In this document: positions 1 through 64,000 of the stretch, in pieces
How positions within the stretch are numbered: the stretch's first letter is position 1
Layout: each line of letters begins with the position of its first letter
DNA from: an uncultured virus (IMG/VR IMGVR_UViG_3300028840_004051)
Lineage: Duplodnaviria > Heunggongvirae > Uroviricota > Caudoviricetes
Strand: one strand, 5' to 3'
Length of the DNA stretch: 64,000 nt
IMG/VR virus record: IMGVR_UViG_3300028840_004051
The notes under the pieces: model-generated
Told to the model about the DNA's origin: nothing
The model's input: only the letters and a program-made list of their open reading frames with translations
Database searches by the model: none
Translations under genes and position numbers: made by a program

Positions 1-41
1 ATAAATTTATTGATATGAAGTGAAAAAAGTGAAAAAAGTCA

Positions 42-73
42 AATAAAAAATGGACAAAACTCTTATAATATAT
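42..73 (+). promoter_or_regulatory. putative phage promoter (AATAAAAAA-N11/12-CTTATAATATA)
   Basis: TATAAT-containing motif CTTATAATATA with an upstream A-tract; same arrangement at 14232-14264 and 34114-34145, each before a + strand transcription unit. Confidence 0.55.
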
Positions 74-123
74 CAAATGGCAAACAAACAAGGCCAAAAA
101 TTTTAAACAAAGGGAGAAAGAAA

Positions 124-660
124 ATGAAAAAGAAAGACGTAACAAAGGAAAAACTGGTAAAGGTGGTTGAAGAAATGAATACCATACTTGAGCTTGAACC
201 GCCTATCGAAACTGAAGGTAAAGGGATCACAAAAGCCAAGCTGATTGACGAAATCGAAGAAACCGCTGAACACTGCTTCAAGCCCGGTGATGTGATCAGC
301 CCCGAAACCCAGGAAGTTTTGAAGGCCCTTGAAATCCCGTTTCCTGATCAAGCTGATGAAGTGGACGAATCCCAGGATGAAGAAGCCGCCGAACCACCCA
401 AAACTGAGAAAAAGGAAAAGGTGAAGAAAGAGAAGAAAGAGAAGGTAAAGAAAACAAACAGACTGATGGCGACCATCGATGCCGTAGCTGTCCTTGGGCT
501 GGACGCCGAAGATGATGAACTTGCAAAAAAAGCCAGTGAGATCTATCTCAAAAACGGCGGTAAGGATGTCGGTGATAAGGAAACTAAGCAAGCCATGTGG
601 TGGGTGAAGAACTTCCGTCAAGTCACCGCCGCAATGAAGGAGCGTGGAGTAACTGTTTAG
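124..660 (+). CDS. hypothetical protein, acidic/lysine-rich
   Basis: 178-aa ORF with GGGAG RBS, follows promoter motif. Confidence 0.7.
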   Translation: MKKKDVTKEKLVKVVEEMNTILELEPPIETEGKGITKAKLIDEIEETAEHCFKPGDVISPETQEVLKALEIPFPDQADEVDESQDEEAAEPPKTEKKEKVKKEKKEKVKKTNRLMATIDAVAVLGLDAEDDELAKKASEIYLKNGGKDVGDKETKQAMWWVKNFRQVTAAMKERGVTV

Positions 661-1232
661 CAAAGGTTGATAAATTGAATTTGATTAAAATAGAAAGTAT
701 GTGGAAAGATCTTCTCTCGGAAATCGGTGACGATCCTTCGAGAGAAGGTCTTATTCGTACCCCTTATCGTATTGCGAAAGCATGGTGGGAATTGTTTTCA
801 GGGTACCGCGATAAGCCCCCAAAGATTACCACTTTCAAAGAACAGTGCAAAGGTTTGATCATAGACAGAGGGTACTTCTTTTCATTCTGTGAACATCATG
901 TCTTACCATTCTTCGGCGATTATTATTTTGGTTACATACCAAGAAATAACATGATAATCGGCGCGAGTAAGATAGGTAGAACTATTGATCATTTTTCTGC
1001 CAGACTTCAAGTGGCCGAGAGGATATGCTGTCAAGTCGCCGATTATATAGATAGTGAGGCAGATACGAACGGTATAATATTGATTATGACTGGGCGGCAT
1101 CTTTGTAAAGAAATGCGCGGTATCAAAAAATACGATTCTATATTTGAAGCTAGTGAAGCTAGAGGTTGTTTTCTGAAAAATACCAATGGATGTAAAGACG
1201 AGTTCCTCCTTAGAATTAATTCAAAACTATAA
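597..1232 (+). CDS. folE: GTP cyclohydrolase I (true start probably TTG at 675)
   Basis: REGLIRTPYR, SFCEHHVLPFFG, GASKIGR, RLQVAER, HLCKEMRG motifs. Confidence 0.92.
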   Translation: MVGEELPSSHRRNEGAWSNCLAKVDKLNLIKIESMWKDLLSEIGDDPSREGLIRTPYRIAKAWWELFSGYRDKPPKITTFKEQCKGLIIDRGYFFSFCEHHVLPFFGDYYFGYIPRNNMIIGASKIGRTIDHFSARLQVAERICCQVADYIDSEADTNGIILIMTGRHLCKEMRGIKKYDSIFEASEARGCFLKNTNGCKDEFLLRINSKL

Positions 1233-1237
1233 CCACT

Positions 1238-1576
1238 ATGCCATTTAAAACATTCATCGTCATAAAGACACAATTTGAAGCCATACACAATTGGCCTGAT
1301 TGTGGTATTGAATCTGTAAGCTACCTGCGGAATCCACATAGACACATTTTTCATGTTGAGATGAAGTGGATTGTTGAGGGTTTAAATCGTGATATTGAAT
1401 TCATCGACCAAAAGCATAAAGTTGATGATTTTATCCATAAAAAATTGGCATATAAAAATATTGGTGCAATGAGTTGTGAGATGATCGCGTCAAGATTGAT
1501 GACAAAATTCAATGCTCGCTTCGTGAGTGTTTTTGAAGATGGCGAAAATGGTGCAGAGATATGTATGACTACATAA
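1238..1576 (+). CDS. QueD/6-pyruvoyl-tetrahydropterin synthase-like T-fold protein
   Basis: FEAIH...HRHIFHV...SCEMIA...VSVFED pattern, adjacent to folE. Confidence 0.7.
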   Translation: MPFKTFIVIKTQFEAIHNWPDCGIESVSYLRNPHRHIFHVEMKWIVEGLNRDIEFIDQKHKVDDFIHKKLAYKNIGAMSCEMIASRLMTKFNARFVSVFEDGENGAEICMTT

Positions 1577-2856
1577 TTATCGACCCTGCCTCAACTGAAT
1601 TCAATCGAGGTAGTTTTTGTTACCTTCCATATATACTGTACTCTGCACTTACTAAGAGTGGTGCAAAGGTAGCAATATATGAAAATTTTACTGCCGCAGA
1701 CATTGATTGCCTCCCTAAAGCAAGCCGTTATCTTATATCAATATGGTCTTATCCACAGATCGATACCGCACTTGTCATAGATCGTTTCCTGGAAGGAAAT
1801 AAATCATTTTTTGGTTACTTTCCCTTGATAGATCATTTGAAGTTGGATGAATTTATTTTCCCAGATCATATGATACTGTCTGGAATAGAAAACTACCCAC
1901 TATATTATAGCGACTTCAACTTCATCCTACTCTCAGATTGCGACATGCACTTGAAAAAATATAGTGGACAAGTCTATCCTTTGTTTACATCATACGGATG
2001 CCCTAATGGTTGTTCGTTCTGCCCCAGTACAGTCAATTGTGAAAAGCGCCGTATCATCATACCGCTTGAAAAGGTAGAAAAAATCATCTACTACTGCAAT
2101 GGAATAGGAATCCATAACATTCATTTTACTGATGAGGATTTCTTCTTCAATATCGACAGGGCGCATTCGATACTTAAAATATTTGAAAAGCTGGATACTG
2201 ATTTCCAGTTGATATCACTTGGTAGTGCTGTAAAGGTACGGTCATATATAAAAAAGTATGGCGAGAATACGTTGGCAGCATCAGGTATGAAACTGATTGA
2301 GGTTGGCCTCGAGACAGCCGATTCAGATTTGGCCACCTCCATGCATAAACCTGGGCATAAGAGTTGTACATGGCTTGCCGAAAATGCTAAGACACCAATA
2401 TTCTGGTTGACCATGACCTTCTTTCCTGGAGAGACGATACACTCACTCAATCTTACTGGAAGATTTCTAAAGAAATATGGCTATAAGCAAGACGAACTCT
2501 ACGGTAGAATAAGAACGAATAGTACAGTTGGAGGGTTGGGACAATTTTTTCAGTTCTATCACGGTACGCCATTTTATTCAGACAAGGATTTTCTAGGTAT
2601 GTCTCTGAGTGATTGCCCTATTCGTCTTCTACCAAGCTTTGTTCCCTATTCTTTCCTTGGATCAAAAATAGAGTCCATTGGTGATGCCAGTGATGCAATT
2701 GACTGGTTTAAGTTGTATAACCTCCACCCTGAGATGATAAAGCTCACAAAAGGGAATTGTATAGATGAATATGTCAACAAATATAAGGGCTATATGAGGG
2801 TAGCTGACATACTTACCTATCTTGCAATCTGCGCAAGGCTTGGAGTTATAATATGA
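1561..2856 (+). CDS. radical SAM protein (B12-binding-class-like architecture)
   Basis: TSYGCPNGCSFC (CxxxCxxC), FTDEDF, VGLET, FPGET motifs. Confidence 0.85.
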   Translation: MYDYIIIDPASTEFNRGSFCYLPYILYSALTKSGAKVAIYENFTAADIDCLPKASRYLISIWSYPQIDTALVIDRFLEGNKSFFGYFPLIDHLKLDEFIFPDHMILSGIENYPLYYSDFNFILLSDCDMHLKKYSGQVYPLFTSYGCPNGCSFCPSTVNCEKRRIIIPLEKVEKIIYYCNGIGIHNIHFTDEDFFFNIDRAHSILKIFEKLDTDFQLISLGSAVKVRSYIKKYGENTLAASGMKLIEVGLETADSDLATSMHKPGHKSCTWLAENAKTPIFWLTMTFFPGETIHSLNLTGRFLKKYGYKQDELYGRIRTNSTVGGLGQFFQFYHGTPFYSDKDFLGMSLSDCPIRLLPSFVPYSFLGSKIESIGDASDAIDWFKLYNLHPEMIKLTKGNCIDEYVNKYKGYMRVADILTYLAICARLGVII

Positions 2857-3884
2857 CCATTTGGAATGTCCCAATAGAAAGTCTTGAGGAAAGGTACAGC
2901 TCGCAATGGGGACGCTGGTTTCATATTGAATTCACAAGGCTTGGCATCGAATATAGAGCCATTCCTGGCATTCGTCTGACAGACAAAATAACCAAAGGTT
3001 CATTTCTTGATATATGTGGAACAAATTATTTCAAAGCGAACCAACTCAAGGTAATATCTTCATTGATGTTTGAAGGGCAAGTAAAAGACGGTGATATTTT
3101 TCTGTTTCATGACCTATGGTTCCCAGGCATTGAGATGTTGGCTTATATGAGAGATGGGCTTGGAATCGATTTCAAGATATGCGGAATACTTCATGCAGGC
3201 ACTTATGATCCGTATGATTTTCTTTCAAAGAAAGGAATGGCGAAGTGGGGGGAGAAATTAGAGGAATCATGGTTCAGAATAGCTGATATGATATTTGTTG
3301 CTACTCAATGGCACCGACATCTATTATACAGTAACCGGATCGTAGAATGGGATAAAATAAAAGTGACAGGCTTACCTATTTATTTCGACTTTGCCCCTAA
3401 TGAATTACCAGAAAAAGAAAATATTATCGTGTTCCCGCATAGGTTAGATGAAGAAAAAAATCCTCAATTGTTCGATTTATTTCAGACAAGATTTCAAGAA
3501 GACAAATCAATCAAGGACTCATGGCAATTTTTAAAAACAATGGAGCATTGGAAGGGCAAAAAAGGTTATTATGATATGCTATCAAGATCGAAAATAGTTG
3601 TCAGCTTCGCCGACCAGGAAACGTGGGGAATAGCTATGCAAGAAGCCCTCTTTCTTGGTTGCTTCCCAGTCATCCCAGATCGCCTGAGTTACACTGAAAT
3701 GTATGAGCCTATGTTTAGATACTCTTCCTATGCTGAAGCCATGACTCTGATTAAATATGGCATGGAGAAGTATGAATCAAAAGAGGTACAAGATACAATA
3801 AGGCTAAATAAAGAAAAGCTTATAGGCGAAGGAAAAGATGCAATAAGGAGGATGATATGCGAGATGGAAATGATGAGAAAATAG
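2853..3884 (+). CDS. GT-B (GT4-like) glycosyltransferase
   Basis: HRLDEEKNP and ETWGIAMQEA (E-x7-E) motifs, PDRLSYTE. Confidence 0.85.
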   Translation: MTIWNVPIESLEERYSSQWGRWFHIEFTRLGIEYRAIPGIRLTDKITKGSFLDICGTNYFKANQLKVISSLMFEGQVKDGDIFLFHDLWFPGIEMLAYMRDGLGIDFKICGILHAGTYDPYDFLSKKGMAKWGEKLEESWFRIADMIFVATQWHRHLLYSNRIVEWDKIKVTGLPIYFDFAPNELPEKENIIVFPHRLDEEKNPQLFDLFQTRFQEDKSIKDSWQFLKTMEHWKGKKGYYDMLSRSKIVVSFADQETWGIAMQEALFLGCFPVIPDRLSYTEMYEPMFRYSSYAEAMTLIKYGMEKYESKEVQDTIRLNKEKLIGEGKDAIRRMICEMEMMRK

Positions 3885-4966
3885 ACCTGTTTCTCGACTG
3901 CGGAGCGGTGTCAATTTATAACAAGTTGGTGCGGAAAGGTGGTAGAACAGAAAGTGGCGTCCATACAGGCGCATATTTCAAAGACCGCAAGCATGATGAT
4001 TTCAGCTACATACACACCAAAGAGTACCAGGAGTATAGAGACAGTTACATTGAATTTATCAAGAAAAATAAGAAACACCTAACCGTATACTCCAACCTTG
4101 ATGTGATCAATAATGCAGAGCTGACATGGGAAAATCAAAAGATAATGGAAGGCGAAGGATTATCGCCTATTCCAGTCTACCACATCAGCAACAAGCCTGG
4201 TGATACTAAGTGGTTAAAAAAGTACATTGACAAAGGGTATGATTACATCGCACTTGGCGGTGGTTATCCAAACCCGCCAAAGGAGACATTCACAATCTAT
4301 GATCGAATATGGAACGATATACTGACCGATGACAAAGGTATGCCAATCGTCAAAGTTCACGGCTATGCAGTCACTAGCCTTAAAACTATGTTAAGATACC
4401 CTTGGTATTCGGTTGACTCAACCAGTTGGGTTATGACTGCAAGAATGGGAAGTATTTATATTCCAAAATCTAAAAATGGAAAATATATCTATGATATTGA
4501 TCCATTTAAAATATTAGTTTCTAATCGCAGCCCAAGACTATGTGACAGCCAATGGCATATTGCACACATAAGCCGGCAGAATAAAGAACTTCATAAATAT
4601 ATATTGGATTATTTTGACTTCAAAGGATTCATACTAGGTGAAAGCGATTTTAAGGTCGTTGACGACAGTTACAAGCCAGACAAGAATGAAAGATTGATGC
4701 CAAACGATGTCATAAAAAAATGGAGGATGATGGGAGACAAATCAAATGAGATCATAAAAGATAAATTCAATGTTCTCCCTAGCGATGGAGAAAAAATGGT
4801 TGAAATAATAAAAAGCCCAGGGCTCTGCAATAGTTATATATCAAGAGATGAGGCTTGTATCATATACTTCACCAATCTTCAAAATGCACTGCCTGAATGG
4901 CCCACTCCATTTAAACTAAAAAAGAAAACAAAATCAAAAGGATTATTTAAGGTATACAAGACATGA
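3857..4966 (+). CDS. TGT/DpdA-like TIM-barrel base-exchange protein
   Basis: FLDCGA, NLDVI, PVYH, IALGG, VHGYA, SVDSTSW motifs; context of folE/queD-like genes. Confidence 0.65.
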   Translation: MRDGNDEKIDLFLDCGAVSIYNKLVRKGGRTESGVHTGAYFKDRKHDDFSYIHTKEYQEYRDSYIEFIKKNKKHLTVYSNLDVINNAELTWENQKIMEGEGLSPIPVYHISNKPGDTKWLKKYIDKGYDYIALGGGYPNPPKETFTIYDRIWNDILTDDKGMPIVKVHGYAVTSLKTMLRYPWYSVDSTSWVMTARMGSIYIPKSKNGKYIYDIDPFKILVSNRSPRLCDSQWHIAHISRQNKELHKYILDYFDFKGFILGESDFKVVDDSYKPDKNERLMPNDVIKKWRMMGDKSNEIIKDKFNVLPSDGEKMVEIIKSPGLCNSYISRDEACIIYFTNLQNALPEWPTPFKLKKKTKSKGLFKVYKT

Positions 4967-5169
4967 AAATGAAAATGTATTGGAAAGATCAGAAAACTGG
5001 AGGGCATGGTAGCGCTGGAATCGGGAAAAAGGTGCATGAATTAAGCGGCGGCAAACTTGGGATTGGGCTTTCATTTAATTATGATCGTAAAAGAATCGAT
5101 GCTATCGATAGGGCTATGCAGACTGACTCAACCAGCTATCAGGCTAAATCAAGAAATATGAAAAGGTGA
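4963..5169 (+). CDS. small hypothetical protein
   Basis: 68 aa, ATGA-coupled to upstream gene. Confidence 0.55.
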   Translation: MKMKMYWKDQKTGGHGSAGIGKKVHELSGGKLGIGLSFNYDRKRIDAIDRAMQTDSTSYQAKSRNMKR

Positions 5170-5175
5170 GAACAA

Positions 5176-5370
5176 TTGAAGATATATCTTGCTGGTTACG
5201 GGCACCAGATAGAAAAAACCCCATTTGTGAAGGAGCTTGAAAAGGATTGGCACTGCCTTTTGTCATATTATTTCTTTAGCCCCAAGAATGTTGACAAAGG
5301 GATGATGAATAGGTTTGATTACATATGCAAAAAGAAAAAGCAGATTAGAGAACAAAAAGGCAGAAGTTAA
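5176..5370 (+). CDS. MKIYxAG-family micro-protein 1
   Basis: MKIYLAG...LLSYY. Confidence 0.7.
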   Translation: MKIYLAGYGHQIEKTPFVKELEKDWHCLLSYYFFSPKNVDKGMMNRFDYICKKKKQIREQKGRS

Positions 5371-5561
5371 TGATTATATACATAGCTGGACCAAGACCTG
5401 ACACCATTAATATGATGATGAAGAGAACTGATTACATCCTCACTTCTTTCTACTACCAAAGCATAGCAACATCAGAAATAAAACCTCTACAAATAATCAA
5501 GCAGCACAACGAAAGGATAAAAAATGAAGCTAAAAAGAACCGCGCTCATCCAAGCACTTGA
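5370..5561 (+). CDS. MKIYxAG-family micro-protein 2
   Basis: MIIYIAG...LTSFY. Confidence 0.7.
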   Translation: MIIYIAGPRPDTINMMMKRTDYILTSFYYQSIATSEIKPLQIIKQHNERIKNEAKKNRAHPST

Positions 5562-6537
5562 AAAAGTCAAACCAGGCCTTGCCAACAGTGAAATCGTTGA
5601 GCAATCAACCCACTTCATCTTCGATAACGATACGATTAAGACATACAATGATCAGATCGCTATCACTCAACCCTTTGAATCGGGGCTGATAGGGGCAATA
5701 CCAGCGAAGGAATTCCACAACCTCTTTAAAAAGATCCCAGATGATGAGATCACTTCAAGCCAGAAAGAGAACAAGTGGATATTCAAAGGACAGAAGAAAC
5801 AGGCAACTTTTAATGCGAGCGAGGAGATTAAGATTCCTCCGATCACCGTCCCTGCTTTCAGATCAAAAGAATGGCATCCACTGCCAGACAATTTTAAAGA
5901 AGCAGCAAGGAATTGTATCTTCTCCGCAAGCCGTAACATGACAATGGTCGCCCTGACCGGAATCCTGTTTACAGATGGTTATGCTTATAGTTCTGACAAC
6001 TTCCGTGCGACAAGGATGAAGCTTGATTCAAAGGTAAAAGAGAAGTTCTTGCTGCCAGCCTCTGCCGCCAAAAGCCTCATCAACTACAATCCTACAAAGT
6101 ACTTTAGCGATACCAATTGGCTCCATTTTGTCAACAATGAAAAGACCTCCTTTAGTTGCAGGCTCTTAGATGAGGAATACCCGGAGGAGATATTCGGCGT
6201 ATTTGATGCAAAAGGAAAGAAGCTATCCTTGCCTGCCGAATTAAAACAAGTGGCGGGGAGGTCGGCTGAGCTTGCAAGTGGTGAGTTCGAGTATGATAAG
6301 TCAATTCGCCTCTGTTTCAGCAAAGGCACTCTGAAGTGCATAGGTGAAGGAGAGATCGGGAACTACAGTGAGGAACTGGATATGAAGTATACAGGCAAGG
6401 AGATGGAGACATCCATCCAGCCTAACCTGTTGATTGAAATCATCGATAAGCTGCAAGATGCCACTATCACCGATAATACAATTATATTTAGAGGTGATAC
6501 ATTTGATCATTTAATTCTACTGGCGGGGGACGAGTGA
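5524..6537 (+). CDS. dnaN: DNA polymerase III beta-type sliding clamp
   Basis: 337 aa, ALTGILF..SSDNFR and EEYP motifs, next to dnaE and clamp loader. Confidence 0.75.
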   Translation: MKLKRTALIQALEKVKPGLANSEIVEQSTHFIFDNDTIKTYNDQIAITQPFESGLIGAIPAKEFHNLFKKIPDDEITSSQKENKWIFKGQKKQATFNASEEIKIPPITVPAFRSKEWHPLPDNFKEAARNCIFSASRNMTMVALTGILFTDGYAYSSDNFRATRMKLDSKVKEKFLLPASAAKSLINYNPTKYFSDTNWLHFVNNEKTSFSCRLLDEEYPEEIFGVFDAKGKKLSLPAELKQVAGRSAELASGEFEYDKSIRLCFSKGTLKCIGEGEIGNYSEELDMKYTGKEMETSIQPNLLIEIIDKLQDATITDNTIIFRGDTFDHLILLAGDE

Positions 6538-6710
6538 AGATATACATCGCAGGCACTGCTGGGGGGGGTATTAAAGGAGAGAAAGCCGTTACTCCATATA
6601 TAAGTAGTAGGCTTTTAAGCTTTTATAGTGATTGGGAAAGAAAGCAGACATTTAAACTGATTGTAAAGGAAAATGAAAAAATCGATCATAATAGACGAAG
6701 AAAACGGTAA
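6534..6710 (+). CDS. MKIYxAG-family micro-protein 3 (not in ORF track, 58 aa)
   Basis: GTG start overlapping dnaN stop; MKIYIAGTAGG...RLLSFY. Confidence 0.7.
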   Translation: MKIYIAGTAGGGIKGEKAVTPYISSRLLSFYSDWERKQTFKLIVKENEKIDHNRRRKR

Positions 6711-6870
6711 ATTCACTATCCGATACCTATACTACGGTGCTTATATGGTACAGGGTAATACAAGCACAAATACCTACGGAAGCAAGCACTATAAGCAACC
6801 AGAAATAAGCCAGATGTTTGAAAAGCTAAAACGGTTAGCTTCATTTAAGAAGGAGCAAAGCAGAAGGTAA
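6673..6870 (+). CDS. small hypothetical protein
   Basis: 65 aa, AAGGA RBS. Confidence 0.55.
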   Translation: MKKSIIIDEENGKFTIRYLYYGAYMVQGNTSTNTYGSKHYKQPEISQMFEKLKRLASFKKEQSRR

Positions 6871-6896
6871 GAAGATCGAAAGGGCTTATATTTTAA

Positions 6897-7046
6897 ATGA
6901 AGATATATGTAGCCGGTTTCCTTGCAAATGCAAAAGATAATCTATCCAAGCATTTCTTATTCAATCAAAAGAAAACAAACCGGATGATGTCATATTACGA
7001 TATAAAAGAAAACCGTTCCTACTCAAAAGATGAATTTAAGATATAG
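6897..7046 (+). CDS. MKIYxAG-family micro-protein 4 (not in ORF track, 49 aa)
   Basis: MKIYVAGF...RMMSYY. Confidence 0.65.
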   Translation: MKIYVAGFLANAKDNLSKHFLFNQKKTNRMMSYYDIKENRSYSKDEFKI

Positions 7047-7059
7047 ATAAGAAAAAATA

Positions 7060-7314
7060 ATGAAGAATAAAGACTTCTGCCACCTTCATGTCCACAATGA
7101 ATACAGCCTTCTTGACGGCTATGGAGATGCTAAGCAGTATATCTCAAGAGTAAAGGAGATGGAGACATCCATCCAGCCTAACCTGTTGATTGAAATCATC
7201 GATAAGCTGCAAGATGCCACTATCACCGATAATACAATTATATTTAGAGGTGATACATTTGATCATTTAATTCTACTGGCGGGGGACGAGCGATTTCATA
7301 TCAGAATTTCTTAA
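7060..7314 (+). pseudogene. chimeric dnaE-N/dnaN-C fragment created by duplication
   Basis: 7047-7162 copies 9551-9666; 7153-7293 copies 6397-6537; joined at AAGGAGATGG. Confidence 0.85.
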
Positions 7315-7370
7315 AACAGAAAGTAATTATTGATACAGATTCGGGATTTAATCCTGGTAAGCTCAATCCT

Positions 7371-9554
7371 ATGTTATATGATTTTCAAGAAGCTATAACA
7401 AGATGGGCTATTAGAAGAGGGAGGGCTGCTATTTTCGCTGATTGCGGTTTAGGGAAAACTCCTATGCAATTAGAATGGGCCAAGCAGATTTATCAAAAGA
7501 CAAATAAAAATATTTTAATTTTGGCCCCACTTGCTGTATCAAAACAAACAAAACAAGAGGGGGATAAATTTGGTATTAAGGTAAATATATGCCGTTCGCA
7601 AGATGATGTAAAAAAAGGCATTAATATTACAAATTATGAAATATTACATAAGTTTAATACTGATATGTTTGGTGGAATAGTACTGGATGAATCCTCGATA
7701 CTTAAATCATATACTGGTAAATATAGAAATCAGATTATTAAATCATTTTATAAAACACCTTATAAACTTGCTTGTACTGCTACCCCAGCCCCTAATGATT
7801 ATATGGAACTTGGTAATCATTGTGAATTTCTCGGGATAATGACAAGATCTGAAATGTTATCCTGCTTTTTTATTAATGATGCTTCAGATACAGGAAAATG
7901 GCGGTTAAAAGGTCACTCTGAATCAAAGTTTTGGAATTGGTTATGTTCATGGGCAGTTATGATTAATCTCCCCAGTGATCTTAGTTTCGATAATAATGAC
8001 TTCATACTACCAGAAATTAAAATACATCATCATAAAGTAAAATACGGAAAACCTAAAACTGGTTTATTTGCTATAAGTGCAAATACTCTTGAGGAAAGAA
8101 GAGAAGCAAGAAAAAATACAATAGGGAGTAGAGCGGAGGTAGCAAAAGATTTAATTAATAATGATAATTCATGGTTAATATGGTGTGGATTAAATGATGA
8201 AGGAAGTCTCCTAAAAAAGAAAATTCCTAATTCCGTTGAAATTAAAGGAGCAGATTCCTCCGAATTTAAAGAAAATACAATGATCGGTTTTTCAAATGGA
8301 AATCCAAAAATCTTAATTACAAAACCTAAAATTGCTGGTTTTGGGATGAACTGGCAACATTGTTCAAATATTATATTCATGGGGCTTTCTGACTCATATG
8401 AAAGTTATTATCAGGCTATTAGAAGGTGTTGGAGATTTGGTCAAAAAAAAGAGGTCAATGTCCATATCATCACATCAGATATAGAGGATAAAGTAGTTAA
8501 AAATATAAAAAGAAAAGAAAATGATGCTATCTCAATGAGGCAAGAAATGGTAAATAGTATGGCTGATATATCTAGTGAAAAAATAAAAGGTTCAAAGAGA
8601 AACACAACAAAATACAAAACTAAAAAAGCAGAAGGGAATGGATGGATTTTATATTTAGGCGATGCTGTTGATGAGATAGAAAAAATAGATAATAATTCTA
8701 TTGGTTACTCTATATTCAGTCCTCCTTTTTCTTCTCTATTTACATATTCAAATACAGAAAGGGATATGGGCAATAGCCGTGATGATAAAGTATTTTTTGA
8801 ACATTTTGACTACCTAATCAATAAACTATATCAAGTAATGATGCCAGGAAGATTAGTATCGATCCATTGCATGAATTTACCTACCCTTATTAGTAAGGAT
8901 GGATTTGTTGGGATGAAAGATTTTAGAGGTGATATAATTCGCCATTTTCAAAAAGGAGAATTTATTTATCATTCTGAAGTTTGTATTTGGAAAGATCCAC
9001 TTATTCAAGCAGTTAGAACAAAAATGATTACTCTTGCGCATAAACAAGTTGTTAAGGATTCATCTCGCTGTGGTCAAGGATTCGCTGATTATATAGTTAC
9101 AATGAGAAAGCCTGGTGAAAATCCAATTCCAATTTCAAGAGAACCGGCAGGCTTTAAGGAGTATATTGGTGAAGCAAAAATCCCAAAAGTAAAACAAACA
9201 AATAATCCTAAAACTAACAAATATAGTCATGAGATATGGCAACGATATGCTTCACCTGTCTGGTTTGATATTAATCAAACTAATGTTCTTAATTTTAGAT
9301 CAGCGAGAGGCGACAAAGATGAAAAACATATTTGCCCACTACAATTAGATGTAATCAATAGATGCCTTGAACTTTGGTCAACTGAAGAAGATACCATATT
9401 AACTCCTTTCGCTGGTATTGGTTCCGAGCTTTATTGTGCAGTTAAAATGAATAGAAAAGCAATCGGTTTTGAATTAAAAGAAGAATATTTTAATCAGGCA
9501 ATAAAAAATCTAAATAGAATTGAAAAAGAAAAAAAAAGAAGAACAATATTATAA
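7371..9554 (+). CDS. SNF2-like SF2 helicase fused to amino-DNA methyltransferase (N4C/N6A)
   Basis: DCGLGKT, LDESS, TATP, QAIRRCWRFGQ; C-terminal FSPPF and TPFAGIGSE. Confidence 0.88.
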   Translation: MLYDFQEAITRWAIRRGRAAIFADCGLGKTPMQLEWAKQIYQKTNKNILILAPLAVSKQTKQEGDKFGIKVNICRSQDDVKKGINITNYEILHKFNTDMFGGIVLDESSILKSYTGKYRNQIIKSFYKTPYKLACTATPAPNDYMELGNHCEFLGIMTRSEMLSCFFINDASDTGKWRLKGHSESKFWNWLCSWAVMINLPSDLSFDNNDFILPEIKIHHHKVKYGKPKTGLFAISANTLEERREARKNTIGSRAEVAKDLINNDNSWLIWCGLNDEGSLLKKKIPNSVEIKGADSSEFKENTMIGFSNGNPKILITKPKIAGFGMNWQHCSNIIFMGLSDSYESYYQAIRRCWRFGQKKEVNVHIITSDIEDKVVKNIKRKENDAISMRQEMVNSMADISSEKIKGSKRNTTKYKTKKAEGNGWILYLGDAVDEIEKIDNNSIGYSIFSPPFSSLFTYSNTERDMGNSRDDKVFFEHFDYLINKLYQVMMPGRLVSIHCMNLPTLISKDGFVGMKDFRGDIIRHFQKGEFIYHSEVCIWKDPLIQAVRTKMITLAHKQVVKDSSRCGQGFADYIVTMRKPGENPIPISREPAGFKEYIGEAKIPKVKQTNNPKTNKYSHEIWQRYASPVWFDINQTNVLNFRSARGDKDEKHICPLQLDVINRCLELWSTEEDTILTPFAGIGSELYCAVKMNRKAIGFELKEEYFNQAIKNLNRIEKEKKRRTIL

Positions 9555-9563
9555 GAAAAAATA

Positions 9564-12500
9564 ATGAAGAATAAAGACTTCTGCCACCTTCATGTCCACA
9601 ATGAATACAGCCTTCTTGACGGCTATGGAGACGCTAAGCAGTATATCTCAAGAGTAAAGGAGATGGGATTCAGATATATTGCCTTAACTAATCATGGCAA
9701 TATTGATGGTTGCTTAAAATGGCAAGATGAATGTGACAAACAAGGTATCCGCCCGGTGCTTGGCTCTGAACTCTATATCTGCCAGAATACCAAAGTAAAG
9801 AGCAAAGCGGTAGGGCATATCGTCATACTTGTGAAGAATGAACTCGGGTGGGTAGAGTTATGTAAGCTAATTACAAGGGCACATATTGAGGGGTATCATA
9901 AACGGCCGAGAGCAGACTATGAAATGATCCTTGGCTGTGATATGTCAGGATGGGTAGTAATGACTGCCTGTATAGGGTCTTTCCTTAACTTAGATGGAGG
10001 AGTGGAGTTAGCGAAAGAGATAAAAGATAGGACTGATTTATACTTTGAAATTATGCCACCAAATATGGCAAGCCAATTAAAATATCATGCGAAGTGGTCG
10101 GCGTTGGATTTTGTTGGTGAGTTGCCACTGGTAGCGACGGTTGATTGCCATTACCCCAATGCTGATGATGTTAATATACAAGATGTCCTCCTCGCCATTC
10201 AACGAAATAAAAAATGGAGTGACTCAGACCGTTGGTCATTTGACTTCCGAGAACTATATCTCCAGAGCGCAGCGGAGATCTATAATAGTTTTAGAGATAA
10301 TGGGCAGTTTACGATAGAAGAAATCAAGTCTGCGATGGCTAATACGATTAAGATTGCCCGCAAATGCTGCCAATTCAGAATAAAAAAGAAGACCCCTCAT
10401 CTCCCTATACCATTGAAGTACAAAAGCGACTATGACAAGCAACCAACCCAAGAATACGCTGACGCCTACATCAGCCAGACCCTTGATGATCTAATCAATG
10501 AGGGGCTTAGAGTAAGAGGATTTGACGATAATAAAACCTACATTGAAAGGGTTGATAGGGAGATTAAAACTATAGCATCGAAAGGATTTGAGCTATATTT
10601 CTTAGTTGTAAAGGATGTGGTTGATTGGTGTAAAGAAAACGATATAATGGTTGGTCCAGGCAGGGGGAGTGTTGGCGGTTGCTTGATAGCTTACTTATTA
10701 GGAATAACTGAAATTGATCCCATTAAATATAAGCTACCTTTCAGCCGTTTTATAAAAGAGGATCGAATTGATCTGCCTGATATCGATGTTGATTTCGAGA
10801 GGATGAAAAGACCAGAAGTTATTCAGTACCTCAGGGAGAAATACGGTAGGTATAATACAGCGAGTATATCAACCTTTGGCGTCCTACATGCAAGAGGTTG
10901 TATTAGAGAGATTGGCCGTGTGTTTGAGTTACCATATACTGACATTGATAAATTTGCAAAGTCAGTACCTTATATAGGCACAGATGAAGATACGATTCCA
11001 AACGCACTAAAGGATTCAAAGAGCGAGGCCTCACGCTTTCAATCTCTATACCCAAAAGAGACTGATGATATACTGAAGCTCTCCGGTCAGATAAAGAATA
11101 GAGGGCAACATGCAGCGGCAATAGTAGTATCAAATGATGATTTAAGAAATGGCGAAAGGTGTACTCTGCTTCTTAATAAAGATGGAGAGCCGATAATAAA
11201 CTGGGATATGAATGATGCCGAATTTAACGGTCTACTAAAGATTGATATCCTTGGCCTAAGTACTTTATCAATTCTCAATTATGCAAGAGAATTGATAAAT
11301 AAAAGTCAAGAAGATATTCCATCGTTTTGGTATCATCCAGAATCAGAATGTTATTTTGCAGATAGAGATGTTTTCTCTGAACGAGTATCTGAAGTTCAGC
11401 TTGATAATATTGATTTCAACTATGACAAAATCAATCTTGATGATAAAGATGTTTTCAATCTGATTAATAGTGGTAAGACCGCTGGCATATTCCAGATACA
11501 ATCATGGGCAACTACAAATCTCTGCCAGGATATAGAAATTGAATCATTTGAGGATATATGTGCTGCGGTAGCTCTCGTCCGCCCTGGCGCCACTAAAAGC
11601 GGAATGACTGAGAAATATATCGAAAGAAAGCATGGCAAGGAATGGGCTAAGAAGCACCCAATCTATGAAGAGTTAACAAAAGATACCTATGGTATTCTTG
11701 CTTATCAAGAACAGGTGATGCAGGTAATCAGCCGCATCGCTGGGCTCTCTGAAACCCACGCCGATAATATCCGAAAGATAATAGCTAAGAAACATGATAC
11801 TAATGCATTCAGTAAACATAAGAAAGATTTTATGGAGGGATGTAATAGAACAAAAAACTTCAATCGTGATGAGGCAGAGGAATTCTGGCGAGGGTTATTA
11901 GAATGGGGAGCCTATGGATTTAATAGAGCACATTCGGTTGCCTATGCGCTGATTGGTTACTGGACGGCATGGATTAAATACTATTACCCGAAACAGTTCT
12001 ACTGTGCCTCTCTAACATATGGTGATGATGACGATGATTATCATAAAAGCAAACAAAGGCTGATCGATGAAATACTACAAAGTGGATGGAAGATATTGCC
12101 GCCTAAAGTCTGCTTATCTGATGCCCTAAAGTGGACCTTTAATGGGGATACTTTCTATACTCCATTTACTGAATTAAAAGGGGTGGCTGAGGCAAATGCC
12201 ATTAAATGTGCAGACCGAAAGCAGAAGAAAGCCTGTCGAGGGCTATTTAATGTTAAGGTTGAGGTTCAGAATCAAACAAAACTCGATAAGACACTTAGCA
12301 GCATAAGGGCATGGGATGAAGAGGTGATCCCAGATGATATCGATGATTATTTGGAATTTAATATGCTTGATTCGGTTAAAGACACCTACACTAATCTTGT
12401 AAAGTTGCTTGGATATGATACGAACACTGGCTCCATAGAGGCTGCAAAGTCACTAACCATGAGACATAGGCTTAATTTCTTTCCTTATGAAATTATTAAA

Positions 12501-13052
12501 AGGAAACGATGGCATGTGAATGAAGTAGTAGAATGTGAGCTGTGTGATCTTGCTAACGAGTGCTTAAGCCCGATTGTTACATCAAAAGGAGTCTATAATG
12601 TCTTCATTAATGCCGAGGCGCCAGGAAGGGATGAGGATACAGAAAGAAAAAACCTTGTCGGCAGAGCAGGTCAATTACTATGGGATGAGATAGCAAGATA
12701 TGGTTATACAAGAAGGCATTTTCATATCTCAAACACTAATCGCTGCTATCCAAAGAAAACAAAGACTCCAACAAAAGAACAAGTTGATACCTGCTTCCCT
12801 TGGACCATAAGGGAGCTGAAAGAAACAGAATGTAGACTGGTTCTTGGGATAGGGAATAATACATTGTTTGCTATAACAGGAAGAGATAAGGGTATTATGA
12901 AGCTAAGTGGGGAGACGGAATGGATCGAGGAACTTGGTTTATGGGTCTGTTGGTGCATTCATCCCTCCGCTGTCCTCAGGCAGCAATCAAACCGTGAGTA
13001 TTTCGAGAAAGGTATAAAGAACTTTATTGAAAAGTTTGAATTATTGAGATGA
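9564..13052 (+). CDS. dnaE: DNA polymerase III alpha subunit with C-terminal uracil-DNA-glycosylase family 4-like domain
   Basis: PHP HLHVHNEYSLLDG, GPGRGS, PDIDVDF, KIDILGL, YGFNRAH; C-terminal EAPG...VGRAG...HPSAVLR. Confidence 0.93.
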   Translation: MKNKDFCHLHVHNEYSLLDGYGDAKQYISRVKEMGFRYIALTNHGNIDGCLKWQDECDKQGIRPVLGSELYICQNTKVKSKAVGHIVILVKNELGWVELCKLITRAHIEGYHKRPRADYEMILGCDMSGWVVMTACIGSFLNLDGGVELAKEIKDRTDLYFEIMPPNMASQLKYHAKWSALDFVGELPLVATVDCHYPNADDVNIQDVLLAIQRNKKWSDSDRWSFDFRELYLQSAAEIYNSFRDNGQFTIEEIKSAMANTIKIARKCCQFRIKKKTPHLPIPLKYKSDYDKQPTQEYADAYISQTLDDLINEGLRVRGFDDNKTYIERVDREIKTIASKGFELYFLVVKDVVDWCKENDIMVGPGRGSVGGCLIAYLLGITEIDPIKYKLPFSRFIKEDRIDLPDIDVDFERMKRPEVIQYLREKYGRYNTASISTFGVLHARGCIREIGRVFELPYTDIDKFAKSVPYIGTDEDTIPNALKDSKSEASRFQSLYPKETDDILKLSGQIKNRGQHAAAIVVSNDDLRNGERCTLLLNKDGEPIINWDMNDAEFNGLLKIDILGLSTLSILNYARELINKSQEDIPSFWYHPESECYFADRDVFSERVSEVQLDNIDFNYDKINLDDKDVFNLINSGKTAGIFQIQSWATTNLCQDIEIESFEDICAAVALVRPGATKSGMTEKYIERKHGKEWAKKHPIYEELTKDTYGILAYQEQVMQVISRIAGLSETHADNIRKIIAKKHDTNAFSKHKKDFMEGCNRTKNFNRDEAEEFWRGLLEWGAYGFNRAHSVAYALIGYWTAWIKYYYPKQFYCASLTYGDDDDDYHKSKQRLIDEILQSGWKILPPKVCLSDALKWTFNGDTFYTPFTELKGVAEANAIKCADRKQKKACRGLFNVKVEVQNQTKLDKTLSSIRAWDEEVIPDDIDDYLEFNMLDSVKDTYTNLVKLLGYDTNTGSIEAAKSLTMRHRLNFFPYEIIKRKRWHVNEVVECELCDLANECLSPIVTSKGVYNVFINAEAPGRDEDTERKNLVGRAGQLLWDEIARYGYTRRHFHISNTNRCYPKKTKTPTKEQVDTCFPWTIRELKETECRLVLGIGNNTLFAITGRDKGIMKLSGETEWIEELGLWVCWCIHPSAVLRQQSNREYFEKGIKNFIEKFELLR

Positions 13053-13219
13053 AAGAAATAGAATCGCCATTCACCCTTGAAATTAAATATCAGAAGATAT
13101 TGGATGAAAAAGATAAGACAATAATTCAGTTAAGATCAGAAATAGCTGAATATAGGAAAACGATAAAAGCTATAAAGGAGATCATCAGAGATGAAAAGAC
13201 AAAGAGGGCTGATAAATAA
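13049..13219 (+). CDS. small coiled-coil protein (56 aa, not in ORF track)
   Basis: ATGA-coupled to dnaE stop. Confidence 0.45.
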   Translation: MKEIESPFTLEIKYQKILDEKDKTIIQLRSEIAEYRKTIKAIKEIIRDEKTKRADK

Positions 13220-14225
13220 TAAAGAAGAGGTAAAAGAAGAAGAAGTAACTCAACAGATTGACAAACCAATTAAGAAACCTGAAATAAAATTACCTCTCCA
13301 TACCAAGCTCCGTCCTGCTAACTTTGATGATTTTCTTGGCAACACCACAACCATTAATAGTATTAAGTCAAAGCTCGCACAAGGCACCCTCCATCACTCG
13401 ATACTCCTGCAAGGCCCCAGCGGTTGTGGTAAGACGACGATAGCAAGAATACTGAAATCAGCATTGAATTGTTCTGATTTTGACTTTGTTGAAATCAATA
13501 TGGGTAATATTGGTGGAGTAGCTACGGCGAGAGAGATAATCCGTAATGTTAAACTTCGTCCTATGAAAGGACCTTGCCGTATATATCTCCTCGACGAGTG
13601 CCAGCAGAGTACCAAGGACTTCCAGAACGCCTTACTAAAACCACTTGAAGACACCCCCTCCTACGCCTACTTTATCCTCTGTACGACTGACCCTCAAAAA
13701 CTACTCCTTACAATCCGCAATCGTTGTGCAATATACGAGGTCAATAAACTAAGCGATTGTAATATGACCGAGCTTATTGAGATGACGATGAGTAGGGAAG
13801 GGAAAGAAATAAACGATGATGTAGTGACAGATATAATGATTGCAGCGGATGGTTGCCCAAGGCAAGCAATGGTTATACTGGATCAAATCATCGATCTTGA
13901 TCCAAGACGGCAGCGGCGTGCGATAAAGAATTTTATAGGCCAGGAGGCAGCTACCATCGAACTTTGCCAAGCACTTTTAAAAGGCGCCAATTGGGCAAAT
14001 GTACAACAGATCCTAAGGGATCTCAATGATGAACCAGAGAAAGTCCGCCGGGCCGTAATAGGCTATATGACGGCGGTGGCAGTTAATGAGCAGAGAGATA
14101 TGAAGAAGATAGCAAGGGCGAAGACTGTATATAATAATTTTAAAGATGCTTTCTATGATACAGGCAAAGCAGGGTTGGTATTCTCCTGCTGGTCCGCTGT
14201 GAAAGAGAATGATATTCCATTTTAG
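13191..14225 (+). CDS. dnaX: clamp-loader AAA+ subunit (DnaX gamma/tau-like)
   Basis: KLRP, GPSGCGKTT, LLDECQ, NALLKPLE, TIRNRC. Confidence 0.88.
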   Translation: MKRQRGLINNKEEVKEEEVTQQIDKPIKKPEIKLPLHTKLRPANFDDFLGNTTTINSIKSKLAQGTLHHSILLQGPSGCGKTTIARILKSALNCSDFDFVEINMGNIGGVATAREIIRNVKLRPMKGPCRIYLLDECQQSTKDFQNALLKPLEDTPSYAYFILCTTDPQKLLLTIRNRCAIYEVNKLSDCNMTELIEMTMSREGKEINDDVVTDIMIAADGCPRQAMVILDQIIDLDPRRQRRAIKNFIGQEAATIELCQALLKGANWANVQQILRDLNDEPEKVRRAVIGYMTAVAVNEQRDMKKIARAKTVYNNFKDAFYDTGKAGLVFSCWSAVKENDIPF

Positions 14226-14231
14226 TGACTT

Positions 14232-14264
14232 AATAAAAAATCTTTATATTTCCTTATAATATAT
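14232..14264 (+). promoter_or_regulatory. putative phage promoter
   Basis: AATAAAAAATC...CTTATAATATAT followed by AAGGAG RBS. Confidence 0.55.
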
Positions 14265-14282
14265 AAAGGAAGGAGTAAATAA

Positions 14283-14789
14283 ATGACTGAATTTAATTAT
14301 GATGAAGATACCGCCATTGACCCTGATCAATTATTGGAAGAGTGGTTAGGATTACCGGCATCATTTTATGACTACTCAGCAGCTCTATCAGAGAAAGAAA
14401 AAGAGGTTAAGCAGTGCTGGGAGATGCTGAAAACAATTAGGTCTGAGCTTATACTAAAGGCTAAGACTGAAGAAGGTCTTAATAATCCTAAAGCAACCGC
14501 TGGGGAGGTGGAGGCCTACTACCGAACCCAACCAGAGTATATAAAAGCAAAGGATGACTTCATTAACATTGAATATGAAAGGGATATGATTCAGAACGCA
14601 GTCAATGCCTTTTATAGAAAAGAGAAGGCATTGGGGGCGATCACTAACCTACATAAAATGGAATGGTGGAGAGGGCCGAAAGAACCACTTGAACTCCCAT
14701 CTGGTAAAAGAATTAAAAATCGTTTAAAGAAACCAAAATCTTCCGTCGAAGGCCGTAGGGAGATGAACAAAAGAAGAAGAAGGAGATAG
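14283..14789 (+). CDS. helical protein, possibly UvsY-like recombination mediator
   Basis: 168-aa coiled coil upstream of SSB and recA; call is by context. Confidence 0.45.
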   Translation: MTEFNYDEDTAIDPDQLLEEWLGLPASFYDYSAALSEKEKEVKQCWEMLKTIRSELILKAKTEEGLNNPKATAGEVEAYYRTQPEYIKAKDDFINIEYERDMIQNAVNAFYRKEKALGAITNLHKMEWWRGPKEPLELPSGKRIKNRLKKPKSSVEGRREMNKRRRRR

Positions 14790-14790
14790 T

Positions 14791-16023
14791 ATGGACCCAA
14801 GAGAGAAAATGAAACAAAGAAGCCGTAGGGCAAGAGAAAATCGTGATAAACGATTTGGCGGCAAAGCAAAGTACAGCGTCCTTGATCTTGATGCTATGTG
14901 CAGGGATTTCGGTTGGGATGAAGTTCCCTGGTATCAAGTAACTGCTGGTGCCACAAAGAATGAAATTGATATCATCATGTTCATCATCACCCAGGAATGG
15001 TATGCGAAATTGAGAGCATACGATGGCACCCCAACTGGCCTTAATCCTGGCGATTGGGATTATAAATTTGAAATCCCTGTCCATCAGAGATGGGGAGGTA
15101 ATAACTCAATCCCTCTTTTCTGCCGTAATGAGGGCATAGGAGGGAGGTGCCCAATCTGTGAAGATCGGCAGGCGGAATGGGATAAAGGCAAAGGTAAATC
15201 CGATAAAGCTGTGTTGCAAGCGCTTGGGGCAAGTTGGCGATGCTTTTATAACACCTATGATTATACCAATGAAAAGTATCGGCCTTGGGAAGTCGCCTAC
15301 AAGAGCTTCGAGGAGATGATGCAGGAGGAGCTTGATATCATCGAAAAAGAAACAGGAGAAGACCTGATACCCTGGGATCTCTCAGATGGCAGGACAATCG
15401 AATTTAAAGGGAGAGTCAAACAGATTGGCGAAACTGAATATAATGAACCTCAGATTCCCGCCTTCTTACCCCGTGATCCATATGAGGAGGAAATCCTCAA
15501 GGATATGATTTCATTTGATAAGTATCTCAAAATTCCGTCATATGAAGAAGTTTGCAGAATCTACTACGGTGTTGACGATGAACCAATCGAGGTCAGTGAA
15601 CAGAAAGAAGAAGAAAGTCAGCCTGCTGATACCGAAACCAGAACGAGAAGAAGACCGACAAGGGAACGATCATCAGAACCCGAAACTGATACCCGCCGCA
15701 GAGGCAGACGATCTGCTGATACTGGTACAAAGGTAGCGGCAGAAACAGATCAAGCTCCAGATGATAGCCGCTGTTCATTTGGTCATAACTTTGGCCATGA
15801 CTGCAATAAGAAACCTGAATGTTCAGATGAATGCCCTGAGGATCAATTTGATGCCTGTATTGACGAGCAGGATAGGATCTTGAAAGGAGAAGCAGAACCT
15901 GAAGAAGAAACCAGAAGTCCAAGGGAACGGCAGCGAGCAAGAGGCGGCGACGAACAGCCAAAAACACGGGAGAGGAAAGCTGATCAAAAAAGTGATACAA
16001 CCCGCCGCCGCCGTAAGAGATAA
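14791..16023 (+). CDS. single-stranded DNA-binding protein (gp32-like) with long charged tail
   Basis: H...C...CPIC zinc motif, DLSDGRTIEF, acidic/Arg-rich C-terminus. Confidence 0.6.
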   Translation: MDPREKMKQRSRRARENRDKRFGGKAKYSVLDLDAMCRDFGWDEVPWYQVTAGATKNEIDIIMFIITQEWYAKLRAYDGTPTGLNPGDWDYKFEIPVHQRWGGNNSIPLFCRNEGIGGRCPICEDRQAEWDKGKGKSDKAVLQALGASWRCFYNTYDYTNEKYRPWEVAYKSFEEMMQEELDIIEKETGEDLIPWDLSDGRTIEFKGRVKQIGETEYNEPQIPAFLPRDPYEEEILKDMISFDKYLKIPSYEEVCRIYYGVDDEPIEVSEQKEEESQPADTETRTRRRPTRERSSEPETDTRRRGRRSADTGTKVAAETDQAPDDSRCSFGHNFGHDCNKKPECSDECPEDQFDACIDEQDRILKGEAEPEEETRSPRERQRARGGDEQPKTRERKADQKSDTTRRRRKR

Positions 16024-16026
16024 GCG

Positions 16027-16293
16027 ATGCAGAATCCAAACCTAATACATACAAAGGAAGCAATGGAGATTGTCGAACAGCTATTTCGACCTATCACGCT
16101 CCCAACCATCATAAAATGGTGCCGTCAGTACCATATAGGGCTTAAGATTGGTGGGAGGTGGTATGTCGATAAAGAACTGCTAACGACACTCCTGACAAAA
16201 GGAAATCAGAAATGGCGCAACGTAGGCGACGTAGGACGACCGAGCAAGTCTCAATTGCCGATCAGTTCAAACAAACCTCAGAAAAAAGAATAA
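16027..16293 (+). CDS. excisionase/MerR-like HTH protein
   Basis: TKEAME...TIIKWC...KIGGRWYV. Confidence 0.7.
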   Translation: MQNPNLIHTKEAMEIVEQLFRPITLPTIIKWCRQYHIGLKIGGRWYVDKELLTTLLTKGNQKWRNVGDVGRPSKSQLPISSNKPQKKE

Positions 16294-17360
16294 TCGAACC
16301 GAGGAAGATTGACCCTGATAAGCTGATCCCCTCTGGATTGACATTGCTTAATTGTCATTGTTCTGGAACTCCCACAGGGGCTTATGGGTTGGGTAAAATC
16401 ACCACTGTCCCTGGTGGGAGTAGTTCGGGAAAAACAATATTCTTGCTGACAACCTTTGCCGAATCCAATCTCCTTAGCCGTCTTGATGGCTATGACTTCA
16501 TTTATGATGATGTTGAGGAGGCTCTTGAATTCGATCTCTCTTATCTATTTGGACCAGATACGGCAAGCAGAATAAAAGCCCCTAATTATGATGGCAACGA
16601 ACCAGTTTATTCTGATACGATTCAAGACCTTGAATCAAATATATTAAGAAGGTGTAAGGATAAATCCTGCAAACCATTTTTATACGTCTGTGATAGCCTT
16701 GATGCACTAACATCAGAGGAAGAACTGGAAAGGGAATATAAGAATGCCCTAAAAAGAATTGTCTCAGATGAGCATCTTGAGGCGGTTAAACAGAGTTATC
16801 AAACGGAGAAGGCAAAAATAATTGGCCGCACCCTCCGTATGATTAAAAGAGAGCTGAAGAAAACAAACTCATCACTTATCTTGATTCAGCAGATAAGAGA
16901 TAAGATAGGGGTAGCATACGGAAAGAAAACGACCACAAGTGGAGGTCGAGCGCCTTTCTTCTATAGCTCTCACCAGATATGGTTATCCAAGATTAAGCCA
17001 ATTAAGAACAAGGATATAAAAATCGGTACACAGGTTCATGTAGAGATAACAAAGAATAAGCTAAATGGGAAAGAAAGAGAAATCGATTATGCCAATATTT
17101 ATTATGATTACGGAATAGATGATATTGAAAGCTGCGTAAGGTTTCTCTGTGAGGAATGGTGGCCGAATGCAAAAGACGAAAAAGGAAAGATCAAAAAGGG
17201 TACTTGGTATGCGGTAGAGTTAGGCTGGGAAGGCAGTAGAGCTTCCCTTATTGATAAAATCGAAAGCGAAGATGCCATAAAAGAAGTCAGAGAATTGGTT
17301 GGAAAAGCATGGCATCAAAAAGAAGAATCTGTAAGGCTGAATAGAAAGAGAAGATTTTAA
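16212..17360 (+). CDS. recA: RecA-family recombinase
   Basis: GGSSSGKT, DSLDAL, IQQIRDKIG, TSGGRAPFFYSS, KNK. Confidence 0.88.
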   Translation: MAQRRRRRTTEQVSIADQFKQTSEKRIIEPRKIDPDKLIPSGLTLLNCHCSGTPTGAYGLGKITTVPGGSSSGKTIFLLTTFAESNLLSRLDGYDFIYDDVEEALEFDLSYLFGPDTASRIKAPNYDGNEPVYSDTIQDLESNILRRCKDKSCKPFLYVCDSLDALTSEEELEREYKNALKRIVSDEHLEAVKQSYQTEKAKIIGRTLRMIKRELKKTNSSLILIQQIRDKIGVAYGKKTTTSGGRAPFFYSSHQIWLSKIKPIKNKDIKIGTQVHVEITKNKLNGKEREIDYANIYYDYGIDDIESCVRFLCEEWWPNAKDEKGKIKKGTWYAVELGWEGSRASLIDKIESEDAIKEVRELVGKAWHQKEESVRLNRKRRF

Positions 17361-17362
17361 GT

Positions 17363-17440
17363 TAATACTAAGGTATTACTTAGATAGAGATCGTTTAATC
17401 TCAGCTAAATGAGAGCTGTTAAAATTAAAATTTAAAGGTT
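17363..17440 (+). repeat. dispersed structured intergenic repeat, copy 1
   Basis: 75/78 identical to reverse complement of 40766-40843. Confidence 0.9.
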
Positions 17441-17448
17441 GTTAAAGG

Positions 17449-17973
17449 ATGAAACGAACAAGAAAGGCAGGGTTATTTAATGGATCAAAAAAACAGGAAT
17501 CACATCATCGTTATATCGGAATCGACCCGGGACAATCAGGAGCGATTGCTGTCATTGATGACCATCTTAATATTCATACTCTTAAAGATTGGTCAAATGA
17601 TATCCTTATAGCAGAGGCGATGAGGAAGATTAATAGAGAAACAATTAGTAAAGGACTCATTATTAACGCTGCCCTCGAATATGCCCATGCGATGCCAAAG
17701 CAGGGAGTATCAAGCATGTTTAAATTTGGCACCAATTACGGCATTTGGATCGGGATGCTCGCTATCCTACAAATAAGCTTTACAGTCGTCACTCCTCAGA
17801 AGTGGCAAAAGGGTGTTATCAAAAAAGCAGAGACAAAGGAGCCTGCTATTGTAGCAGCCCAAAGATTATTTCCATCTGCCGAGCTCTACGGGCCAAAGGG
17901 TGGCAAAAAGGATGGCAGAGCTGATGCTTTATTAATAGCTTATTGGTGCAAGAGGAATTTTTCAAATGAGTAA
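17449..17973 (+). CDS. RuvC-like Holliday junction resolvase
   Basis: IGIDPG, ALE, FGTNYG, TPQKWQK, DGRADALLIA. Confidence 0.85.
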   Translation: MKRTRKAGLFNGSKKQESHHRYIGIDPGQSGAIAVIDDHLNIHTLKDWSNDILIAEAMRKINRETISKGLIINAALEYAHAMPKQGVSSMFKFGTNYGIWIGMLAILQISFTVVTPQKWQKGVIKKAETKEPAIVAAQRLFPSAELYGPKGGKKDGRADALLIAYWCKRNFSNE

Positions 17974-18217
17974 TGAAGACAATAAACAAGATCGAGTATT
18001 CAGACCATCCCATTATGCACAATGGAAGATAGAACCATTCACTTTTCTTATGCTTAATGAAGTCCCATTCGCAGAGGGTTGTATTTTAAAGTACATCATG
18101 CGTTGGAGAAAAAAGAATGGAATAGAAGATCTTCAGAAAGCAAAGCGCATCATCGATATGATGATTGAGATGGAAGAAAATAGAGATGATTATATCGCGA
18201 AGAAAACCTGCCTGTAA
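17966..18217 (+). CDS. DUF3310-like protein
   Basis: PSHY...GCILKYIMRWRKKNGIEDLQKA. Confidence 0.8.
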   Translation: MSNEDNKQDRVFRPSHYAQWKIEPFTFLMLNEVPFAEGCILKYIMRWRKKNGIEDLQKAKRIIDMMIEMEENRDDYIAKKTCL

Positions 18218-18238
18218 CGAATATTTGGAGCTATTTAA

Positions 18239-18586
18239 TTGAAAATATATCTTGCAATACCCTATACAGGACAAGAATCGGAATCATTTGAATATGTAAA
18301 TAAAATTGCTTGTAAGCTTATGAATCAAGGCTATATCGTTTTCAGCCCGATTTCTCATACTCATCCAATAGCATGTTGTGGCAACTTACCAAAAGATTGG
18401 GAATTTTGGAAAAAACAAGATGAATGCTTTATTGAATGGTGTGATCAATTATGGGTATGTGATTTTGGTGATTGGCAAACATCAAAAGGCGTTCGTGCTG
18501 AGATTGAGATAGCAAAAAGTCTAAAAAAGCCAGTAATTCATATTAAATCGATCAAGAAAAAATTTAAGATCTATGAAAAAAAGTAA
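18239..18586 (+). CDS. DUF1937/nucleoside 2-deoxyribosyltransferase-like protein
   Basis: IYLAIPY, FSPISHTH, SKGVRAEIEIA. Confidence 0.75.
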   Translation: MKIYLAIPYTGQESESFEYVNKIACKLMNQGYIVFSPISHTHPIACCGNLPKDWEFWKKQDECFIEWCDQLWVCDFGDWQTSKGVRAEIEIAKSLKKPVIHIKSIKKKFKIYEKK

Positions 18587-18929
18587 ATGCAATAACTTTT
18601 CTAAATGTGGTAATTATCAGTCATATACAGCATTAGGTCTATGCCCTAAATGTTATCGAGATAAAAAAGGATATGCTACAAAAGCATATCAGATAGCAAG
18701 AAGAATCAATAAAGAAGCAAGAATAAGAAAGGCAATGGAGAAAGAAAATATGAGTGAAGAAGAAATTGTAATGCCTTGGGGACAGCATAAGGGGCGGCGT
18801 TTGCATACTCTCTCCAGCCATTATCTAAAGTGGTTGGCTGAGAATTGTGAATGGGATGATAAAATAATGCTTGCTGCTGATGAAGAGTATCAGTGGAGAG
18901 AACGTAATAATGAACATAAGGATGATTAA
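18573..18929 (+). CDS. zinc-finger + DUF3820-like protein
   Basis: CxxC pairs; MPWGQHKG...YLKWL. Confidence 0.6.
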   Translation: MKKSKCNNFSKCGNYQSYTALGLCPKCYRDKKGYATKAYQIARRINKEARIRKAMEKENMSEEEIVMPWGQHKGRRLHTLSSHYLKWLAENCEWDDKIMLAADEEYQWRERNNEHKDD

Positions 18930-18948
18930 TAGATGATTTAAAGTATAT

Positions 18949-19140
18949 ATGCTTAGGAACTATACTATGAAAGTTATAATGACTAAAAAGATAAAAATAG
19001 AACTCGACGAGTGGGAAGCACTGTGGTTGAAGGACATGACGAGGTCACCCCCTCATTGCGATAAATGTGGAAAAGAGTCTACAGATGATAAATGCGTACG
19101 GGAAAGTTTATACCAAGCCCTAGAGGATGCAGGTGTGTAG
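18949..19140 (+). CDS. hypothetical protein
   Basis: 63-aa ORF in co-oriented run. Confidence 0.5.
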   Translation: MLRNYTMKVIMTKKIKIELDEWEALWLKDMTRSPPHCDKCGKESTDDKCVRESLYQALEDAGV

Positions 19141-19158
19141 AGATGGAAGGAAACAAAG

Positions 19159-19335
19159 ATGAGAAAGAGATGTACAAAAGAGAATCCAAGCGATCACGAG
19201 CCTTGGAAATGGTATCATCCGGATGCGGTTTTTACTGGAAATTGTTTTGATGGTTATTACGTTTGGGAGGATAGTTGGGAAGAGTTTGAATGTCCACACT
19301 GTAAGGAGATTTTTAAAGAAACCATATCGAAATAA
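19159..19335 (+). CDS. small zinc-binding protein (58 aa, not in ORF track)
   Basis: MRKRCTKENP...WYHPDA...ECPHCKE; GGAAGG RBS. Confidence 0.55.
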   Translation: MRKRCTKENPSDHEPWKWYHPDAVFTGNCFDGYYVWEDSWEEFECPHCKEIFKETISK

Positions 19336-19343
19336 TAAGTAAA

Positions 19344-19376
19344 TGCCGTGCAGGTTCAAATCCTGCCCTGTGCCGC
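19344..19376 (+). other. tRNA 3'-half-like fragment (T-arm + acceptor strand)
   Basis: GCAGG-TTCAAAT-CCTGC T-arm followed by CCTGTGC; no convincing 5' half. Confidence 0.4.
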
Positions 19377-19383
19377 TTAAAAA

Positions 19384-19644
19384 TTGGAGGAAAAAATGGA
19401 CTGTCCAGTAAATAAAAAACCAGTACCGATAAATGTAGTTGACTATGAAGATTTATTCATTGGATTGGAAGGATTGGAAGAAACAAATATTGAAAAATTT
19501 GTTTCTTCTTGTTGCAGGTGTGCTTTATCAATAGAACCATTAAGTAAGGTTTGTTGTGGATGTTGCGGTAAACCAATGAATGGAAACGGTACCCCAATAC
19601 TATGGCAGCATAAACCAGATCAGATCCACTGTTTAAAATATTGA
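19384..19644 (+). CDS. Cys-rich hypothetical protein
   Basis: ORF, probable ATG at 19396 after GGAGG. Confidence 0.5.
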   Translation: MEEKMDCPVNKKPVPINVVDYEDLFIGLEGLEETNIEKFVSSCCRCALSIEPLSKVCCGCCGKPMNGNGTPILWQHKPDQIHCLKY

Positions 19645-19686
19645 CGCCACATGAAATGATGCAAAAAATAGAATAGGAGGTTTGGT

Positions 19687-19896
19687 ATGGGATGGTGTTC
19701 AGGGACACAGTTATTCGATTCGTTTTGTGAGATAATGTTCGATCCTAAAAATACAGATTTCAATTCAATTTTAAAGGAATTCATTAACGCACTTGAGGAT
19801 ATGGACTGGGATTGCCACCAAGACAGCACTTATTGGGATAAGCCAGTAGTCCAACAAGCGATGAGGGAATTGCATCCTGATTGGTTTGAAGATTAA
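19687..19896 (+). CDS. hypothetical phage protein
   Basis: MGWCSG...LEDMDWD; AGGAGG RBS. Confidence 0.7.
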   Translation: MGWCSGTQLFDSFCEIMFDPKNTDFNSILKEFINALEDMDWDCHQDSTYWDKPVVQQAMRELHPDWFED

Positions 19897-20070
19897 CAGG
19901 CCCTTCACATAAAAAAGATATGCTTACCCAACTAAGGAAGAAGCTATGCTTGGGTTTATAGCTCGAAAGCGAAGACAAGTAACTATACTCAAAAGAAAGT
20001 TAGATCAAGCTAAAGAAGCATTAAATATGGCTAATTCTAGTATTTCTATTCCTATGGAAAATGAAGAAAA

Positions 20071-21138
20071 ATGATTAACTCTATCCAAGCAGGAAACTTT
20101 CAATCGCATAAGGATCTCTTCTTAAAACTCCACCCAGGGGTTAATGCTATAATAGGACCATCTGACTCAGGTAAGACTGCCATCTTCCGCCTTCTTAATT
20201 GGATAATCAATAATAAGCCTGCAGGGGATGAGTTCCGTAGCTGGTGGGGAGGAGGCACCAGTGGATATATTGACTTAGAAGAGGGTTTTCTTATTGGGAG
20301 GATTAAGACTGATTCAGATAACCTTTATACCGTAACAAAAGCAGATGGTAGTGAGGATGAATATAGAGCATTTGGCCAGGCGGTACCAGAAGATATTCAG
20401 AAAATATTAAATATATCTGATATCAATTTTAGATTCCAGCATGACTCTCCTTTTCTACTTGGGCAATCGGCAGGCACCAATGCTCGCTACTTTAATAATC
20501 TTGTCAATCTAGATCTAATTGATAAAGCCCTTTACAATATTAATCATCGACTGAAGGATGAGAAAAACAGATTACAAAATAAAGAAGATAGTAAGCTTGA
20601 ACTTGAAAAGAAGCTGAAGGAATATGAGTGGCTGGATGATGCAGACACTAAACTTAAAGAAACAGAAGAACTTGATAGAAGATTACAGTATGCAAAGAAA
20701 GAATACAGAGAGCTTGATGAGCTTTCATCTAATTTTAAAGCAATAAAAAAACGACTGAAAGACATCAATGAAGTACTGAAGTTTAAAGAAAAAATAGATG
20801 AATTGCTTATAATAGATAAAAAGATTGATCAGTTATGCGAGGAAGAAAGCAGATTAAAGGGATTAAAAGAAGAGCTGATCAAGGTGAAGTCGAAAATAAA
20901 AAGATGCAATAAGATAATCGCATATGAAAATAAAGTCATGGACCTTTTAGCAATAGAGCAAGAAATAAGAATTCAAGAAAATAAAAGAGACAGGTTGAGT
21001 AAAGTGTTTAAGGAGTATTCGGAATTGAAGTATAAGCTGGAAATGGTTTCAAATAAACTTAATAAGACAGAGGATGAATTTAACCGTCTGATGCCAAATG
21101 TATGCCCTTTATGTGGGCAAGAGGTAAGAGATGAATAA
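20071..21138 (+). CDS. SbcC/Rad50-like ATPase, N-terminal half ending at zinc hook
   Basis: NFQSH, GPSDSGKT, coiled coil, terminal CPLCG. Confidence 0.85.
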   Translation: MINSIQAGNFQSHKDLFLKLHPGVNAIIGPSDSGKTAIFRLLNWIINNKPAGDEFRSWWGGGTSGYIDLEEGFLIGRIKTDSDNLYTVTKADGSEDEYRAFGQAVPEDIQKILNISDINFRFQHDSPFLLGQSAGTNARYFNNLVNLDLIDKALYNINHRLKDEKNRLQNKEDSKLELEKKLKEYEWLDDADTKLKETEELDRRLQYAKKEYRELDELSSNFKAIKKRLKDINEVLKFKEKIDELLIIDKKIDQLCEEESRLKGLKEELIKVKSKIKRCNKIIAYENKVMDLLAIEQEIRIQENKRDRLSKVFKEYSELKYKLEMVSNKLNKTEDEFNRLMPNVCPLCGQEVRDE

Positions 21139-21358
21139 AAAATGCCTAATACTATCTATAATCGGTGCGCCATTTGTTATTATAGCATTAGCGCTATTTG
21201 GTTTATTTATTGGCTATTTAATCATTCTGGTCGGTCAATATAGTGGAACGCTCCTCGGAATTCTTATTGGCATATTTATATTGTTTTCTTTAATTGTTAT
21301 CGCATCAAACCTATACGAGCATTGTGTAAAGTATCATAATGAGAAGAAGAAGAAATAA
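21131..21358 (+). CDS. small two-TM membrane protein
   Basis: two hydrophobic stretches. Confidence 0.6.
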   Translation: MNKKCLILSIIGAPFVIIALALFGLFIGYLIILVGQYSGTLLGILIGIFILFSLIVIASNLYEHCVKYHNEKKKK

Positions 21359-22319
21359 AAAAATAAATCAAGTTGATGCTATCTTAACATCAGATTGGCA
21401 TCTAAGGCCCGATACCCCTACCTCTCGCACAGACGACTATCAGAAAGCAATGTGGAAAAAGGTAGAATTTATTATTGCTCTATCAAGGAAACATCAATGC
21501 CCTATTCTCCATGCTGGCGATATGTTCCACAAACCGAATCAGCCATCGTGGTTGATTGAAGAATTCATGCGGCTGATTAATAAATCAATTGATAAATTTA
21601 ATCTTAAAAATTATACCCAAATCGACTTACTGCTTGCTGGGCAAGGAATTATATGTGTTGCAGGGCAGCATGACCTTCCTGCTCATAATTTAAACAATTG
21701 GCATAAGTCAGCCCTTGGTGCAATGACAAGAGCAAGTTATACAATCCCGCTTGGAGCTACAATATATAATCACTGGTCTTCGAATGTTTTCAATGCAAAA
21801 GGTTTTTCGTTTGGCCAGGAGTTAGAGCATAATCCTGATGAAGATTTTGATGTCGCCATTATCCATAAAATGGTTATTGAAGATAAACCAGAATGGCCAG
21901 GGCAAGTAGCCGATAGTGCTATATCTATCCTAAAGAAATACCCACTATTTAAATTGATTATAACAGGAGATAACCACCGCCCATTTACAGCGGAATATAA
22001 AGGGCAGCTTTTGGTTAACCCAGGAAGTATGATGCGCATGACTGCTGCTCAGATCGTTCATAAGCCAAGGGTTTATCTTTGGAATGCAAAAGAGAATTCA
22101 GTAGAAGTGGTCTATTTGCCAATTGAAAAAGATGTTCTCAATAGATCCCATATAGATAAAAGGCAAGAGATAGATGAAAGGATCGCTGAATATACTGAAA
22201 GATTAAAAATAAAATTTAAAGCTGGGATTAACTTTAAAGAAAATCTTGAAAGCCACTTTCAGAATACAAGAACAAGAAGGCAAGTAAAAGAAAGGGTATG
22301 GGAGGCGTGTGATAATTAA
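21339..22319 (+). CDS. SbcD/Mre11-like metallophosphoesterase nuclease
   Basis: SDWH, AGDMFH, GQHD, GDNH, NPGS. Confidence 0.88.
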   Translation: MRRRRNKKINQVDAILTSDWHLRPDTPTSRTDDYQKAMWKKVEFIIALSRKHQCPILHAGDMFHKPNQPSWLIEEFMRLINKSIDKFNLKNYTQIDLLLAGQGIICVAGQHDLPAHNLNNWHKSALGAMTRASYTIPLGATIYNHWSSNVFNAKGFSFGQELEHNPDEDFDVAIIHKMVIEDKPEWPGQVADSAISILKKYPLFKLIITGDNHRPFTAEYKGQLLVNPGSMMRMTAAQIVHKPRVYLWNAKENSVEVVYLPIEKDVLNRSHIDKRQEIDERIAEYTERLKIKFKAGINFKENLESHFQNTRTRRQVKERVWEACDN

Positions 22320-22549
22320 AAATGATATATCAATTCATAATTAGATTCTCTTTAGCAGTCATTGTCCTATATTTTCTCCTATCACTTATGCTGCTATGGA
22401 TCAAGTTTCATGTTTGGTTGTGGGAGCCGGTATTACAAAACATTAGTAATATTATATCAAATCTATGAATAAGAAAACCTCGCACTATTTAAAAACAAAA
22501 TCTGGACTAGTCAATCCAGTGGTAAGTGTCTAAACAATAGATCAGGGAT

Positions 22550-22840
22550 GTGAAAAAAATAGTGCGAGGTCATTCAAAAAAGGAAGATGAAATGTCTGAA
22601 AGCAAGCAAGCAAAAAATTTACTGAGGAAGAAAGAAATCATAGAAGAAAACAAGTCACTTAAAAGCCGACTGGAAGGGCAACTGGATCAGCTTGAAAGCA
22701 GGCTGTTAAGCGATTTTGGTTGTAAGGATGAGAAAGAGATTGATAAAAGACTTGATCAGATCGGCATATCCATTGATGATATGGATGAAGAGCTAACAAA
22801 ACAAATAGAACAGCTCGAAAAAGAATTCGACTGGGAGTAA
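22550..22840 (+). CDS. coiled-coil protein (probable middle piece of split SbcC)
   Basis: heptad pattern between sbcD and SbcC C-half. Confidence 0.55.
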   Translation: MKKIVRGHSKKEDEMSESKQAKNLLRKKEIIEENKSLKSRLEGQLDQLESRLLSDFGCKDEKEIDKRLDQIGISIDDMDEELTKQIEQLEKEFDWE

Positions 22841-22843
22841 CCC

Positions 22844-23452
22844 ATGCCACAACTAAAAGAATTCAGGGCGATACTATCTGAGGAGAAAGGGCAAAGAAAA
22901 CAGATACAGTCTGATCTTGATCAGACCAAGATCGATATAGAACTGCTAAAAGAAGATATCAGATTCACACAGATCGCGAGAGCTATCATTCAGAAGGTTG
23001 CCAGCGAGACCCAGAAGCAACTCGAATATCACATCAGCGAGCTGGTATCACTGGCAATGTCTGGCATCTTCCCTAACCCTTATGAATTCGAGGTTGAATT
23101 TAGGGAACATAGAGGGCGGACAGAATGCCAAATGAACTTCAAAAGAAACGGTCAGAAAGTAGATCCTCTTATGGGTGGTGGAGGTGGTCCGCTTGATGTT
23201 GCCAGTTTTGCTCTCATCCCAACTGTATGGAGCCTGAAGCCTACCAGGAATTTCCTTGCCCTGGATGAACCTTTTAAATATCTTAGCCGCGACCTACAAC
23301 CAAAAGCATCAGAGATGCTGAAAGAGATATCAAAAAGGCTTGGTTTACAGGTGCTGATGGTTACCCATTCGCCCGATCTGATAGAAGGTGCAGACAAAAT
23401 ATTTAAGACATCAATTAAAGATGGAATAACGGAGGTTTCAGAGGATGTATAA
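22844..23452 (+). CDS. SbcC/Rad50-like ATPase, C-terminal half
   Basis: signature-like MGGGGG, Walker B LALDEPF, VTH. Confidence 0.85.
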   Translation: MPQLKEFRAILSEEKGQRKQIQSDLDQTKIDIELLKEDIRFTQIARAIIQKVASETQKQLEYHISELVSLAMSGIFPNPYEFEVEFREHRGRTECQMNFKRNGQKVDPLMGGGGGPLDVASFALIPTVWSLKPTRNFLALDEPFKYLSRDLQPKASEMLKEISKRLGLQVLMVTHSPDLIEGADKIFKTSIKDGITEVSEDV

Positions 23453-24191
23453 CGGAAAAGAAATAACCACTATCATTCAAGCAAGACTTGGATCAACAAG
23501 ACTGCCGAATAAAGTTCTACTACCTCTGGCTAATAGGTCGGTTATAGAATGGGTATTTCATCGTTCATGTTATTCAAGGTATACTGATAGAACCATCGTT
23601 GCCATTCCTGATAATGAAGAAAACAGCCACCTCGCTGATTTTCTATACAATAAAAATATGAATTTCATCACTTGGAAAGGCGATGAGGATGATGTTATGT
23701 CAAGGGTCATCGCTGCTGCAAGCATCACCAAAACTGACATCATCGTTGACATAACTGCTGATTGCCCGATGGTCGACCCGTGGCATATTGATTATATGAT
23801 AAAGCTAAAAGAAGATAATCACATTGAATATATATCTAACTGTGTGATGAGAACATGGCCTGATGGATTAGATATACAAATATATGATTTGAATACTCTA
23901 CGAAGTGTTAAGAAGATATTCAAGCCAAAGAATCATGTTGGTTGGAATATAGCACAACATCCAACATTCTTCAGTGTATTCAACCTATCGGCTCCCGATG
24001 AATACTACTGGCCTGAATTAGGACTCACCCTCGATACCGAGGATGATTATACCTTGCTATCACATATTTTCAAGATATTTAAAAAAGATATATATTTCAG
24101 AGTTGAAGATATTATTCGATATATCAAAAAAAATCTCCCACTTGCTGACATAAACAAACATATCATAAGAAAGAAACCAGAAGAAGGATAA
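23445..24191 (+). CDS. SpsF/acylneuraminate cytidylyltransferase-family protein
   Basis: IIQARLGSTRLPNKVL, TADCP, LTLDTEDD. Confidence 0.88.
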   Translation: MYNGKEITTIIQARLGSTRLPNKVLLPLANRSVIEWVFHRSCYSRYTDRTIVAIPDNEENSHLADFLYNKNMNFITWKGDEDDVMSRVIAAASITKTDIIVDITADCPMVDPWHIDYMIKLKEDNHIEYISNCVMRTWPDGLDIQIYDLNTLRSVKKIFKPKNHVGWNIAQHPTFFSVFNLSAPDEYYWPELGLTLDTEDDYTLLSHIFKIFKKDIYFRVEDIIRYIKKNLPLADINKHIIRKKPEEG

Positions 24192-24197
24192 ACCAAA

Positions 24198-25184
24198 ATG
24201 CCAAAAGATAGATATTCAGCAGTGATTATAGGAGCAGGATCTATTGGGGCTTTAAAGCCTGACAAATATGACAGCCCTAATACCGAAAATATCCTTACCC
24301 ATGCTCATGCTATCTATAATAATCCAGAAACTGAACTGATAGCTATTGTTGATAACGATATTGATAAAGCGAATAAGGCAGCAGATAAATGGAGTTGTAA
24401 ACCTCTATATGATCTACAAGATGCGCCTTTTCTTTATGGATCAGATATATATGTTGTAGCTACTCCAACCCATACTCATAAAAGAATTCTTGAAAGTGTT
24501 CTTACACTCAAACCAAAGATAGTAATCGCTGAAAAGCCATTTACGAGAGGGTTTATTGAAGCAAAGATGGTATCGGATTTATATGAGAAAAATAATATTC
24601 CATTAGTGGTGAATTATTCAAGGCGATTTACTTTTGAATATGGACAAATTAAAGAAATGATTGACAGTGAAAAATGGGGCAAAGTATTGAATTGCAACTT
24701 TTACTATAACCGAGGATTAAAACATGAAGGATGCCATGCTATCGACCTCTTTAATTATTTCTTTGGAGAGTTGATTGATGGAAACATAATACTTGATAAT
24801 TCAATATGTGACTACTCACAATTTGATCCAACATATGCAGCATTCTTCACATATCAAAAATGCCCCTATATATTTATGTTTCCAGTCGATGGTAGGAAGA
24901 TATCAATATTTGAGATGAATATCATGTTTGAAAAAGCCAGGGTTAGCTTCGTCGATCATGGTACAAAATTAAATATATATGAGCTAACAACTGAAGAGAT
25001 ATATGATAATACCAAGGTGCTTTCAAGCACTCCAACAAAAACAATCAACACACAACTTACCAAATCACTTTCATGTCTTATTGATAACACTGTTAATTAT
25101 CTTGATGGAAATATGGACTTCTTATTATGCACAGATAAAGATGCAATAGAAGTCCATGAAGTCTATTACGCAATAGGTCTTTAA
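24198..25184 (+). CDS. Gfo/Idh/MocA oxidoreductase
   Basis: IIGAGSIG, ATPTHTH, AEKP, VNYSRRF. Confidence 0.88.
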   Translation: MPKDRYSAVIIGAGSIGALKPDKYDSPNTENILTHAHAIYNNPETELIAIVDNDIDKANKAADKWSCKPLYDLQDAPFLYGSDIYVVATPTHTHKRILESVLTLKPKIVIAEKPFTRGFIEAKMVSDLYEKNNIPLVVNYSRRFTFEYGQIKEMIDSEKWGKVLNCNFYYNRGLKHEGCHAIDLFNYFFGELIDGNIILDNSICDYSQFDPTYAAFFTYQKCPYIFMFPVDGRKISIFEMNIMFEKARVSFVDHGTKLNIYELTTEEIYDNTKVLSSTPTKTINTQLTKSLSCLIDNTVNYLDGNMDFLLCTDKDAIEVHEVYYAIGL

Positions 25185-25200
25185 ATAAGGAGATTAAGAA

Positions 25201-26556
25201 ATGCCAAAACTTGCAATAAAAGGTGGTCTTAAAGTTAGAAATAACCCTTTCCCGAATATGTCAACAATAGGCCAAAGTGAGTTGAATGCAGCGAGAAGGG
25301 TTATATTGACAGGAAATTTATCAGGTTTCAGAGGCAATTCAGGCCCAGGGTTTCAAGGTGGTCCCGAAGTAAGAGCACTTGAAAAGGAATGGGAAAAGAA
25401 ATTTGGAGTTAAACATGCTATCGCCGTCAACTCCTGTACATCGGGGTTGCATATTGCTTGCATAGCCATTGATTTAAAACCAGGTGATGAAGTAATTGTG
25501 ACTCCATGGTCGATGTCATGTAGTGCGACAGCGCCTATGATATGTGGGGCTATTCCAATCTTCGCTGACATTGAAGAGGATTATTATTGCCTTGATCCTC
25601 AATCGATAAGGGATAGAATAAGTGCAAGAACCAAAGCAATTATAGTAGTTGACTTATTTGGGCAGCCACATGATTATTCAGAAATACGAAAAATAGCCGA
25701 CGAATATAGTCTATCTATAATTGAGGATGCTGCACAAGCCATCGGATCATACTACGGTAAAAGAAGTACAGGAACGCTTGGAGATATCGGCGTTTATTCC
25801 TTCACTCAAGGGAAGCATATTACCTGCGGTGAAGGTGGTATGATCGTAACAAATGATGATAAATTAGCGATGTCTTGTATGTTGCTAAGAAATCATGCCG
25901 AGGCGGTTGAAAATGATTTGATTGGTTCAAAACCAAATTATAAAAAATATACTCTCCCTACATTTGATCACAATCTATTTGGATTCAACATGAGAATGAC
26001 AGAGATACAGGCCGCCATACTGAGAGAGCAACTCAAGTATTTAGATGGCGTTGTAGAAAAGCATCAGAAATCAGAACAATTCATAAGTGATAATCTAAGC
26101 CATCTAGATTATATTATCAAGTTTCCTAAAGTCAGACCTTACTCAACACATTCTTATTATGTTCAAGCTTTAAAATGGAGAACTGAAAATAAACATACTG
26201 AAGGAATACACCGCGATCAATATATTGAAGCAGTCAGGGCGGAGTTATCGCATGAAGAAGGTAGAGCTATTGAAGGCGTCCCGATCAGCTACGGATACAT
26301 AAAACCTCTTTACTTATTTCCTATATTCCAAAACTACCAAGATAAGTTAGACATCTATAAAAATGAGTATGAAAAAATCAGAAGGAGGCGTATAAAGGAG
26401 AATTATACACAAGGCAGTTGCCCTGTAGCTGAAAGATTATGGAAGAATGAAATAATTATAAACAGGCTGGTTGGAATGAATCTAATGGTTAGTGATCTTA
26501 AGGATGTCGTTAATGCATTCATTAAGGTTTGGGAGAATAGGGATGAATTAAGGTAA
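25201..26556 (+). CDS. DegT/DnrJ/EryC1/StrS sugar aminotransferase (PseC-like role)
   Basis: NSCTSGLH, IEDAAQA, SFTQGKHITCGEGG, NMRMTE. Confidence 0.92.
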   Translation: MPKLAIKGGLKVRNNPFPNMSTIGQSELNAARRVILTGNLSGFRGNSGPGFQGGPEVRALEKEWEKKFGVKHAIAVNSCTSGLHIACIAIDLKPGDEVIVTPWSMSCSATAPMICGAIPIFADIEEDYYCLDPQSIRDRISARTKAIIVVDLFGQPHDYSEIRKIADEYSLSIIEDAAQAIGSYYGKRSTGTLGDIGVYSFTQGKHITCGEGGMIVTNDDKLAMSCMLLRNHAEAVENDLIGSKPNYKKYTLPTFDHNLFGFNMRMTEIQAAILREQLKYLDGVVEKHQKSEQFISDNLSHLDYIIKFPKVRPYSTHSYYVQALKWRTENKHTEGIHRDQYIEAVRAELSHEEGRAIEGVPISYGYIKPLYLFPIFQNYQDKLDIYKNEYEKIRRRRIKENYTQGSCPVAERLWKNEIIINRLVGMNLMVSDLKDVVNAFIKVWENRDELR

Positions 26557-26736
26557 GGAATATGAAAACAAAAAATATAGATAAAATCATTCTTGTAGTT
26601 ATCGGGTTTAATATAGCCGTTAATATACATCAAGGAAATTGGCAGGCGGCGCTTGGATGGTTTATCGCCTCTCTTACTATTATTAGATTGCTTTTCTTTT
26701 ATAAAGAGAAATAAAAAATTAATAAGGATCAGTAAA

Positions 26737-27597
26737 ATGATACCATTTATAGCAGATATTGGAAGCAACCATAATCAAAGTCTCACAAGGGCTAAAAATC
26801 TTATTTTAGCTGCAAAAGAGAGTGGTTGTTGGGGAGTTAAGTTTCAGCTTTTTAAAGCCGAACAGCTATGGAGAGATAAGACAGTAGCAGGAAGGATGAA
26901 GCATTGGGAATTGCCAGAAGAGTTCATTCCTGAGCTTTCAAGTTTTTGTAAAGCGCTTGATATAGCCTTCGGCTGCACACCTTTCTACTTAAAAGCTGTC
27001 GATATACTCAAAGATCATGTTGACTTTTTAAAGGTTGGTTCATACGAATTACTCTGGCTTGATTTAATCAGGAAGTGTGCAAAAACTGATAAGAAGCTTA
27101 TCCTATCGACTGGCATGGGATCATTTGTTGAGATACTTAATGCAATGTCAGCCGCCATTGTGCATTGTAAATCAGGATGTAATGATGATGATAACGTCTT
27201 AGGTTCTATATCAGTCCTGCATTGTAATTCGACCTATCCTGCCAACCTTGAAGATTGCAATATGGCACAGATAGAAGTGCTTAGAAATCAATTTCGGAGA
27301 TCAGTTGGATGGAGTGATCATACCACTGAGCCAGGGGTAATTTATTCTGCCATTTCATATGGTGCCTCAATAATTGAATTTCATTTGGATTTAGAAGATA
27401 AGCAAGGGGTCGAATCTAGAAGCGGCCATTGCTGGAAACCAAGTAAAATTGAATGTGTTATAAATAATATAAGCAACTGGTTGAAGACTGAATATTTCAG
27501 TAAAACCAGTTTAACACAAAAAATAGAGGAGCTAAGAAAGTCAAGAACTGACCCAACTGATGGAATGAGGCCATTGAAGAATGTCAAATCTACATAA
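26737..27597 (+). CDS. N-acetylneuraminate/pseudaminate synthase family (NeuB/PseI)
   Basis: IADIGSNH, VKFQ, LKVGS, ILSTGM, LHCNSTYP, GWSDHT, IEFH; start reassigned to ATG 26737. Confidence 0.9.
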   Translation: MIPFIADIGSNHNQSLTRAKNLILAAKESGCWGVKFQLFKAEQLWRDKTVAGRMKHWELPEEFIPELSSFCKALDIAFGCTPFYLKAVDILKDHVDFLKVGSYELLWLDLIRKCAKTDKKLILSTGMGSFVEILNAMSAAIVHCKSGCNDDDNVLGSISVLHCNSTYPANLEDCNMAQIEVLRNQFRRSVGWSDHTTEPGVIYSAISYGASIIEFHLDLEDKQGVESRSGHCWKPSKIECVINNISNWLKTEYFSKTSLTQKIEELRKSRTDPTDGMRPLKNVKST

Positions 27598-28564
27598 TGC
27601 CGAAATATTAATAACAGGCGGGACAGGTAGCCTTGGGCTAACCCTTGTAAAAACCCTTGTAAAATATCATTCAGAAATAAAAGGGATACGAGTCTTTTCA
27701 AGAGACGAACTGAAGCAATGGCTGATGAAGCAGGAGATCAACGTATGGTGTATCAAAAATAAGCTCTATGTGCCGATCTCTTATTTGGTGGGTGATGTAA
27801 GAGATATCAAAAGGCTTAAGATTGCGATGAGAGGGGTCACCCATGTCATCCATGCTGCTGCCATGAAGCAAGTCCCTGCCTGTGAAGAAAACCCTCTTGA
27901 AGCGATTAAGACAAATATAGGCGGTGCAGAGAACATATTAGAAGCCGCTCTTTCATGTGACTCAATCGAGAAGGTTTTAGGCATAAGTACTGATAAGGCA
28001 ATATACCCTATAAATCTCTACGGGGTTACGAAAGCCGCGATGGAAAAGTTATTCATCCAAGGCAACGTTTACAGTAAAGGACATGAGAGAAAACCAAGAT
28101 TCAGTTGCTGCCGATATGGGAACGTTATAGGAAGCAGAGGAAGTGTGATTCCTTTATTTAAAAGTCAATATGATAGAAATCAAGAGATAACCGTTACCGA
28201 TTTGAAAATGACAAGGTTTTGGATTACCCGGCCAGCCGCTGCTCGCTTTGTAATAAATAGATTGATGTATATGGAGGGTGGTGAGATATTCGTCCCTAAA
28301 ATGCCAAGTTGTAGGGTTGTCGATCTTGCCAGAATGCTTATCCCTGATGTCCCTATAAAATATGTAGGGATAAGGAAAGGAGAGAAGATTCATGAATGGC
28401 TGATAACAACTGAGGAGAGCAGCGATTTATTAGAGTTAGGTAAAAGCTATGTAATCTCTTCAAGATATCAAAACAAGCATAAGAAGTTCGCTTATAACAG
28501 CCTTAGTAATGAACGGATTTTGAAAAAAGATGAATTCCATAAAATGTTAATAGAAGAAGTATAG
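27581..28564 (+). CDS. pseB: UDP-GlcNAc 4,6-dehydratase (PseB/FlaA1-like)
   Basis: ITGGTGSLG, SRDELKQ, HAAAMKQVP, STDKA, YGNVIGSRGSV, MTRFW, GEKIHE. Confidence 0.88.
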   Translation: MSNLHNAEILITGGTGSLGLTLVKTLVKYHSEIKGIRVFSRDELKQWLMKQEINVWCIKNKLYVPISYLVGDVRDIKRLKIAMRGVTHVIHAAAMKQVPACEENPLEAIKTNIGGAENILEAALSCDSIEKVLGISTDKAIYPINLYGVTKAAMEKLFIQGNVYSKGHERKPRFSCCRYGNVIGSRGSVIPLFKSQYDRNQEITVTDLKMTRFWITRPAAARFVINRLMYMEGGEIFVPKMPSCRVVDLARMLIPDVPIKYVGIRKGEKIHEWLITTEESSDLLELGKSYVISSRYQNKHKKFAYNSLSNERILKKDEFHKMLIEEV

Positions 28565-28573
28565 GAGAAAAAA

Positions 28574-28831
28574 ATGAAAGTATTTATGTTGATTTTAGCA
28601 AGTTTAATTTTTGTATCAGTATCCAATGCAGGTGAAATATGGGATGCATTTATATCTCAGAAACCCGCACCAATGCGTCACTGCTATGGTTGTCAAGAAG
28701 ATAGACGGGTGCAACAGGTCGAATCACAGTTTCAAAACAAAAATAATCGATTTGATTCTGGTGAGACTGATTCCGATGGATATGAAGGAAGTGATCCAAT
28801 AGACCCCGAAGGAACTGAACCAAGGTTTTAA
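28574..28831 (+). CDS. small secreted hypothetical protein
   Basis: N-terminal signal-peptide-like stretch; AGGAG RBS. Confidence 0.55.
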   Translation: MKVFMLILASLIFVSVSNAGEIWDAFISQKPAPMRHCYGCQEDRRVQQVESQFQNKNNRFDSGETDSDGYEGSDPIDPEGTEPRF

Positions 28832-28834
28832 TAA

Positions 28835-29401
28835 ATGAATAAAATATATGAAACAGATGATCTCATATTCGTTCCTTTCTTCAATATCAATCTAAAAAAT
28901 AGCAATTACTATGCTTGGATGCATGATCAGGAAGTCACCAGATATAACTCACATGGCCTCTTCCCTTATACAAAGAAAGAGGAGGATGAATGGCGTCAGG
29001 CGATTATAGATAATAAAATCATCGCCTGGGCAATAGTGAAGAAAATAGGCCCAAAAGAATTAGCCGGGCATCCTGTTAAGAGGACAGAGATGATCCATAT
29101 AGGTAATGTCAGTCTTCAGAGTTTCAACTGGATTAATCGAAGTGCTGAAATCGCCATCGTAATTGGCGAGAAGCAATACTGGGGTAAGGGATATGCGACT
29201 AAAGCATTCGATATAATGATAAGTCATGGATTCATGAAATTGAATCTTCACAGGATATGGTCTGGAACGGCTTCTATTAATAACGGGATGATTAGGGTAT
29301 TTGAAAAAGTAGGAATGCAATACGAAGGAACCTTTAGGGATGGAACTTTTCTTAATGGCCGTTATGTTGATGTTGTCTGCTATGCAGCGATTCAGGTGTA
29401 G
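28835..29401 (+). CDS. GNAT (RimJ/RimL-like) N-acetyltransferase, PseH-like role
   Basis: HIGNV, AEIAIVIGEKQYWGKGYA, LNLHRI, EGTFR. Confidence 0.85.
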   Translation: MNKIYETDDLIFVPFFNINLKNSNYYAWMHDQEVTRYNSHGLFPYTKKEEDEWRQAIIDNKIIAWAIVKKIGPKELAGHPVKRTEMIHIGNVSLQSFNWINRSAEIAIVIGEKQYWGKGYATKAFDIMISHGFMKLNLHRIWSGTASINNGMIRVFEKVGMQYEGTFRDGTFLNGRYVDVVCYAAIQV

Positions 29402-29480
29402 GTGGCTGGTTTCCTACCTCCTTTCCCAGCCGCCTCAAGGAGGGAGAGGGCGGTTGCTCTGGGGTAGGAGTAACGCCATC
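29401..29480. ncRNA. GC-rich long hairpin containing anti-SD and SD sequences (candidate regulatory RNA)
   Basis: nested stems GGTGGC/GCCATC, TCCTACCTC/GGGGTAGGA, CAGCCGCC/GGCGGTTG. Confidence 0.35.
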
Positions 29481-29514
29481 TCTCTTCCTAATATTAAATG
29501 AGGAATAAAGGGAA

Positions 29515-29712
29515 ATGAGCTATTTAAAAGATTACTCCTGGCATCACCATCATTTTTGGGTGCTAAAATCGCATTACAAGCATAGCACCGTGGCTGACAT
29601 CGGCACACCCTTGGATATCCATCAGACATATTATCATGTAGAAAAATGTACTATATGTTCTGCTGAAAGAATAGTTCCAATTGTACGATATTTCCGAAAT
29701 GAAATTGTGTAA
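29515..29712 (+). CDS. small His/Cys hypothetical protein
   Basis: 65 aa, HHHH...CTIC. Confidence 0.5.
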   Translation: MSYLKDYSWHHHHFWVLKSHYKHSTVADIGTPLDIHQTYYHVEKCTICSAERIVPIVRYFRNEIV

Positions 29713-29726
29713 GAAAGAAATATAAA

Positions 29727-29924
29727 ATGCAAACGGGTTGTTACGTCCTTCATTTATACTGCGATAAAAGAGAAAATAGAAGATGCAAAGGTGATGAATT
29801 CCCTTACGTATATACAGCAGAATATGGGTCTACTTGCCGGGAGCAAGCTAGAAAAGATGGATGGAAGTTAGGCAAAAAAGACATATGTCCGATATGTAAT
29901 AATAAGTTGTGGTTTCGCAATTAG
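29727..29924 (+). CDS. small zinc-binding hypothetical protein
   Basis: LYCD...ARKDGW...ICPIC. Confidence 0.6.
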   Translation: MQTGCYVLHLYCDKRENRRCKGDEFPYVYTAEYGSTCREQARKDGWKLGKKDICPICNNKLWFRN

Positions 29925-30001
29925 TATACGATCCTACAACCATCTTTAAACCGTAAACACCAGAAGTAGCTCCACGATAGTATAAGGAAAGAATTAAAAA
30001 A

Positions 30002-30370
30002 ATGTTTGATTATCATCTAATGGATCGTGTTTTAAGAAGAAAAAGTAATTTTGTCTGTGAATTTAACAAAGTTGCCAGAGAAGCCTACCAGATAAATAAA
30101 GAAAACGGCTGGTGGGATTGGGAAAGAAATGATGGCGAGCTCATTGCCCTTATGCATTCGGAGTTATCTGAGGCTTTAGAAGGTCTAAGGAAAAAATTAC
30201 CATCAGATAAGATAGATGGCTTTTTGGCAGTAGAGGAAGAGCTGGCCGATACTATCATCCGTATTATGGATATGGCTATGGCAAGAGGATATAGCATCGC
30301 TGGCGCTATAGAGGCAAAACTCGAATATAATAAGACAAGAGGATATAAACATGGAGGGAAGGAGTTCTGA
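30002..30370 (+). CDS. MazG-like nucleotide pyrophosphohydrolase
   Basis: LMHSELSEALEG...EEELADTIIRIMD...KLEYNKTRGYKHGGK. Confidence 0.85.
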   Translation: MFDYHLMDRVLRRKSNFVCEFNKVAREAYQINKENGWWDWERNDGELIALMHSELSEALEGLRKKLPSDKIDGFLAVEEELADTIIRIMDMAMARGYSIAGAIEAKLEYNKTRGYKHGGKEF

Positions 30371-30582
30371 TGGATTCACGTAAGTTAATAGAACTATTTG
30401 ATGATAAGCATCGCGAGAGAATTGATGATTACAGAAGAGGTTTATTAAACCATTCAAAAAAACCTGTTTCAGATAAAATCCATGTAGCCGTCCTTGCCTT
30501 AATCGAAGTCATCGCCCCATATCTGAAAGAAGATGCTGAAATTGAAAAAATAATGAAACAATTGATCAATAGGGGGTATTAA
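30370..30582 (+). CDS. hypothetical protein
   Basis: coupled 70-aa ORF. Confidence 0.5.
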   Translation: MDSRKLIELFDDKHRERIDDYRRGLLNHSKKPVSDKIHVAVLALIEVIAPYLKEDAEIEKIMKQLINRGY

Positions 30583-30587
30583 TTAAT

Positions 30588-30956
30588 ATGGAATTAGAAA
30601 CATTAAAATATGGGATTGAAGAGCTAGAAAAACTCATCAGCGGATTACAGCCCGTCGGTAAACATATCTGGGATGTAATGGTAAGACAAGCGATAATAAA
30701 TTCTATATTAAGTTGGGCATTCTTATTAGCGTTTTCAATAGTAATATATAAATTAATCACTTTTCTAAACAAACATTGGGAACCAACTGAAGGGTATAGT
30801 ATAACCGAAAATGATCATGAGGCATTTTGGATATCCTTATTGTTTATTGTTTCTATATTTGTAATTGTCGCATTAGTCAACTTCTTAATTCATGGCTTTG
30901 ATATACTAAACCCTGAATATAGAGCTATCATGGGATTAATAGGCAGAAATGAATAA
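30588..30956 (+). CDS. two-TM membrane protein
   Basis: hydrophobic helices, NPEYRAI. Confidence 0.65.
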   Translation: MELETLKYGIEELEKLISGLQPVGKHIWDVMVRQAIINSILSWAFLLAFSIVIYKLITFLNKHWEPTEGYSITENDHEAFWISLLFIVSIFVIVALVNFLIHGFDILNPEYRAIMGLIGRNE

Positions 30957-31143
30957 ATCATCAAACCAAAATCAAATATTAAACGAGATAGAAGCCATCC
31001 GTTCCTCGAATAATTCTAACTGGATGAGGATTATAAGAATCGCTCTCAAGCATGATAAAGAAGAAACTATAAAACTTCTTAAGAACATAGTTGAAATGGA
31101 CGGAAGAATAAAGTCAGAAATGGAGAAACTAATTAATGAATAG
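30949..31143 (+). CDS. small helical protein
   Basis: IEAIRSSNNSNWM pattern; overlaps neighbours. Confidence 0.6.
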   Translation: MNKSSNQNQILNEIEAIRSSNNSNWMRIIRIALKHDKEETIKLLKNIVEMDGRIKSEMEKLINE

Positions 31144-34048
31144 GAAAAGGCTTAGTGTAAATCTAAAATCAATTATGGATATAAACCCATCCTTGTATAG
31201 CTGGATAGATAAGCAGGAAGAGGTTGATTGGGTTAGAGAAATCAAAAGTGATGATGGCCTCCCAAATCTTCTTATTTCAATTGGAAACAAGACAATCGCT
31301 GCATATAAAATGAGGGGTGCGAAGATAGAGGCTTTTCGTGCGGCGAAGAAAATGAAACTTTATAAGGAGAATGTCAGCATATTAATAGGTTTCGGCCTTG
31401 GGTATATGGCAAGGGCGATGCTTGATAAAATGGAGAAAGGGCATCATGTCATAGTCATTGAACCAGTCGGTCATGTGCTGAGACTTGGGCTATCTAATTT
31501 TGACTTCTCAAAAGAGATAAGAAATTTTGAATTAATCATCGTCGAACCAAACCCAAAAGAAATAGCAGCCGCCTTTGGTATACTTGATAATAGTTACATC
31601 GTTAATGATTGGTTGGTAACAATCAATAAGTATACCAAGCTGAGGCCAGATGAATATGGCGAATCAATGAAGTTAGTTCTCGATATCCTGAATCAGATCA
31701 TGTGTTCCATTGGTACGATAGCTGGAGGGGCAGGAGCGAAGATAGCTGATAATGATATTGCTTGTCTTCCTTATGTTATCCGTCATAGAGGAGTAGCTGA
31801 ACTGAAAGATATATTCAAGGATAAACCAGCAATACTTGTCAGCACCGGGCCAAGCCTTGCTAAAAATATTCATCAATTAATCGATATCAGCAAAGAAAAT
31901 AAAGCCGTAATAATTGCAGTTGGACAAGCCCTCAGAATTCTACTCGCCTACGATATTAAACCTGACTTCATCTGCACGGTTGATTTTGGTGAGGTCAACA
32001 TGGGGCATTTTACAGGTCTTATGAATTCAGATGTCCCACTCGTTACAATCAATAGAGCCTATGCTCCTTTACTGAAATCATGGCAAGGGCCAAAGTTCAT
32101 CGTCTCTACTCCGGTGCCAGGGTTTGAGAAAACCGCCGCTGGCATACTAACTAATAAAGGCAGTCTTGAGGCAGGTGGTAGTGTTGCACATCTCTGCTTT
32201 ACATTTGCACAATCACTTGGTTGTGATCCAATAACGTTAATTGGTCAGGATTTGGCTCTATCAAATACATCTCATATTCCCTTGGCTGATGCCTCCGGCA
32301 AAATTCAAATATCGGAGAACGGACAGATAGGTTGGAAGGTAAGCGATCATCGCTGCCATCTTCACAATGAAAAAGATGAAGTTTATGGTATGGGGCCAGT
32401 CCATCAAGTCCCAGGTTACTATGGTAAGCCTGTGATAACAAACCTGGGGCTCGCTTCATTTATAACGAGCTTTGAAGCGATGGCAAGCAAGTGCGAGGCA
32501 AAAGTAATCAATGCAACCGAGGGCGGAGCAGATATCCGCAATACTGAAAAGATGATGCTCAAAGAAGTCATAAATCAATACTGCAAAGAAAAGATCGACA
32601 AAACAGAATTAGAAAAGTTGAAAACTCTTGCTGATGATGGTGATGATCTTATTGAAAAAGTCATCCCCTTACTTGAAAAGGATATTGATAATCTCAATGA
32701 GGTGATAAGTCAAGGTAGAAAAGGGCTGGCAAGCGCAAGAGGATTAGCGACACTTATGAGTCGTAATAATTATAAAGCTCTTCTTAACAAAAAAAATAAG
32801 GTATTCCTAAACAAACTATTAAAAGAAAGTAAGAGTGAGTCAGAAGTCGATAGAATAAATATGAATATAATATTCTTTGAGAAATTAGTTAATCAGTTAA
32901 GAAAATCAAAATTAAAGAATATAGTCCTTCTAACTCAGAAAAATTTCGTGCATTCAGAAAATACGAGGATAGCAGCGACAAAGAATCCTCTTGTCAACGT
33001 CGCCATATATGGAGCGAGTAGAAGAATATGGCAAAGGAAGCTTAAGGTTAATGAAAAGTTCGAGCACTTTTTAACCAATAGAAAAGATGCAATGACAAGG
33101 CTTGAAAGGAATAAATTAATCTTAAATGCCGCCGTCAGTGCTGCAAAAGAACTAAAGCCTACATATAAGAAAACCCTAAAGCTGCTTAAGAAATATAATA
33201 AGAAAAAAGATGATAGTTTGCTGGTTGATAGAACACCCGAACTAATGGACCTCAGTGATGCAGATAGTTATTTTGATGCTGATAACTGGGCACATCCATT
33301 GGTTGACGCGAAGAGATGTATTGATAAAATGCTGTTACTATCCAATGCCAAGCCATCAATATGTAACAAACCATTTGATGAAGTGAAGGCAATCTATAAA
33401 AAAGCTCTCACTATGAGAGAAGAAGCGATAGAGAAAGCAAAAAAAGAAGAGTATGATAATTGGGAAGAAAGAAAGAAAATTCTTGAATATAATCGCCTGA
33501 TAAAAGAAAGTAGAGAAGCTGGTAAGAATGATCAAGACTTTAGCAAAGCAGTTGAGATCCTTGAGGAGGCGAAAGAATTATTTCCAGATAATCCTGAAGC
33601 TAAGTGGGGCTTAGCCACTGCCCTACATCATTCGGGTCGATTTGATGAATCATTATCTATGTATCGAGAACTGATAAAGGAATCGCCTGATAATAACAGA
33701 TACAAATTTGAGATGGGCCAGGTGCTACTTAAGACGGGGCAAACAAAGGAGGGATTAGATACATTGAAAGAGGCGATGGAATCAACCAGCGAATTCGATG
33801 GTGCCCTGGCAAATATTGGACAGATATATGAACACGCTGGAATGAATAAAGATGCCCTTAGAGCTTATAATCTTTACCTGAAAAAGTTCCCAGCGGACTA
33901 TGAAGTCTTGAATATGAAAGCAGTATGCCTTTCGAAGTTGAAGAGATATGGGCAGGCCATTAAAGTATTAAAAGCCTGTCTGAAAATAAAGCCGGATTTT
34001 AAGCAGGCAAAAGAAAACTTGCAAGTATTAAAGCGGCGTGGAATATAG
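31136..34048 (+). CDS. Maf/DUF115 (motility-associated factor, MptE-like) glycosyltransferase with C-terminal TPR repeats
   Basis: GFGLGY, STGPSL, IKPDF, GGSVAH, LIGQDLA, INATEGGA; TPRs in the C-terminal ~180 aa. Confidence 0.85.
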   Translation: MNRKRLSVNLKSIMDINPSLYSWIDKQEEVDWVREIKSDDGLPNLLISIGNKTIAAYKMRGAKIEAFRAAKKMKLYKENVSILIGFGLGYMARAMLDKMEKGHHVIVIEPVGHVLRLGLSNFDFSKEIRNFELIIVEPNPKEIAAAFGILDNSYIVNDWLVTINKYTKLRPDEYGESMKLVLDILNQIMCSIGTIAGGAGAKIADNDIACLPYVIRHRGVAELKDIFKDKPAILVSTGPSLAKNIHQLIDISKENKAVIIAVGQALRILLAYDIKPDFICTVDFGEVNMGHFTGLMNSDVPLVTINRAYAPLLKSWQGPKFIVSTPVPGFEKTAAGILTNKGSLEAGGSVAHLCFTFAQSLGCDPITLIGQDLALSNTSHIPLADASGKIQISENGQIGWKVSDHRCHLHNEKDEVYGMGPVHQVPGYYGKPVITNLGLASFITSFEAMASKCEAKVINATEGGADIRNTEKMMLKEVINQYCKEKIDKTELEKLKTLADDGDDLIEKVIPLLEKDIDNLNEVISQGRKGLASARGLATLMSRNNYKALLNKKNKVFLNKLLKESKSESEVDRINMNIIFFEKLVNQLRKSKLKNIVLLTQKNFVHSENTRIAATKNPLVNVAIYGASRRIWQRKLKVNEKFEHFLTNRKDAMTRLERNKLILNAAVSAAKELKPTYKKTLKLLKKYNKKKDDSLLVDRTPELMDLSDADSYFDADNWAHPLVDAKRCIDKMLLLSNAKPSICNKPFDEVKAIYKKALTMREEAIEKAKKEEYDNWEERKKILEYNRLIKESREAGKNDQDFSKAVEILEEAKELFPDNPEAKWGLATALHHSGRFDESLSMYRELIKESPDNNRYKFEMGQVLLKTGQTKEGLDTLKEAMESTSEFDGALANIGQIYEHAGMNKDALRAYNLYLKKFPADYEVLNMKAVCLSKLKRYGQAIKVLKACLKIKPDFKQAKENLQVLKRRGI

Positions 34049-34050
34049 CT

Positions 34051-34110
34051 TAAAACGCTGTCATTTAGCCGAGATTAGGTTTTCTTTTTAAATTAATACC
34101 TAAGTATATT
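34051..34110 (-). repeat. dispersed structured intergenic repeat, copy 4 (degenerate)
   Basis: reverse strand has GGTATTA...TAATCTCGGCTAAATGACAGCG. Confidence 0.7.
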
Positions 34111-34113
34111 CTT

Positions 34114-34145
34114 AATAAAAAAATCGCGTGATCGCTTATAATATA
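34114..34145 (+). promoter_or_regulatory. putative promoter for the TIGR array
   Basis: AATAAAAAAATC...CTTATAATATA, a few nt before first repeat. Confidence 0.6.
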
Positions 34146-34151
34146 ATAAAA

Positions 34152-34440
34152 AAGTCACTCGATATAAGAAACCCACAAAGTGGAAGCGAGCCATGGGTTT
34201 TAAGAAACCCACCATCATCAAGCGAGCCACCAGCCGCAAGAAATCCAAGAAGTAAAAGCGAGCCATGAGGTCGAAGAAACCCAGAACCGTAAAGCGAGCC
34301 AATCCAAAAAAGAAAACCAGAAAAGTTAAGCGAGCCAACGGTTTAAAGAAACCCATATCCGCCAAGCGAGCCATGATGCGTAAGAAACCCACAGGTAAAA
34401 AGCGAGTCAAAAAGCCGAAGAAACCCAAGAAAGCTAAGCG
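34152..34440 (+). ncRNA. TIGR-like array 1: eight 36-nt units
   Basis: alternating AAGCGAGCCA (edge) and AAGAAACCCA (loop) repeats separated by 8 variable nt; begins with half-repeat AAGTCA and ends with AAGCG. Confidence 0.92.
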
Positions 34441-34470
34441 TTAACTAACTACAAAAAAGGAATGTAACCA

Positions 34471-35397
34471 ATGAAAAAAGAAATCAAAAGAATGGCAAGA
34501 AAAAGAACAGATGAGGTATTCCCTGAAAACGATTCACTATTTGATACTCATAGGTTAATACCGAAAAGAAAAAATGGCACATACACGGATGAAAATACGG
34601 TAATCAAAATGCCGATTGATCATCAAATTGAGCATGGGACATTTAAGCAGAGAGAAAGTGAATTTGAAAAATTAAAAAGCCTATTTGATGATAGACAAAG
34701 TTTAATGAAGTCACGGATGAAAATAGATAATGCACTACTGGCATATAAAAGGGGAACAGATGTTCCTACGATTGAAATGATAAAATTTTATGAAGAGAAA
34801 ATCAAAGAATTTGTGAAGTTTGAAAATAAGAGAAAAGGGGAAATCGAAAAGCAGCTAGAAAAAATAAACCATCCTGTCGCAAACGCCATGAGGGAGGTCG
34901 ATCAGGTTGGTCCGGTTATCGCAGCAGGTTGTATTATTTATTTAGACATTAAAAAAGCACGCCATCCGAGTAGTTTTTGGAAATATTGTGGATTGGATAA
35001 ACCATTTTTTAGTAGGTATGAAAAAGGCAAGTCCAGCGGGGGCAATAAAAAATTAAGAACTGTTTTATATAATATGGCAAAATGTCAGGAAATGTGTTTA
35101 ACGGCACCTTATAGACCAGTATACGATAATAAAAAACAAAAACTTGCGCAAAGTGAAAAAATCTGCGAGCAGACAAGAGGTACGGATGGGAAGATTAAAA
35201 AAAATGTAAAGTGGAAAGATGTAAAGCCATGTCATCGTCGAGGTGCAGCATTACGAGAAGTTATGAAACATTTCTTAGCGGATTTACACTATGTATGGTG
35301 CTGTATTGAGGGGATTGAGCCTTCGAAGCCATATGCCGAAGCACAACTTGGAAAACATAAAACTATTATGCCAGAAGAAAGAGGGTGGATTTTTTAA
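34471..35397 (+). CDS. tasH: TasH-like RNA-guided nuclease (N-terminal HNH + coiled coil + Nop/IS110-like RNA-binding domain)
   Basis: DTHRLIP...GTY...N...DHQIEH HNH motif; VGPVIAA, SSFWKYCGL, GGNKKLRTVLY Nop/IS110-like motifs; flanked by dual-repeat arrays. Confidence 0.85.
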   Translation: MKKEIKRMARKRTDEVFPENDSLFDTHRLIPKRKNGTYTDENTVIKMPIDHQIEHGTFKQRESEFEKLKSLFDDRQSLMKSRMKIDNALLAYKRGTDVPTIEMIKFYEEKIKEFVKFENKRKGEIEKQLEKINHPVANAMREVDQVGPVIAAGCIIYLDIKKARHPSSFWKYCGLDKPFFSRYEKGKSSGGNKKLRTVLYNMAKCQEMCLTAPYRPVYDNKKQKLAQSEKICEQTRGTDGKIKKNVKWKDVKPCHRRGAALREVMKHFLADLHYVWCCIEGIEPSKPYAEAQLGKHKTIMPEERGWIF

Positions 35398-35400
35398 TTA

Positions 35401-35626
35401 AAGCGAGCCATCCTATCTAAGAAATCCAAAAGCATAAAGCGAGCCACCAGCATCAAGAAACCCATGATGCAGAAGCGAGCCATTGACCGCAAGAAACCCA
35501 GGAAGTAAAAGCGAGCCATGTTTATCAAGAAACCCAGTATCGAGAAGCGAGCCATCTGATTGAAGAAACCCATTAAGTTTAAGCGAGCCAGCGCTGTTAA
35601 GAAACCCAGAAGGTAAAAGCGAGTTA
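35401..35626 (+). ncRNA. TIGR-like array 2: six 36-nt units
   Basis: same two repeats and period, starts 3 nt after the tas stop codon. Confidence 0.92.
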
Positions 35627-35635
35627 TCAAATATT

Positions 35636-36124
35636 TTAAGCACCACCTGAGTTATCAACACTCGCATCAACAAAACCAATTAAACGCCAATTGGTTCCAC
35701 CGTCACAGACCCATTGTGTTACATCTCCCGAAGCGGTAGTAATATCAACCGAGCTACCATAGAGATTAGTACCTGTCGTATCAAAGACAATCGCCGCCTT
35801 TGATATGACAGTTATTATCTTCCCATCCTCTCCATCATCAAAGTCTGTAATTGTAAGCCCTGAGGTCCCAGTTCTGAAAACATTATAACCTGCAACACTT
35901 GGGGTTGCATCTGTAGCTCCAAAGGTGGCCACACCAGGCTTTAAAGCACTCAGCAGTTGATCCTGGCTGTCGGTGGCAGCAGTCTTCAGTGTTATCCCGG
36001 CATCCTCTATTACATTGGCTATTTCCTCTTGAATAGCATTAAGCCAATTCTGCTCTATCGTTGTCCCAGGTGGACCGTCCGTAAACGAATTTGATGAGTG
36101 ATTCTCACCTTCTGTTCTATGCAT
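35636..36124 (-). CDS. short tail fibre/receptor-binding protein
   Basis: Mu-like fibre N-terminus MHR.EG...GPPGT...WLNAIQEEI. Confidence 0.7.
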   Translation of the reverse strand: MHRTEGENHSSNSFTDGPPGTTIEQNWLNAIQEEIANVIEDAGITLKTAATDSQDQLLSALKPGVATFGATDATPSVAGYNVFRTGTSGLTITDFDDGEDGKIITVISKAAIVFDTTGTNLYGSSVDITTASGDVTQWVCDGGTNWRLIGFVDASVDNSGGA

Positions 36125-36126
36125 TT

Positions 36127-38247
36127 TTAACCCTCAAGATTGCTATTTGTATCATCATAATTATTGGAAGCAGCCTGCAGCACAACCCCTGTATTAGACA
36201 TACTTTCACAGGTATTGCCTATCGCTGAAGTATAACTACAATAGGAACCGTTGATGCCATAGGTGCCATTTTTTAACGTATTTCCGACAAGGCTGAAAAA
36301 GCTCAACCCACCTGCATCAATTGATTGCAGCAGGATATTATCTGAAAGATCATCATCCCTTTCACACATATTTCCTGACACCGTACCATGCTTTATCGTT
36401 ACACCAGTCAAGCAATAGATCCATATACATCTTGTATTTGCCGCTGATACTCCCTTTATAGTATTATTATCAACTTTAACCATACTCATATTCGCCCTTG
36501 GTGCATAGACGAATATCCCATGAGTACCAGGATCTTCAATATAATTACCAGTTATCTGAATCCCTTCAAACGGTGTATCATTATTATATATGGTTTCTTG
36601 TGATACATAGATAGCCGCATTCCCAGCCGTACCACATCTGATAACTTTATTATCTTTTATATGAGAAAAAGATGGAAGATCGCCATTATAGACAATAGGC
36701 CTATGATCTATACCTTCCAATTCAGTCCCAATTACAGTATTGCCAGTTATGGTTGCATTGACGCCACTATACCTTATCCCTCTTTGTATAGTTCCATCAC
36801 TATTGCCTGACTGAATAAAGTTATCAGTGATGCTTATATGATCCGCCATTGCATGAGTTTCCATTCCATAATCTCTACAGGCACGAATTGTATTCTTATG
36901 AAATGTAATAAACCTACTCGGCATCAAGCTAGATCCAGCATCAGTTCCAGTCCTATAATATTCAACATGATTATGGGCTACCAATCCATTTGCACAGCCG
37001 CCGACTTGAATCCCATAACCATTAGCTGCCGGGGAATTACCAGTGAAGGTATTGCTTTCAATCTTAAAATTAATTGTTCGATAGAGACCAATTCCATTTG
37101 TTTCAAAATCGTTAAATACACAATCTTTTATTCTAACATTCTTCGCCCATTGGGTTATAATACCATATTGGCTACCACCACTACCCGAACCAGTCGCCGT
37201 CACACCTCTGATGAATATATTTTCTTTCAGAGACATAACATCTATCTTAGCACTATCAACGGTATAGTAGGCATAGAGCAAAGTATCGCCAAGATCGACA
37301 CTCGCTGCGTTGACGTTTCTAATATAAACCCACTCGCCATTATAGGTACTATTCTGCTGATCCCATATCTCATCATCTCTAACAACTGTCCAATCTCCAG
37401 CGGTGAAGAAGCCCGCCGCCCCTGCGACTGGAATATTATCAGCTCCAGCTAAGACATTTGATGTTAGTGCCTGTGCAGCACCTTGTGATCCTAAGACATG
37501 AAATAGATAATCACCATTTGGTGCATTGGAGAAATCTATCGTCCCGCCATACCCTTCAAATGTAATATTATTATTAAGGGTAAGGGTGGCATCAGCTCTA
37601 AAGTCTCTATGATTAGCATCTAAAATTCCACCACCAACCATCGATGTGAGAGCATTATTAATGGCGGTCTCACTGTCGGTTGCTGCTGATGGGTCAGCAC
37701 CAAACCATTCAGGGAATAGCCTCCCTTTATTAGTAAAGGTAATGCTATCAGCGATAGTGCTGCCGAATACTTGCTGATTCGTTGGAGCTAAAATCTGAGC
37801 AGGATTATCAAATGTAAGCGTTCCAGTTCCTCCGAATACAGCTCCCCTTTGAGGTTTAATCGAAACATTACTTGGAACCACTGCAGCAGTATTGACAGTG
37901 TAGGTTGTACCAGCCCCTGAGTTGACCAATACAATAGTCGCCTTATCAACACCTGCCTCATCTATGCAATCCTTCAGTGTTTTCAAGCTACCTGTTGCAA
38001 CTACCCCTTGATCTCCTTCAGATGCATCGGCATACAAATACTTACCAACCAGGACCGATGATATAAGCTGATCTCTTGATTCGGTTGCTTCAGTCTTAAG
38101 AGCCTGACCGGAATTCAATATGAGAGATACAATTTCTTCTTGGATTGCATTCAACCACTCATGAGTTACAACGGTCCCAGGTGGGCCTGTTTGAAATAGC
38201 TTTACACCATCGACCTCATTATAATCTGCGCCTTCAATTCTATGCAT
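36127..38247 (-). CDS. tail spike with right-handed beta-helix (possible depolymerase)
   Basis: same fibre N-terminus; PEWFGA; repeated I.GN/I..N beta-helix turns. Confidence 0.8.
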   Translation of the reverse strand: MHRIEGADYNEVDGVKLFQTGPPGTVVTHEWLNAIQEEIVSLILNSGQALKTEATESRDQLISSVLVGKYLYADASEGDQGVVATGSLKTLKDCIDEAGVDKATIVLVNSGAGTTYTVNTAAVVPSNVSIKPQRGAVFGGTGTLTFDNPAQILAPTNQQVFGSTIADSITFTNKGRLFPEWFGADPSAATDSETAINNALTSMVGGGILDANHRDFRADATLTLNNNITFEGYGGTIDFSNAPNGDYLFHVLGSQGAAQALTSNVLAGADNIPVAGAAGFFTAGDWTVVRDDEIWDQQNSTYNGEWVYIRNVNAASVDLGDTLLYAYYTVDSAKIDVMSLKENIFIRGVTATGSGSGGSQYGIITQWAKNVRIKDCVFNDFETNGIGLYRTINFKIESNTFTGNSPAANGYGIQVGGCANGLVAHNHVEYYRTGTDAGSSLMPSRFITFHKNTIRACRDYGMETHAMADHISITDNFIQSGNSDGTIQRGIRYSGVNATITGNTVIGTELEGIDHRPIVYNGDLPSFSHIKDNKVIRCGTAGNAAIYVSQETIYNNDTPFEGIQITGNYIEDPGTHGIFVYAPRANMSMVKVDNNTIKGVSAANTRCIWIYCLTGVTIKHGTVSGNMCERDDDLSDNILLQSIDAGGLSFFSLVGNTLKNGTYGINGSYCSYTSAIGNTCESMSNTGVVLQAASNNYDDTNSNLEG

Positions 38248-38262
38248 AATAAATTATCCTTC

Positions 38263-38865
38263 TTATACACCAGTGACTGCCCAGTTACCGGTACCATCAA
38301 ATCTCCATTTATAAACGCTATCAGCTGTAACTGTGCTACCTTCAACATAGCCAATAATGCCAAGGGTGCTATCACTAGTCCCAGGAGTCGTATCAATGCT
38401 CCCTGAATTAACCGTCGCGGCCGACTGTAAAAAGACCGGCTTTCCAACATACCCACTCAATCTTGAAAGCCCGCTGTCGTATATTAGGCCTTTTCTCAAT
38501 ACGATTATGCTGGTATTATTTGATGCGTAACTATCTGCCGCGATTCCTCTTGCCGGGTTTGCAGCAGAGTTTGACAGATCTGCCGGAAACCAGCATCCTG
38601 ACTGAGCATCATAGGCAAGCGGCATCCCAAAGCTTGCACTATAATCGGAATGCAGGACTTGACTATAATCATGCCAGCCTCTTGTAGTCTTATCAGTCGT
38701 GATATTTCCAACCGTAGGGCCACGCCAAAAATCACCGGAATTAACGAACTCACTCTGCATCACTGTTACAACAAAATCTCTTAGATCTTGAGCACTGATC
38801 TGACCTGTCACATTATCTGCGAATAAGGCCAGAATCGCTGCCCTTGTTCTCTGGGTATCTGCCAT
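38263..38865 (-). CDS. virion structural/fibre protein
   Basis: ADNVTGQISAQDLR N-terminus, capsid-cement-like C-terminus, tail module context. Confidence 0.5.
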   Translation of the reverse strand: MADTQRTRAAILALFADNVTGQISAQDLRDFVVTVMQSEFVNSGDFWRGPTVGNITTDKTTRGWHDYSQVLHSDYSASFGMPLAYDAQSGCWFPADLSNSAANPARGIAADSYASNNTSIIVLRKGLIYDSGLSRLSGYVGKPVFLQSAATVNSGSIDTTPGTSDSTLGIIGYVEGSTVTADSVYKWRFDGTGNWAVTGV

Positions 38866-38890
38866 CTTTAAACTCCTCTCTCTTCTTTAT

Positions 38891-39661
38891 TTAGATTTGT
38901 TTATCAAAGCTGCTATCAAAAGCAGTAAAATCAAAAGCTCCGCCACCATAATAGACATAAAAAGCAGTCGAGAATGCCTTAGTAAATGCACCATTATAAT
39001 AGGCTGCATCACTATAGATACTATCGAAAGCGCTACTAAATGAACGATCAAAAGCATATAAATAATAGTTATATATTATCCTTGTGTGAGCCGGTTTCAG
39101 TCTATCAAGGATGCATCTTATAATACTACTACCAGCTATCCTAAGCAGCCTATCACCGGCCACGCTAACATCAGCTCTAAAATAGATCCAGTCATCAGGA
39201 GCTATATTGATTGAAACTTGCCAATAAAATATATTATTCTGGTCACCACATGCTTCTCCGCTCACGCCATTTCCAGACCAGAATGGTTTAAACTCAGTTA
39301 TATCAATCGTGCCCCATCCAAGCTCTTCAACTAAATCAAGATAGTACTGCTTATTCAAACCGCCAATCTCAATAAGTTTGCCATGCGCCATATTACGACG
39401 CTCTTGAATCGTCATTCCTTCTTCAAAGCATTCATCGGGCAAACCGAGATCGTTCTCATGATCTGTTAAAAGCTCAAGTGTCGCCCTTGTATCTCTTTCT
39501 ACTCTCAGATCATAGGTACGAACATCTATCCTTGACAGCTCCTCTGATTCAGAATGGAGAAGTTGATCGAGAATAGAGCCTTCATCTCTATTCCATGCCT
39601 TCCCTTTCGGTAGCAGACCTAATAGGAGATTTTTGTAATCAGACGAGCTTCTTTTTTTCAT
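38891..39661 (-). CDS. baseplate wedge protein (Mu gp48/YmfQ/DUF2313-like)
   Basis: LLPKGKAW, LGLPD, KPAHT. Confidence 0.85.
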   Translation of the reverse strand: MKKRSSSDYKNLLLGLLPKGKAWNRDEGSILDQLLHSESEELSRIDVRTYDLRVERDTRATLELLTDHENDLGLPDECFEEGMTIQERRNMAHGKLIEIGGLNKQYYLDLVEELGWGTIDITEFKPFWSGNGVSGEACGDQNNIFYWQVSINIAPDDWIYFRADVSVAGDRLLRIAGSSIIRCILDRLKPAHTRIIYNYYLYAFDRSFSSAFDSIYSDAAYYNGAFTKAFSTAFYVYYGGGAFDFTAFDSSFDKQI

Positions 39662-39664
39662 CGA

Positions 39665-40759
39665 TTAATAATCATTAAAGGTTATCGCCCCAAGAGTATA
39701 TATCTGATTCTCAGGCACTGTGATATCAGCCGCAGGAGTAGTAAGGCTGTGATACTGTTCACCACTTGCAAGGCTGATGGCTTCACTCAATTTTGATATT
39801 CTAATGGTCTCCCCTGGCCCACCATTTCTTAGGAAGAAATCAGTTAACTCAGCCGTAACTGCGTTTTGAACTGTGACTGTATTTGGATAAATATTAATCT
39901 CAAAATTCTGAGTAATCTCGGTGATCTCGAAAACAAATAAACCAGGCTCGGCAGTTATCGGACAACCTATCGTCAAGCCAGTAGCAGGGTCTTCATGCTC
40001 TACCAAATAAGCACGCACAAGCGCCCTCGTGGCTGCTGATGGAATATAAGGAGTACTATCATCCATCACAAAAGTAACCCCTATAGTGCCTATGCCTTGA
40101 TACTCAGGAAAAGTCCAAACCCTTGTGACACCAGGATACTCAAGTGCCCATGCCTCATAATCGTACTCGCAACCGCCATGTGGAGGGTTGCGCTTTCTTA
40201 AAAGTACTCTATCTCTTAATTCAGCATCAGTCTCTTCATCAGCCCCACCTGTTATACCACCGCTTGCCACAGTCGCCTCAGTATCAATACCAACAATAGG
40301 AGATACGAAGATAAGAGTACCTCCAGAATCTTCATTGCCATCTTCGCCAGCGGTTGAAGCGGTTACGGTTAATGTTGCTGTACCACCAGCAACTGTCACA
40401 TCCTCATCAACCGTATATCTCTGTCCTGTCGATGATTGCAGCTCAGTTCCCGCTGGAATAACTGTACCAGTTGTCCCAGTGGCATCTACTTCACCGGTTG
40501 CCGCCACTGCTGCCGTTCTTGATAAACCATATTCGTCAGCTATTGCTTCAAGTCCCTCAGCATCAGCATGGGCGGCGAATAATTGCTCTGATTGATAGTC
40601 GAGGTATTCATATAGAAGATGTACCGCGCCAGAATAAACCCTTGCCATAACTCTTAGAACAGATCTTCTCAGGAGAGAGGTTGCATCCTCAATCCTTGTT
40701 TCGAAATCTGATTCAATCCTATCGACAATCTCTTGTAATGTGGGCCTTTCAAAGGGCAT
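39665..40759 (-). CDS. baseplate J-like protein (Mu gp47)
   Basis: MPFERPTL, GGADEETDAELRDR, PPHGG..DYEAWA. Confidence 0.9.
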   Translation of the reverse strand: MPFERPTLQEIVDRIESDFETRIEDATSLLRRSVLRVMARVYSGAVHLLYEYLDYQSEQLFAAHADAEGLEAIADEYGLSRTAAVAATGEVDATGTTGTVIPAGTELQSSTGQRYTVDEDVTVAGGTATLTVTASTAGEDGNEDSGGTLIFVSPIVGIDTEATVASGGITGGADEETDAELRDRVLLRKRNPPHGGCEYDYEAWALEYPGVTRVWTFPEYQGIGTIGVTFVMDDSTPYIPSAATRALVRAYLVEHEDPATGLTIGCPITAEPGLFVFEITEITQNFEINIYPNTVTVQNAVTAELTDFFLRNGGPGETIRISKLSEAISLASGEQYHSLTTPAADITVPENQIYTLGAITFNDY

Positions 40760-40765
40760 AATATG

Positions 40766-40843
40766 AACCTTTAAATTTTAATTTTAACAGCTCTCATTTA
40801 GCCTATATTAAACGATCTCTATCTAAGTAATACCTTAGTATTA
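40766..40843 (-). repeat. dispersed structured intergenic repeat, copy 2
   Basis: near-identical to 17363-17440. Confidence 0.9.
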
Positions 40844-40846
40844 CCC

Positions 40847-41332
40847 CTAGTTTAAGAACTGAGCAGTCCATTGATCAGTAAAATTAAATGTTTCCTCTTC
40901 ACCATCTGACTTATAGATCTTAACACTGAAAGCTAACACATCAGAACCAACTACTCCCTGTCGTTCAACTTCAACCTCAACCTTGACTGCAACTCCATCA
41001 TTTATCAACCATTGCAGTGATTCCTCAATATACAGTTTAGCCCTTGCCAGAGTTTCAGGGGTAGTTTTTGAACGCTCCAAAAGCCAAAGTTTTGAACCAA
41101 TTTGATCCTGTCCCATGCTGGTAGATTCTGTCGTCAAATCACCCCACCAACCTCTTCGATCTGGATTTTGTGAATCAGGAAGATCGTCCTCACTGCTTGC
41201 TCTACGGTCTGAAAAAATACTGATTATTATTGCGGTCTCTAAACCAGCATCACCAGTCAGATCACCTTCTGCATAGAGAAGATCACCTTCAAGAAGTTGC
41301 TCATCCCAGCTTATCTGAATATCTTTTGGCAT
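40847..41332 (-). CDS. Mu gp46-like baseplate protein
   Basis: LETAIIISIFSDRRA, RRGWWGD, GSKLWLL. Confidence 0.9.
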   Translation of the reverse strand: MPKDIQISWDEQLLEGDLLYAEGDLTGDAGLETAIIISIFSDRRASSEDDLPDSQNPDRRGWWGDLTTESTSMGQDQIGSKLWLLERSKTTPETLARAKLYIEESLQWLINDGVAVKVEVEVERQGVVGSDVLAFSVKIYKSDGEEETFNFTDQWTAQFLN

Positions 41333-41335
41333 AAT

Positions 41336-42034
41336 TCAGATCCCTCTAACCTTATCAGTACAATGAGAACCAGTTGACATTGTAGAAGTAGGTACGCCTG
41401 TATTGCTCGGGCCACTGTCGACCCCGCTATGAACATGGTTATTAAATAATGTAACAAATCTATCATCAACAAATCGTCTCAGGGCAGCTATAGATGTACT
41501 GCCAAGAAGGATGTTTGATCCTGCCGTTACCATAAAATCAGTTCCGCAATCAGTTATCTTATCGCCACCAACTGAAATATCACTATCTCCTCCTATATCA
41601 ACATCCTCATCACCAGATACATCGACATCCAGGTCAGCACATTTTATATTTAATATCCTGCTTCTTTTCAAATGGACTCTAAAAGGAGTCGTATGATCCT
41701 CCTCAGTATAAAGAACGACTTCGCCTTGGGTTAAATAATCTGGCCTGTAACGGCGATCATGCACCACTATTACTATCCCATGATCACGATTGCCATTAAT
41801 GAACCCGGCCAACGCCTCGGCGTTCTCCCAAGGGTAGGTAGAGAAGCCATATTCCTCAAATCTTTCTAAATCAGTTACTATCTCATCAGCCAATAATTTT
41901 AGCTGGAGCTTTTGTGTTGTTTCACTATCATTAATGGCTGCAACAATAGCCCTGCCAATCAGTAGAAAAATTTTCCTCTGAATTGGTGCTAAAAATCTTT
42001 TTATATCTTGTAATCCAACCAAAATTACTCCCAA
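41336..42034 (-). CDS. baseplate spike (Mu gp45-like)
   Basis: EEYGF, DRRYRP, GEVVLY, HVH tip. Confidence 0.88.
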   Translation of the reverse strand: MGVILVGLQDIKRFLAPIQRKIFLLIGRAIVAAINDSETTQKLQLKLLADEIVTDLERFEEYGFSTYPWENAEALAGFINGNRDHGIVIVVHDRRYRPDYLTQGEVVLYTEEDHTTPFRVHLKRSRILNIKCADLDVDVSGDEDVDIGGDSDISVGGDKITDCGTDFMVTAGSNILLGSTSIAALRRFVDDRFVTLFNNHVHSGVDSGPSNTGVPTSTMSTGSHCTDKVRGI

Positions 42035-43179
42035 TCATATTCGCCAAGATTTTCAACCGTGACAGAATCAGGTCCATATAACCTCTTCGGTCCTTCGTAA
42101 TCAAAACTGCTCTTTTTATCAGCCTCTATCGACGCATCCAACAATTCATAGGTAGTGGGATCAACGACGGTAAGGGTCACCTTCCTTCCTTCATCAGATG
42201 ACAACCTGTAATCAATATCGCTTATTAGATACTCGCTATCTATTCCAAAATAACTATCCCTAATCCTAACCTTTCCATTCAAAGGCCATGGTTTACCATT
42301 GCTTTGTAACCAGCCTTGTAATTCATATCGATAGGCTCGCGATTTACCAAAACGAAGTCTTGATTCCCACCTGGCTCTATTCTCACATTCCTTATTGGTA
42401 GTCATTGATTCACTTAGCAGAACCAATGGACGATGGCGGAGAATTATATTATCCTCGGCCGTCCCTTTCGACTGAACTATTGAAGCCAGATCCTTATCAT
42501 CATTTCCCTTCCCTTGTCCTTTAACAATATATTGATCGTATCTTTCAAGATTAGATAGAACAGCCTCACCTGAAAGGACATTCCAACCTATCTCAATATC
42601 ATCACTTGCTCGCTCTGCACCACCCGCCCTTGTTAAAGTAAGATGACCATCTCCATAACTGACAGGCAATATGGCTTTCTTAAGACATACTTTTACAATC
42701 AGATCAATAACCCTATCGCCTTCATTGCTTTTAAAGGTTGGAACAACATATGCAGCATCGCTTTCAACGTCTTCATCAACGTTGACTATAATATCAAAGT
42801 GATCGCAAAGTGACTGAACGATGGAAAGGATTGTCTGCTTTATCCACTCATTTTTATAACCATCATAATAATGGCAGCAGTCAATCAAATCACCCGTTGC
42901 ATCTCTACCGGCGAAATTCAATGAATGTGATATCGCATCATATCTGACATTCATCTCATCAATATATCCTTTGGCAATCAAAGCTTGATTAACCTCTATA
43001 CTGCAAGGTTGGCCCAGCTTTATCGGCCAACGATTTGCATCGCCCGGATACTTATCAGATATAAGAAAACCAAATGTAGTCGTCAAATTATTAAGGCTCT
43101 TAACAACCTCAATCTCTTTCCAACCTTCATATCTAAGGCCTTCAACAACCAGTACTATTTCACTATCTCTATTAGGCAT
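42025..43179 (-). CDS. baseplate hub (Mu gp44/P-like)
   Basis: YEGW, GYID, GRDATGDLIDC, RHRPL, QGWLQSNG.PW. Confidence 0.88.
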   Translation of the reverse strand: MPNRDSEIVLVVEGLRYEGWKEIEVVKSLNNLTTTFGFLISDKYPGDANRWPIKLGQPCSIEVNQALIAKGYIDEMNVRYDAISHSLNFAGRDATGDLIDCCHYYDGYKNEWIKQTILSIVQSLCDHFDIIVNVDEDVESDAAYVVPTFKSNEGDRVIDLIVKVCLKKAILPVSYGDGHLTLTRAGGAERASDDIEIGWNVLSGEAVLSNLERYDQYIVKGQGKGNDDKDLASIVQSKGTAEDNIILRHRPLVLLSESMTTNKECENRARWESRLRFGKSRAYRYELQGWLQSNGKPWPLNGKVRIRDSYFGIDSEYLISDIDYRLSSDEGRKVTLTVVDPTTYELLDASIEADKKSSFDYEGPKRLYGPDSVTVENLGEYDWE

Positions 43180-44626
43180 TCAATATATCTATCGTCTCAT
43201 TACCTGGGAGAAATCCTGGATGATCCACTTTTGATATTTGATTTCTCTTATATATTTCTGAACCACGATCAAGATCACCATACTTATCATATGCTACTGA
43301 GAGTGCGTTTTCGCCATATGAGGAAACATAGTAATCGAGGGCCTGAGCTAAAGTAGCGCCAATCTCAATCATTGACTTAACAAAATCTCTTCTTAACTGC
43401 TCAAGAGCATGATAGCTACTATTATCTCCAATCCTTACACCATAATCTTTATAAGGTTCACTCGCCGCCTCATTACCAAGCTTCAACAATTGGCTATCCA
43501 TTGCATCTGTTATCTTCTCCATGATAGCCTTTAGATCCCTGTAACCTTTATAATCTATTCTAATAGCTATTCTGGTCGCGATGGATATAGCTTGATTACG
43601 TGCAAGATTAATAAGGAATATTCTATTAGCAGCCTGGCGAGCTCTGGTTGGAGTCGTAACAGTGATAGGAACTAATGTTCCGCCATAGGGGCTGGTTGAA
43701 GTTGTCTGCCCACTATCATCACCAAAAGCATTGCCTGCGATATGCATAAGGGCCTCAACCGCGGAGCTGCCAAGAGCAAGAGGCACAACCTTTGAATCAG
43801 GATTAATTCCAGTCGCCCTGATCACATCACTACACTCACCATATATCTTTCCTATAACCCTGCTGCCTTCAAGATTAACTATTCTGATGAACGAACGGAC
43901 GGCGGTTACGATGGAGCTACCAACTCGGCAGGGATAAAGGAGGTTATCAAGTATCTCATCATCCTGTTCATCAACAATTGCCTTCGCCTCATTCACGCCT
44001 GCATCAAGAGTATCCTGAATTGAATTTAAAGTTGATTTGACCATCTTGAAGAGTGATTTTGTATCATTCTCCATACTATCTTTAACCCAATTTGGCTGGT
44101 CATCAACTGTATAATCACTCCCAAATGAATCCAAAAAGTAGTTATCAGCATAATCCGCTGCCTCATCCATATTATCTTGAGGCGCGACTTGAGGCCTTGG
44201 GTATAGATTCTCCCCTGCGATAACAAAAGACATAGTGAATCGAACCATGCCACCTTCACTGAAGTCTTCTCTTATCGATGACTTACCTACTACATTGACA
44301 TTTTGAGTGCCAAGAAAGGGATGAATAAGTAGCCCTGGGCCTTTTTCTTTCAGGGCTTTTATAAGATTATTTCTTTCAACAAAATAATTGTAGAGATTCT
44401 CTTTCCTCTGAACTATGTAGCCCTCAATGGTGAACCCATCAGCATCCAGACCCATATCCTCAACATATGGCATCTCCCTCAGTGGATATTGGTGCACGAC
44501 ATTCCTGCGGCCAATTGAATATTCATGGCCTGTGACAAAGAATTTAATACCTCTGAAGCTGGCATCAAATAACTGAGTTCTCCATCCGCTTAAAGGTATA
44601 CTATTAAAGAATTGTTTGAGTGCCAT
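43172..44626 (-). CDS. Mu N-like DNA circularization/tail hub protein
   Basis: ASFRGIKF, HQYP..E.PYVEDMG, GPGLLIHP, HPGFLP. Confidence 0.88.
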   Translation of the reverse strand: MALKQFFNSIPLSGWRTQLFDASFRGIKFFVTGHEYSIGRRNVVHQYPLREMPYVEDMGLDADGFTIEGYIVQRKENLYNYFVERNNLIKALKEKGPGLLIHPFLGTQNVNVVGKSSIREDFSEGGMVRFTMSFVIAGENLYPRPQVAPQDNMDEAADYADNYFLDSFGSDYTVDDQPNWVKDSMENDTKSLFKMVKSTLNSIQDTLDAGVNEAKAIVDEQDDEILDNLLYPCRVGSSIVTAVRSFIRIVNLEGSRVIGKIYGECSDVIRATGINPDSKVVPLALGSSAVEALMHIAGNAFGDDSGQTTSTSPYGGTLVPITVTTPTRARQAANRIFLINLARNQAISIATRIAIRIDYKGYRDLKAIMEKITDAMDSQLLKLGNEAASEPYKDYGVRIGDNSSYHALEQLRRDFVKSMIEIGATLAQALDYYVSSYGENALSVAYDKYGDLDRGSEIYKRNQISKVDHPGFLPGNETIDILNA

Positions 44627-46293
44627 TATGCTCCAGCCCCTGCTAGTACTGTTCTTCCAATATAACCTTCACTCACAACCTTTACTTTCGAATCACCTTT
44701 TTTATTCTGAACTTTTTCAATCGTCGCTGTTGATCCTTCCTCCGCCATCACCTTAATTGCTACTTCGGTTTGGTTTAAGCCGCCAGCAGCACCTCGCCCA
44801 AATGCCCCCATATCTCTCCCGCCGACAACAGGTGAACCAAAGCCAAGAAATCTTCCAACCTTGCCTGCTGCCCCACTCACAAATCCACCTATATTTTTAA
44901 ACATATCTTTTAAATCATCCCAATAAGCAATCAATCCAATTACAACGGCAGTCAAGGCAGCTATTCCAGCAGCTATGGCCCCTATGGTTGCAATAACTGG
45001 TGCACCTAAACCAGCGATGGCTCCAATTGCAGTAGCAAGAAAACCAAACAATATGATCAGAGGTGGCAATATCGCAGCTAATCCTGCAATGACAGTTATC
45101 AAAGTTTTAACCCAAGGAGGAGCCTCGGCAAACTTCCTGAGCAGTTTCGTTATAAGTTTTAGAATTGATTGAACCCATCCACCAAATTCACCTTCAACAA
45201 AAGAAATTTGAACAGCTTCCCAAGCTGCTGCTAACTCAGCAAGTGTACCAGGCATACCCTTCATAGCAGCATCAGCAACCCTTGCCGCCGTCCCTGTTTT
45301 CTCCATCCTTTTGATAAGATCAGCAAGAGCCACAGCGCCTTGCCCTACCAAGTTACCAATCGCCTCGCCAGCTCGTGGACCAAGTAGAGCAATCATATCC
45401 ATTGTATCGATTCCTGCTTTTTCTAATTCCGCAATAATCTCAACGATACTTTTTAATTCTCTTCTGCCATCTTTGAAATTCCATATCTGGGGATCACCCA
45501 ATTTCTTGAGCCCTTTTACGATTTTATTGGTTGGCGCACCTAACTTTACAAGTGAATTTCTTAACCCTGCACCAGCTCTTGATGCCTGGACACCTGCATT
45601 ACCCAGAAGCCCAAAAGCACCCGCCGCCTCCTCGATACTTAACTTTGTATCAACTAAAATTCGACCAGCATATGAAAACGACTGCCCGATCTGCTCAACA
45701 CTTACATTTGATGATGTGGCGGCATTAGCAAGGACATCAGTTGCTCTTGACAATTCATCAGTAGCAAGGTTTTGAGATTTCATTATATTGGTAACAATAT
45801 CGGCGGAAGTCGCTAGCTCTAATTGACCAGCGGCAGCAAGTTTTAAAACTTGCTCAATACCACCTATTATTTCTTCAAACTCCATGCCAGACATAGCCAT
45901 GAAGTGCATACCTTCTGCTACCTGCTTAGCGGTAAAGACCGTCGTTGCACCAAGTTCTTTTGCCTTATTAGTTAAATCTTCAAAATTCTTTCCTTGTATA
46001 TTAAGTATAGCGCCAACCACATTCATTGACTTCTGAAAAGCAGCAGCAGTTCTTACCGCCAAACCACCGAATAGAGCAAGAGGAGCAGTAAGACGAAATG
46101 ACATCATACCACCAACTTGCCGCATCTTTCTACCAGCCACATCCATTGATCGACTAAGGCGCTTTAATCTTGTATCAGTTTTCTCAATAGGGCCAGCAAG
46201 ATTATCAAAAGCACGGCCAACACGACGAATTGGGCCAGTAGCTTTATCAATCGCTCTAAATACTACACTCAGATCATAGGTTTTTGCGACCAT
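44626..46293 (-). CDS. tail tape measure protein (TP901 family)
   Basis: AKELGATT.FTA, LGNAG.QAS.AG, Ala/Gly-rich. Confidence 0.9.
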   Translation of the reverse strand: MVAKTYDLSVVFRAIDKATGPIRRVGRAFDNLAGPIEKTDTRLKRLSRSMDVAGRKMRQVGGMMSFRLTAPLALFGGLAVRTAAAFQKSMNVVGAILNIQGKNFEDLTNKAKELGATTVFTAKQVAEGMHFMAMSGMEFEEIIGGIEQVLKLAAAGQLELATSADIVTNIMKSQNLATDELSRATDVLANAATSSNVSVEQIGQSFSYAGRILVDTKLSIEEAAGAFGLLGNAGVQASRAGAGLRNSLVKLGAPTNKIVKGLKKLGDPQIWNFKDGRRELKSIVEIIAELEKAGIDTMDMIALLGPRAGEAIGNLVGQGAVALADLIKRMEKTGTAARVADAAMKGMPGTLAELAAAWEAVQISFVEGEFGGWVQSILKLITKLLRKFAEAPPWVKTLITVIAGLAAILPPLIILFGFLATAIGAIAGLGAPVIATIGAIAAGIAALTAVVIGLIAYWDDLKDMFKNIGGFVSGAAGKVGRFLGFGSPVVGGRDMGAFGRGAAGGLNQTEVAIKVMAEEGSTATIEKVQNKKGDSKVKVVSEGYIGRTVLAGAGA

Positions 46294-46450
46294 ATTCTCG
46301 CTCTATTTCTTTTGTGATTTCTTTCGCCCCTTCAACCCAAAAAAGAAGTTCGTCCATATCCATCTCCCATAATTCAGATGGTTGGAAATGATAAAAATGA
46401 GCTATCGACCAGACGACTCGGGGCCAGTCTCCTGGTACTGTTCGAAAAAA
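46274..46450 (-). CDS. -1 frameshift extension of tail chaperone (gpE'/gpGT-like)
   Basis: T TTT TTC slippery site at 46444-46450; -1 frame reads FRTVPGDW...IAHFYHFQPSELWEM..DELLFW. Confidence 0.75.
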   Translation of the reverse strand, partial: FFRTVPGDWPRVVWSIAHFYHFQPSELWEMDMDELLFWVEGAKEITKEIEREYGRKNL

Positions 46451-46734
46451 TCAGCTATAACCTCGGATATGTTCGGTAGGTCTTCGAGATCAATTTCATC
46501 TGCCTGCTGCTCTGTCAAATTAGAAAGGGCGGCGACAATAGGGATCATCTCAGTAGCAGTCAGCCTAATTTCTTCACCTTGTGATGCAGCGGTCATCACA
46601 TGCTTAGGCATAGCTCGGAGATGCTTTGCTTTCAGCCTTCCAAAAACAAGCTCGGTAATTTTGAGTCCATCTGGTTTATCCACATTCAAAGGAATAGGAT
46701 ACTTTAATTTAACTATTACTTTTTCTTTTGACAT
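46402..46734 (-). CDS. tail assembly chaperone
   Basis: LKYP...RLKAKHL...IDLED; between tube and tape measure. Confidence 0.8.
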   Translation of the reverse strand: MSKEKVIVKLKYPIPLNVDKPDGLKITELVFGRLKAKHLRAMPKHVMTAASQGEEIRLTATEMIPIVAALSNLTEQQADEIDLEDLPNISEVIADFFEQYQETGPESSGR

Positions 46735-46762
46735 TTTTTACTCTCCCATTTTTATTTATTAA

Positions 46763-47152
46763 TTATTCTTCTACATGCTCTGTCCAATACGGGCCTTGAA
46801 ACATAACGGAAGTTTCACCATCACCTGCCGTCAATGAAAAGTTTCTCAAGCAAGTAGCACCTTCCATAATATAGACTTTGCCGCCACCTGCGGCTCTAAA
46901 GATAACAGTCCCATCTTCTCTGATTTTTGCAAGATCACTCAGTTTAACATCACTTCTATCTGTGATCGTAACCTCGCATTGTGCCATAATTGGACGCTCA
47001 ACAAATCCATGTGGGCCGGAGTCACCCTGAATTGCCTCAAGCTCAAAGTTTGGTTCACCGGAAATACCGATGCCACTTGCCACCGCACCAGCTTTATTCA
47101 GCAAAGACTCACCATTAACTAAAACCTCAACTCTTCCTGTTATTCTTGCCAT
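46763..47152 (-). CDS. tail tube protein (Mu gpM-like)
   Basis: 129 aa after sheath; GPHGFVERP. Confidence 0.8.
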   Translation of the reverse strand: MARITGRVEVLVNGESLLNKAGAVASGIGISGEPNFELEAIQGDSGPHGFVERPIMAQCEVTITDRSDVKLSDLAKIREDGTVIFRAAGGGKVYIMEGATCLRNFSLTAGDGETSVMFQGPYWTEHVEE

Positions 47153-47181
47153 CTTTTTATTCTCCTTGTTGCAAAATTAAA

Positions 47182-47222
47182 AAGGTCTACCGTTACAATT
47201 CTCATTGTAAGCAGTAGACCTT
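47182..47222 (-). terminator. long hairpin with T-tract between sheath and tube genes
   Basis: AAGGTCTAC/GTAGACCTT and TTACAAT/ATTGTAA stems, then TTTTAATTTT on - strand. Confidence 0.45.
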
Positions 47223-47255
47223 CTTCGCGTTGTCTCACTCTGCTTTAAAAATCGA

Positions 47256-47316
47256 TTTTAACGGCTCTCATTTAGCCGAGATTAAACGATCTTTTTGAAT
47301 TAATACTAAGATATTA
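47256..47316 (-). repeat. dispersed structured intergenic repeat, copy 3
   Basis: AGATCGTTTAATCTCGGCTAAATGAGAGCCGTTAAAA on - strand. Confidence 0.85.
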
Positions 47317-47317
47317 C

Positions 47318-48823
47318 CTATAGAATAAATTGCACGACACCAGCCAATACCCTAAACTGGTTAATCAAGTCGGCCGGCAGCAATACGTTAACTCTATTTC
47401 TATCTGCAATATCTCTCTCGACAACTATATTCTCAATGAAGTTATCAAGATTTTCAATCAAGCCCTGATCCCTCAATAGAGCGAATAATGCAATAGTCTC
47501 TTCTTTGACTGTTCTGGGGGTCGCCACCTTGCTGCCAGGTTGAACAGGGAAGGAATCATCAGCTAATTTAAACCTTGGAATAATGAACCGATTTGTCATC
47601 CTGGTCTTATACTGATATCTGATTTCACTCAGAGTAGCTAAGGTCTGAATATCAAGATAGCTTGGGTCAGGAAGACCAAGTGCATTTGATTGATAAGTAG
47701 TAATGCATCGCTCGATCAGGACGTTGCCTGAAGCATCAGTCACCCAGGTTGCAATACCATCATAAAGCAGGGTATCTCTCTCTGCCCTTGTAAATCTATT
47801 TTCTGATGGAGGAGCGAGAATTCCCTTAAGCTTCAAGTAATGGAGAGGCCTGGCAGGATCGTTATTTAGGTTCCACGCTGCGACTGCCCCTAAAGCCGCA
47901 GCCCACTCTTCGGGACACGTGGGAGAGTCGTTAAACCCGATTATCGTATTATGAGGGCTGTTGCGTGCATTGCCAAGGGTCGTCAATCCTGCCAGACTGT
48001 TCCTTGCCGCCGTAAATCCATGACCTTGCAGATCTTCGAGTGGTTCAAATCTATCTTCCAGCTCATTCTCTATCTCAACCAAGTTGGCTGTCTGTGTGAA
48101 CGGCTGAATGATATAATGAAACTGATCATTATCAATCACTGCCCACACATCTCCAAGATCGGGGTCGGTGGCTCCGCCTGCAAAAGAAGTATAATAGCTT
48201 AGAATCGGATTACCAGAGAAACAGCTTGGGGTTGATTCTCCGGCATAGTAATTATGCCTCACATTGATATAATTACCAACCGTGCCGCTGTTGACTGCAC
48301 TCAATCCAAGATCACCTTGACTTACCGTAGCAACCACAGGAAGGTTAGAATAGCTGACATTAATCATTGATGCAAGGGCGGAGGCCATCGCTTGCCCGGA
48401 CATCCCTGAAGTAAAAGTGATCTCAAGTTTGGTACCATTTATCATCAGATACCAGGGAGTAGCGGCGGAGATAATATCAGAATAGATTGCATCTGAAAAC
48501 TGTATCTCGGCTGATGCTGCGGTGCCAGCCACCCCGCTTCCAATTGCCATTGCATAGAGCTCAGTATTCGGATTGTTATCTTTAAATACATTACACATAC
48601 GAGCTAGATTGGAACCTGGGCCAAAATAGCCATCAGCGAGATCATCCCTTGATATCGCCATCAGGGTATCGTAAGCGGCCGTTCCTGCGGCGATCTTTTG
48701 GCCTATGATCAAAACCTTATGAGGGTTCTGAATAAGCCCCTGCAATGCCCTCGAATTGTCAATTTCGATGTATGCGCCAGGCGTCCGCAGGGAGTCTGGG
48801 ATATTATTGAATGATATTGCCAT
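47318..48823 (-). CDS. contractile tail sheath (Mu gpL-like)
   Basis: ISFNNIP..LRTPG.YIEIDNS, DPARPL, ITTYQ, RVNVLLP.DL.NQ. Confidence 0.93.
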   Translation of the reverse strand: MAISFNNIPDSLRTPGAYIEIDNSRALQGLIQNPHKVLIIGQKIAAGTAAYDTLMAISRDDLADGYFGPGSNLARMCNVFKDNNPNTELYAMAIGSGVAGTAASAEIQFSDAIYSDIISAATPWYLMINGTKLEITFTSGMSGQAMASALASMINVSYSNLPVVATVSQGDLGLSAVNSGTVGNYINVRHNYYAGESTPSCFSGNPILSYYTSFAGGATDPDLGDVWAVIDNDQFHYIIQPFTQTANLVEIENELEDRFEPLEDLQGHGFTAARNSLAGLTTLGNARNSPHNTIIGFNDSPTCPEEWAAALGAVAAWNLNNDPARPLHYLKLKGILAPPSENRFTRAERDTLLYDGIATWVTDASGNVLIERCITTYQSNALGLPDPSYLDIQTLATLSEIRYQYKTRMTNRFIIPRFKLADDSFPVQPGSKVATPRTVKEETIALFALLRDQGLIENLDNFIENIVVERDIADRNRVNVLLPADLINQFRVLAGVVQFIL

Positions 48824-48826
48824 TGG

Positions 48827-49042
48827 TTAATCCTCCACTTTTTTTCTTTTACTGGCGATTGATTTCTGAGATGGTGGCTCGCCAATCTTAACACCGCCAT
48901 CCTTGATTCTCCTCCGCCAATATCTTCCTTCTCTTCCAATCAGAGGTTTTAATTCTCCTTCTTTTAAGAGAGGGTTCTTTGTCAGCGGATCTCTGACAAG
49001 CAATCCTTCATCAGGAATTAGGTATGCAACTTTTACTTTCAT
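48827..49042 (-). CDS. DUF2635/Mu gp38-like protein
   Basis: GLLVRDP...YWRRRIKDG; start reassigned to ATG 49042. Confidence 0.8.
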   Translation of the reverse strand: MKVKVAYLIPDEGLLVRDPLTKNPLLKEGELKPLIGREGRYWRRRIKDGGVKIGEPPSQKSIASKRKKVED

Positions 49043-49058
49043 ATCCTTTAGCCCTTTG

Positions 49059-49694
49059 TCATTGTGTATATGTATCGAATATTGGAGAGAACCCTTTACC
49101 AAATTCACCAGCATTTGGATTCTCGGTAAAATCAATCAATTGTTCCATATCAGGAGCAAAGGCATTTACAGGTAGATTGCCAACTGGAAGGTTAGCGCTC
49201 GGCGATAAGACATACTGGGCAAAGATCGTATTAAACCAATCCAAATCCTCAGTATTATCTGCAATACTTTCACCAAGTCTCATCGTAAATTCAAATTCAA
49301 ATTGATACCAAAGCCAAGCCCTGTTTATTTCTATCACCCTCCCACCACGGTAATAAATTAGGCTCTCTGCTTGGTCCATCTTCCAGCCAAGTATAGCGTT
49401 AAATAATTCCTGCCTAAATGAGTACAAGGAATCATAAGCGGTAAGCCCTGTCTTATCTTTCTGAGAGGCGTCATTTTTAATGGCAGCGATGATAGCAAAC
49501 CGCTCTGTCACAACCTGATTAATATGGTTATCGTATTCATTCGGCGAGCAAGTCTCTCCCAATTGTATTACGAAAGCAACCTCTTCCCTTAGAGTGCCAT
49601 CAAGAGCCATAGCCAGCTCAGCAGCACCAGCAATCTTATTGCTGAATCTTGTATCTGCCAATCTAAGTTTAAGGACTACTGGGGCAATTTGCAT
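49059..49694 (-). CDS. tail terminator/completion protein
   Basis: position before sheath; AILGW, LWYQFEF. Confidence 0.65.
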   Translation of the reverse strand: MQIAPVVLKLRLADTRFSNKIAGAAELAMALDGTLREEVAFVIQLGETCSPNEYDNHINQVVTERFAIIAAIKNDASQKDKTGLTAYDSLYSFRQELFNAILGWKMDQAESLIYYRGGRVIEINRAWLWYQFEFEFTMRLGESIADNTEDLDWFNTIFAQYVLSPSANLPVGNLPVNAFAPDMEQLIDFTENPNAGEFGKGFSPIFDTYTQ

Positions 49695-49696
49695 AA

Positions 49697-50170
49697 TTAT
49701 AAATTTCTATCAAAGGGCTCAGTTACTGCATTAAATCCAACTATTCCTATCCGCTTTATAATATCATCCTGGTGCTCCTCAACCGCAGGCTGCAACCAGG
49801 GTCGCGGCTTCATTCTCTTCGTCCCTGTCTCAAGATATTTACCGTATGGTGCGCCACCATATGTACCAATCTCAACCTGCATATATTCAGTGTCATACAT
49901 TATACTTCTGGCTAATTCGCCGGTGTCTATAGCAGGTGGATTATAAGGGAGGGAAGGACGATGGCGAACTTTCGTCTTACCACTCGTATAATAATAGGAT
50001 GCCCGTTTGGTATTTCTCATGGATCTAAGAATTGTATTCCTAATGTCATTAGCTCCAATAGTTAATGTCTTTGTTATAGCATCAGGAAATTCATCAACTT
50101 GCTTTGCTAAATCTCTCCCTATCTTTGCAAGCTTCTTATTCAGACCTCTAAGCGCCTTGGAATCAATCAT
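49697..50170 (-). CDS. HK97 gp10-like neck protein
   Basis: PAIDTGELARSI, YLETGTKRMKPRPWLQPA. Confidence 0.85.
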   Translation of the reverse strand: MIDSKALRGLNKKLAKIGRDLAKQVDEFPDAITKTLTIGANDIRNTILRSMRNTKRASYYYTSGKTKVRHRPSLPYNPPAIDTGELARSIMYDTEYMQVEIGTYGGAPYGKYLETGTKRMKPRPWLQPAVEEHQDDIIKRIGIVGFNAVTEPFDRNL

Positions 50171-50616
50171 AGTGAAAACCCTGTACCACGCTGTTCAATC
50201 TCCTCCGCTGATATCTCAAAATACTCCCTTTGCTCTTTATGATCAACAATATCATGAATACGGAAAAGACGACCTTTCACCGTTGTACTCTGCTGCATGA
50301 ATAAAAAGTAATTAGATTTGATCATTATTAGATCTTCCATCGAATCAAATCCATCACCAAATGAATTCTTAAATTGTTTTCCAAGAGAGGCAATTGCCAT
50401 CCGCCTTACAATAAACTTATGAGTTGTACCTATCTCTGTCTGAACTCCTCTTACGTATTGGGCATACATTGACTCGCCAGCGGTTACTGGTTTTACACCC
50501 ATCCAGACAGTTAAAAGGGTATTAAAGCTGAAATCAAACCCACCATCATCATTCGCTTCCTGAACTGGCATACCAACTTGAACTCGCCATTTTAATTTTG
50601 GTATCAACCAGGTCAT
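50167..50616 (-). CDS. head closure/head-tail adaptor
   Basis: DDGG...W....THKFIVR...GRLFRI. Confidence 0.75.
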   Translation of the reverse strand: MTWLIPKLKWRVQVGMPVQEANDDGGFDFSFNTLLTVWMGVKPVTAGESMYAQYVRGVQTEIGTTHKFIVRRMAIASLGKQFKNSFGDGFDSMEDLIMIKSNYFLFMQQSTTVKGRLFRIHDIVDHKEQREYFEISAEEIEQRGTGFSL

Positions 50617-50619
50617 ACA

Positions 50620-51243
50620 TCAGTATCTCAACACTCTAAAGAGATCAAGAGCTTTTCTTGCTTCAGGTGGTGGATTGCTGGTATCAATCTGTCTATTCTC
50701 ATAGACAGAAGCGACCCATAACTTCAGCCCCATCCTTATAGGGCTTGGGACCTTTTGATCAAATGTCCCATATCCTGCATAATACTCAATTAAATAACCA
50801 CCATGATAACGGGTGGTATTGGTAGGAGCAGTGACACCGTTTTTTATAACAAGCTTACCTGGGACTGATTCAGTAATAGCATAATAGTTGTTTGAGCTAT
50901 ATTCAGTCTCAGTATCATCTTCATCAAGAGTTGCAACTTTGATAATTGACAACAATGGAGGACGCGGAAGATTAATAACCTCATCTGGCCAAAAGTCCAT
51001 TACCAGTCTGATTTTCTGCTTAATAAAAGCTCGACCAAGATAACTTTCAGCACTCTTCCTGACAACCTCTATAAAATCCTCGATAAGGCTATCTTCATCA
51101 TTACCATCTATTCTTGCAAACTCTTTGACATCAGCAACAGAGATAGGCTCTATGGAAGGCTCCTCAACAACCTTCCATAGCCTATTGCCATCATCAGGTT
51201 CGGGAGCTTTTAAAATGCTCCCACTCTTCAGCAAATCACCCAT
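50620..51243 (-). CDS. head-tail connector (gp6-like)
   Basis: EPISVADVK...RID...ED.LI, LPRPPL, YENR. Confidence 0.85.
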   Translation of the reverse strand: MGDLLKSGSILKAPEPDDGNRLWKVVEEPSIEPISVADVKEFARIDGNDEDSLIEDFIEVVRKSAESYLGRAFIKQKIRLVMDFWPDEVINLPRPPLLSIIKVATLDEDDTETEYSSNNYYAITESVPGKLVIKNGVTAPTNTTRYHGGYLIEYYAGYGTFDQKVPSPIRMGLKLWVASVYENRQIDTSNPPPEARKALDLFRVLRY

Positions 51244-51666
51244 TTACTTCCTCTTTTTCTTCAGTTCTTTCTTAATGCGGGTGATTTCCTCATCCGAAAG
51301 TCCTGAAGCAGGTGCCCTGGCATAGATGCCAATCTTCTTTGCAGTTTCGATGATATCTTTTGACGATACATCCAGTTCCTCTGCCAATTGATATACACGA
51401 ACAACAAAGGTCTTCTCATCCTCATCTTTATCAACTACTGGCTTTGGTACTGAGGCATTCTCTGGAGCTACATCAACCGCAGCATTCTGTGGGGCGGCTG
51501 ATACCGCCTTCCTTTTCCTTACCTCGACATGTTCAGCAGCCTTAATATTGATGAAGACATCTGCGAGTTTATCAGGGAGGTCGTATTCATAACCTCCCTG
51601 ATAGATACAAACACGCATACCGTCTGGGGAGCCTTCTATCGAATAATTCATTTTGACTTTTTTCAA
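51244..51666 (-). CDS. small head-region protein with C-terminal IF2-N-like domain
   Basis: VRVYQLAEELDVSSKDII...ASGLSDEE resembles translation initiation factor IF-2 N-terminal domain. Confidence 0.7.
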   Translation of the reverse strand: MKKVKMNYSIEGSPDGMRVCIYQGGYEYDLPDKLADVFINIKAAEHVEVRKRKAVSAAPQNAAVDVAPENASVPKPVVDKDEDEKTFVVRVYQLAEELDVSSKDIIETAKKIGIYARAPASGLSDEEITRIKKELKKKRK

Positions 51667-51679
51667 AACGCCTCCTTGA

Positions 51680-52189
51680 TTATTCGTCTATATCGCCAAA
51701 TTCACCAACGATGGCCCAAACATTATCAAGAGGAGCCACAAGATGGATACCACAATCAGAGGCGACTGACGCATGCATCTCAAATCCACTAATCGCCGTC
51801 CCATCAGAGCCAAGCAGAATACAACCAGAACAAGATACATCTATCTGAGTACTGGCTTCTGTAAATGTCCCTAACGAGTCGCCTCTAAGAAAGATCCAGA
51901 CATCTCGACCTGCCGAGCAGGATGTCAACCAAAATGACGCACTCACAACTGTTGAGTTTGCGTATATGGTTACCATCTTAACATTCTTTGGAAGGTTCTT
52001 TGTTGGTAAAACAGTGGCGGCTGCGGCAGGGGTAATTTCAACGGCTGTCTGATTACTGACAAGTAACTGCCTTGCATCTAAGCCAGTAACATCAGCGCCT
52101 GCGAATTCTAATACACCAGCCGATTGAACGACAAGTGCATTACCACCCCTCTCGTTATAAACTAAAGTCTGATACGTTTCATCAGGCAT
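51680..52189 (-). CDS. probable head decoration/fibre protein
   Basis: YQTLVYNERGG.ALVV.S.G; follows capsid genes. Confidence 0.5.
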   Translation of the reverse strand: MPDETYQTLVYNERGGNALVVQSAGVLEFAGADVTGLDARQLLVSNQTAVEITPAAAATVLPTKNLPKNVKMVTIYANSTVVSASFWLTSCSAGRDVWIFLRGDSLGTFTEASTQIDVSCSGCILLGSDGTAISGFEMHASVASDCGIHLVAPLDNVWAIVGEFGDIDE

Positions 52190-52213
52190 TTTATAAATCC
52201 TCCTAGCTTTTTA

Positions 52214-52256
52214 TAGGCTTAATGGAGAGCATAATATATCAGCCCTCCATAGCCTA
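52214..52256. other. intergenic stem-loop
   Basis: TAGGCT/AGCCTA and ATGGAG/CTCCAT stems. Confidence 0.4.
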
Positions 52257-52269
52257 CTTCTTTGGCTCA

Positions 52270-52848
52270 TTAAACAAGAACGCTTGCTGGCCAGTTGGCA
52301 GGTAAGCCAAGTACTGCAAGAGCATTCAGAGGCACATACGATATATTCGTCGATGCACTGATGACAATCCTGACGTATCTTTCCATCCCCTTGTAGCCAA
52401 TGACATGAGGATAACTATCGGTTACCATCTGCGCCTGGCTCGTTACCGAGATAGCAATATTGAGGATTTCACCGGAAGCCCCACCTGTCAAGGCGGGAAT
52501 GCTCAGCGGAAAGCTCGCTCTTGTCAAAGCATCCAGGGCCAACCAGCTTGCCATTGTATAGACTGAATACAAGCGCGGCAAATCAATACCAAACACATCA
52601 CTTGCAACACAGTCTTGCCATGCATCGATACCAGCCGCTGACTGACTTGCCTTCTCGATATATACATCCATCGGGTCCACGAAACTGGCAAGAGATATGA
52701 TACTATGCTGAATAACGATAGCACATGTCTCATATCCTTGAGTGTCGATTGTGGCGCTGGTAACAGCCGCAACACTGGGATCTGCATAATGTGGTTCGAT
52801 AATTTCAAAGAACTTGAAATTACTTCTACCGTCTCTACGTCCACCCAT
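52270..52848 (-). CDS. probable capsid decoration protein
   Basis: IDTQGYE...IGYKGMERYVR; directly after capsid gene. Confidence 0.6.
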   Translation of the reverse strand: MGGRRDGRSNFKFFEIIEPHYADPSVAAVTSATIDTQGYETCAIVIQHSIISLASFVDPMDVYIEKASQSAAGIDAWQDCVASDVFGIDLPRLYSVYTMASWLALDALTRASFPLSIPALTGGASGEILNIAISVTSQAQMVTDSYPHVIGYKGMERYVRIVISASTNISYVPLNALAVLGLPANWPASVLV

Positions 52849-52888
52849 GATTTATTCCTCCTTGGTGTGGTTTATTTTTTATTCAATA

Positions 52889-52919
52889 ATGAGAAGCATC
52901 ATTTAAAAATGCTTCTCAT
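52889..52919 (-). terminator. stem-loop after major capsid gene
   Basis: perfect 11-bp stem ATGAGAAGCAT/ATGCTTCTCAT; weak U tract. Confidence 0.45.
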
Positions 52920-52934
52920 CAAAGTTTTAATCTA

Positions 52935-54383
52935 TTAGACTGAGATTATACCAAGTTTAATTGCCTGAAAGTTAACGACATCGCCGCCAACTCTCTTCCT
53001 GGTATAAAACTCAACAAAGGGCTTCGCGGTATAAGGATCTCTTTGAACCGTGACACCCATACGATCAACGATAACATAAGCCTCTCGCCAATCAGCAAGA
53101 GCTACTGAAAGAGCACTTGCAGCGACGGTCGGCATTGTCGTTGACATTCTCACGGGTAGACCCAGAATGGTACTTCCTGCGGGGTCATCGGCCAATCCTG
53201 GTTTCCAAATATACTGCCCGTTGCCGTCTTTCAGATACATGGCATCGGCAACGGTCAATCTATTCATCAGCCAGGTTCCTCTGGTCAGAAAGTCTTCAAT
53301 CAAGCTATACTTGACCGCGATGAAACCATCGGCAGTTAAAGCGGTTGCATTTTGCATCGCCACCTGCTCAACCTGACCATAATTGACACCATCGCCATAA
53401 GACTCAAAACCTCTCGGTTGATTGACGCCATCGCCGGTTACAAAAGCAGCCCCTTCCCCTCGCAAGAATCTCGTAGAAACTTTATCAGCCAACCAATTTT
53501 CGACGTTGATCCCACTATCTTCCAGTAGGGTCATCGTTGCCCTCGGTTTAGCATAAAGGGTGTGAACTGGAATTCTCTTTTTAAACCATTGGGGAGTAGC
53601 GGTTTCACTGGTTGTCTCAGTTTCACCTTCCCAACCGTAACCTGCTTGATCCCAGTCAACCATCCATTCCAATGCTCCGGTTGTGATTGTTTCAAGAGAA
53701 GCAAGTTGACGGATTGGATCGGACTCAAACAACCTGGTGATAATACGGTTGCTGGTTGCAGGGGTGACGGTATAGCCACCATCTGGATCGATGCCAACTG
53801 AAAGGGCTTTCATGTCTTCGGGACTGAGAAATTTCTCATCCTTGCGGAAGAAGGTTTCAAAAGCCTCCTTATATGCAGAATAAGCATCAACATCAACCTC
53901 CATAGATTTCGCCCGGTTCCACGTGGCACCTTTGCCGCTTTTATCACGGACTGCCATCGCATGGATCATAAAAGACTTGGCCTCATTATAGAAGGTAGCG
54001 GAAGCTTTTTCTTCATCTCTCTGCTCAGCACCTTTCCTTCTCTTAATGGTGGTCTCGAAGGCATCCAGTCGCTCATTGAATTTCTCAACATCAGACTTCA
54101 TCTGAGCTTCAGCTTGATCAAAAGCAGCCTGTCTTGTGGTGATATCCTCTGTAAGCTTCGTCAGCTTTTCTTTTGTCAGAGCATCGGCTTCGGTAATATC
54201 CTTCCCTTTTACCTGCAAACCGTCAATGATCTTCTTCAGCTCTTCATGACCTTTGCGCAATTCGTCATAGCTATTCTTATGATTCTCACCGAGCTTTTTA
54301 ATCTCATCTTGAACAGCCTTTACGACTTCTGGCTCCGGTGTTTGCTGACTGCGTCCATCAGATTCTTTGACTTCGTAAGCCAT
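52935..54383 (-). CDS. HK97-family major capsid protein
   Basis: coiled-coil delta domain, DGGYTV, LLEDS, GDGVNQPRG, LKDGNGQYIW, RVGG. Confidence 0.95.
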   Translation of the reverse strand: MAYEVKESDGRSQQTPEPEVVKAVQDEIKKLGENHKNSYDELRKGHEELKKIIDGLQVKGKDITEADALTKEKLTKLTEDITTRQAAFDQAEAQMKSDVEKFNERLDAFETTIKRRKGAEQRDEEKASATFYNEAKSFMIHAMAVRDKSGKGATWNRAKSMEVDVDAYSAYKEAFETFFRKDEKFLSPEDMKALSVGIDPDGGYTVTPATSNRIITRLFESDPIRQLASLETITTGALEWMVDWDQAGYGWEGETETTSETATPQWFKKRIPVHTLYAKPRATMTLLEDSGINVENWLADKVSTRFLRGEGAAFVTGDGVNQPRGFESYGDGVNYGQVEQVAMQNATALTADGFIAVKYSLIEDFLTRGTWLMNRLTVADAMYLKDGNGQYIWKPGLADDPAGSTILGLPVRMSTTMPTVAASALSVALADWREAYVIVDRMGVTVQRDPYTAKPFVEFYTRKRVGGDVVNFQAIKLGIISV

Positions 54384-54406
54384 ATCAAATTCTCCTTTGT
54401 AAAGTA

Positions 54407-55234
54407 TTAACTATTGACTTGTTTCAAAGTTTTTAGAATCTCAAGCATCCCACTTGAATCTTCCTCATCTAAGTGGCTACTTTGATAGCCTGCATTTGCC
54501 TGATTTAGAATACGCAGCACCTCTGATAAGCCAGTAGCACCGCTCATCCTTCCCTCATCTGCCTCCCGCAGATAGGGTTTGTAGAGTTTAACCAGAAATT
54601 GAGCGAAGCTTCGTGAACAACCAGCATCCCGCAGGCTTCTTTCAAGCTCTCTCTCGGTTCCAGCTTCTTCAAATAGTTTCGGGTTTAATGTTTTCACTGT
54701 TTCAATTCTTGCATTTATATTAGCTGGGAATGTTACGATACTTAATTCCCATAAATCAATTTCTTTTAATAGTCGCGTACCTTTTTCTTTGCCGGGCTCG
54801 TGATCAACTACATCATAACCAATCGATAGACCAAAGCCAAATGACTTTGATTCAAACCCAAGCTTCATCGTCTCATAGACATCCTTCCCAAGTGATGTCC
54901 GCATAGCCAGTTTACCGACAGATCGCAGCCCTCTTGAATCTTCAGCCAGCTCAGTCCATACGCCTGGGATCTGATCTGACTTATGTTGCCATAGCATTGG
55001 GATTCCGTTGCCATTCCTGCCACCCTTTGCAAGCGATTTGACATAAGCGCCCTTTGCGACAATATCACCATGAGCATCAGGAAGGCCACCAAATGTCGAA
55101 CCATATCCTCGAAATATACCATCTTCCTCGATTTCCTTTACTTCGAATGGAAATGCGAGAAAGCTTTTATTCTGCCGGCTATCTTTTTTATTCATATTTG
55201 ATTCTCCATCACGATTGCCTCTCCCATAAAACAA
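54407..55234 (-). CDS. HK97-family prohead protease
   Basis: FRGYGSTF, MLWQH, GLSIGY, LWELSIVTFPAN. Confidence 0.93.
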   Translation of the reverse strand: MFYGRGNRDGESNMNKKDSRQNKSFLAFPFEVKEIEEDGIFRGYGSTFGGLPDAHGDIVAKGAYVKSLAKGGRNGNGIPMLWQHKSDQIPGVWTELAEDSRGLRSVGKLAMRTSLGKDVYETMKLGFESKSFGFGLSIGYDVVDHEPGKEKGTRLLKEIDLWELSIVTFPANINARIETVKTLNPKLFEEAGTERELERSLRDAGCSRSFAQFLVKLYKPYLREADEGRMSGATGLSEVLRILNQANAGYQSSHLDEEDSSGMLEILKTLKQVNS

Positions 55235-55285
55235 TATCCTTATATAAAATTATAATTTATTTTTTCCAGAAAAAAAAGTAAAAAA

Positions 55286-55417
55286 TTATTCTCTATCTCC
55301 CTCAGGATCTTCTGAGTCATCATCTTCTAAAGTAAATTGGATTATTTTCCCATCCTTATCAACAAATTCAATGGAATCTATCCAATTATTGAACTCATCC
55401 TCATTATCTAATATCAT
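55286..55417 (-). CDS. 43-aa acidic micro-protein (not in ORF track)
   Basis: ATGA-coupled to MuF-topo stop; MILDNEDEFNNWIDSIEFVDKDGKIIQFTLEDDDSEDPEGDRE. Confidence 0.6.
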   Translation of the reverse strand: MILDNEDEFNNWIDSIEFVDKDGKIIQFTLEDDDSEDPEGDRE

Positions 55418-57222
55418 TTTAAACCGCCTATAAAATCCCACACCATTGGATCAATGTAAGAATTACGTGCCATTGTTGGTGTATTATGAAGAAATCCACT
55501 TACTCTTTCAGAGACCTCTTTAATTATTCTTTTCTTCATTCTTTTATCTATTTTCTGTCCAGCATACTTTTTTAATTCATCATAAGCAATCCTTGTGCCA
55601 TGATACGTTCTAAAATCTTTAATCGTATATTTCTTACCATCTGCTAATTCTTTCAAATATTTATTCAGCTTACTTGCCGTTATATCAGGAAATAATTTTT
55701 CCCCAGGTTTAGTATTTATTTTTCTTTCTTTGAGCCATTTTGATAATATATTATCTTTCAATCTATAACTCACAGGGATACCTTCTTTCGCAATAAAATT
55801 TAATTTAATTAAGTCGCCTTTTATTTCAATATGCTCATGTCGTAGAGTAGTTAGTCCATATGCTTTTTTCTTAGCTCTAAAATCTCTAGATGATCCTGCT
55901 CGAATAGCTGTCTTATTTTCAAGTTCTAATAAATAAGCCCTACCATCACCAGCTTTCATACCCTCTTTAATTTTATCTCTAATACCAACAAGATCATTTT
56001 TAAAAGATTTAATACGATTAAATTTTTTCCTTGCAGCCTCTTCAATATGTTCCGCTGAATATCTATATTGCCACCTGCCTGCTTTATCCAAACCTATGGC
56101 TTGTATCTTAGATTTTAAATCAGTTGATACTACTACATTTCGCCATGCGGGAGGCAAGCGCATTTTATTTAATCTTTCAAACTCTTCAGTAGATACTTCC
56201 TTCCCTTTTAAAAACCATTTTCCTTCATCATTCCTTACATAATCTTCACATGATTGTGGAACCTTCTTAAACTCAATTATAAATACTCCCTTCCATTCTA
56301 CTAAACAATTATCCATCTTCCCAATTATATTCATCGGTGCATTAGAAGAAGTAATAGGCGGCTCATAAGGCTTAACAGGCTGAGTACTTCTTACGGTATG
56401 ATAAAGCACAACACAACGGCAATTTACAATATTCCCAGGGCTACCAGAGGGATCACCGGGATAATCCAAAGCCTCTCCAGTCCTTGTAAACTTAGCATCC
56501 ATCGCAACCCGCTCACCATCTGCCGCCCTGTGCGCTATTCTTGTTCTATCATCAAGAGCTGACATCCACTCCTTTTCCATCTCTATTCTTGTGCTTCTAA
56601 CGGCTGCTTGAACTGATTTAACACCAGCGGTGTGAGTCTCTGTCCTTGCTATCCTAAGAGCTCTAACAGGATTCGTAACCCTACTATTACTCCTAATCTC
56701 TTTCGCTATCTCTTTATGGGATATCCCCTCTCCCATCCCTTTTTGAATAATACCGATAATATTCTTTTTTGTTGTCTTATGAAGACGGCGGATCTTTGAA
56801 TGCTCTGCTTGATACACCATCCACCGATCCATCTCTCCCCAGAATTCATCCTTTGGGGTTTTAGTGGCGGAAGGCGAAACATCAGCTTCATTAAACCATA
56901 AACTTCTCCCTTTTTCTTCTGCAAGTCTATTAAATGTTGACTTCAGGGATATATCCACCGCATCATATACCTTTTTAAGGAATACTTTCGCCACCCGTCG
57001 ATAGTGATTTTTAAGAGTCTCTACCATCCTTCTATACTCACTATCAACCGCGAGATCGATACCAGTTAGTAAACCCTGCTCAACAAACTTTGCTGCATTA
57101 AGATACTGACGACCAAGGATAGGCCTAAGCTCTCTTGCATAGGTATTCTCAAGTGGCTGCATTATTCGAGTCATTTCAAACAGGAAAGCCCTGCGAGCTC
57201 TTCTATTTGTAATATTAATCAT
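55414..57222 (-). CDS. MuF (SPP1 gp7-like) minor head protein fused to DNA topoisomerase IB domain
   Basis: RIARTE, KEW...DDRTR..H, NCRC; then PPAW, GRWQYRY, IRAG, YGLTTL, KDFRT, HNTP...SYIDP. Confidence 0.88.
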   Translation of the reverse strand: MINITNRRARRAFLFEMTRIMQPLENTYARELRPILGRQYLNAAKFVEQGLLTGIDLAVDSEYRRMVETLKNHYRRVAKVFLKKVYDAVDISLKSTFNRLAEEKGRSLWFNEADVSPSATKTPKDEFWGEMDRWMVYQAEHSKIRRLHKTTKKNIIGIIQKGMGEGISHKEIAKEIRSNSRVTNPVRALRIARTETHTAGVKSVQAAVRSTRIEMEKEWMSALDDRTRIAHRAADGERVAMDAKFTRTGEALDYPGDPSGSPGNIVNCRCVVLYHTVRSTQPVKPYEPPITSSNAPMNIIGKMDNCLVEWKGVFIIEFKKVPQSCEDYVRNDEGKWFLKGKEVSTEEFERLNKMRLPPAWRNVVVSTDLKSKIQAIGLDKAGRWQYRYSAEHIEEAARKKFNRIKSFKNDLVGIRDKIKEGMKAGDGRAYLLELENKTAIRAGSSRDFRAKKKAYGLTTLRHEHIEIKGDLIKLNFIAKEGIPVSYRLKDNILSKWLKERKINTKPGEKLFPDITASKLNKYLKELADGKKYTIKDFRTYHGTRIAYDELKKYAGQKIDKRMKKRIIKEVSERVSGFLHNTPTMARNSYIDPMVWDFIGGLK

Positions 57223-58892
57223 TCTTCACCAGCCGCCTCAAATGTGCCGCCTCTACTATTACAATGGGATCTTGCTGACGCAGCCGTCCATGAGCCCTTT
57301 TTATATCTTAAAGCCTGTACCGACGCCTTACCATCTTTTATTCCGAATATGTAATCTACACATTTATTATCACTTCTTCTATAACAGTTAACTCTATTAA
57401 AACTATCAAATTGATCAGGGGGTTTTAAACGACAAGCATGCTCATTCGGATATGGTTTGCCTTCATCTGGCATAGCATCTGGTGGTAATTCTTTAACATC
57501 AAACGATTCATCCTTTTTATTACCACCATATGTAAAGCCAAGCATATCATCTATTTCATCATCAGAATATCCCTGCTCAATCAGATTCATTCTAATATTG
57601 TCTTCTTCTTCAACTTCCTCTTCTTCACTTTCTTCATCCTCAGCAACTCCAAGAGGGATCATCGTGGCTGGAACCAGGATGACATCACCAGGCTTATCTG
57701 TTGGCTCATACTGCTCTAATCCAACCATCTCGCGCTTTTCATTTATAGTCAGAAAGTCACTCCCTTGTGCTCTCTCCCACAGCTTATCCCTCTTATATGA
57801 AAGTGCTGGGACGTTATCGAGGATATAATCTGCAAATACATTCTCTTCTTTTTGGAAAAGCCAATTATTCAGCTCACCTTTAAAATAATTCAAATAAAAG
57901 AATATAGTAGTTTCCCAAAAATCAGCCCTCGCTTCGCGATAGTTAGCATAGGTACTATCACCAGGGATACCAAGAAGCTGAGGTGGTACTCCATAACCAA
58001 GCGCGATCCTTCTTGCCAATTCCCTACCACCCTCTGTGAAATCGAGATCTTTTGGTGCCCAGGCGTACGGTTCAGCCTTTGTCCCGGATTCACCAGTTAT
58101 AATAATATTCTTCCCAGCATTCTTCGCACCCGTATGCTGTTCACGAAGGTGACGTTCGAGGGCATCAAATCCCTCCTCCCCGAGTGCACCAACAAGGGTA
58201 AACACCATCCCAGGACGGCCCTCATTATCAAGTATTGATTTGTTCCATTCAGTAGCTTGATTTGATGAATCTATCTCTCTGGCGGTGGGCTCTGTCACCG
58301 ATGCTCCCCACCAATCATCAGTCGGGTGGAATGATTTTAATTGCAATACATCACATTGACCTGTAATGTCATCAACCTCCCAATTAGTTTCATTCGAGCC
58401 AACCCGATAGGTAAAGCCGGATAGCTTTCCTTCAGATGTATTTATCTTCATCCTATCAGGTCTTAATACATAGAGTTCCTTTGGGATACCTTTATTTTTT
58501 CCTGACGATGGGGATACTCTCTCAATAAATGAATTACCACAAATCAACAAATATGAGGTCAACGATAGCATCAGAAATTCAAAACTATCACTTGGATTTG
58601 CTCTATGGAATAGATCATTTACAGGATGTTCTAAGAAATATTCTCTGTTATCATCATCGATATTCTTGAATACTTTCCAAGGGACGGAACAGACTGATTT
58701 AGCTATCTTATCTATACACTTGAAAGCGATGACATTCTTGAGATAGGATTCCTTTGCAAAGTTTTCATAATCGTTAGGTGTCCATACTGCCCCACCCATA
58801 CCAACAGAAACCATCCCGGCTGTTCTGCTTTCTTTCCTCTCGCCTCTTTTAAACCAATTAAAAAATCTCATTTTTCTATGACCCCTCATCAT
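57219..58892 (-). CDS. HK97-family portal protein with C-terminal extension (probable start 58871)
   Basis: GNSFI, LRPDRM, YGVPPQLLG, TYAN, LTINEKR. Confidence 0.93.
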   Translation of the reverse strand: MMRGHRKMRFFNWFKRGERKESRTAGMVSVGMGGAVWTPNDYENFAKESYLKNVIAFKCIDKIAKSVCSVPWKVFKNIDDDNREYFLEHPVNDLFHRANPSDSFEFLMLSLTSYLLICGNSFIERVSPSSGKNKGIPKELYVLRPDRMKINTSEGKLSGFTYRVGSNETNWEVDDITGQCDVLQLKSFHPTDDWWGASVTEPTAREIDSSNQATEWNKSILDNEGRPGMVFTLVGALGEEGFDALERHLREQHTGAKNAGKNIIITGESGTKAEPYAWAPKDLDFTEGGRELARRIALGYGVPPQLLGIPGDSTYANYREARADFWETTIFFYLNYFKGELNNWLFQKEENVFADYILDNVPALSYKRDKLWERAQGSDFLTINEKREMVGLEQYEPTDKPGDVILVPATMIPLGVAEDEESEEEEVEEEDNIRMNLIEQGYSDDEIDDMLGFTYGGNKKDESFDVKELPPDAMPDEGKPYPNEHACRLKPPDQFDSFNRVNCYRRSDNKCVDYIFGIKDGKASVQALRYKKGSWTAASARSHCNSRGGTFEAAGEE

Positions 58893-59166
58893 ATATCATC
58901 AGGGAATAGGGTTCGCCTGGCGCAGTCCTTGAATCATTAAATGTAACATGAGCCCAAAAGGTCCACATACCCGATGTTCCAAGAGTTTGTCCTGCTGAAA
59001 AATCCTTATAAACGATCCCATTTAGTTCATCACTAACTGTGGCGGCCCATGAACCCTCGACCCCATTTGGATCTTTATATTTTATCACAACCGACTGGGC
59101 ACCCGAAAGTGTTTGCCCAATATGTGCGATTATTCTCAAATAATCCTGGTTTTTATATACTTTCAT
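58876..59166 (-). CDS. small Ig-like/BppU-like structural protein
   Basis: IKYKDPNG..GSW.A...G.W.FWAHV. Confidence 0.55.
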   Translation of the reverse strand: MKVYKNQDYLRIIAHIGQTLSGAQSVVIKYKDPNGVEGSWAATVSDELNGIVYKDFSAGQTLGTSGMWTFWAHVTFNDSRTAPGEPYSLMIYDEGS

Positions 59167-59176
59167 AATCCATTCT

Positions 59177-61294
59177 CTATTTTAACGGTGAACTAAACTC
59201 TATATATCTTAAAGTAGTGACTTCAGCACTACTGCTGCTTGAACTACTACTACTTGATTCCGATGATGAGCTTGAACTTGACGACTCAGACGATGAGCTG
59301 CTTGATTCAGACGAACTTGATGAACTGCTACTTGATGATTCAGAAGACGATGACGATGATGATGAACTTGAACTTGATGACTCAGACGAACTTGATGAAC
59401 TACTGCTGCTTGATTCAGACGATGAACTTGACGAACTTGAGGATTCAGATGAGCTTGAACTGCTGCTAGAAGATTCTGAAGACGACGATGATGATTCAGA
59501 CGAGCTTGAACTACTGCTTGATGATTCTGACGACGAGCTTGACGACCGAGAAGAGGAGCTTGACGACCGAGAAGAGGAGCTTGATGATTCAGACGATGAT
59601 GATGAATGAGAAGAACTAAGACTTGATGAACTCGATGATTCAGATGAAGATGAAGACGATTCAGATGAAGATGAAGACGATTCAGATGAAGATGAGGATG
59701 ATTCTGATGACGATGACGAACTACTGCTGCTTGACATTGATGAAGATGAACTTGAACTACTACTACTTGATTCTGATGATGATGATGATCCAGACGATTC
59801 AGATGAACTTGATGATTCAGAAGATGATGAACTCGAACTTGATGATTCAGAAGATGATGAACTCGAACTTGATGATTCAGAAGAGGATGAAGAACTTGAT
59901 GAACTTGATGATTCAGAAGATGATGAACTCGAACTTGATGATTCAGAGGAACTTGAAGAACTTGAGCTTGATGATTCTGATGAACTACTACTCGATGATT
60001 CTGAAGAACTTGAGCTGCTACTCGATGATTCAGATGACGATGATGAACTGCTTGATTCTGACGATGATGATAAGCTACTACTTGACGATTTAGATGAAGA
60101 AGATGAACTTGATGATGAGGATGAGCTTGTACTTGATGAACTCGATGATTCAGAGGATGAACTCGATGATTCTGATGATGAGCTTGATGATTCCGAAGAT
60201 GAGCTACTGCTACTACTCGATCCAGATGATTCCGATGAACTACTGCTTGAAGATTGTGACGATGAACTTGATGACAGAGACGAAGATGACGATGAAACAG
60301 AGCTCGATGACTCAGATGAGCTTGAGGAATCAGAAGAACTTGAAACACCAGATGATGAGCTTGACTCAGACGAAGAAGATGAACTACTGCTACTTGACTC
60401 AGAAGATGACGATGAACTGGATGACTCTGATGAACTCGATGAGCTACTACTACTTGATTCTGATGATGACGATGAACTACTACTTGATGATTCAGACGAT
60501 GAGCTTGAAGATGAACTACTTGACTCTGATGATGAGCTTGAAGATGAACTGCTTGATTCTGATGAGGATGATGACATCTTTGATGATGCCGAAGACGAAC
60601 TTGAACTACTGCTACTTGACTGAGAAGAGGAGCTTGAAGAAAGAGAAGATGAACTTGATGACTCTGATGAACTCGATGAGCTACTACTACTTGATTCCGA
60701 TGAACTTGACGATTCCGATGAAGATGATGAGCTACTGCTTGATGATTCAGATGATGATGATGAACTCGAACTGGATGATTCAGATGAGGAAGACAAACTG
60801 CTACTGGACGATTCAGATGAAGAGCTTGAAGACGAACTTGAAGATTCAGACGAACTTGATGAACTACTGCTGCTTGATTCAGACGAACTTGAAGAACTAC
60901 TGCTTGATGATTCCGAAGATGAAGATGAGCTCGAACTTGATGATTCCGATGAACTTGATGAACTACTACTGGACGATTCTGATGATGATGATGATTCAGA
61001 AGATGAGCTACTGTTGGATGATTCGGATGAGCTTGAGCTGCTACTGCTACTTGATTCTGAAGATGACGAAGAACTGCTTGATTCAGACGAACTTGATGAT
61101 TCTGACAGCGATGATGAGCTTGAAGATTCAGACGATGAGCTTGATGATTCTGACGATGAACTTGATGACTGAGAAGACGAGCTTGACGACCGAGATGAAG
61201 AGCTTGAAGCTCTTTCCAATAATAGAGCATCACTATTTGTCTCTAATAGTAAAGAGCCGCTTTCATCCTCTAATAAAAGTTCATCAAGTGCCAT
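59177..61294 (-). CDS. poly-serine protein (nearly all Ser with periodic Glu)
   Basis: 705 aa uninterrupted on the structural-gene strand, mixed TCN/AGY codons, short unique ends (LLLEDESGSLLLE; IEFSSP). Confidence 0.8.
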   Translation of the reverse strand: MALDELLLEDESGSLLLETNSDALLLERASSSSSRSSSSSSQSSSSSSESSSSSSESSSSSSLSESSSSSESSSSSSSSESSSSSSSSSSESSNSSSSSESSSSSESSSSSSSSSSESSSSSSSSSSESSSSSSSSSSESSSSSSSSSSESSSSSSSSSSESSSSSLSSSSESSSSSSSSSSESSSSSSSSSSESSSSSESSSSSSSSSSESSSSSSLSSSSSSQSSSSSSSSSSASSKMSSSSSESSSSSSSSSSESSSSSSSSSSESSSSSSSSSSESSSSSSSSSSESSSSSSSSESSSSSSSSSSESSSSSGVSSSSDSSSSSESSSSVSSSSSSLSSSSSSQSSSSSSSESSGSSSSSSSSSESSSSSSESSSSSSESSSSSSTSSSSSSSSSSSSKSSSSSLSSSSESSSSSSSSESSSSSSSSSESSSSSSSESSSSSSSSSSESSSSSSSSSESSSSSSSSSSSESSSSSSSSSESSSSSSSSSESSSSSESSGSSSSSESSSSSSSSSSSMSSSSSSSSSSESSSSSSESSSSSSESSSSSSESSSSSSLSSSHSSSSSESSSSSSRSSSSSSRSSSSSSESSSSSSSSSESSSSSSESSSSSSSSSESSSSSSSSSESSSSSSSSSSESSSSSSSSSSSSSESSSSSSSSSSESSSSSSESSSSSSSSESSSSSSSSSSAEVTTLRYIEFSSPLK

Positions 61295-61297
61295 CTA

Positions 61298-63319
61298 TTA
61301 AAACTCCACAATATATTTAAAGGTAGAAGGAAATTCAATTATCTCCCAATCATCAAAAACTGCTGTCAGACTGCTTGAGCTTGAACTTGCTGAGCTTGAA
61401 CTGCTACTGCTTGATTCAGACGACTCAGATGAAGATGATGATGAACTACTTGATGATTCAGATGAAGAAGAAGAACTGCTGCTACTACTGGATTCAGAGG
61501 ATGAACTTGAACTTGAACTTGATGACTCCGACGATGAAGATGATGATGATGAACTACTGCTTGATGATTCAGATGATGAAGATGAAGACGAGCTGCTTGA
61601 TTCTGACGAAGATGATGATGAACTACTTGATGATTCAGATGAACTTGACGAGCTTGAACTACTCGATTCAGATGATGATGAAGATGAACTACTGCTTGAT
61701 TCTGACGAAGATGATGATAAACTACTGCTTGATTCAGAGGAAGATGAAGATGAACTACTGCTTGAACCGCTTGATTCAGATGAAGAACTCGAACTTGAAC
61801 TGGATGACTCAGATGAAGATGATGAACTGGATGATTCCGATGACGAACTAGATGATAAAACAGATGATCTAGATGAAGATGAACTACTGCTTGAACCGCT
61901 TGATTCGGATGAAGAACTCGAACTTGAACTGGATGATTCAGATGAAGATGATGAACTGGATGATTCCGATGACGAACTAGATGATAAAACAGATGATCTA
62001 GATGATGATGAACTTGAACTTGAACCGCTTGATTCGGATGAAGAACTCGAACTTGAACTGCTTGATTCAGATGAAGATGATGAACTTGAACTAGATGACT
62101 CTGATGAAGATGAAGATGAGCTACTACTCGATGATTCTGATGAGCTTGATGAACTCGAACTGGATGATTCAGATGAAGATGATGAACTACTACTTGACGA
62201 TTCAGATGAAGATGAAGATGAAGAGCTACTCGACGATTCAGACGAAGATGATGAACTACTACTGCTGCTTGATTCAGAAGATGATGACGATTCTGATGAA
62301 GATGAAGAACTACTACTGGATGATTCAGATGAACTTGAACTTGAACTACTACTCGACTCAGACGAAGATGATGAACTCGAACTTGATGACTCAGACGATG
62401 ATGATGAAGATGAGCTTGCCGCCGCATACTCATCAAAGCCAATATCCCAAGCACTGCGGGTATCGCCATCTATGTCATCATCAAATGCGAAATTCCCATC
62501 AGCCGAAAGATCGGTGCCGTTACCACGGCAAACCGTATCATCACTATCTAGATGATAATCGTCATTATCTGAATCTACATAGGTTGGATTTCCCTCTCCT
62601 TCGTCTATGTTGGTCGTATCGGTTACTGTTCCGCTGATCCCAACTGTTGCTTTTAATACATTATTTGTTGCATAAATAGTTCCAGTGGTTGTACCTGATT
62701 CGTTTATCCCTTTGTCTATAGTATGAATTGTATTGTTAAAAATATAAATATCGCCAGCTGGTTCTTGGCAACGTACACCCTCATTACTATCTAATAATAA
62801 ATTATTGACAAAATATACTTCACCGGAATCAGGTCGGCCATATATACATCTATTGTCCACTCCTGCATTCGTACTTTCGTAAACCAGGCAACCAACAACA
62901 GCCGAATAACCAGAGTTAGAATCAAATTGTATGGTATTAATATAATTATTACCCGAAGTTGTTTTTGCTACAAGGTCTTGAATATACTGATATTCTTCGT
63001 CACAATTAATGACATAATTTTCTGGTGCCGATCTATGAAATTCGGCGCAACTGCCATCACTTTTCGGAATACCGGAGTGTTTTGCCCCAGATGCAGGGCG
63101 GACAATACGGCAATAAGCAGCAGAATAAGTACCGCCACCCAGGATGACTCTATCATCATGCGCCCCGGCATAAACCTCTAAAACCTCTGAAACCTCAGAA
63201 GAAGTTAAATCATTATCAGTAGCCGCCTCCCATGTAGCAACAGACGAGTAGTCCTTACCACCACCAGAATCATAGCTACTGACATTTTCGTTTGTACCGG
63301 TTCTGCGACTGCTTGCCAT
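61298..63319 (-). CDS. beta-helix (pectin-lyase-like/choice-of-anchor-Q-like) protein with long poly-serine tract
   Basis: DYSSVATWEA, NNTI, YHL...DIDGDTRSAWDIGFDE then Ser/Glu tract; ends IEFPST. Confidence 0.8.
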   Translation of the reverse strand: MASSRRTGTNENVSSYDSGGGKDYSSVATWEAATDNDLTSSEVSEVLEVYAGAHDDRVILGGGTYSAAYCRIVRPASGAKHSGIPKSDGSCAEFHRSAPENYVINCDEEYQYIQDLVAKTTSGNNYINTIQFDSNSGYSAVVGCLVYESTNAGVDNRCIYGRPDSGEVYFVNNLLLDSNEGVRCQEPAGDIYIFNNTIHTIDKGINESGTTTGTIYATNNVLKATVGISGTVTDTTNIDEGEGNPTYVDSDNDDYHLDSDDTVCRGNGTDLSADGNFAFDDDIDGDTRSAWDIGFDEYAAASSSSSSSSESSSSSSSSSSESSSSSSSSSSESSSSSSSSSSESSSSSESSSSSSSSSSSESSSSSSSSSSSESSSSSSSSSSESSSSSSSSSSESSSSSSSSSSSESSSSSSSSSSESSSSSSSSSSESSGSSSSSSSSRSSVLSSSSSSESSSSSSSSESSSSSSSSSSESSGSSSSSSSSRSSVLSSSSSSESSSSSSSSESSSSSSSSSSESSGSSSSSSSSSSESSSSLSSSSSESSSSSSSSSSESSSSSSSSSSESSSSSSSSSSESSSSSSSSSSESSSSSSSSSSSSSESSSSSSSSSSESSSSSSSSSSSESSSSSSSSSSESSESSSSSSSSASSSSSSLTAVFDDWEIIEFPSTFKYIVEF
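61742..62058. repeat. 129-bp tandem duplication inside poly-Ser gene
   Basis: CTTGAACCGCTTGATTC recurs at 61761, 61890 and 62019. Confidence 0.8.
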
Positions 63320-63795
63320 TACAGGTAATTTCCAGTGACCTTATCAAACACAAGCCCTTCAACTCGAAAAGGCTTTCGAGGTGCAAGATAAGTTAGATTA
63401 TCTTCATCCAAAATCATAAATGGTTGATAGATATCATTCGGGTTTTTTGCTCGATCAATATCAAAATCAGGAAAGTATTCTTTTAAGGTTCTTAACGGAA
63501 TACAATAACGGCGCTTTTCATATCTTTTCCGCTTTTCCTCAAACCATCCTAAATATAGAGTTTTATCGTCAAATGCAGGCCCATCAAGTTTCCACAAATC
63601 TGTTTCTTCAAGCCCCTCAATTCTTAACCATATATAATCTTTTGTTTCCTTTGTACCGATCACATAATGAGGGTTGCGGACCGCAATAATATCTCCCACA
63701 CAAGCCCTTTCGCTCGCTGGTATGTCGGGGCGATTAACAGTCAACACCGCCACTTCTACAACCGGCCATTTTCTCCAACGATAACCCATGATCAA
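63319..63795 (-). CDS. hypothetical protein
   Basis: 158 aa, coupled to neighbours. Confidence 0.7.
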   Translation of the reverse strand: MIMGYRWRKWPVVEVAVLTVNRPDIPASERACVGDIIAVRNPHYVIGTKETKDYIWLRIEGLEETDLWKLDGPAFDDKTLYLGWFEEKRKRYEKRRYCIPLRTLKEYFPDFDIDRAKNPNDIYQPFMILDEDNLTYLAPRKPFRVEGLVFDKVTGNYL

Positions 63796-64000
63796 TCATC
63801 CTTTGATATTCGATTAACTACCGCATCCTTTAAATCCTGCAATGTTTTATTCGGCAGATTTGGCAAGGCCGCAACACCCGTTTTTACATCAGCGAGATTG
63901 TTCGCATTTGCTATGACCGTCTTATAGTCCATCAGCCATTCACGGACTGCGTTAAACTGATGCTCGATTAAAACATCAAATGTAGCTACCAGCAATCGCC
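63792..64000 (-). CDS. hypothetical protein, probably truncated by window edge
   Basis: open frame to edge, ATGA overlap with next gene. Confidence 0.5.
   Translation of the reverse strand, partial: RLLVATFDVLIEHQFNAVREWLMDYKTVIANANNLADVKTGVAALPNLPNKTLQDLKDAVVNRISKDD

Follow-up and report, generated by a model that had tools for sequence, protein, structure and literature searches.

The window, that is, the whole 64,000-nucleotide stretch of DNA analysed here, contains between positions 23445 and 34048 six sugar-pathway enzyme genes followed by a gene for a 970-aa Maf+TPR protein. All seven genes of the original prediction were found where it had placed them, on the + strand, when the open reading frames (ORFs) were searched with Pfam and NCBIfam profiles (Table 1). 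The phage origin that it had claimed was also confirmed, as the PHROGs matches around the cassette include sheath, tube, baseplate, tape measure, major head protein, portal, DNA polymerase and clamp loader. According to PHROGs, the genome carrying the cassette is that of a myovirus, and these phages encode their own replication machinery. The cassette is located between recombination and tail genes, and next to it is a beta-helix tailspike of the type that degrades polysaccharides (Pfam, PHROGs).

Table 1. Positions of the features discussed in the text, with the matches or properties that define them.
Feature	Length	Position	Strand	Match or property
GTP cyclohydrolase I gene		597-1232		
DpdA-like gene		3857-4966		
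CMP-sugar (ulosonic/nonulosonic acid) cytidylyltransferase	248 aa	23445-24191	+	Pfam CTP_transf_3, E 2.6e-22
Gfo/Idh/MocA NAD(P)-dependent sugar oxidoreductase	328 aa	24198-25184	+	Pfam PF01408 GFO_IDH_MocA, E 6.7e-13
DegT-family PLP sugar aminotransferase	451 aa	25201-26556	+	Pfam DegT, E 3.2e-82
NeuB-type nonulosonate synthase	314 aa	26653-27597	+	Pfam NeuB, E 2.3e-48
PseB-type UDP-GlcNAc 4,6-dehydratase (inverting)	327 aa	27581-28564	+	Pfam Polysacc_synt_2, E 2.2e-92
85-aa ORF	85 aa	28574-28831	+	signal-peptide-like N-terminus
GNAT N-acetyltransferase	188 aa	28835-29401	+	Pfam Acetyltransf_3, E 1.2e-23
Pyrophosphatase-like ORF, inserted		30002-30370	+	phrog_3301, E 8.2e-29
Membrane-protein ORF, inserted		30588-30956	+	phrog_1486, E 4.2e-12
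Predicted Maf-type nonulosonic-acid protein glycosyltransferase	970 aa	31136-34048	+	Pfam MptE-like/MAF, residues 213-377, E 1.4e-42
Poly-serine protein	705 aa	59177-61294	-	583 Ser, 63 Glu; S10E period of about 11 residues
673-aa protein	673 aa	61298-63319	-	N-terminal right-handed beta-helix-like domain of ~300 aa, ~370 aa of poly-Ser, short C-terminal motif

Three extra ORFs within the interval are not kept in relatives. The 85-aa ORF matched no family in Pfam, NCBIfam or PHROGs and had no tblastn match in the 53 loci described below, and it probably lies outside the sugar pathway. For the inserted pyrophosphatase-like and membrane-protein ORFs, the sole tblastn match among these loci was L001, which derives from the nearest virus record, G001.

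Next to the profile scores, the closest solved chains were used to characterize the enzymes. The dehydratase scored 360.5 bits against the PseB model TIGR03589, close to the cut-off of 407.75, and 224.5 and 58.3 bits against FnlA and LegB (NCBIfam). The DegT protein scored 210.5 bits against the PseC model (cut-off 423.5) and 186.2 bits against LegC (NCBIfam); among solved chains it comes closest to 2-deoxy-scyllo-inosose aminotransferases (E 5.8e-47), whereas H. pylori PseC (2fn6) reached only E 3.8e-25, and the protein resembles solved PseC less closely than it does the scyllo-inosose and perosamine aminotransferases. The GNAT protein, whose gene is present twice in several relatives, gave just 27.8 bits against the PseH model (NCBIfam cut-off 93.1), and its closest solved chains are SpeG, not PseH. 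The synthase fell under the cut-offs of both the NeuB (164.1) and PseI (139.1) models of NCBIfam, and its closest solved chains, SpsE 1vli (E 7.8e-20), 6ncs and PseI 8h2c (E 6.8e-13), place it nearer to SpsE than to PseI. It retains the motifs IADIGSNHN, SDHT and EFH, which we take to be hallmarks of NeuB, but matched no Pfam family besides NeuB and has no SAF domain; its true start is likely the ATG at 26737, which would make it 286 aa long. For the cytidylyltransferase, the top NCBIfam matches were KdsB subfamily models, far under their cut-offs, and no PseF or NeuA equivalog was matched; the closest solved chain is 6oew, a 'Cytidylyltransferase' (E 1.8e-30). Judging from these scores, the dehydratase, which is specifically PseB-like, is the only one of these enzymes that can be placed in a subfamily. 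The pseudaminic-like pathway that had been claimed is therefore upheld as a pathway of the nonulosonic-acid type with a PseB-like dehydratase, but its other four enzymes are not assignable to the Pse route as against another nonulosonate route.

The remaining enzyme, the Gfo/Idh/MocA oxidoreductase, has a catalytic E112-K113-P114 motif and H180 that are unchanged across 28 aligned phage homologues. Its AF2 model (pLDDT 95.6) matched sugar and nucleotide-sugar dehydrogenases or ketoreductases in Foldseek at E 1e-17 to 1e-19, including scyllo-inositol DH, glucuronide 3-DH, WlbA, KijD10 and GnnA, and no hydrolase-type Gfo relative was picked out. At E<=1e-10, 236 proteins matched the family; the 120 listed are metagenomic, the few named ones among them being MAG or viral-metagenome entries, and none of these 120 is from a cultured organism. 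A search restricted to one genome per species returned only two loci, both on MAG contigs.

The original prediction had also remarked that a PseG hydrolase was missing. No PseG or NeuC-type family was detected among the scanned window ORFs (Pfam, NCBIfam, PHROGs) or among 97 further cassette ORFs from relatives, and none of 30 related phage records contained PseG or Epimerase_2. Given that PseG/NeuC is absent and the oxidoreductase always present, the route or the sugar should be unlike canonical pseudaminic acid, in agreement with the non-canonical sugar or route that had been suggested. Based on the gene content, we propose that the six enzymes would start from a nucleotide-activated N-acetylhexosamine (most likely UDP-GlcNAc) and end with a nine-carbon, sialic-acid-like sugar activated by CMP, which probably belongs to the 5,7-diamino-3,5,7,9-tetradeoxy (pseudaminic-like) class. 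This would proceed by 4,6-dehydration by the PseB-type enzyme, amination by DegT, N-acylation by GNAT, release of the free hexose (canonically the task of the UDP-sugar hydrolase PseG or NeuC/LegG), condensation with PEP by the NeuB-type synthase and activation with CMP. The same gene content suggests that the oxidoreductase may replace PseG through an NAD-dependent, oxidation-assisted elimination of UDP, or else that it may tailor the sugar.

Flagellin glycosylation islands of Campylobacter, Helicobacter and Aeromonas comprise PseB-C-H-G-I-F plus Maf/PseD. The phage cassette is similar in that it groups a dehydratase, an aminotransferase, an N-acetyltransferase, a NeuB-type synthase and a cytidylyltransferase together with a Maf-family gene. 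However, it has no PseG (0/30), carries the extra Gfo/Idh/MocA gene and a synthase without SAF, most of its enzymes fall under the equivalog cut-offs, and the cluster occurs in an apparently virulent phage genome. Another phage-borne combination of cytidylyltransferase and oxidoreductase is the prophage-encoded EpaA/EpaB of Acinetobacter baumannii, in which, according to the published report (PMC12053666), CTP_transf_3 and oxidoreductases act on pseudaminic acid and change its stereochemistry to that of 8-epi-Pse. As described there (PMC12053666), EpaA/EpaB differ from the window cassette in that they merely tailor a capsule sugar made by the host, have reductase domains of the AKR and SDR rather than the Gfo/Idh/MocA type, and are accompanied by neither a synthase nor a Maf.

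The 970-aa protein carries C-terminal TPRs at about residues 795-965 (Pfam), and the PseD model NF050051 matched residues 74-624 with 100.7 bits (NCBIfam). The Maf-type transferase that had been claimed is backed by its fold: the top Foldseek match of the full-length AF2 model (pLDDT 90.4) was 5mu5, the Maf of Magnetospirillum magneticum AMB-1 (E 3e-16, 800 alignment columns), followed by OGT-type TPRs. The best PDB sequence match is again 5mu5 (E 0.0016), although the structural alignment shows only 14% identity and 5mu5 has no C-terminal TPR matching residues 795-965, a part of the model for which OGT-type TPRs were matched instead. In its domain layout, a MAF_flag10 catalytic region and then a C-terminal TPR, the phage protein is like the 'bipartite' flagellin pseudaminyltransferase Maf-1 of Shewanella oneidensis MR-1, as described in a preprint (bioRxiv 10.1101/2023.12.03.569772). 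The preprint reports that the C-terminal TPR of Maf-1 binds the acceptor, flagellin, and that in a heterologous host producing Pse, Maf-1 is enough by itself; Maf-1 has 822 aa, whereas the window protein has 970 aa and is encoded by phages without a flagellin gene. A further report (PMC5420450) refers to Maf1 of A. caviae. By analogy, the MAF core would move the sugar from CMP to Ser/Thr hydroxyls of a protein, and the C-terminal TPR domain may select that protein. Conservation of the TPR was 35% versus 59% for the catalytic core, no better than that of other non-catalytic domains.

A relative of the Maf-TPR protein is encoded by 52 IMG/VR loci (contigs), mostly with the gene order of the window. 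Among 53 loci, many of which end at contig edges, tblastn matches of the window proteins were found for GNAT in 49, PseB in 44, DegT in 40, Gfo in 36, NeuB in 34 and the cytidylyltransferase in 32, and a short NeuB-like form occurs in nine further loci. In the 14 assembled relatives, the cytidylyltransferase, Gfo, DegT, PseB, GNAT and Maf are each present in all; NeuB was detected by tblastn in 13 and as the short form in the 14th, so that the set is complete in all 14. Maf is present in nine of the ten baseplate relatives that keep the 200-aa baseplate-side protein and in none of 11 more distant ones (flank of at least 8 kb), and it had no tblastn match among 50,697 deposited phage genomes. 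It adjoins tail-fibre and baseplate genes in 34 of the 53 loci, although this adjacency is broken in G009, G014 and four loci with head genes after Maf. The cassette is thus a trait of one lineage of uncultivated myoviruses, and in the literature we found no description of a phage-borne cassette of this kind.

With moderate confidence, we interpret the cassette as a self-contained module for nonulosonate protein glycosylation, which forms part of the core of this lineage of apparently virulent myoviruses and most likely acts on one or more structural proteins of the phage itself. The interpretation given in the original prediction is partly supported: a phage-borne donor pathway and a Maf-type transferase are present. 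Mycobacteriophages glycosylate their virion proteins, and giant viruses have self-encoded glycosylation machinery; in these systems, the viruses' own glycosyltransferases, which are GT-A/GT-B enzymes, decorate their own particles with ordinary hexose-type sugars. We know of no such system in which a nonulosonic-acid pathway is combined with a Maf-type transferase.

It is also conceivable, though we consider it rather unlikely, that the same pathway and transferase modify a host protein, such as flagellin, a pilin or an S-layer protein. The infected surface would then be re-decorated, so that receptors are masked against competing or progeny phages, or motility is manipulated. Precedent favours host flagellin, because flagellin is the substrate of every solved and characterised Maf protein, and since Flagellin_N was found in 0 of the 30 related phage records, any flagellin target must be the host's. 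However, a tyrosine integrase was found in only one of these 30 records and in none of the ten that are at least 90% complete. Judged by this class of integrase, lysogenic conversion seems unlikely, and the superinfection exclusion put forward in the original prediction receives no support from lysogeny. Flagellin is glycosylated before its export, according to the title of one report (PMC4065374); thus, we infer that a lytic infection would alter new filament only. In addition, the G+C content of the cassette-bearing phages ranges from 29 to 51%, which suggests diverse hosts, and this diversity, together with the retention in 14 of 14 relatives, suits an acceptor intrinsic to the phage better than one host protein.

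A still less probable explanation is that the activated acidic sugar is destined for a non-protein acceptor, namely host capsule, LPS, EPS or a protein-attached glycan, and that the Maf-like enzyme works on a sugar and not directly on Ser/Thr. Nonulosonic acids can be attached to a polypeptide site or to a sugar within an oligosaccharide, as stated in PMC5420450; a BNR_2 sialidase-like gene lies inside the cassette of the eight closest relatives, and the tailspike beside the cassette in this phage is of the polysaccharide-degrading type. On the other hand, the TPR fusion is the layout shown to choose a protein acceptor in Maf-1, and neither the window cassette ORFs (Pfam, NCBIfam) nor the 97 cassette ORFs of relatives matched any further family of glycosyltransferases, flippases or polymerases. 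Finally, we rejected as highly improbable a role as an MptE-type 6-hydroxymethylpterin diphosphokinase acting together with the folE/7-deazaguanine genes near the window's left end: the matched Pfam family does bear the name MptE-like, and GTP cyclohydrolase I and DpdA-like genes are present (Table 1), but the solved MptE-type kinase 8sd5 matched the 970-aa protein marginally (E 0.14 over 68 residues), Maf 5mu5 is both its best sequence match and its top fold match, the gene is located with sugar genes in 52 loci, and DpdA was found in none of the 14 assembled relatives, which all retain Maf.

If the acceptors are phage proteins, as we prefer, then the 705-aa and 673-aa poly-serine proteins are candidates, although this is speculative. 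Comparable giant poly-serine proteins are absent from most relatives; a weak homologue of the 673-aa protein with Ser-X repeats occurs in the complete relative G002. In the Atlas, the N-terminal 300 aa of the 673-aa protein have viral hypothetical clusters and the Beta_helix/NosD/DUF1565 families as neighbours. The 705-aa gene uses all six serine codons (TCA 236, TCG 67, TCT 95, TCC 18, AGC 58 and AGT 109), and repeat periods in the poly-serine region include 33 bp, among others. The ATG of this gene lies 4 nt past the stop of the upstream gene.

By ORF listing and by Pfam and NCBIfam searches, we identified all seven genes named in the original prediction of a nonulosonate pathway with a Maf transferase, each on the plus strand (see the table). 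Three small ORFs between the cassette genes, encoding an 85-aa protein, a pyrophosphatase-like protein and a membrane protein, had no tblastn match in the relatives. To the left of the cassette are genes for a DnaE-type polymerase, clamp, clamp loader, helicase, UvsX-like recombinase and SbcCD-like nuclease, and to the right, on the opposite strand, are those for the tailspike, baseplate, tape measure, tube, sheath, head-completion proteins, major head protein, protease and portal. Judged by these predicted products, the surroundings of the cassette are those of a tailed phage. The gene for the SbcC-like ATPase is split, with the SbcD-like nuclease gene between its two parts, and this order recurs in related phages. 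Within the 64-kb window, no tRNA genes or Rfam families were found.

Predicted features of the window, with positions on the strand shown
Feature	Position	Strand	Basis or remark
GTP cyclohydrolase I	597-1232	+	profile searches
B12-type radical-SAM-like protein	1561-2856	+	profile searches
GT-B-like glycosyltransferase	2853-3884	+	weak Glycos_transf_1 match
queuine-tRNA-ribosyltransferase/DpdA-like protein	3857-4966	+	profile searches
SbcC-like ATPase, N-terminal ORF	20071-21138	+	
SbcD-like nuclease	21339-22319		
SbcC-like ATPase, C-terminal ORF	22844-23452	+	
cytidylyltransferase	23445-24191	+	ORF and profile searches
Gfo/Idh/MocA oxidoreductase	24198-25184	+	ORF and profile searches
DegT aminotransferase	25201-26556	+	ORF and profile searches
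NeuB-type synthase	26653-27597	+	probable real start is the ATG at 26737
PseB-type dehydratase	27581-28564	+	ORF and profile searches
GNAT	28835-29401	+	ORF and profile searches
970-aa Maf-TPR protein	31136-34048	+	MptE-like/MAF domain at residues 213-377, C-terminal TPRs at ~795-965
TIGR-Tas system	34165-35623		between Maf and tail-fibre genes
TIGR array	34165-34406		
Tas ORF, 308 aa	34471-35397	+	
TIGR array	35400-35623		
tailspike	36127-38247	-	
poly-serine protein, 705 aa	59177-61294	-	late operon, just upstream of the portal gene
poly-serine and beta-helix-like protein, 673 aa	61298-63319	-	late operon, just upstream of the portal gene

On its distribution, the cassette is a trait of the phage lineage and not a stray acquisition. 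A search for relatives of the Maf region among 5.8 billion clustered proteins gave 229 matches. Among the 120 listed, and with the window's own protein excepted, lengths were 583-1,024 aa and identities 37-67%; nearly all were metagenomic, and the few names were those of MAG bins (WWE3, Alphaproteobacteria, Promethearchaeota). A query with the single Maf protein found no match among viral contigs, whereas an alignment of 34 Maf relatives retrieved 52 IMG/VR viral contigs. Using tblastn with the window proteins against 53 loci (these 52 and L001, from the virus record G001), we found GNAT in 49, PseB in 44, DegT in 40, Gfo in 36, NeuB in 34 and the cytidylyltransferase in 32; many of the 53 loci end at contig edges. 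A shorter NeuB-like gene fills the NeuB slot in nine further loci. The usual order is SbcC(N)-SbcD-SbcC(C), cytidylyltransferase, Gfo, DegT, NeuB, PseB, GNAT and Maf, followed by tail-fibre and baseplate genes that converge from the opposite strand. We also put together 14 related records from 20-kb pieces, 10 of which have an estimated completeness of at least 97%, nine of those with terminal repeats; their G+C contents span 29-51%, and the complete ones are 58-123 kb long. The cytidylyltransferase, Gfo, DegT, PseB, GNAT and Maf genes were present in all 14, and NeuB was detected by tblastn in 13, with the short form in the 14th.

With a baseplate wedge protein as the probe, we obtained 21 loci with at least 8 kb on the Maf side. 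Ten of these loci retain the 200-aa baseplate-side protein of the clade, and nine of the ten have Maf; the exception, L167, has a radical-SAM-like ORF in its place. The other 11 loci, which are more distant, all lack Maf. The region had no megablast match among INPHARED phages. In the 50,697 phage genomes on deposit, tblastn found nothing that matched Maf, and for NeuB just two weak hits (25-30% identity). With vertical inheritance in view, we compared Maf identity to the window with sheath identity, and the correlation was only moderate (rho 0.60, p 0.04, n=12, single reference).

Several local variations were observed among the loci. A gene of ~365 aa for a BNR_2 (sialidase-like beta-propeller) protein lies between NeuB and PseB in the eight closest relatives (L003-L006, L009, L010, L015 and L043) and is absent from the window. 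The Maf gene is in two pieces in L003, L007, L010, L015 and L043; the pieces are separated by one ORF in L003 and L015 and by several, including a Tas-like one, in L043, and they are adjacent in L007 and L010. Introns, inteins, homing elements or frameshifts could account for these split genes. In addition, an HNH/NUMOD3 homing-endonuclease ORF occurs within the cassette of L047, and Sigma-70-family ORFs (regions 2 and 4) occur within those of L008 (8741-9370) and L017 (6707-7441).

We next consider the 970-aa protein. Its MAF_flag10/MptE-like domain (Pfam PF01973) scored 145.8 bits against a cut-off of 34.6, and the MAF core averaged 59% identity to the window's protein across 33 relatives, compared with 32-35% for the N-terminal, helical and TPR parts. 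The AF2 model (pLDDT 90.4, pTM 0.81) had as its top Foldseek match 5MU5, the Maf glycosyltransferase of Magnetospirillum magneticum (E 3e-16, probability 1.00, 800 alignment columns), and all other matches listed were TPR proteins, such as O-GlcNAc transferase. 5MU5 was also the best PDB sequence match for residues 1-760 (E 0.0016), and the Campylobacter PseD model scored 100.7 bits over residues 74-624, far under its equivalog cut-off. A TPR domain is fused to the C-terminal side of the Maf region: TPR families match residues 795-965, PDB TPR chains match 795-969, and the AF2 model has ten helices from residue 802 to 969. Maf is linked genomically to nonulosonic-acid genes at 52 loci and in all 14 assembled records. 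The original prediction had named an MptE pterin diphosphokinase acting with the folE cluster as the alternative, and the window does have a GTP cyclohydrolase gene near its left end; this reading is rejected, given that the solved MptE-type pterin kinase 8sd5 matches only at E 0.14 over 68 residues, that the protein has a Maf fold, that synteny places its gene with the sugar genes, and that the DpdA gene of the folE neighbourhood was found in none of the 14 assembled relatives, all of which have Maf. The left-end genes (597-4966) resemble a cluster for 7-deazaguanine modification of DNA, in which the glycosyltransferase is an unusual neighbour.

In a preprint, Shewanella Maf-1 is described as sufficient by itself in a heterologous host making the Pse donor, and its C-terminal TPR domain as binding the acceptor, examined by two-hybrid or pull-down assays (bioRxiv 10.1101/2023.12.03.569772). 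Maf-1 is bipartite, with a Maf region and a C-terminal TPR, and the phage protein has the same layout. Because it shares this architecture, we read the 970-aa protein, by analogy, as a putative self-sufficient protein O-glycosyltransferase whose TPR domain would select the acceptor.

We also examined what sugar this enzyme might transfer. The NeuB-type synthase together with the CTP_transf_3 cytidylyltransferase points to a CMP-activated nine-carbon 3-deoxy-2-ulosonic acid. By its profile scores the dehydratase appears to be of the PseB type (TIGR03589 360.5 bits, just under the cut-off of 407.75; FnlA 224.5; LegB 58.3), which would start the route in the pseudaminic-like, 6-deoxy branch. The aminotransferase, GNAT, synthase and cytidylyltransferase are, on the same kind of comparison, apparently not subfamily-specific. 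The best NCBIfam models for the aminotransferase were PseC (TIGR03588, 210.5 bits, where 423.5 would be required) and LegC (186.2), each reaching about half of its cut-off, and its nearest solved relatives are scyllo-inosose and perosamine aminotransferases, with PseC 2fn6 ranked far lower. The GNAT gave only 27.8 bits on the PseH model TIGR03585 (cut-off 93.1), and PseH was named in none of its 28 PDB matches; it belongs to a non-PseH subfamily, with SpeG nearest. The synthase scored lower on the PseI model (139.1, cut-off 340.25) than on the NeuB model (164.1, cut-off 399.65), has no SAF domain, and resembles SpsE of B. subtilis more closely than it does solved PseI. The cytidylyltransferase had no match to the PseF model and matched only CTP_transf_3 and KdsB-type models; its nearest solved chain is 6oew, 'Cytidylyltransferase', followed by KdsB enzymes. 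The relatives differ in accessory genes, namely second GNATs or cytidylyltransferases, a methyltransferase, a radical-SAM gene and the BNR_2 gene, and this variation suggests that related sugars of several kinds are made within the lineage.

The original prediction had also noted that no PseG hydrolase was visible, and this holds beyond the window. PseG (TIGR03590) was found in 0 of 30 related records, with control genomes giving matches as they should; the NeuC/LegG-type Epimerase_2 family was likewise found in 0 of 30, and none of the 97 extra ORFs within the relatives' cassettes belonged to PseG/NeuC-type families. Thus, in the phage records searched there is no apparent candidate of the known kinds for the UDP-hexose release step.

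By contrast, the extra oxidoreductase (Gfo, 328 aa) is kept in all 14 assembled relatives, with an EKP motif and one histidine invariant in 28 sequences. Foldseek on its AF2 model (pLDDT 95.6) returned sugar and nucleotide-sugar 3-dehydrogenases, ketoreductases, glycoside 3-dehydrogenases and levoglucosan dehydrogenase with near-equal scores, and a hydrolase-like role was not separated from a dehydrogenase-like one. A search for Gfo relatives with one genome per species gave only two loci, both on MAG contigs, with no cellular context readable. NAD-dependent glycosidases of the Gfo fold use an oxidation-assisted elimination logic. It is possible, though short of probable, that Gfo is an NAD-dependent UDP-sugar hydrolase acting in place of PseG, and hence a new kind of enzyme: it would transiently oxidise the UDP-sugar, and UDP would then leave by elimination. 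Such a role would explain one missing and one extra enzyme together, and the phage would then be host-independent. The alternative is that Gfo tailors the nonulosonate, in which case hydrolysis would have to come from the host. A precedent is the prophage-borne EpaA/EpaB of Acinetobacter, a cytidylyltransferase-plus-oxidoreductase pair that converts Pse to 8-epi-Pse (PMC12053666). A third possibility, that Gfo and DegT act as a 3-dehydrogenase/aminotransferase pair, is in line with the adjacency of their genes; however, it is unlikely for this product, because it would place the nitrogen at the very carbon that supplies the ring oxygen of the nonulosonate.

Sialic-acid-like sugars and Maf enzymes serve in the surface decoration of bacteria and archaea, above all on flagella. 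The flagellin N-terminal domain (Flagellin_N) was found in 0 of 30 phage records. One of the 30 records has a tyrosine integrase, whereas the 10 records with a completeness of 90% or more have none, and the phages carry their own replication machinery. Judged by tyrosine integrases, as the class of recombinase searched, and by these replication genes, the phages look virulent, which is evidence against lysogenic conversion. Moreover, the ~10-kb module is kept in genomes down to 58 kb and across 29-51% G+C, and therefore its function seems intrinsic to the phage; this suggests, most simply, decoration of the phage's own particle. A host protein as the acceptor nevertheless stays a serious rival, because the Maf enzymes of precedent act on flagellin. 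The position of Maf, often beside tail-fibre genes, is a module boundary only; the adjacency is broken in the assembled records G009 and G014 and in four loci.

For decoration of the particle, the two poly-serine proteins of the late operon provide a concrete and testable substrate hypothesis. The 673-aa protein begins with a ~300-aa domain, followed by ~370 residues of poly-serine and a short motif at the C-terminus; in the Atlas, the ~300-aa domain lies nearest to clusters of viral hypothetical proteins and to right-handed beta-helix families. The 705-aa protein contains 583 Ser (83%) and 63 Glu in an S10E rhythm of ~11 residues. We read the serine frame as real because all six serine codons are freely used and the 705-aa gene starts 4 nt past the stop of the 673-aa gene; other long open frames across 59177-63319, whether on the opposite strand or not, are read as by-products of composition. 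Such serine arrays, which are reminiscent of bacterial serine-rich repeat glycoproteins, would be ideal substrates of a Ser/Thr O-glycosyltransferase. That the Maf-TPR protein loads an acidic nine-carbon sugar on hundreds of serines of both proteins, making mucin-like glyco-fibres, is a long shot; glycosylated in this way, they would form a densely charged brush on or around the virion.

The relatives limit how far this idea extends. In G002, the closest complete relative, four genes with Ser-X dipeptide repeats lie side by side, one encoding a weak homologue of the beta-helix protein and one with a similar C-terminal motif (IIAFESSL versus IIEFPSTF and YIEFSSPL), and G027 has a baseplate-module protein with a poly-Ser linker, so that the long Ser-rich ORFs number two in the window, four in G002 and one in G027. 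Pfam found no informative domain in the Ser-rich proteins of these two relatives. A 150-aa Ser/Gly-rich frame occurs in G007, a Thr-rich frame at a contig end in G008, and only a 93-aa frame, just at the threshold, in G005. No Ser-rich ORF was found in the complete genomes G006, G009, G010, G011, G014 and G016, and with six of the 10 near-complete Maf-positive genomes lacking such an ORF, the poly-serine proteins are ruled out as a lineage-wide acceptor. In 53 Maf-negative control loci (674 kb), we found 12 moderately Ser/Thr-rich frames with a maximum of 0.56, none extreme; a degenerate DNA pattern scan for Ser-rich ORFs was too loose for use alone. The nearest IMG/VR record, G001, matches window 56001-62293 at 100% identity and stops within the repeat, and it is not counted as independent support or as confirmation of the repeat length. 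A complex prediction of Maf residues 200-970 with the last 80 residues of the 673-aa protein scored 0.01 (mark 0.32), which is no answer and weighs neither way.

A nonulosonate pathway and a Maf-1-type transferase are known in kind. What is new is that the cassette belongs to the conserved core of phages of one lineage, together with a route that lacks PseG and includes the Gfo enzyme, the SAF-less synthase, and phage genomes (30 records) without flagellin beside Maf. In the full-text literature searched, which includes few subscription journals, we found no description of a phage-encoded Maf or of a complete phage nonulosonate pathway. The whole tool-kit, donor synthesis plus a putative self-sufficient protein transferase, thus lies in the core of a widespread environmental phage lineage. 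If the acceptor is a virion protein, the phage particles would be coated with nonulosonic acid, which, if true, would matter for how they adsorb, how stable they are and how hosts or grazers recognise them. For the committed hydrolysis step, the route without PseG provides a candidate new enzyme, and the compact Maf-TPR protein could be a portable tool for site-directed protein 'sialylation'.

Two further features lie beside the cassette. The tailspike has a right-handed beta-helix and a weak match to the K1-lyase 'Rider' domain, and these domains suggest that the spike degrades polysaccharide and that the host is encapsulated or coated with EPS. A TIGR-Tas system separates Maf from the tail-fibre genes, and in it the 308-aa ORF scored 125.4 bits on NF052498, 'TIGR-Tas system RNA-guided endonuclease' (cut-off 100). 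The two arrays flanking this ORF have a 36-nt period with ~6 units each and share the words AAAGCGAGCCA and AAGAAACCCA, and weak homologues of the ORF occur in L026 and L043 (26-28% identity, tblastn).

What the first reader, a model, noticed from the sequence alone, without database searches (positions are those of the whole stretch)
34114..35626. RNA-guided TIGR-Tas (TasH-like) locus: HNH-Nop protein between two 36-nt dual-repeat arrays
Seen: exact 36-nt period with two alternating 10-nt repeats (AAGCGAGCCA, AAGAAACCCA) separated by 8 variable nt; 8 units upstream (34152-34440) and 6 downstream (35401-35626) of one 308-aa gene. The protein has an N-terminal HNH-like motif (THRLIP...N...H...H, no Zn cysteines) and a Nop/IS110-like C-terminal domain but no DEDD RuvC. 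Known: this matches TIGR arrays (edge repeat, spacer A, loop repeat, spacer B; CCA box-C-like motif) processed to ~36-nt guides for Tas proteins. Inference: a phage-encoded, PAM-independent programmable nuclease with 14 guides, probably aimed at competing phages/MGEs. The arrays on both sides and the site at the convergence of the two genome halves are notable.
Basis: partly seen in the sequence, partly recalled or inferred. Interest (0 to 1): 0.95.

Follow-up and report, generated by a model that had tools for sequence, protein, structure and literature searches.

The report
Phage TIGR-TasH guide-RNA nuclease locus
This is a genuine TIGR-TasH system, a small RNA-guided DNA-cutting protein flanked by 14 two-part guide RNAs in a tailed phage genome, but this kind of system was described in 2025 and this exact protein is already listed in the published catalogue.

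Summary
Two arrays with an exact 36-nt period (34153-34440, 8 units; 35406-35621, 6 units) flank a 308-aa gene (34471-35397). They alternate an edge repeat AAGCGAGCCA and a loop repeat AAGAAACCCA around 8-nt spacers. Both motifs occur only in the arrays within the 64 kb.

The protein matches the solved Salicola phage CGphi29 TasH (E 5e-65; model TM 0.89 to 9w04). It keeps the nuclease His (H51, equivalent to Sp H54) and the Tyr/His RNA-processing pair (Y288, H296). CGphi29's own array has the same edge repeat.

All 51 viral relatives fetched carry such arrays, and 27 of the 51 have them on both sides. The flanking layout is therefore ordinary.

The identical 308-aa sequence appears three times in Table S1 of Faure et al. 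2025. The scan has also reported TIGR loci on other DNA before.

I found no natural target. The self-target, cross-locus and viral-collection searches all stayed at background.

The parts
34137..34147 (+). Possible promoter -10: two overlapping TATAAT hexamers, 6 nt upstream of the first (truncated) edge repeat; no recognisable -35
   Evidence: Read from the sequence. The consensus scan called no + strand promoter here, so this is inference only.
34153..34440 (+). Upstream TIGR array: 8 units of 36 nt (U1-U8). Each unit is a 3' half of the edge repeat, spacer A (8 nt), loop repeat AAGAAACCCA, spacer B (8 nt) and a 5' half of the edge repeat. The array starts with a 5'-truncated edge and ends with a 3'-truncated edge.
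   Evidence: truncated ends as described for TIGR arrays in Faure 2025
34457..34462 (+). Shine-Dalgarno-like AAGGAA, 8 nt before the tasH start codon
   Evidence: Read from the sequence
34471..35397 (+). tasH gene, 308 aa. N-terminal HNH domain (D25, H27, R28, N42, H51, H55), coiled-coil, and a Nop domain carrying the Y288/H296 processing loop.
   Evidence: PDB TasH E 5e-65; 39% identity to the CGphi29 protein; AF2 pLDDT 91.3; Foldseek TM 0.89 to 9w04_B; residue conservation in 41 sequences
35401..35626 (+). Downstream TIGR array. A full edge repeat lies 3 nt after the stop codon, then 6 units (D1-D6, 35406-35621) and a degenerate terminal edge (AAGCGAGTTA). No intrinsic terminator was found after it.
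   Evidence: terminator scan

Best explanation
This is a phage-encoded dual-repeat TIGR-TasH system.

Inferred: array 1, tasH and array 2 are transcribed on the + strand, probably as one unit.

Inferred by homology with SpTasH, where the steps were shown experimentally:
- A TasH dimer binds the AAG...CCA motifs (box D / box C) of the edge and loop repeats.
- Its C-terminal Tyr/His loop (Y288, H296) cuts inside each edge repeat without metal. This releases fourteen 36-nt tigRNAs of the form AGCCA-spacerA(8)-AAGAAACCCA-spacerB(8)-AAGCG.
- Each RNP recognises a 16-bp DNA site without a PAM. Spacer A pairs with one strand and spacer B with the other, so the site reads 5'-[spacer A][0-2 bp][reverse complement of spacer B]-3'.
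- The two HNH domains (H51 is the equivalent of SpTasH H54) cut both strands, leaving staggered 3' overhangs.

The biological role is not shown. Competition with other mobile elements, or action on host DNA, is the most likely (about even odds).
For: Protein:
- phmmer against the PDB gives TasH of Salicola phage CGphi29, E 5e-65 over residues 22-306. TasR is next at 1.9e-10.
- The AF2 model has pLDDT 91.3. It superposes on TasH-tigRNA-dsDNA 9w04_B with TM 0.89 over 310 columns. TasR 9mty and the IS621 recombinases follow.
- Sp H54 (H54A is nuclease-dead; Guan preprint) aligns with H51, which is kept in 38 of 41 relatives.
- N42, R28 and Y288 are kept in 41 of 41.
- Sp Y289 and H296 are the pre-tigRNA processing residues (Zhou 2026, section read). 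Y288 aligns with Y289. H296 aligns with the His of 25 of 41 relatives. The other 16, of the SpTasH type, carry the His at the alignment column of our K295.

Arrays:
- 36-nt units, 8-nt spacers and 10-nt repeats match what Faure reports for SpTIGR, 16 variable nt per unit.
- The CGphi29 array has the identical edge repeat AAGCGAGCCA.
- Both repeats begin AAG and end CCA, and the loop repeat is A-rich, as in the TasR structure description.
- All 51 IMG/VR relatives have 36-nt arrays next to the gene.
- Edge positions 4 and 7 covary across locus consensuses: C-G in 29, T-A in 17, T-T in 7. My detection pattern allowed only C/T at position 4 and A/G/T at position 7.

Catalogue: the identical sequence is in Faure's Table S1.

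Context: myovirus structural and replication modules.
Against: No experiment bears on this locus itself.
- The protein lacks 7 residues near the N-terminus that most of the 40 aligned relatives have, a G-x-C-x-x-S/T stretch before the HNH core. An effect on cutting cannot be excluded.
- The processing His sits one residue later than in SpTasH.
- No canonical promoter or intrinsic terminator was found. Faure describes a terminator after typical arrays.
- No target was found for any guide.
  - In the window, the only near-match is unit D1 at 18681-18698 on the minus strand, with 1 mismatch and a 2-bp gap. At least one such hit occurred in 23 of 300 shuffled guide sets.
  - No spacer pair is shared with 356 distinct guides of the other loci within 3 of 16 mismatches.
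  - Exact scans of the viral collection for two guides gave 75 and 59 scattered hits in 80 unrelated clusters.
Confidence: 0.9

Rival explanations
1. The same TIGR-Tas machinery acts here mainly as an RNA-guided DNA binder or transcriptional repressor rather than as a cutter. This could be because the shortened HNH N-terminus weakens catalysis, or because cleavage is intrinsically slow.
For: Nuclease-dead SpTasH H54A represses a GFP reporter, and wild-type SpTasH cuts at only about 0.01 per min (Guan preprint, section read). Dead TasR and TasA act as repressors (Xu preprint, abstract and discussion). Our protein lacks 7 N-terminal residues found in relatives.
Against: H51, H55, N42, R28 and D25 are all kept. 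The model's HNH region is confident, with pLDDT 81-88 and the strand-strand-helix elements present. The only near self-match in the window is at chance level, so there is no sign of self-regulation.
Confidence: 0.07
2. The locus is a decaying, non-functional relic of a TIGR-TasH system.
For: No terminator or canonical promoter was detected. The terminal edge repeats are degenerate. No targets were found.
Against: The reading frame is intact, with all tested functional residues kept. 12 of 14 full edge and 11 of 14 loop copies are exact, and the phase is perfect over 14 units. The locus and 1.5 kb on each side are identical, base for base, in a second viral record. Truncated end repeats are the described norm.
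Confidence: 0.02
3. The gene is an IS110-type transposase (the PHROG and Pfam labels), or the arrays are protein-coding repeats. The 36-nt period equals 12 codons, so several frames stay open through the arrays.
For: PHROG 4285 'transposase' scores E 1.4e-25. Pfam Transposase_20 scores 21.9 bits against a cut-off of 21.3. ORFs of 111, 59 and 78 aa run through the arrays.
Against: There is no DEDD/RuvC domain, and the N-terminus is HNH. The match to TasH is about 55 orders of magnitude better than to TasR or IS110-type chains. Only the 8-nt blocks vary and the repeats are fixed, which is an RNA-array pattern. The CGphi29 record also annotates a CDS over its array, and that array is processed into tigRNAs.
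Confidence: 0.01

Closest known systems
SpTIGR-TasH of Salicola phage CGphi29 (Faure et al. 2025, PMC12045711; Zhou et al. 2026, PMC13421893; PDB 9w03, 9w04, 9vzx, 21kl)
   Same: Same domain order (HNH, coiled-coil, Nop with Y/H loop), 39% identity and TM 0.89. The units are 36 nt with 8-nt spacers, the edge repeat AAGCGAGCCA is identical, and the carrier is a phage.
   Different: The loop repeat is AAGAAACCCA rather than AAGACAACCA. Arrays lie on both sides, whereas I found one only downstream in CGphi29. Position 27 is His rather than Asp (22 of 41 relatives have His). The protein is 7 residues shorter before the HNH core. The processing His is shifted by one residue. No terminator follows the array. 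The locus lies between the replication and tail modules rather than inside the head module.
TaTasR / ParTasR (TIGR-TasR, PDB 9mty)
   Same: Nop-domain dimer, 36-nt dual-spacer tigRNA, and box C (CCA) at repeat ends.
   Different: TasR has a RuvC nuclease instead of HNH, 9-nt spacers and a UG box D. Sequence match is E 1.9e-10 and TM 0.54 only.
IS110/IS621 bridge-RNA recombinases (PDB 8wt6, 8wt9)
   Same: Related RNA-binding Nop-like domain. This explains the Pfam Transposase_20 and PHROG 'transposase' labels.
   Different: The locus has no DEDD/RuvC domain, no single bridge RNA and no transposon ends. TM is about 0.47.
Archaeal box C/D sRNP Nop5
   Same: Nop fold, and a dimer holding a two-guide RNA by box C/D motifs (paper text). 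The fold hit to 1nt2_B is weak.
   Different: Nop5 guides RNA methylation through fibrillarin and L7Ae. It has no nuclease and no tandem arrays of this kind.
CRISPR-Cas arrays
   Same: Arrays of repeats and variable guides next to an effector gene, processed into unit guides.
   Different: Here there are two alternating 10-nt repeats, split 8+8-nt spacers that read both DNA strands, no PAM and no adaptation genes.

Membership tests
TIGR-TasH (dual-repeat) | Tas protein with a Nop domain | tested here: met
   PDB TasH E 5e-65. Foldseek gives TM 0.89 to 9w04_B over the full length, with TasR and IS621 next.
TIGR-TasH (dual-repeat) | N-terminal HNH nuclease domain with the catalytic His (SpTasH H54) | tested here: met
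   H51 aligns with Sp H54 and is kept in 38 of 41 relatives. N42 and R28 are kept in 41 of 41. A 7-residue N-terminal deletion relative to most relatives is noted.
TIGR-TasH (dual-repeat) | [quoted passage not shown] | tested here: met
   8 + 6 units in exact phase, 10-nt repeats and 8-nt spacers. This fits the layout in Faure 2025.
TIGR-TasH (dual-repeat) | Box D / box C motifs shared by edge and loop repeats; A-rich loop repeat; paired positions inside the edge repeat | tested here: met
   Both repeats are AAG....CCA, and the loop core is AAAC. Edge positions 4/7 are C-G here and covary to T-A in 17 of 53 locus consensuses (conditioned on my search pattern).
TIGR-TasH (dual-repeat) | C-terminal Tyr/His processing loop | tested here: met
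   Y288 is kept in 41 of 41. H296 aligns with the His of 25 of 41, and the other 16 have it at the alignment column of our K295, as in SpTasH.
TIGR-TasH (dual-repeat) | [quoted passage not shown] | tested here: inconclusive
   Truncated edges are present on the upstream array (34153, 34436-34440). The downstream array ends in a degenerate edge, and no terminator was called.
TIGR-TasH (dual-repeat) | Processing into 36-nt tigRNAs, and guide-dependent cleavage of both DNA strands | not testable with these tools
   No RNA run is listed for the stretch, and biochemistry is not available. This feature is inferred from SpTasH.
TIGR-TasH (dual-repeat) | Listed in the published Tas catalogue | tested here: met
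   The identical 308-aa sequence occurs in 3 rows of Table S1 (ProteinInfo sheet) of Faure 2025, forming one 50%-identity node of its own.
IS110 transposase | N-terminal DEDD (RuvC-like) domain plus a C-terminal Transposase_20 domain | tested here: not met
   Only Transposase_20 is hit, at 21.9 bits against a cut-off of 21.3. There is no DEDD domain hit, and the N-terminus is HNH.

The most novel reading that the evidence does not exclude
Array 1, tasH and array 2 may be one transcript on which TasH regulates itself.

Its own Tyr/His RNase would cut the full edge repeat that starts 3 nt after its stop codon, stripping the mRNA of any 3' structure.

The last upstream unit (U8) ends in a truncated edge that should not be cut. 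It would stay fused to the 5' leader, about 16 nt upstream of the ribosome-binding site (34457-34462), so a bound TasH dimer could hinder translation.

With arrays on both sides in 27 of 51 relatives, this would be a general feedback loop of TIGR-TasH loci.

A full-text search for 'tigRNA' together with 'autoregulat' found one paper. I did not check its passage on this point. Xu et al. say only that co-transcription is unresolved.
Probability: 0.2. Interest if true: 0.4.

Novelty: already known. Interest (0 to 1): 0.12.

Why it matters
It matters little as a discovery. TIGR-Tas was published in 2025, TasH has solved structures, and this exact protein is in the published catalogue.

Its modest value is as a clean example.
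- It is an intact TasH with the commonest repeat pair of the clade (edge type in 23 of 53 locus consensuses, loop type in 15 of 53).
- It has 14 guides and sits in a large, otherwise uncharacterised myovirus.
- Its protein is no more than 52% identical to any other sequence found.

The open questions it shares with the whole family are what the guides target and how arrays gain spacers. Neither was advanced here.

Tried and rejected
1. blastn of the locus against 50,697 phage records found no match.
2. The search for related loci with the single protein gave one distant locus only. The alignment-based scan was needed.
3. Target geometry. The supplement of Zhou 2026 holds no oligo sequences. 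I derived the geometry from Faure's 'C-5 rule' plus the 8-nt 3' overhangs. The other order (reverse complement of B, then A) gave one 1-mismatch hit, unit U2 at 50535. I set it aside as the wrong geometry.
4. Self-targets in the window. With at most 1 mismatch there is 1 hit, against a null mean of 0.083, and at least one hit in 23 of 300 shuffles. With at most 2 mismatches there are 2 hits against a null mean of 1.96. Only about half of the genome is in hand.
5. Paralogous guides. The predicted targets of U3 and D3 differ at 5 of 16 positions and share a central 11-bp block. A minimum distance of 5 or less arose in 104 of 2000 shuffles, which is marginal.
6. Exact scans of the viral collection for the U3 and D3 sites gave 75 and 59 hits in 80 clusters, with no homology between the two sets. 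I read this as background. The other 12 guides were not scanned.
7. No guide is shared with 356 distinct guides from the 52 other loci within 3 mismatches.
8. Rfam gave no match. No tRNA was found in the window.
9. No RNA holder is listed for the stretch.
10. Laying the contigs of two DNA runs did not lay the main contig. Only short pieces of other contigs matched, so nothing can be said on array variants.
11. The window's own assembly is not held. The nearest viral record adds no sequence beyond the window, judging from its length and the position of the gene.
12. Host. The nearest cultured-phage matches are 33% (DNA polymerase) and 42% (capsid) identical, across unrelated hosts, so no host could be inferred.

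Full report
OBSERVATION

Upstream of a 308-aa ORF (34471-35397, + strand) lie 8 units of exactly 36 nt (34153-34440). Downstream lie 6 more (35406-35621).

Each unit reads: 3' half of an edge repeat (AGCCA), an 8-nt spacer A, the loop repeat AAGAAACCCA, an 8-nt spacer B, and the 5' half of the next edge repeat (AAGCG). The full edge repeat is AAGCGAGCCA.

- 12 of 14 full-length edge copies are exact.
- 11 of 14 loop copies are exact.
- The two 10-mers occur 12 and 11 times in the 64-kb window, only inside the arrays and only on the + strand. By my arithmetic about 0.1 of each is expected by chance.
- The upstream array opens with a 5'-truncated edge (AGTCA) and closes with a 3'-truncated edge (AAGCG). 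This is how Faure et al. describe TIGR array ends (section read).
- The downstream array opens with a full edge repeat 3 nt past the stop codon and closes with a degenerate edge (AAGCGAGTTA).

THE PROTEIN

Pfam gives only a borderline Transposase_20 hit (21.9 bits against 21.3), and PHROGs call it a 'transposase'.

Against the PDB, the best match is TasH of Salicola phage CGphi29 (8 entries, including 9vzx, 9w03 and 21kl). The E-value is 5e-65 over residues 22-306. TIGR-TasR (9mty) follows at 1.9e-10.

An AlphaFold2 model built on 41 sequences has mean pLDDT 91.3. It superposes on the TasH-tigRNA-dsDNA complex 9w04_B with TM 0.89 over 310 columns. TasR, the IS621/IS110 bridge-RNA recombinases and, weakly, Nop5 follow.

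Identity to the CGphi29 protein is 39%.

Functional residues:
- SpTasH H54A is nuclease-dead (Guan et al. preprint, sections read). H54 aligns with our H51, which is kept in 38 of 41 relatives.
- N42 and R28 are kept in 41 of 41, and H55 in 37 of 41.
- Position 27 is His here and in 22 of 41 relatives. It is Asp in 18, including the SpTasH type.
- SpTasH Y289 and H296 catalyse metal-independent pre-tigRNA processing (Zhou et al. 2026, section read). [quoted passage not shown]
- Our Y288 is invariant in the alignment. Our H296 aligns with the His of 25 of 41 relatives. The other 16 carry it at the alignment column of our K295, as SpTasH does.

Two departures from relatives: the protein lacks 7 residues (a G-x-C-x-x-S/T stretch) before the HNH core, and it has one residue fewer in the processing loop than its closest subgroup.

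Its nearest relatives in a 5.8-billion-protein collection are at most 52% identical.

THE ARRAYS COMPARED WITH RELATIVES

The CGphi29 array downstream of its tasH has the identical edge repeat AAGCGAGCCA and the loop repeat AAGACAACCA. Faure et al. state that SpTIGR has 16 variable nt per unit, which is the same layout as here.

I fetched 51 IMG/VR loci encoding relatives.
- All 51 have arrays with a 36-nt period and 8-nt spacers next to the gene.
- 27 have arrays on both sides, 22 downstream only and 2 upstream only.
- Among the 42 loci with full flanks the counts are 26, 15 and 1.

The flanking arrangement is therefore the commonest one. It is also stated in both papers.

Our repeat pair is the commonest too. 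The edge type is found in 23 of 53 locus consensuses and the loop type in 15 of 53. L017, whose protein is 47% identical, has the same pair.

Edge positions 4 and 7 are C-G in 29 consensuses, T-A in 17 and T-T in 7. This fits the extra edge-repeat base pair described for TasR. My detection pattern restricted those two positions, so the count is only indicative.

MECHANISM

Everything functional is inferred from SpTasH and TaTasR. The experimental findings there are:
- Tas-dependent processing into 36-nt RNAs that start and end in the middle of edge repeats.
- Spacer A pairing with one DNA strand and spacer B with the other, with 0-2 bp allowed between the two halves and no PAM.
- Cleavage 5' of the nucleotide paired to spacer base 5.

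That rule, combined with the reported 8-nt 3' overhangs, fixes the site as 5'-[spacer A][reverse complement of spacer B]-3'. This is my derivation.

A TATAAT doublet at 34137-34147 sits 6 nt before the first truncated edge. There is no clear -35, the consensus scan called no + strand promoter there, and it found no terminator after the second array. Transcription as one unit is plausible but not shown.

TARGETS

I found none.
- In the window, the only site within 1 mismatch in the derived geometry is for unit D1, at 18681-18698 on the minus strand, with a 2-bp gap. At least one such hit occurred in 23 of 300 shuffled guide sets.
- None of the 14 guides lies within 3 mismatches of any of 356 distinct guides from the other 52 loci. 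The two distinct guides at 4 mismatches compare with 0.38 pairs expected within 4 or fewer.
- Units U3 and D3 predict sites that differ at 5 of 16 positions around a shared central 11-bp block. Such closeness arose in 104 of 2000 shuffles.
- Exact scans of the viral collection for these two sites gave 75 and 59 hits that fall into 80 clusters, with no homology between the two sets.

Xu et al. likewise say that short spacers give many false target matches.

CONTEXT

The window is a tailed-phage genome.
- Replication and nucleotide-metabolism genes lie on the + strand up to 34048.
- Tail, baseplate, sheath, head and portal genes lie on the - strand from 35636.
- GC skew changes sign near the locus.

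The TIGR locus thus sits where the two gene blocks converge. A second viral record carries the locus and 1.5 kb on each side, identical base for base. Cultured phages are only distant relatives.

WHAT IS KNOWN ALREADY

TIGR-Tas was described in Faure et al. 2025. I read the abstract, six sections and the figure legends.

The identical 308-aa sequence stands in three rows of that paper's Table S1, ProteinInfo sheet, as a 50%-identity node of its own. One row has the same gene coordinates as the window. That file was cut when stored, so I cannot say whether the arrays are also listed.

The TIGRFinder/TIGRSafari annotations of Xu et al. are not public.

This scan has also reported several TIGR-Tas loci on other DNA.

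VERDICT

The locus is already known and of low interest.

The boldest reading I cannot exclude is self-regulation of tasH mRNA by TasH's own processing of the flanking arrays. I searched 'tigRNA' together with 'autoregulat': one paper holds both words, and I did not check its passage on this point.

Noticed in passing
window 25201-29401 and 31136-34048: A sugar-modification gene set sits just upstream of the TIGR locus: an aminotransferase, a nucleotide-sugar epimerase, a GNAT acetyltransferase, and a 970-aa protein with an MptE-like (Maf-type) domain plus TPR repeats. It looks like a nonulosonic-acid or glycosylation module carried by a phage.
   Followed up: partly
window 597-4966: GTP cyclohydrolase, a radical-SAM protein, a glycosyltransferase-like protein and a queuine tRNA-ribosyltransferase-like protein lie together. 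The set resembles the 7-deazaguanine DNA-modification genes of phages (recalled). Whether such modification bears on self versus non-self for TasH is unknown.
   Followed up: no
window 34093-34428 (-), 34265-34444 (+), 35394-35630 (-): ORFs of 111, 59 and 78 aa run through the arrays because the 36-nt period is 12 codons. They are almost certainly artefacts. The CGphi29 record annotates such a CDS over its own array (L001 2330-2530).
   Followed up: partly
window 34194-34201 (unit U2, spacer A): Spacer A of U2 (TGGGTTTT) is complementary to 7 nt of the loop repeat, so this unit could fold back on itself. The terminator scan picked up a neighbouring hairpin on the minus strand at 34184-34172.
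   Followed up: no
window 18681-18698 (-), inside ORF 18573-18929: This is a near self-match of guide D1, with 1 mismatch at spacer A position 2 and a 2-bp gap. Guan et al. report some mismatch tolerance at position 2 in SpTasH. It is at chance level here.
   Followed up: yes
viral-collection scans, loci L055-L188: For both 16-nt patterns, hits rise with gap length: 9, 26 and 40 for one and 5, 16 and 38 for the other, at gaps of 0, 1 and 2. Equal numbers are expected. Redundant contig families explain part of this, and the rest is unexplained.
   Followed up: partly
runs X1 and X2 laid on window 34344-34391: The same two metagenome runs hold other contigs (one of about 22 kb) whose loose ends carry the same edge and loop repeats with different spacers. 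Related TIGR arrays therefore co-occur in the community.
   Followed up: no
window 9564-13052: A DnaE-like DNA polymerase III alpha (1162 aa) lies in the phage. Its best cultured relatives are Streptomyces phages at about 32% identity. The catalogue row with the window's gene coordinates is labelled as coming from an archaeal genome set, which sits oddly with this bacterial-type polymerase. The host is unresolved.
   Followed up: no
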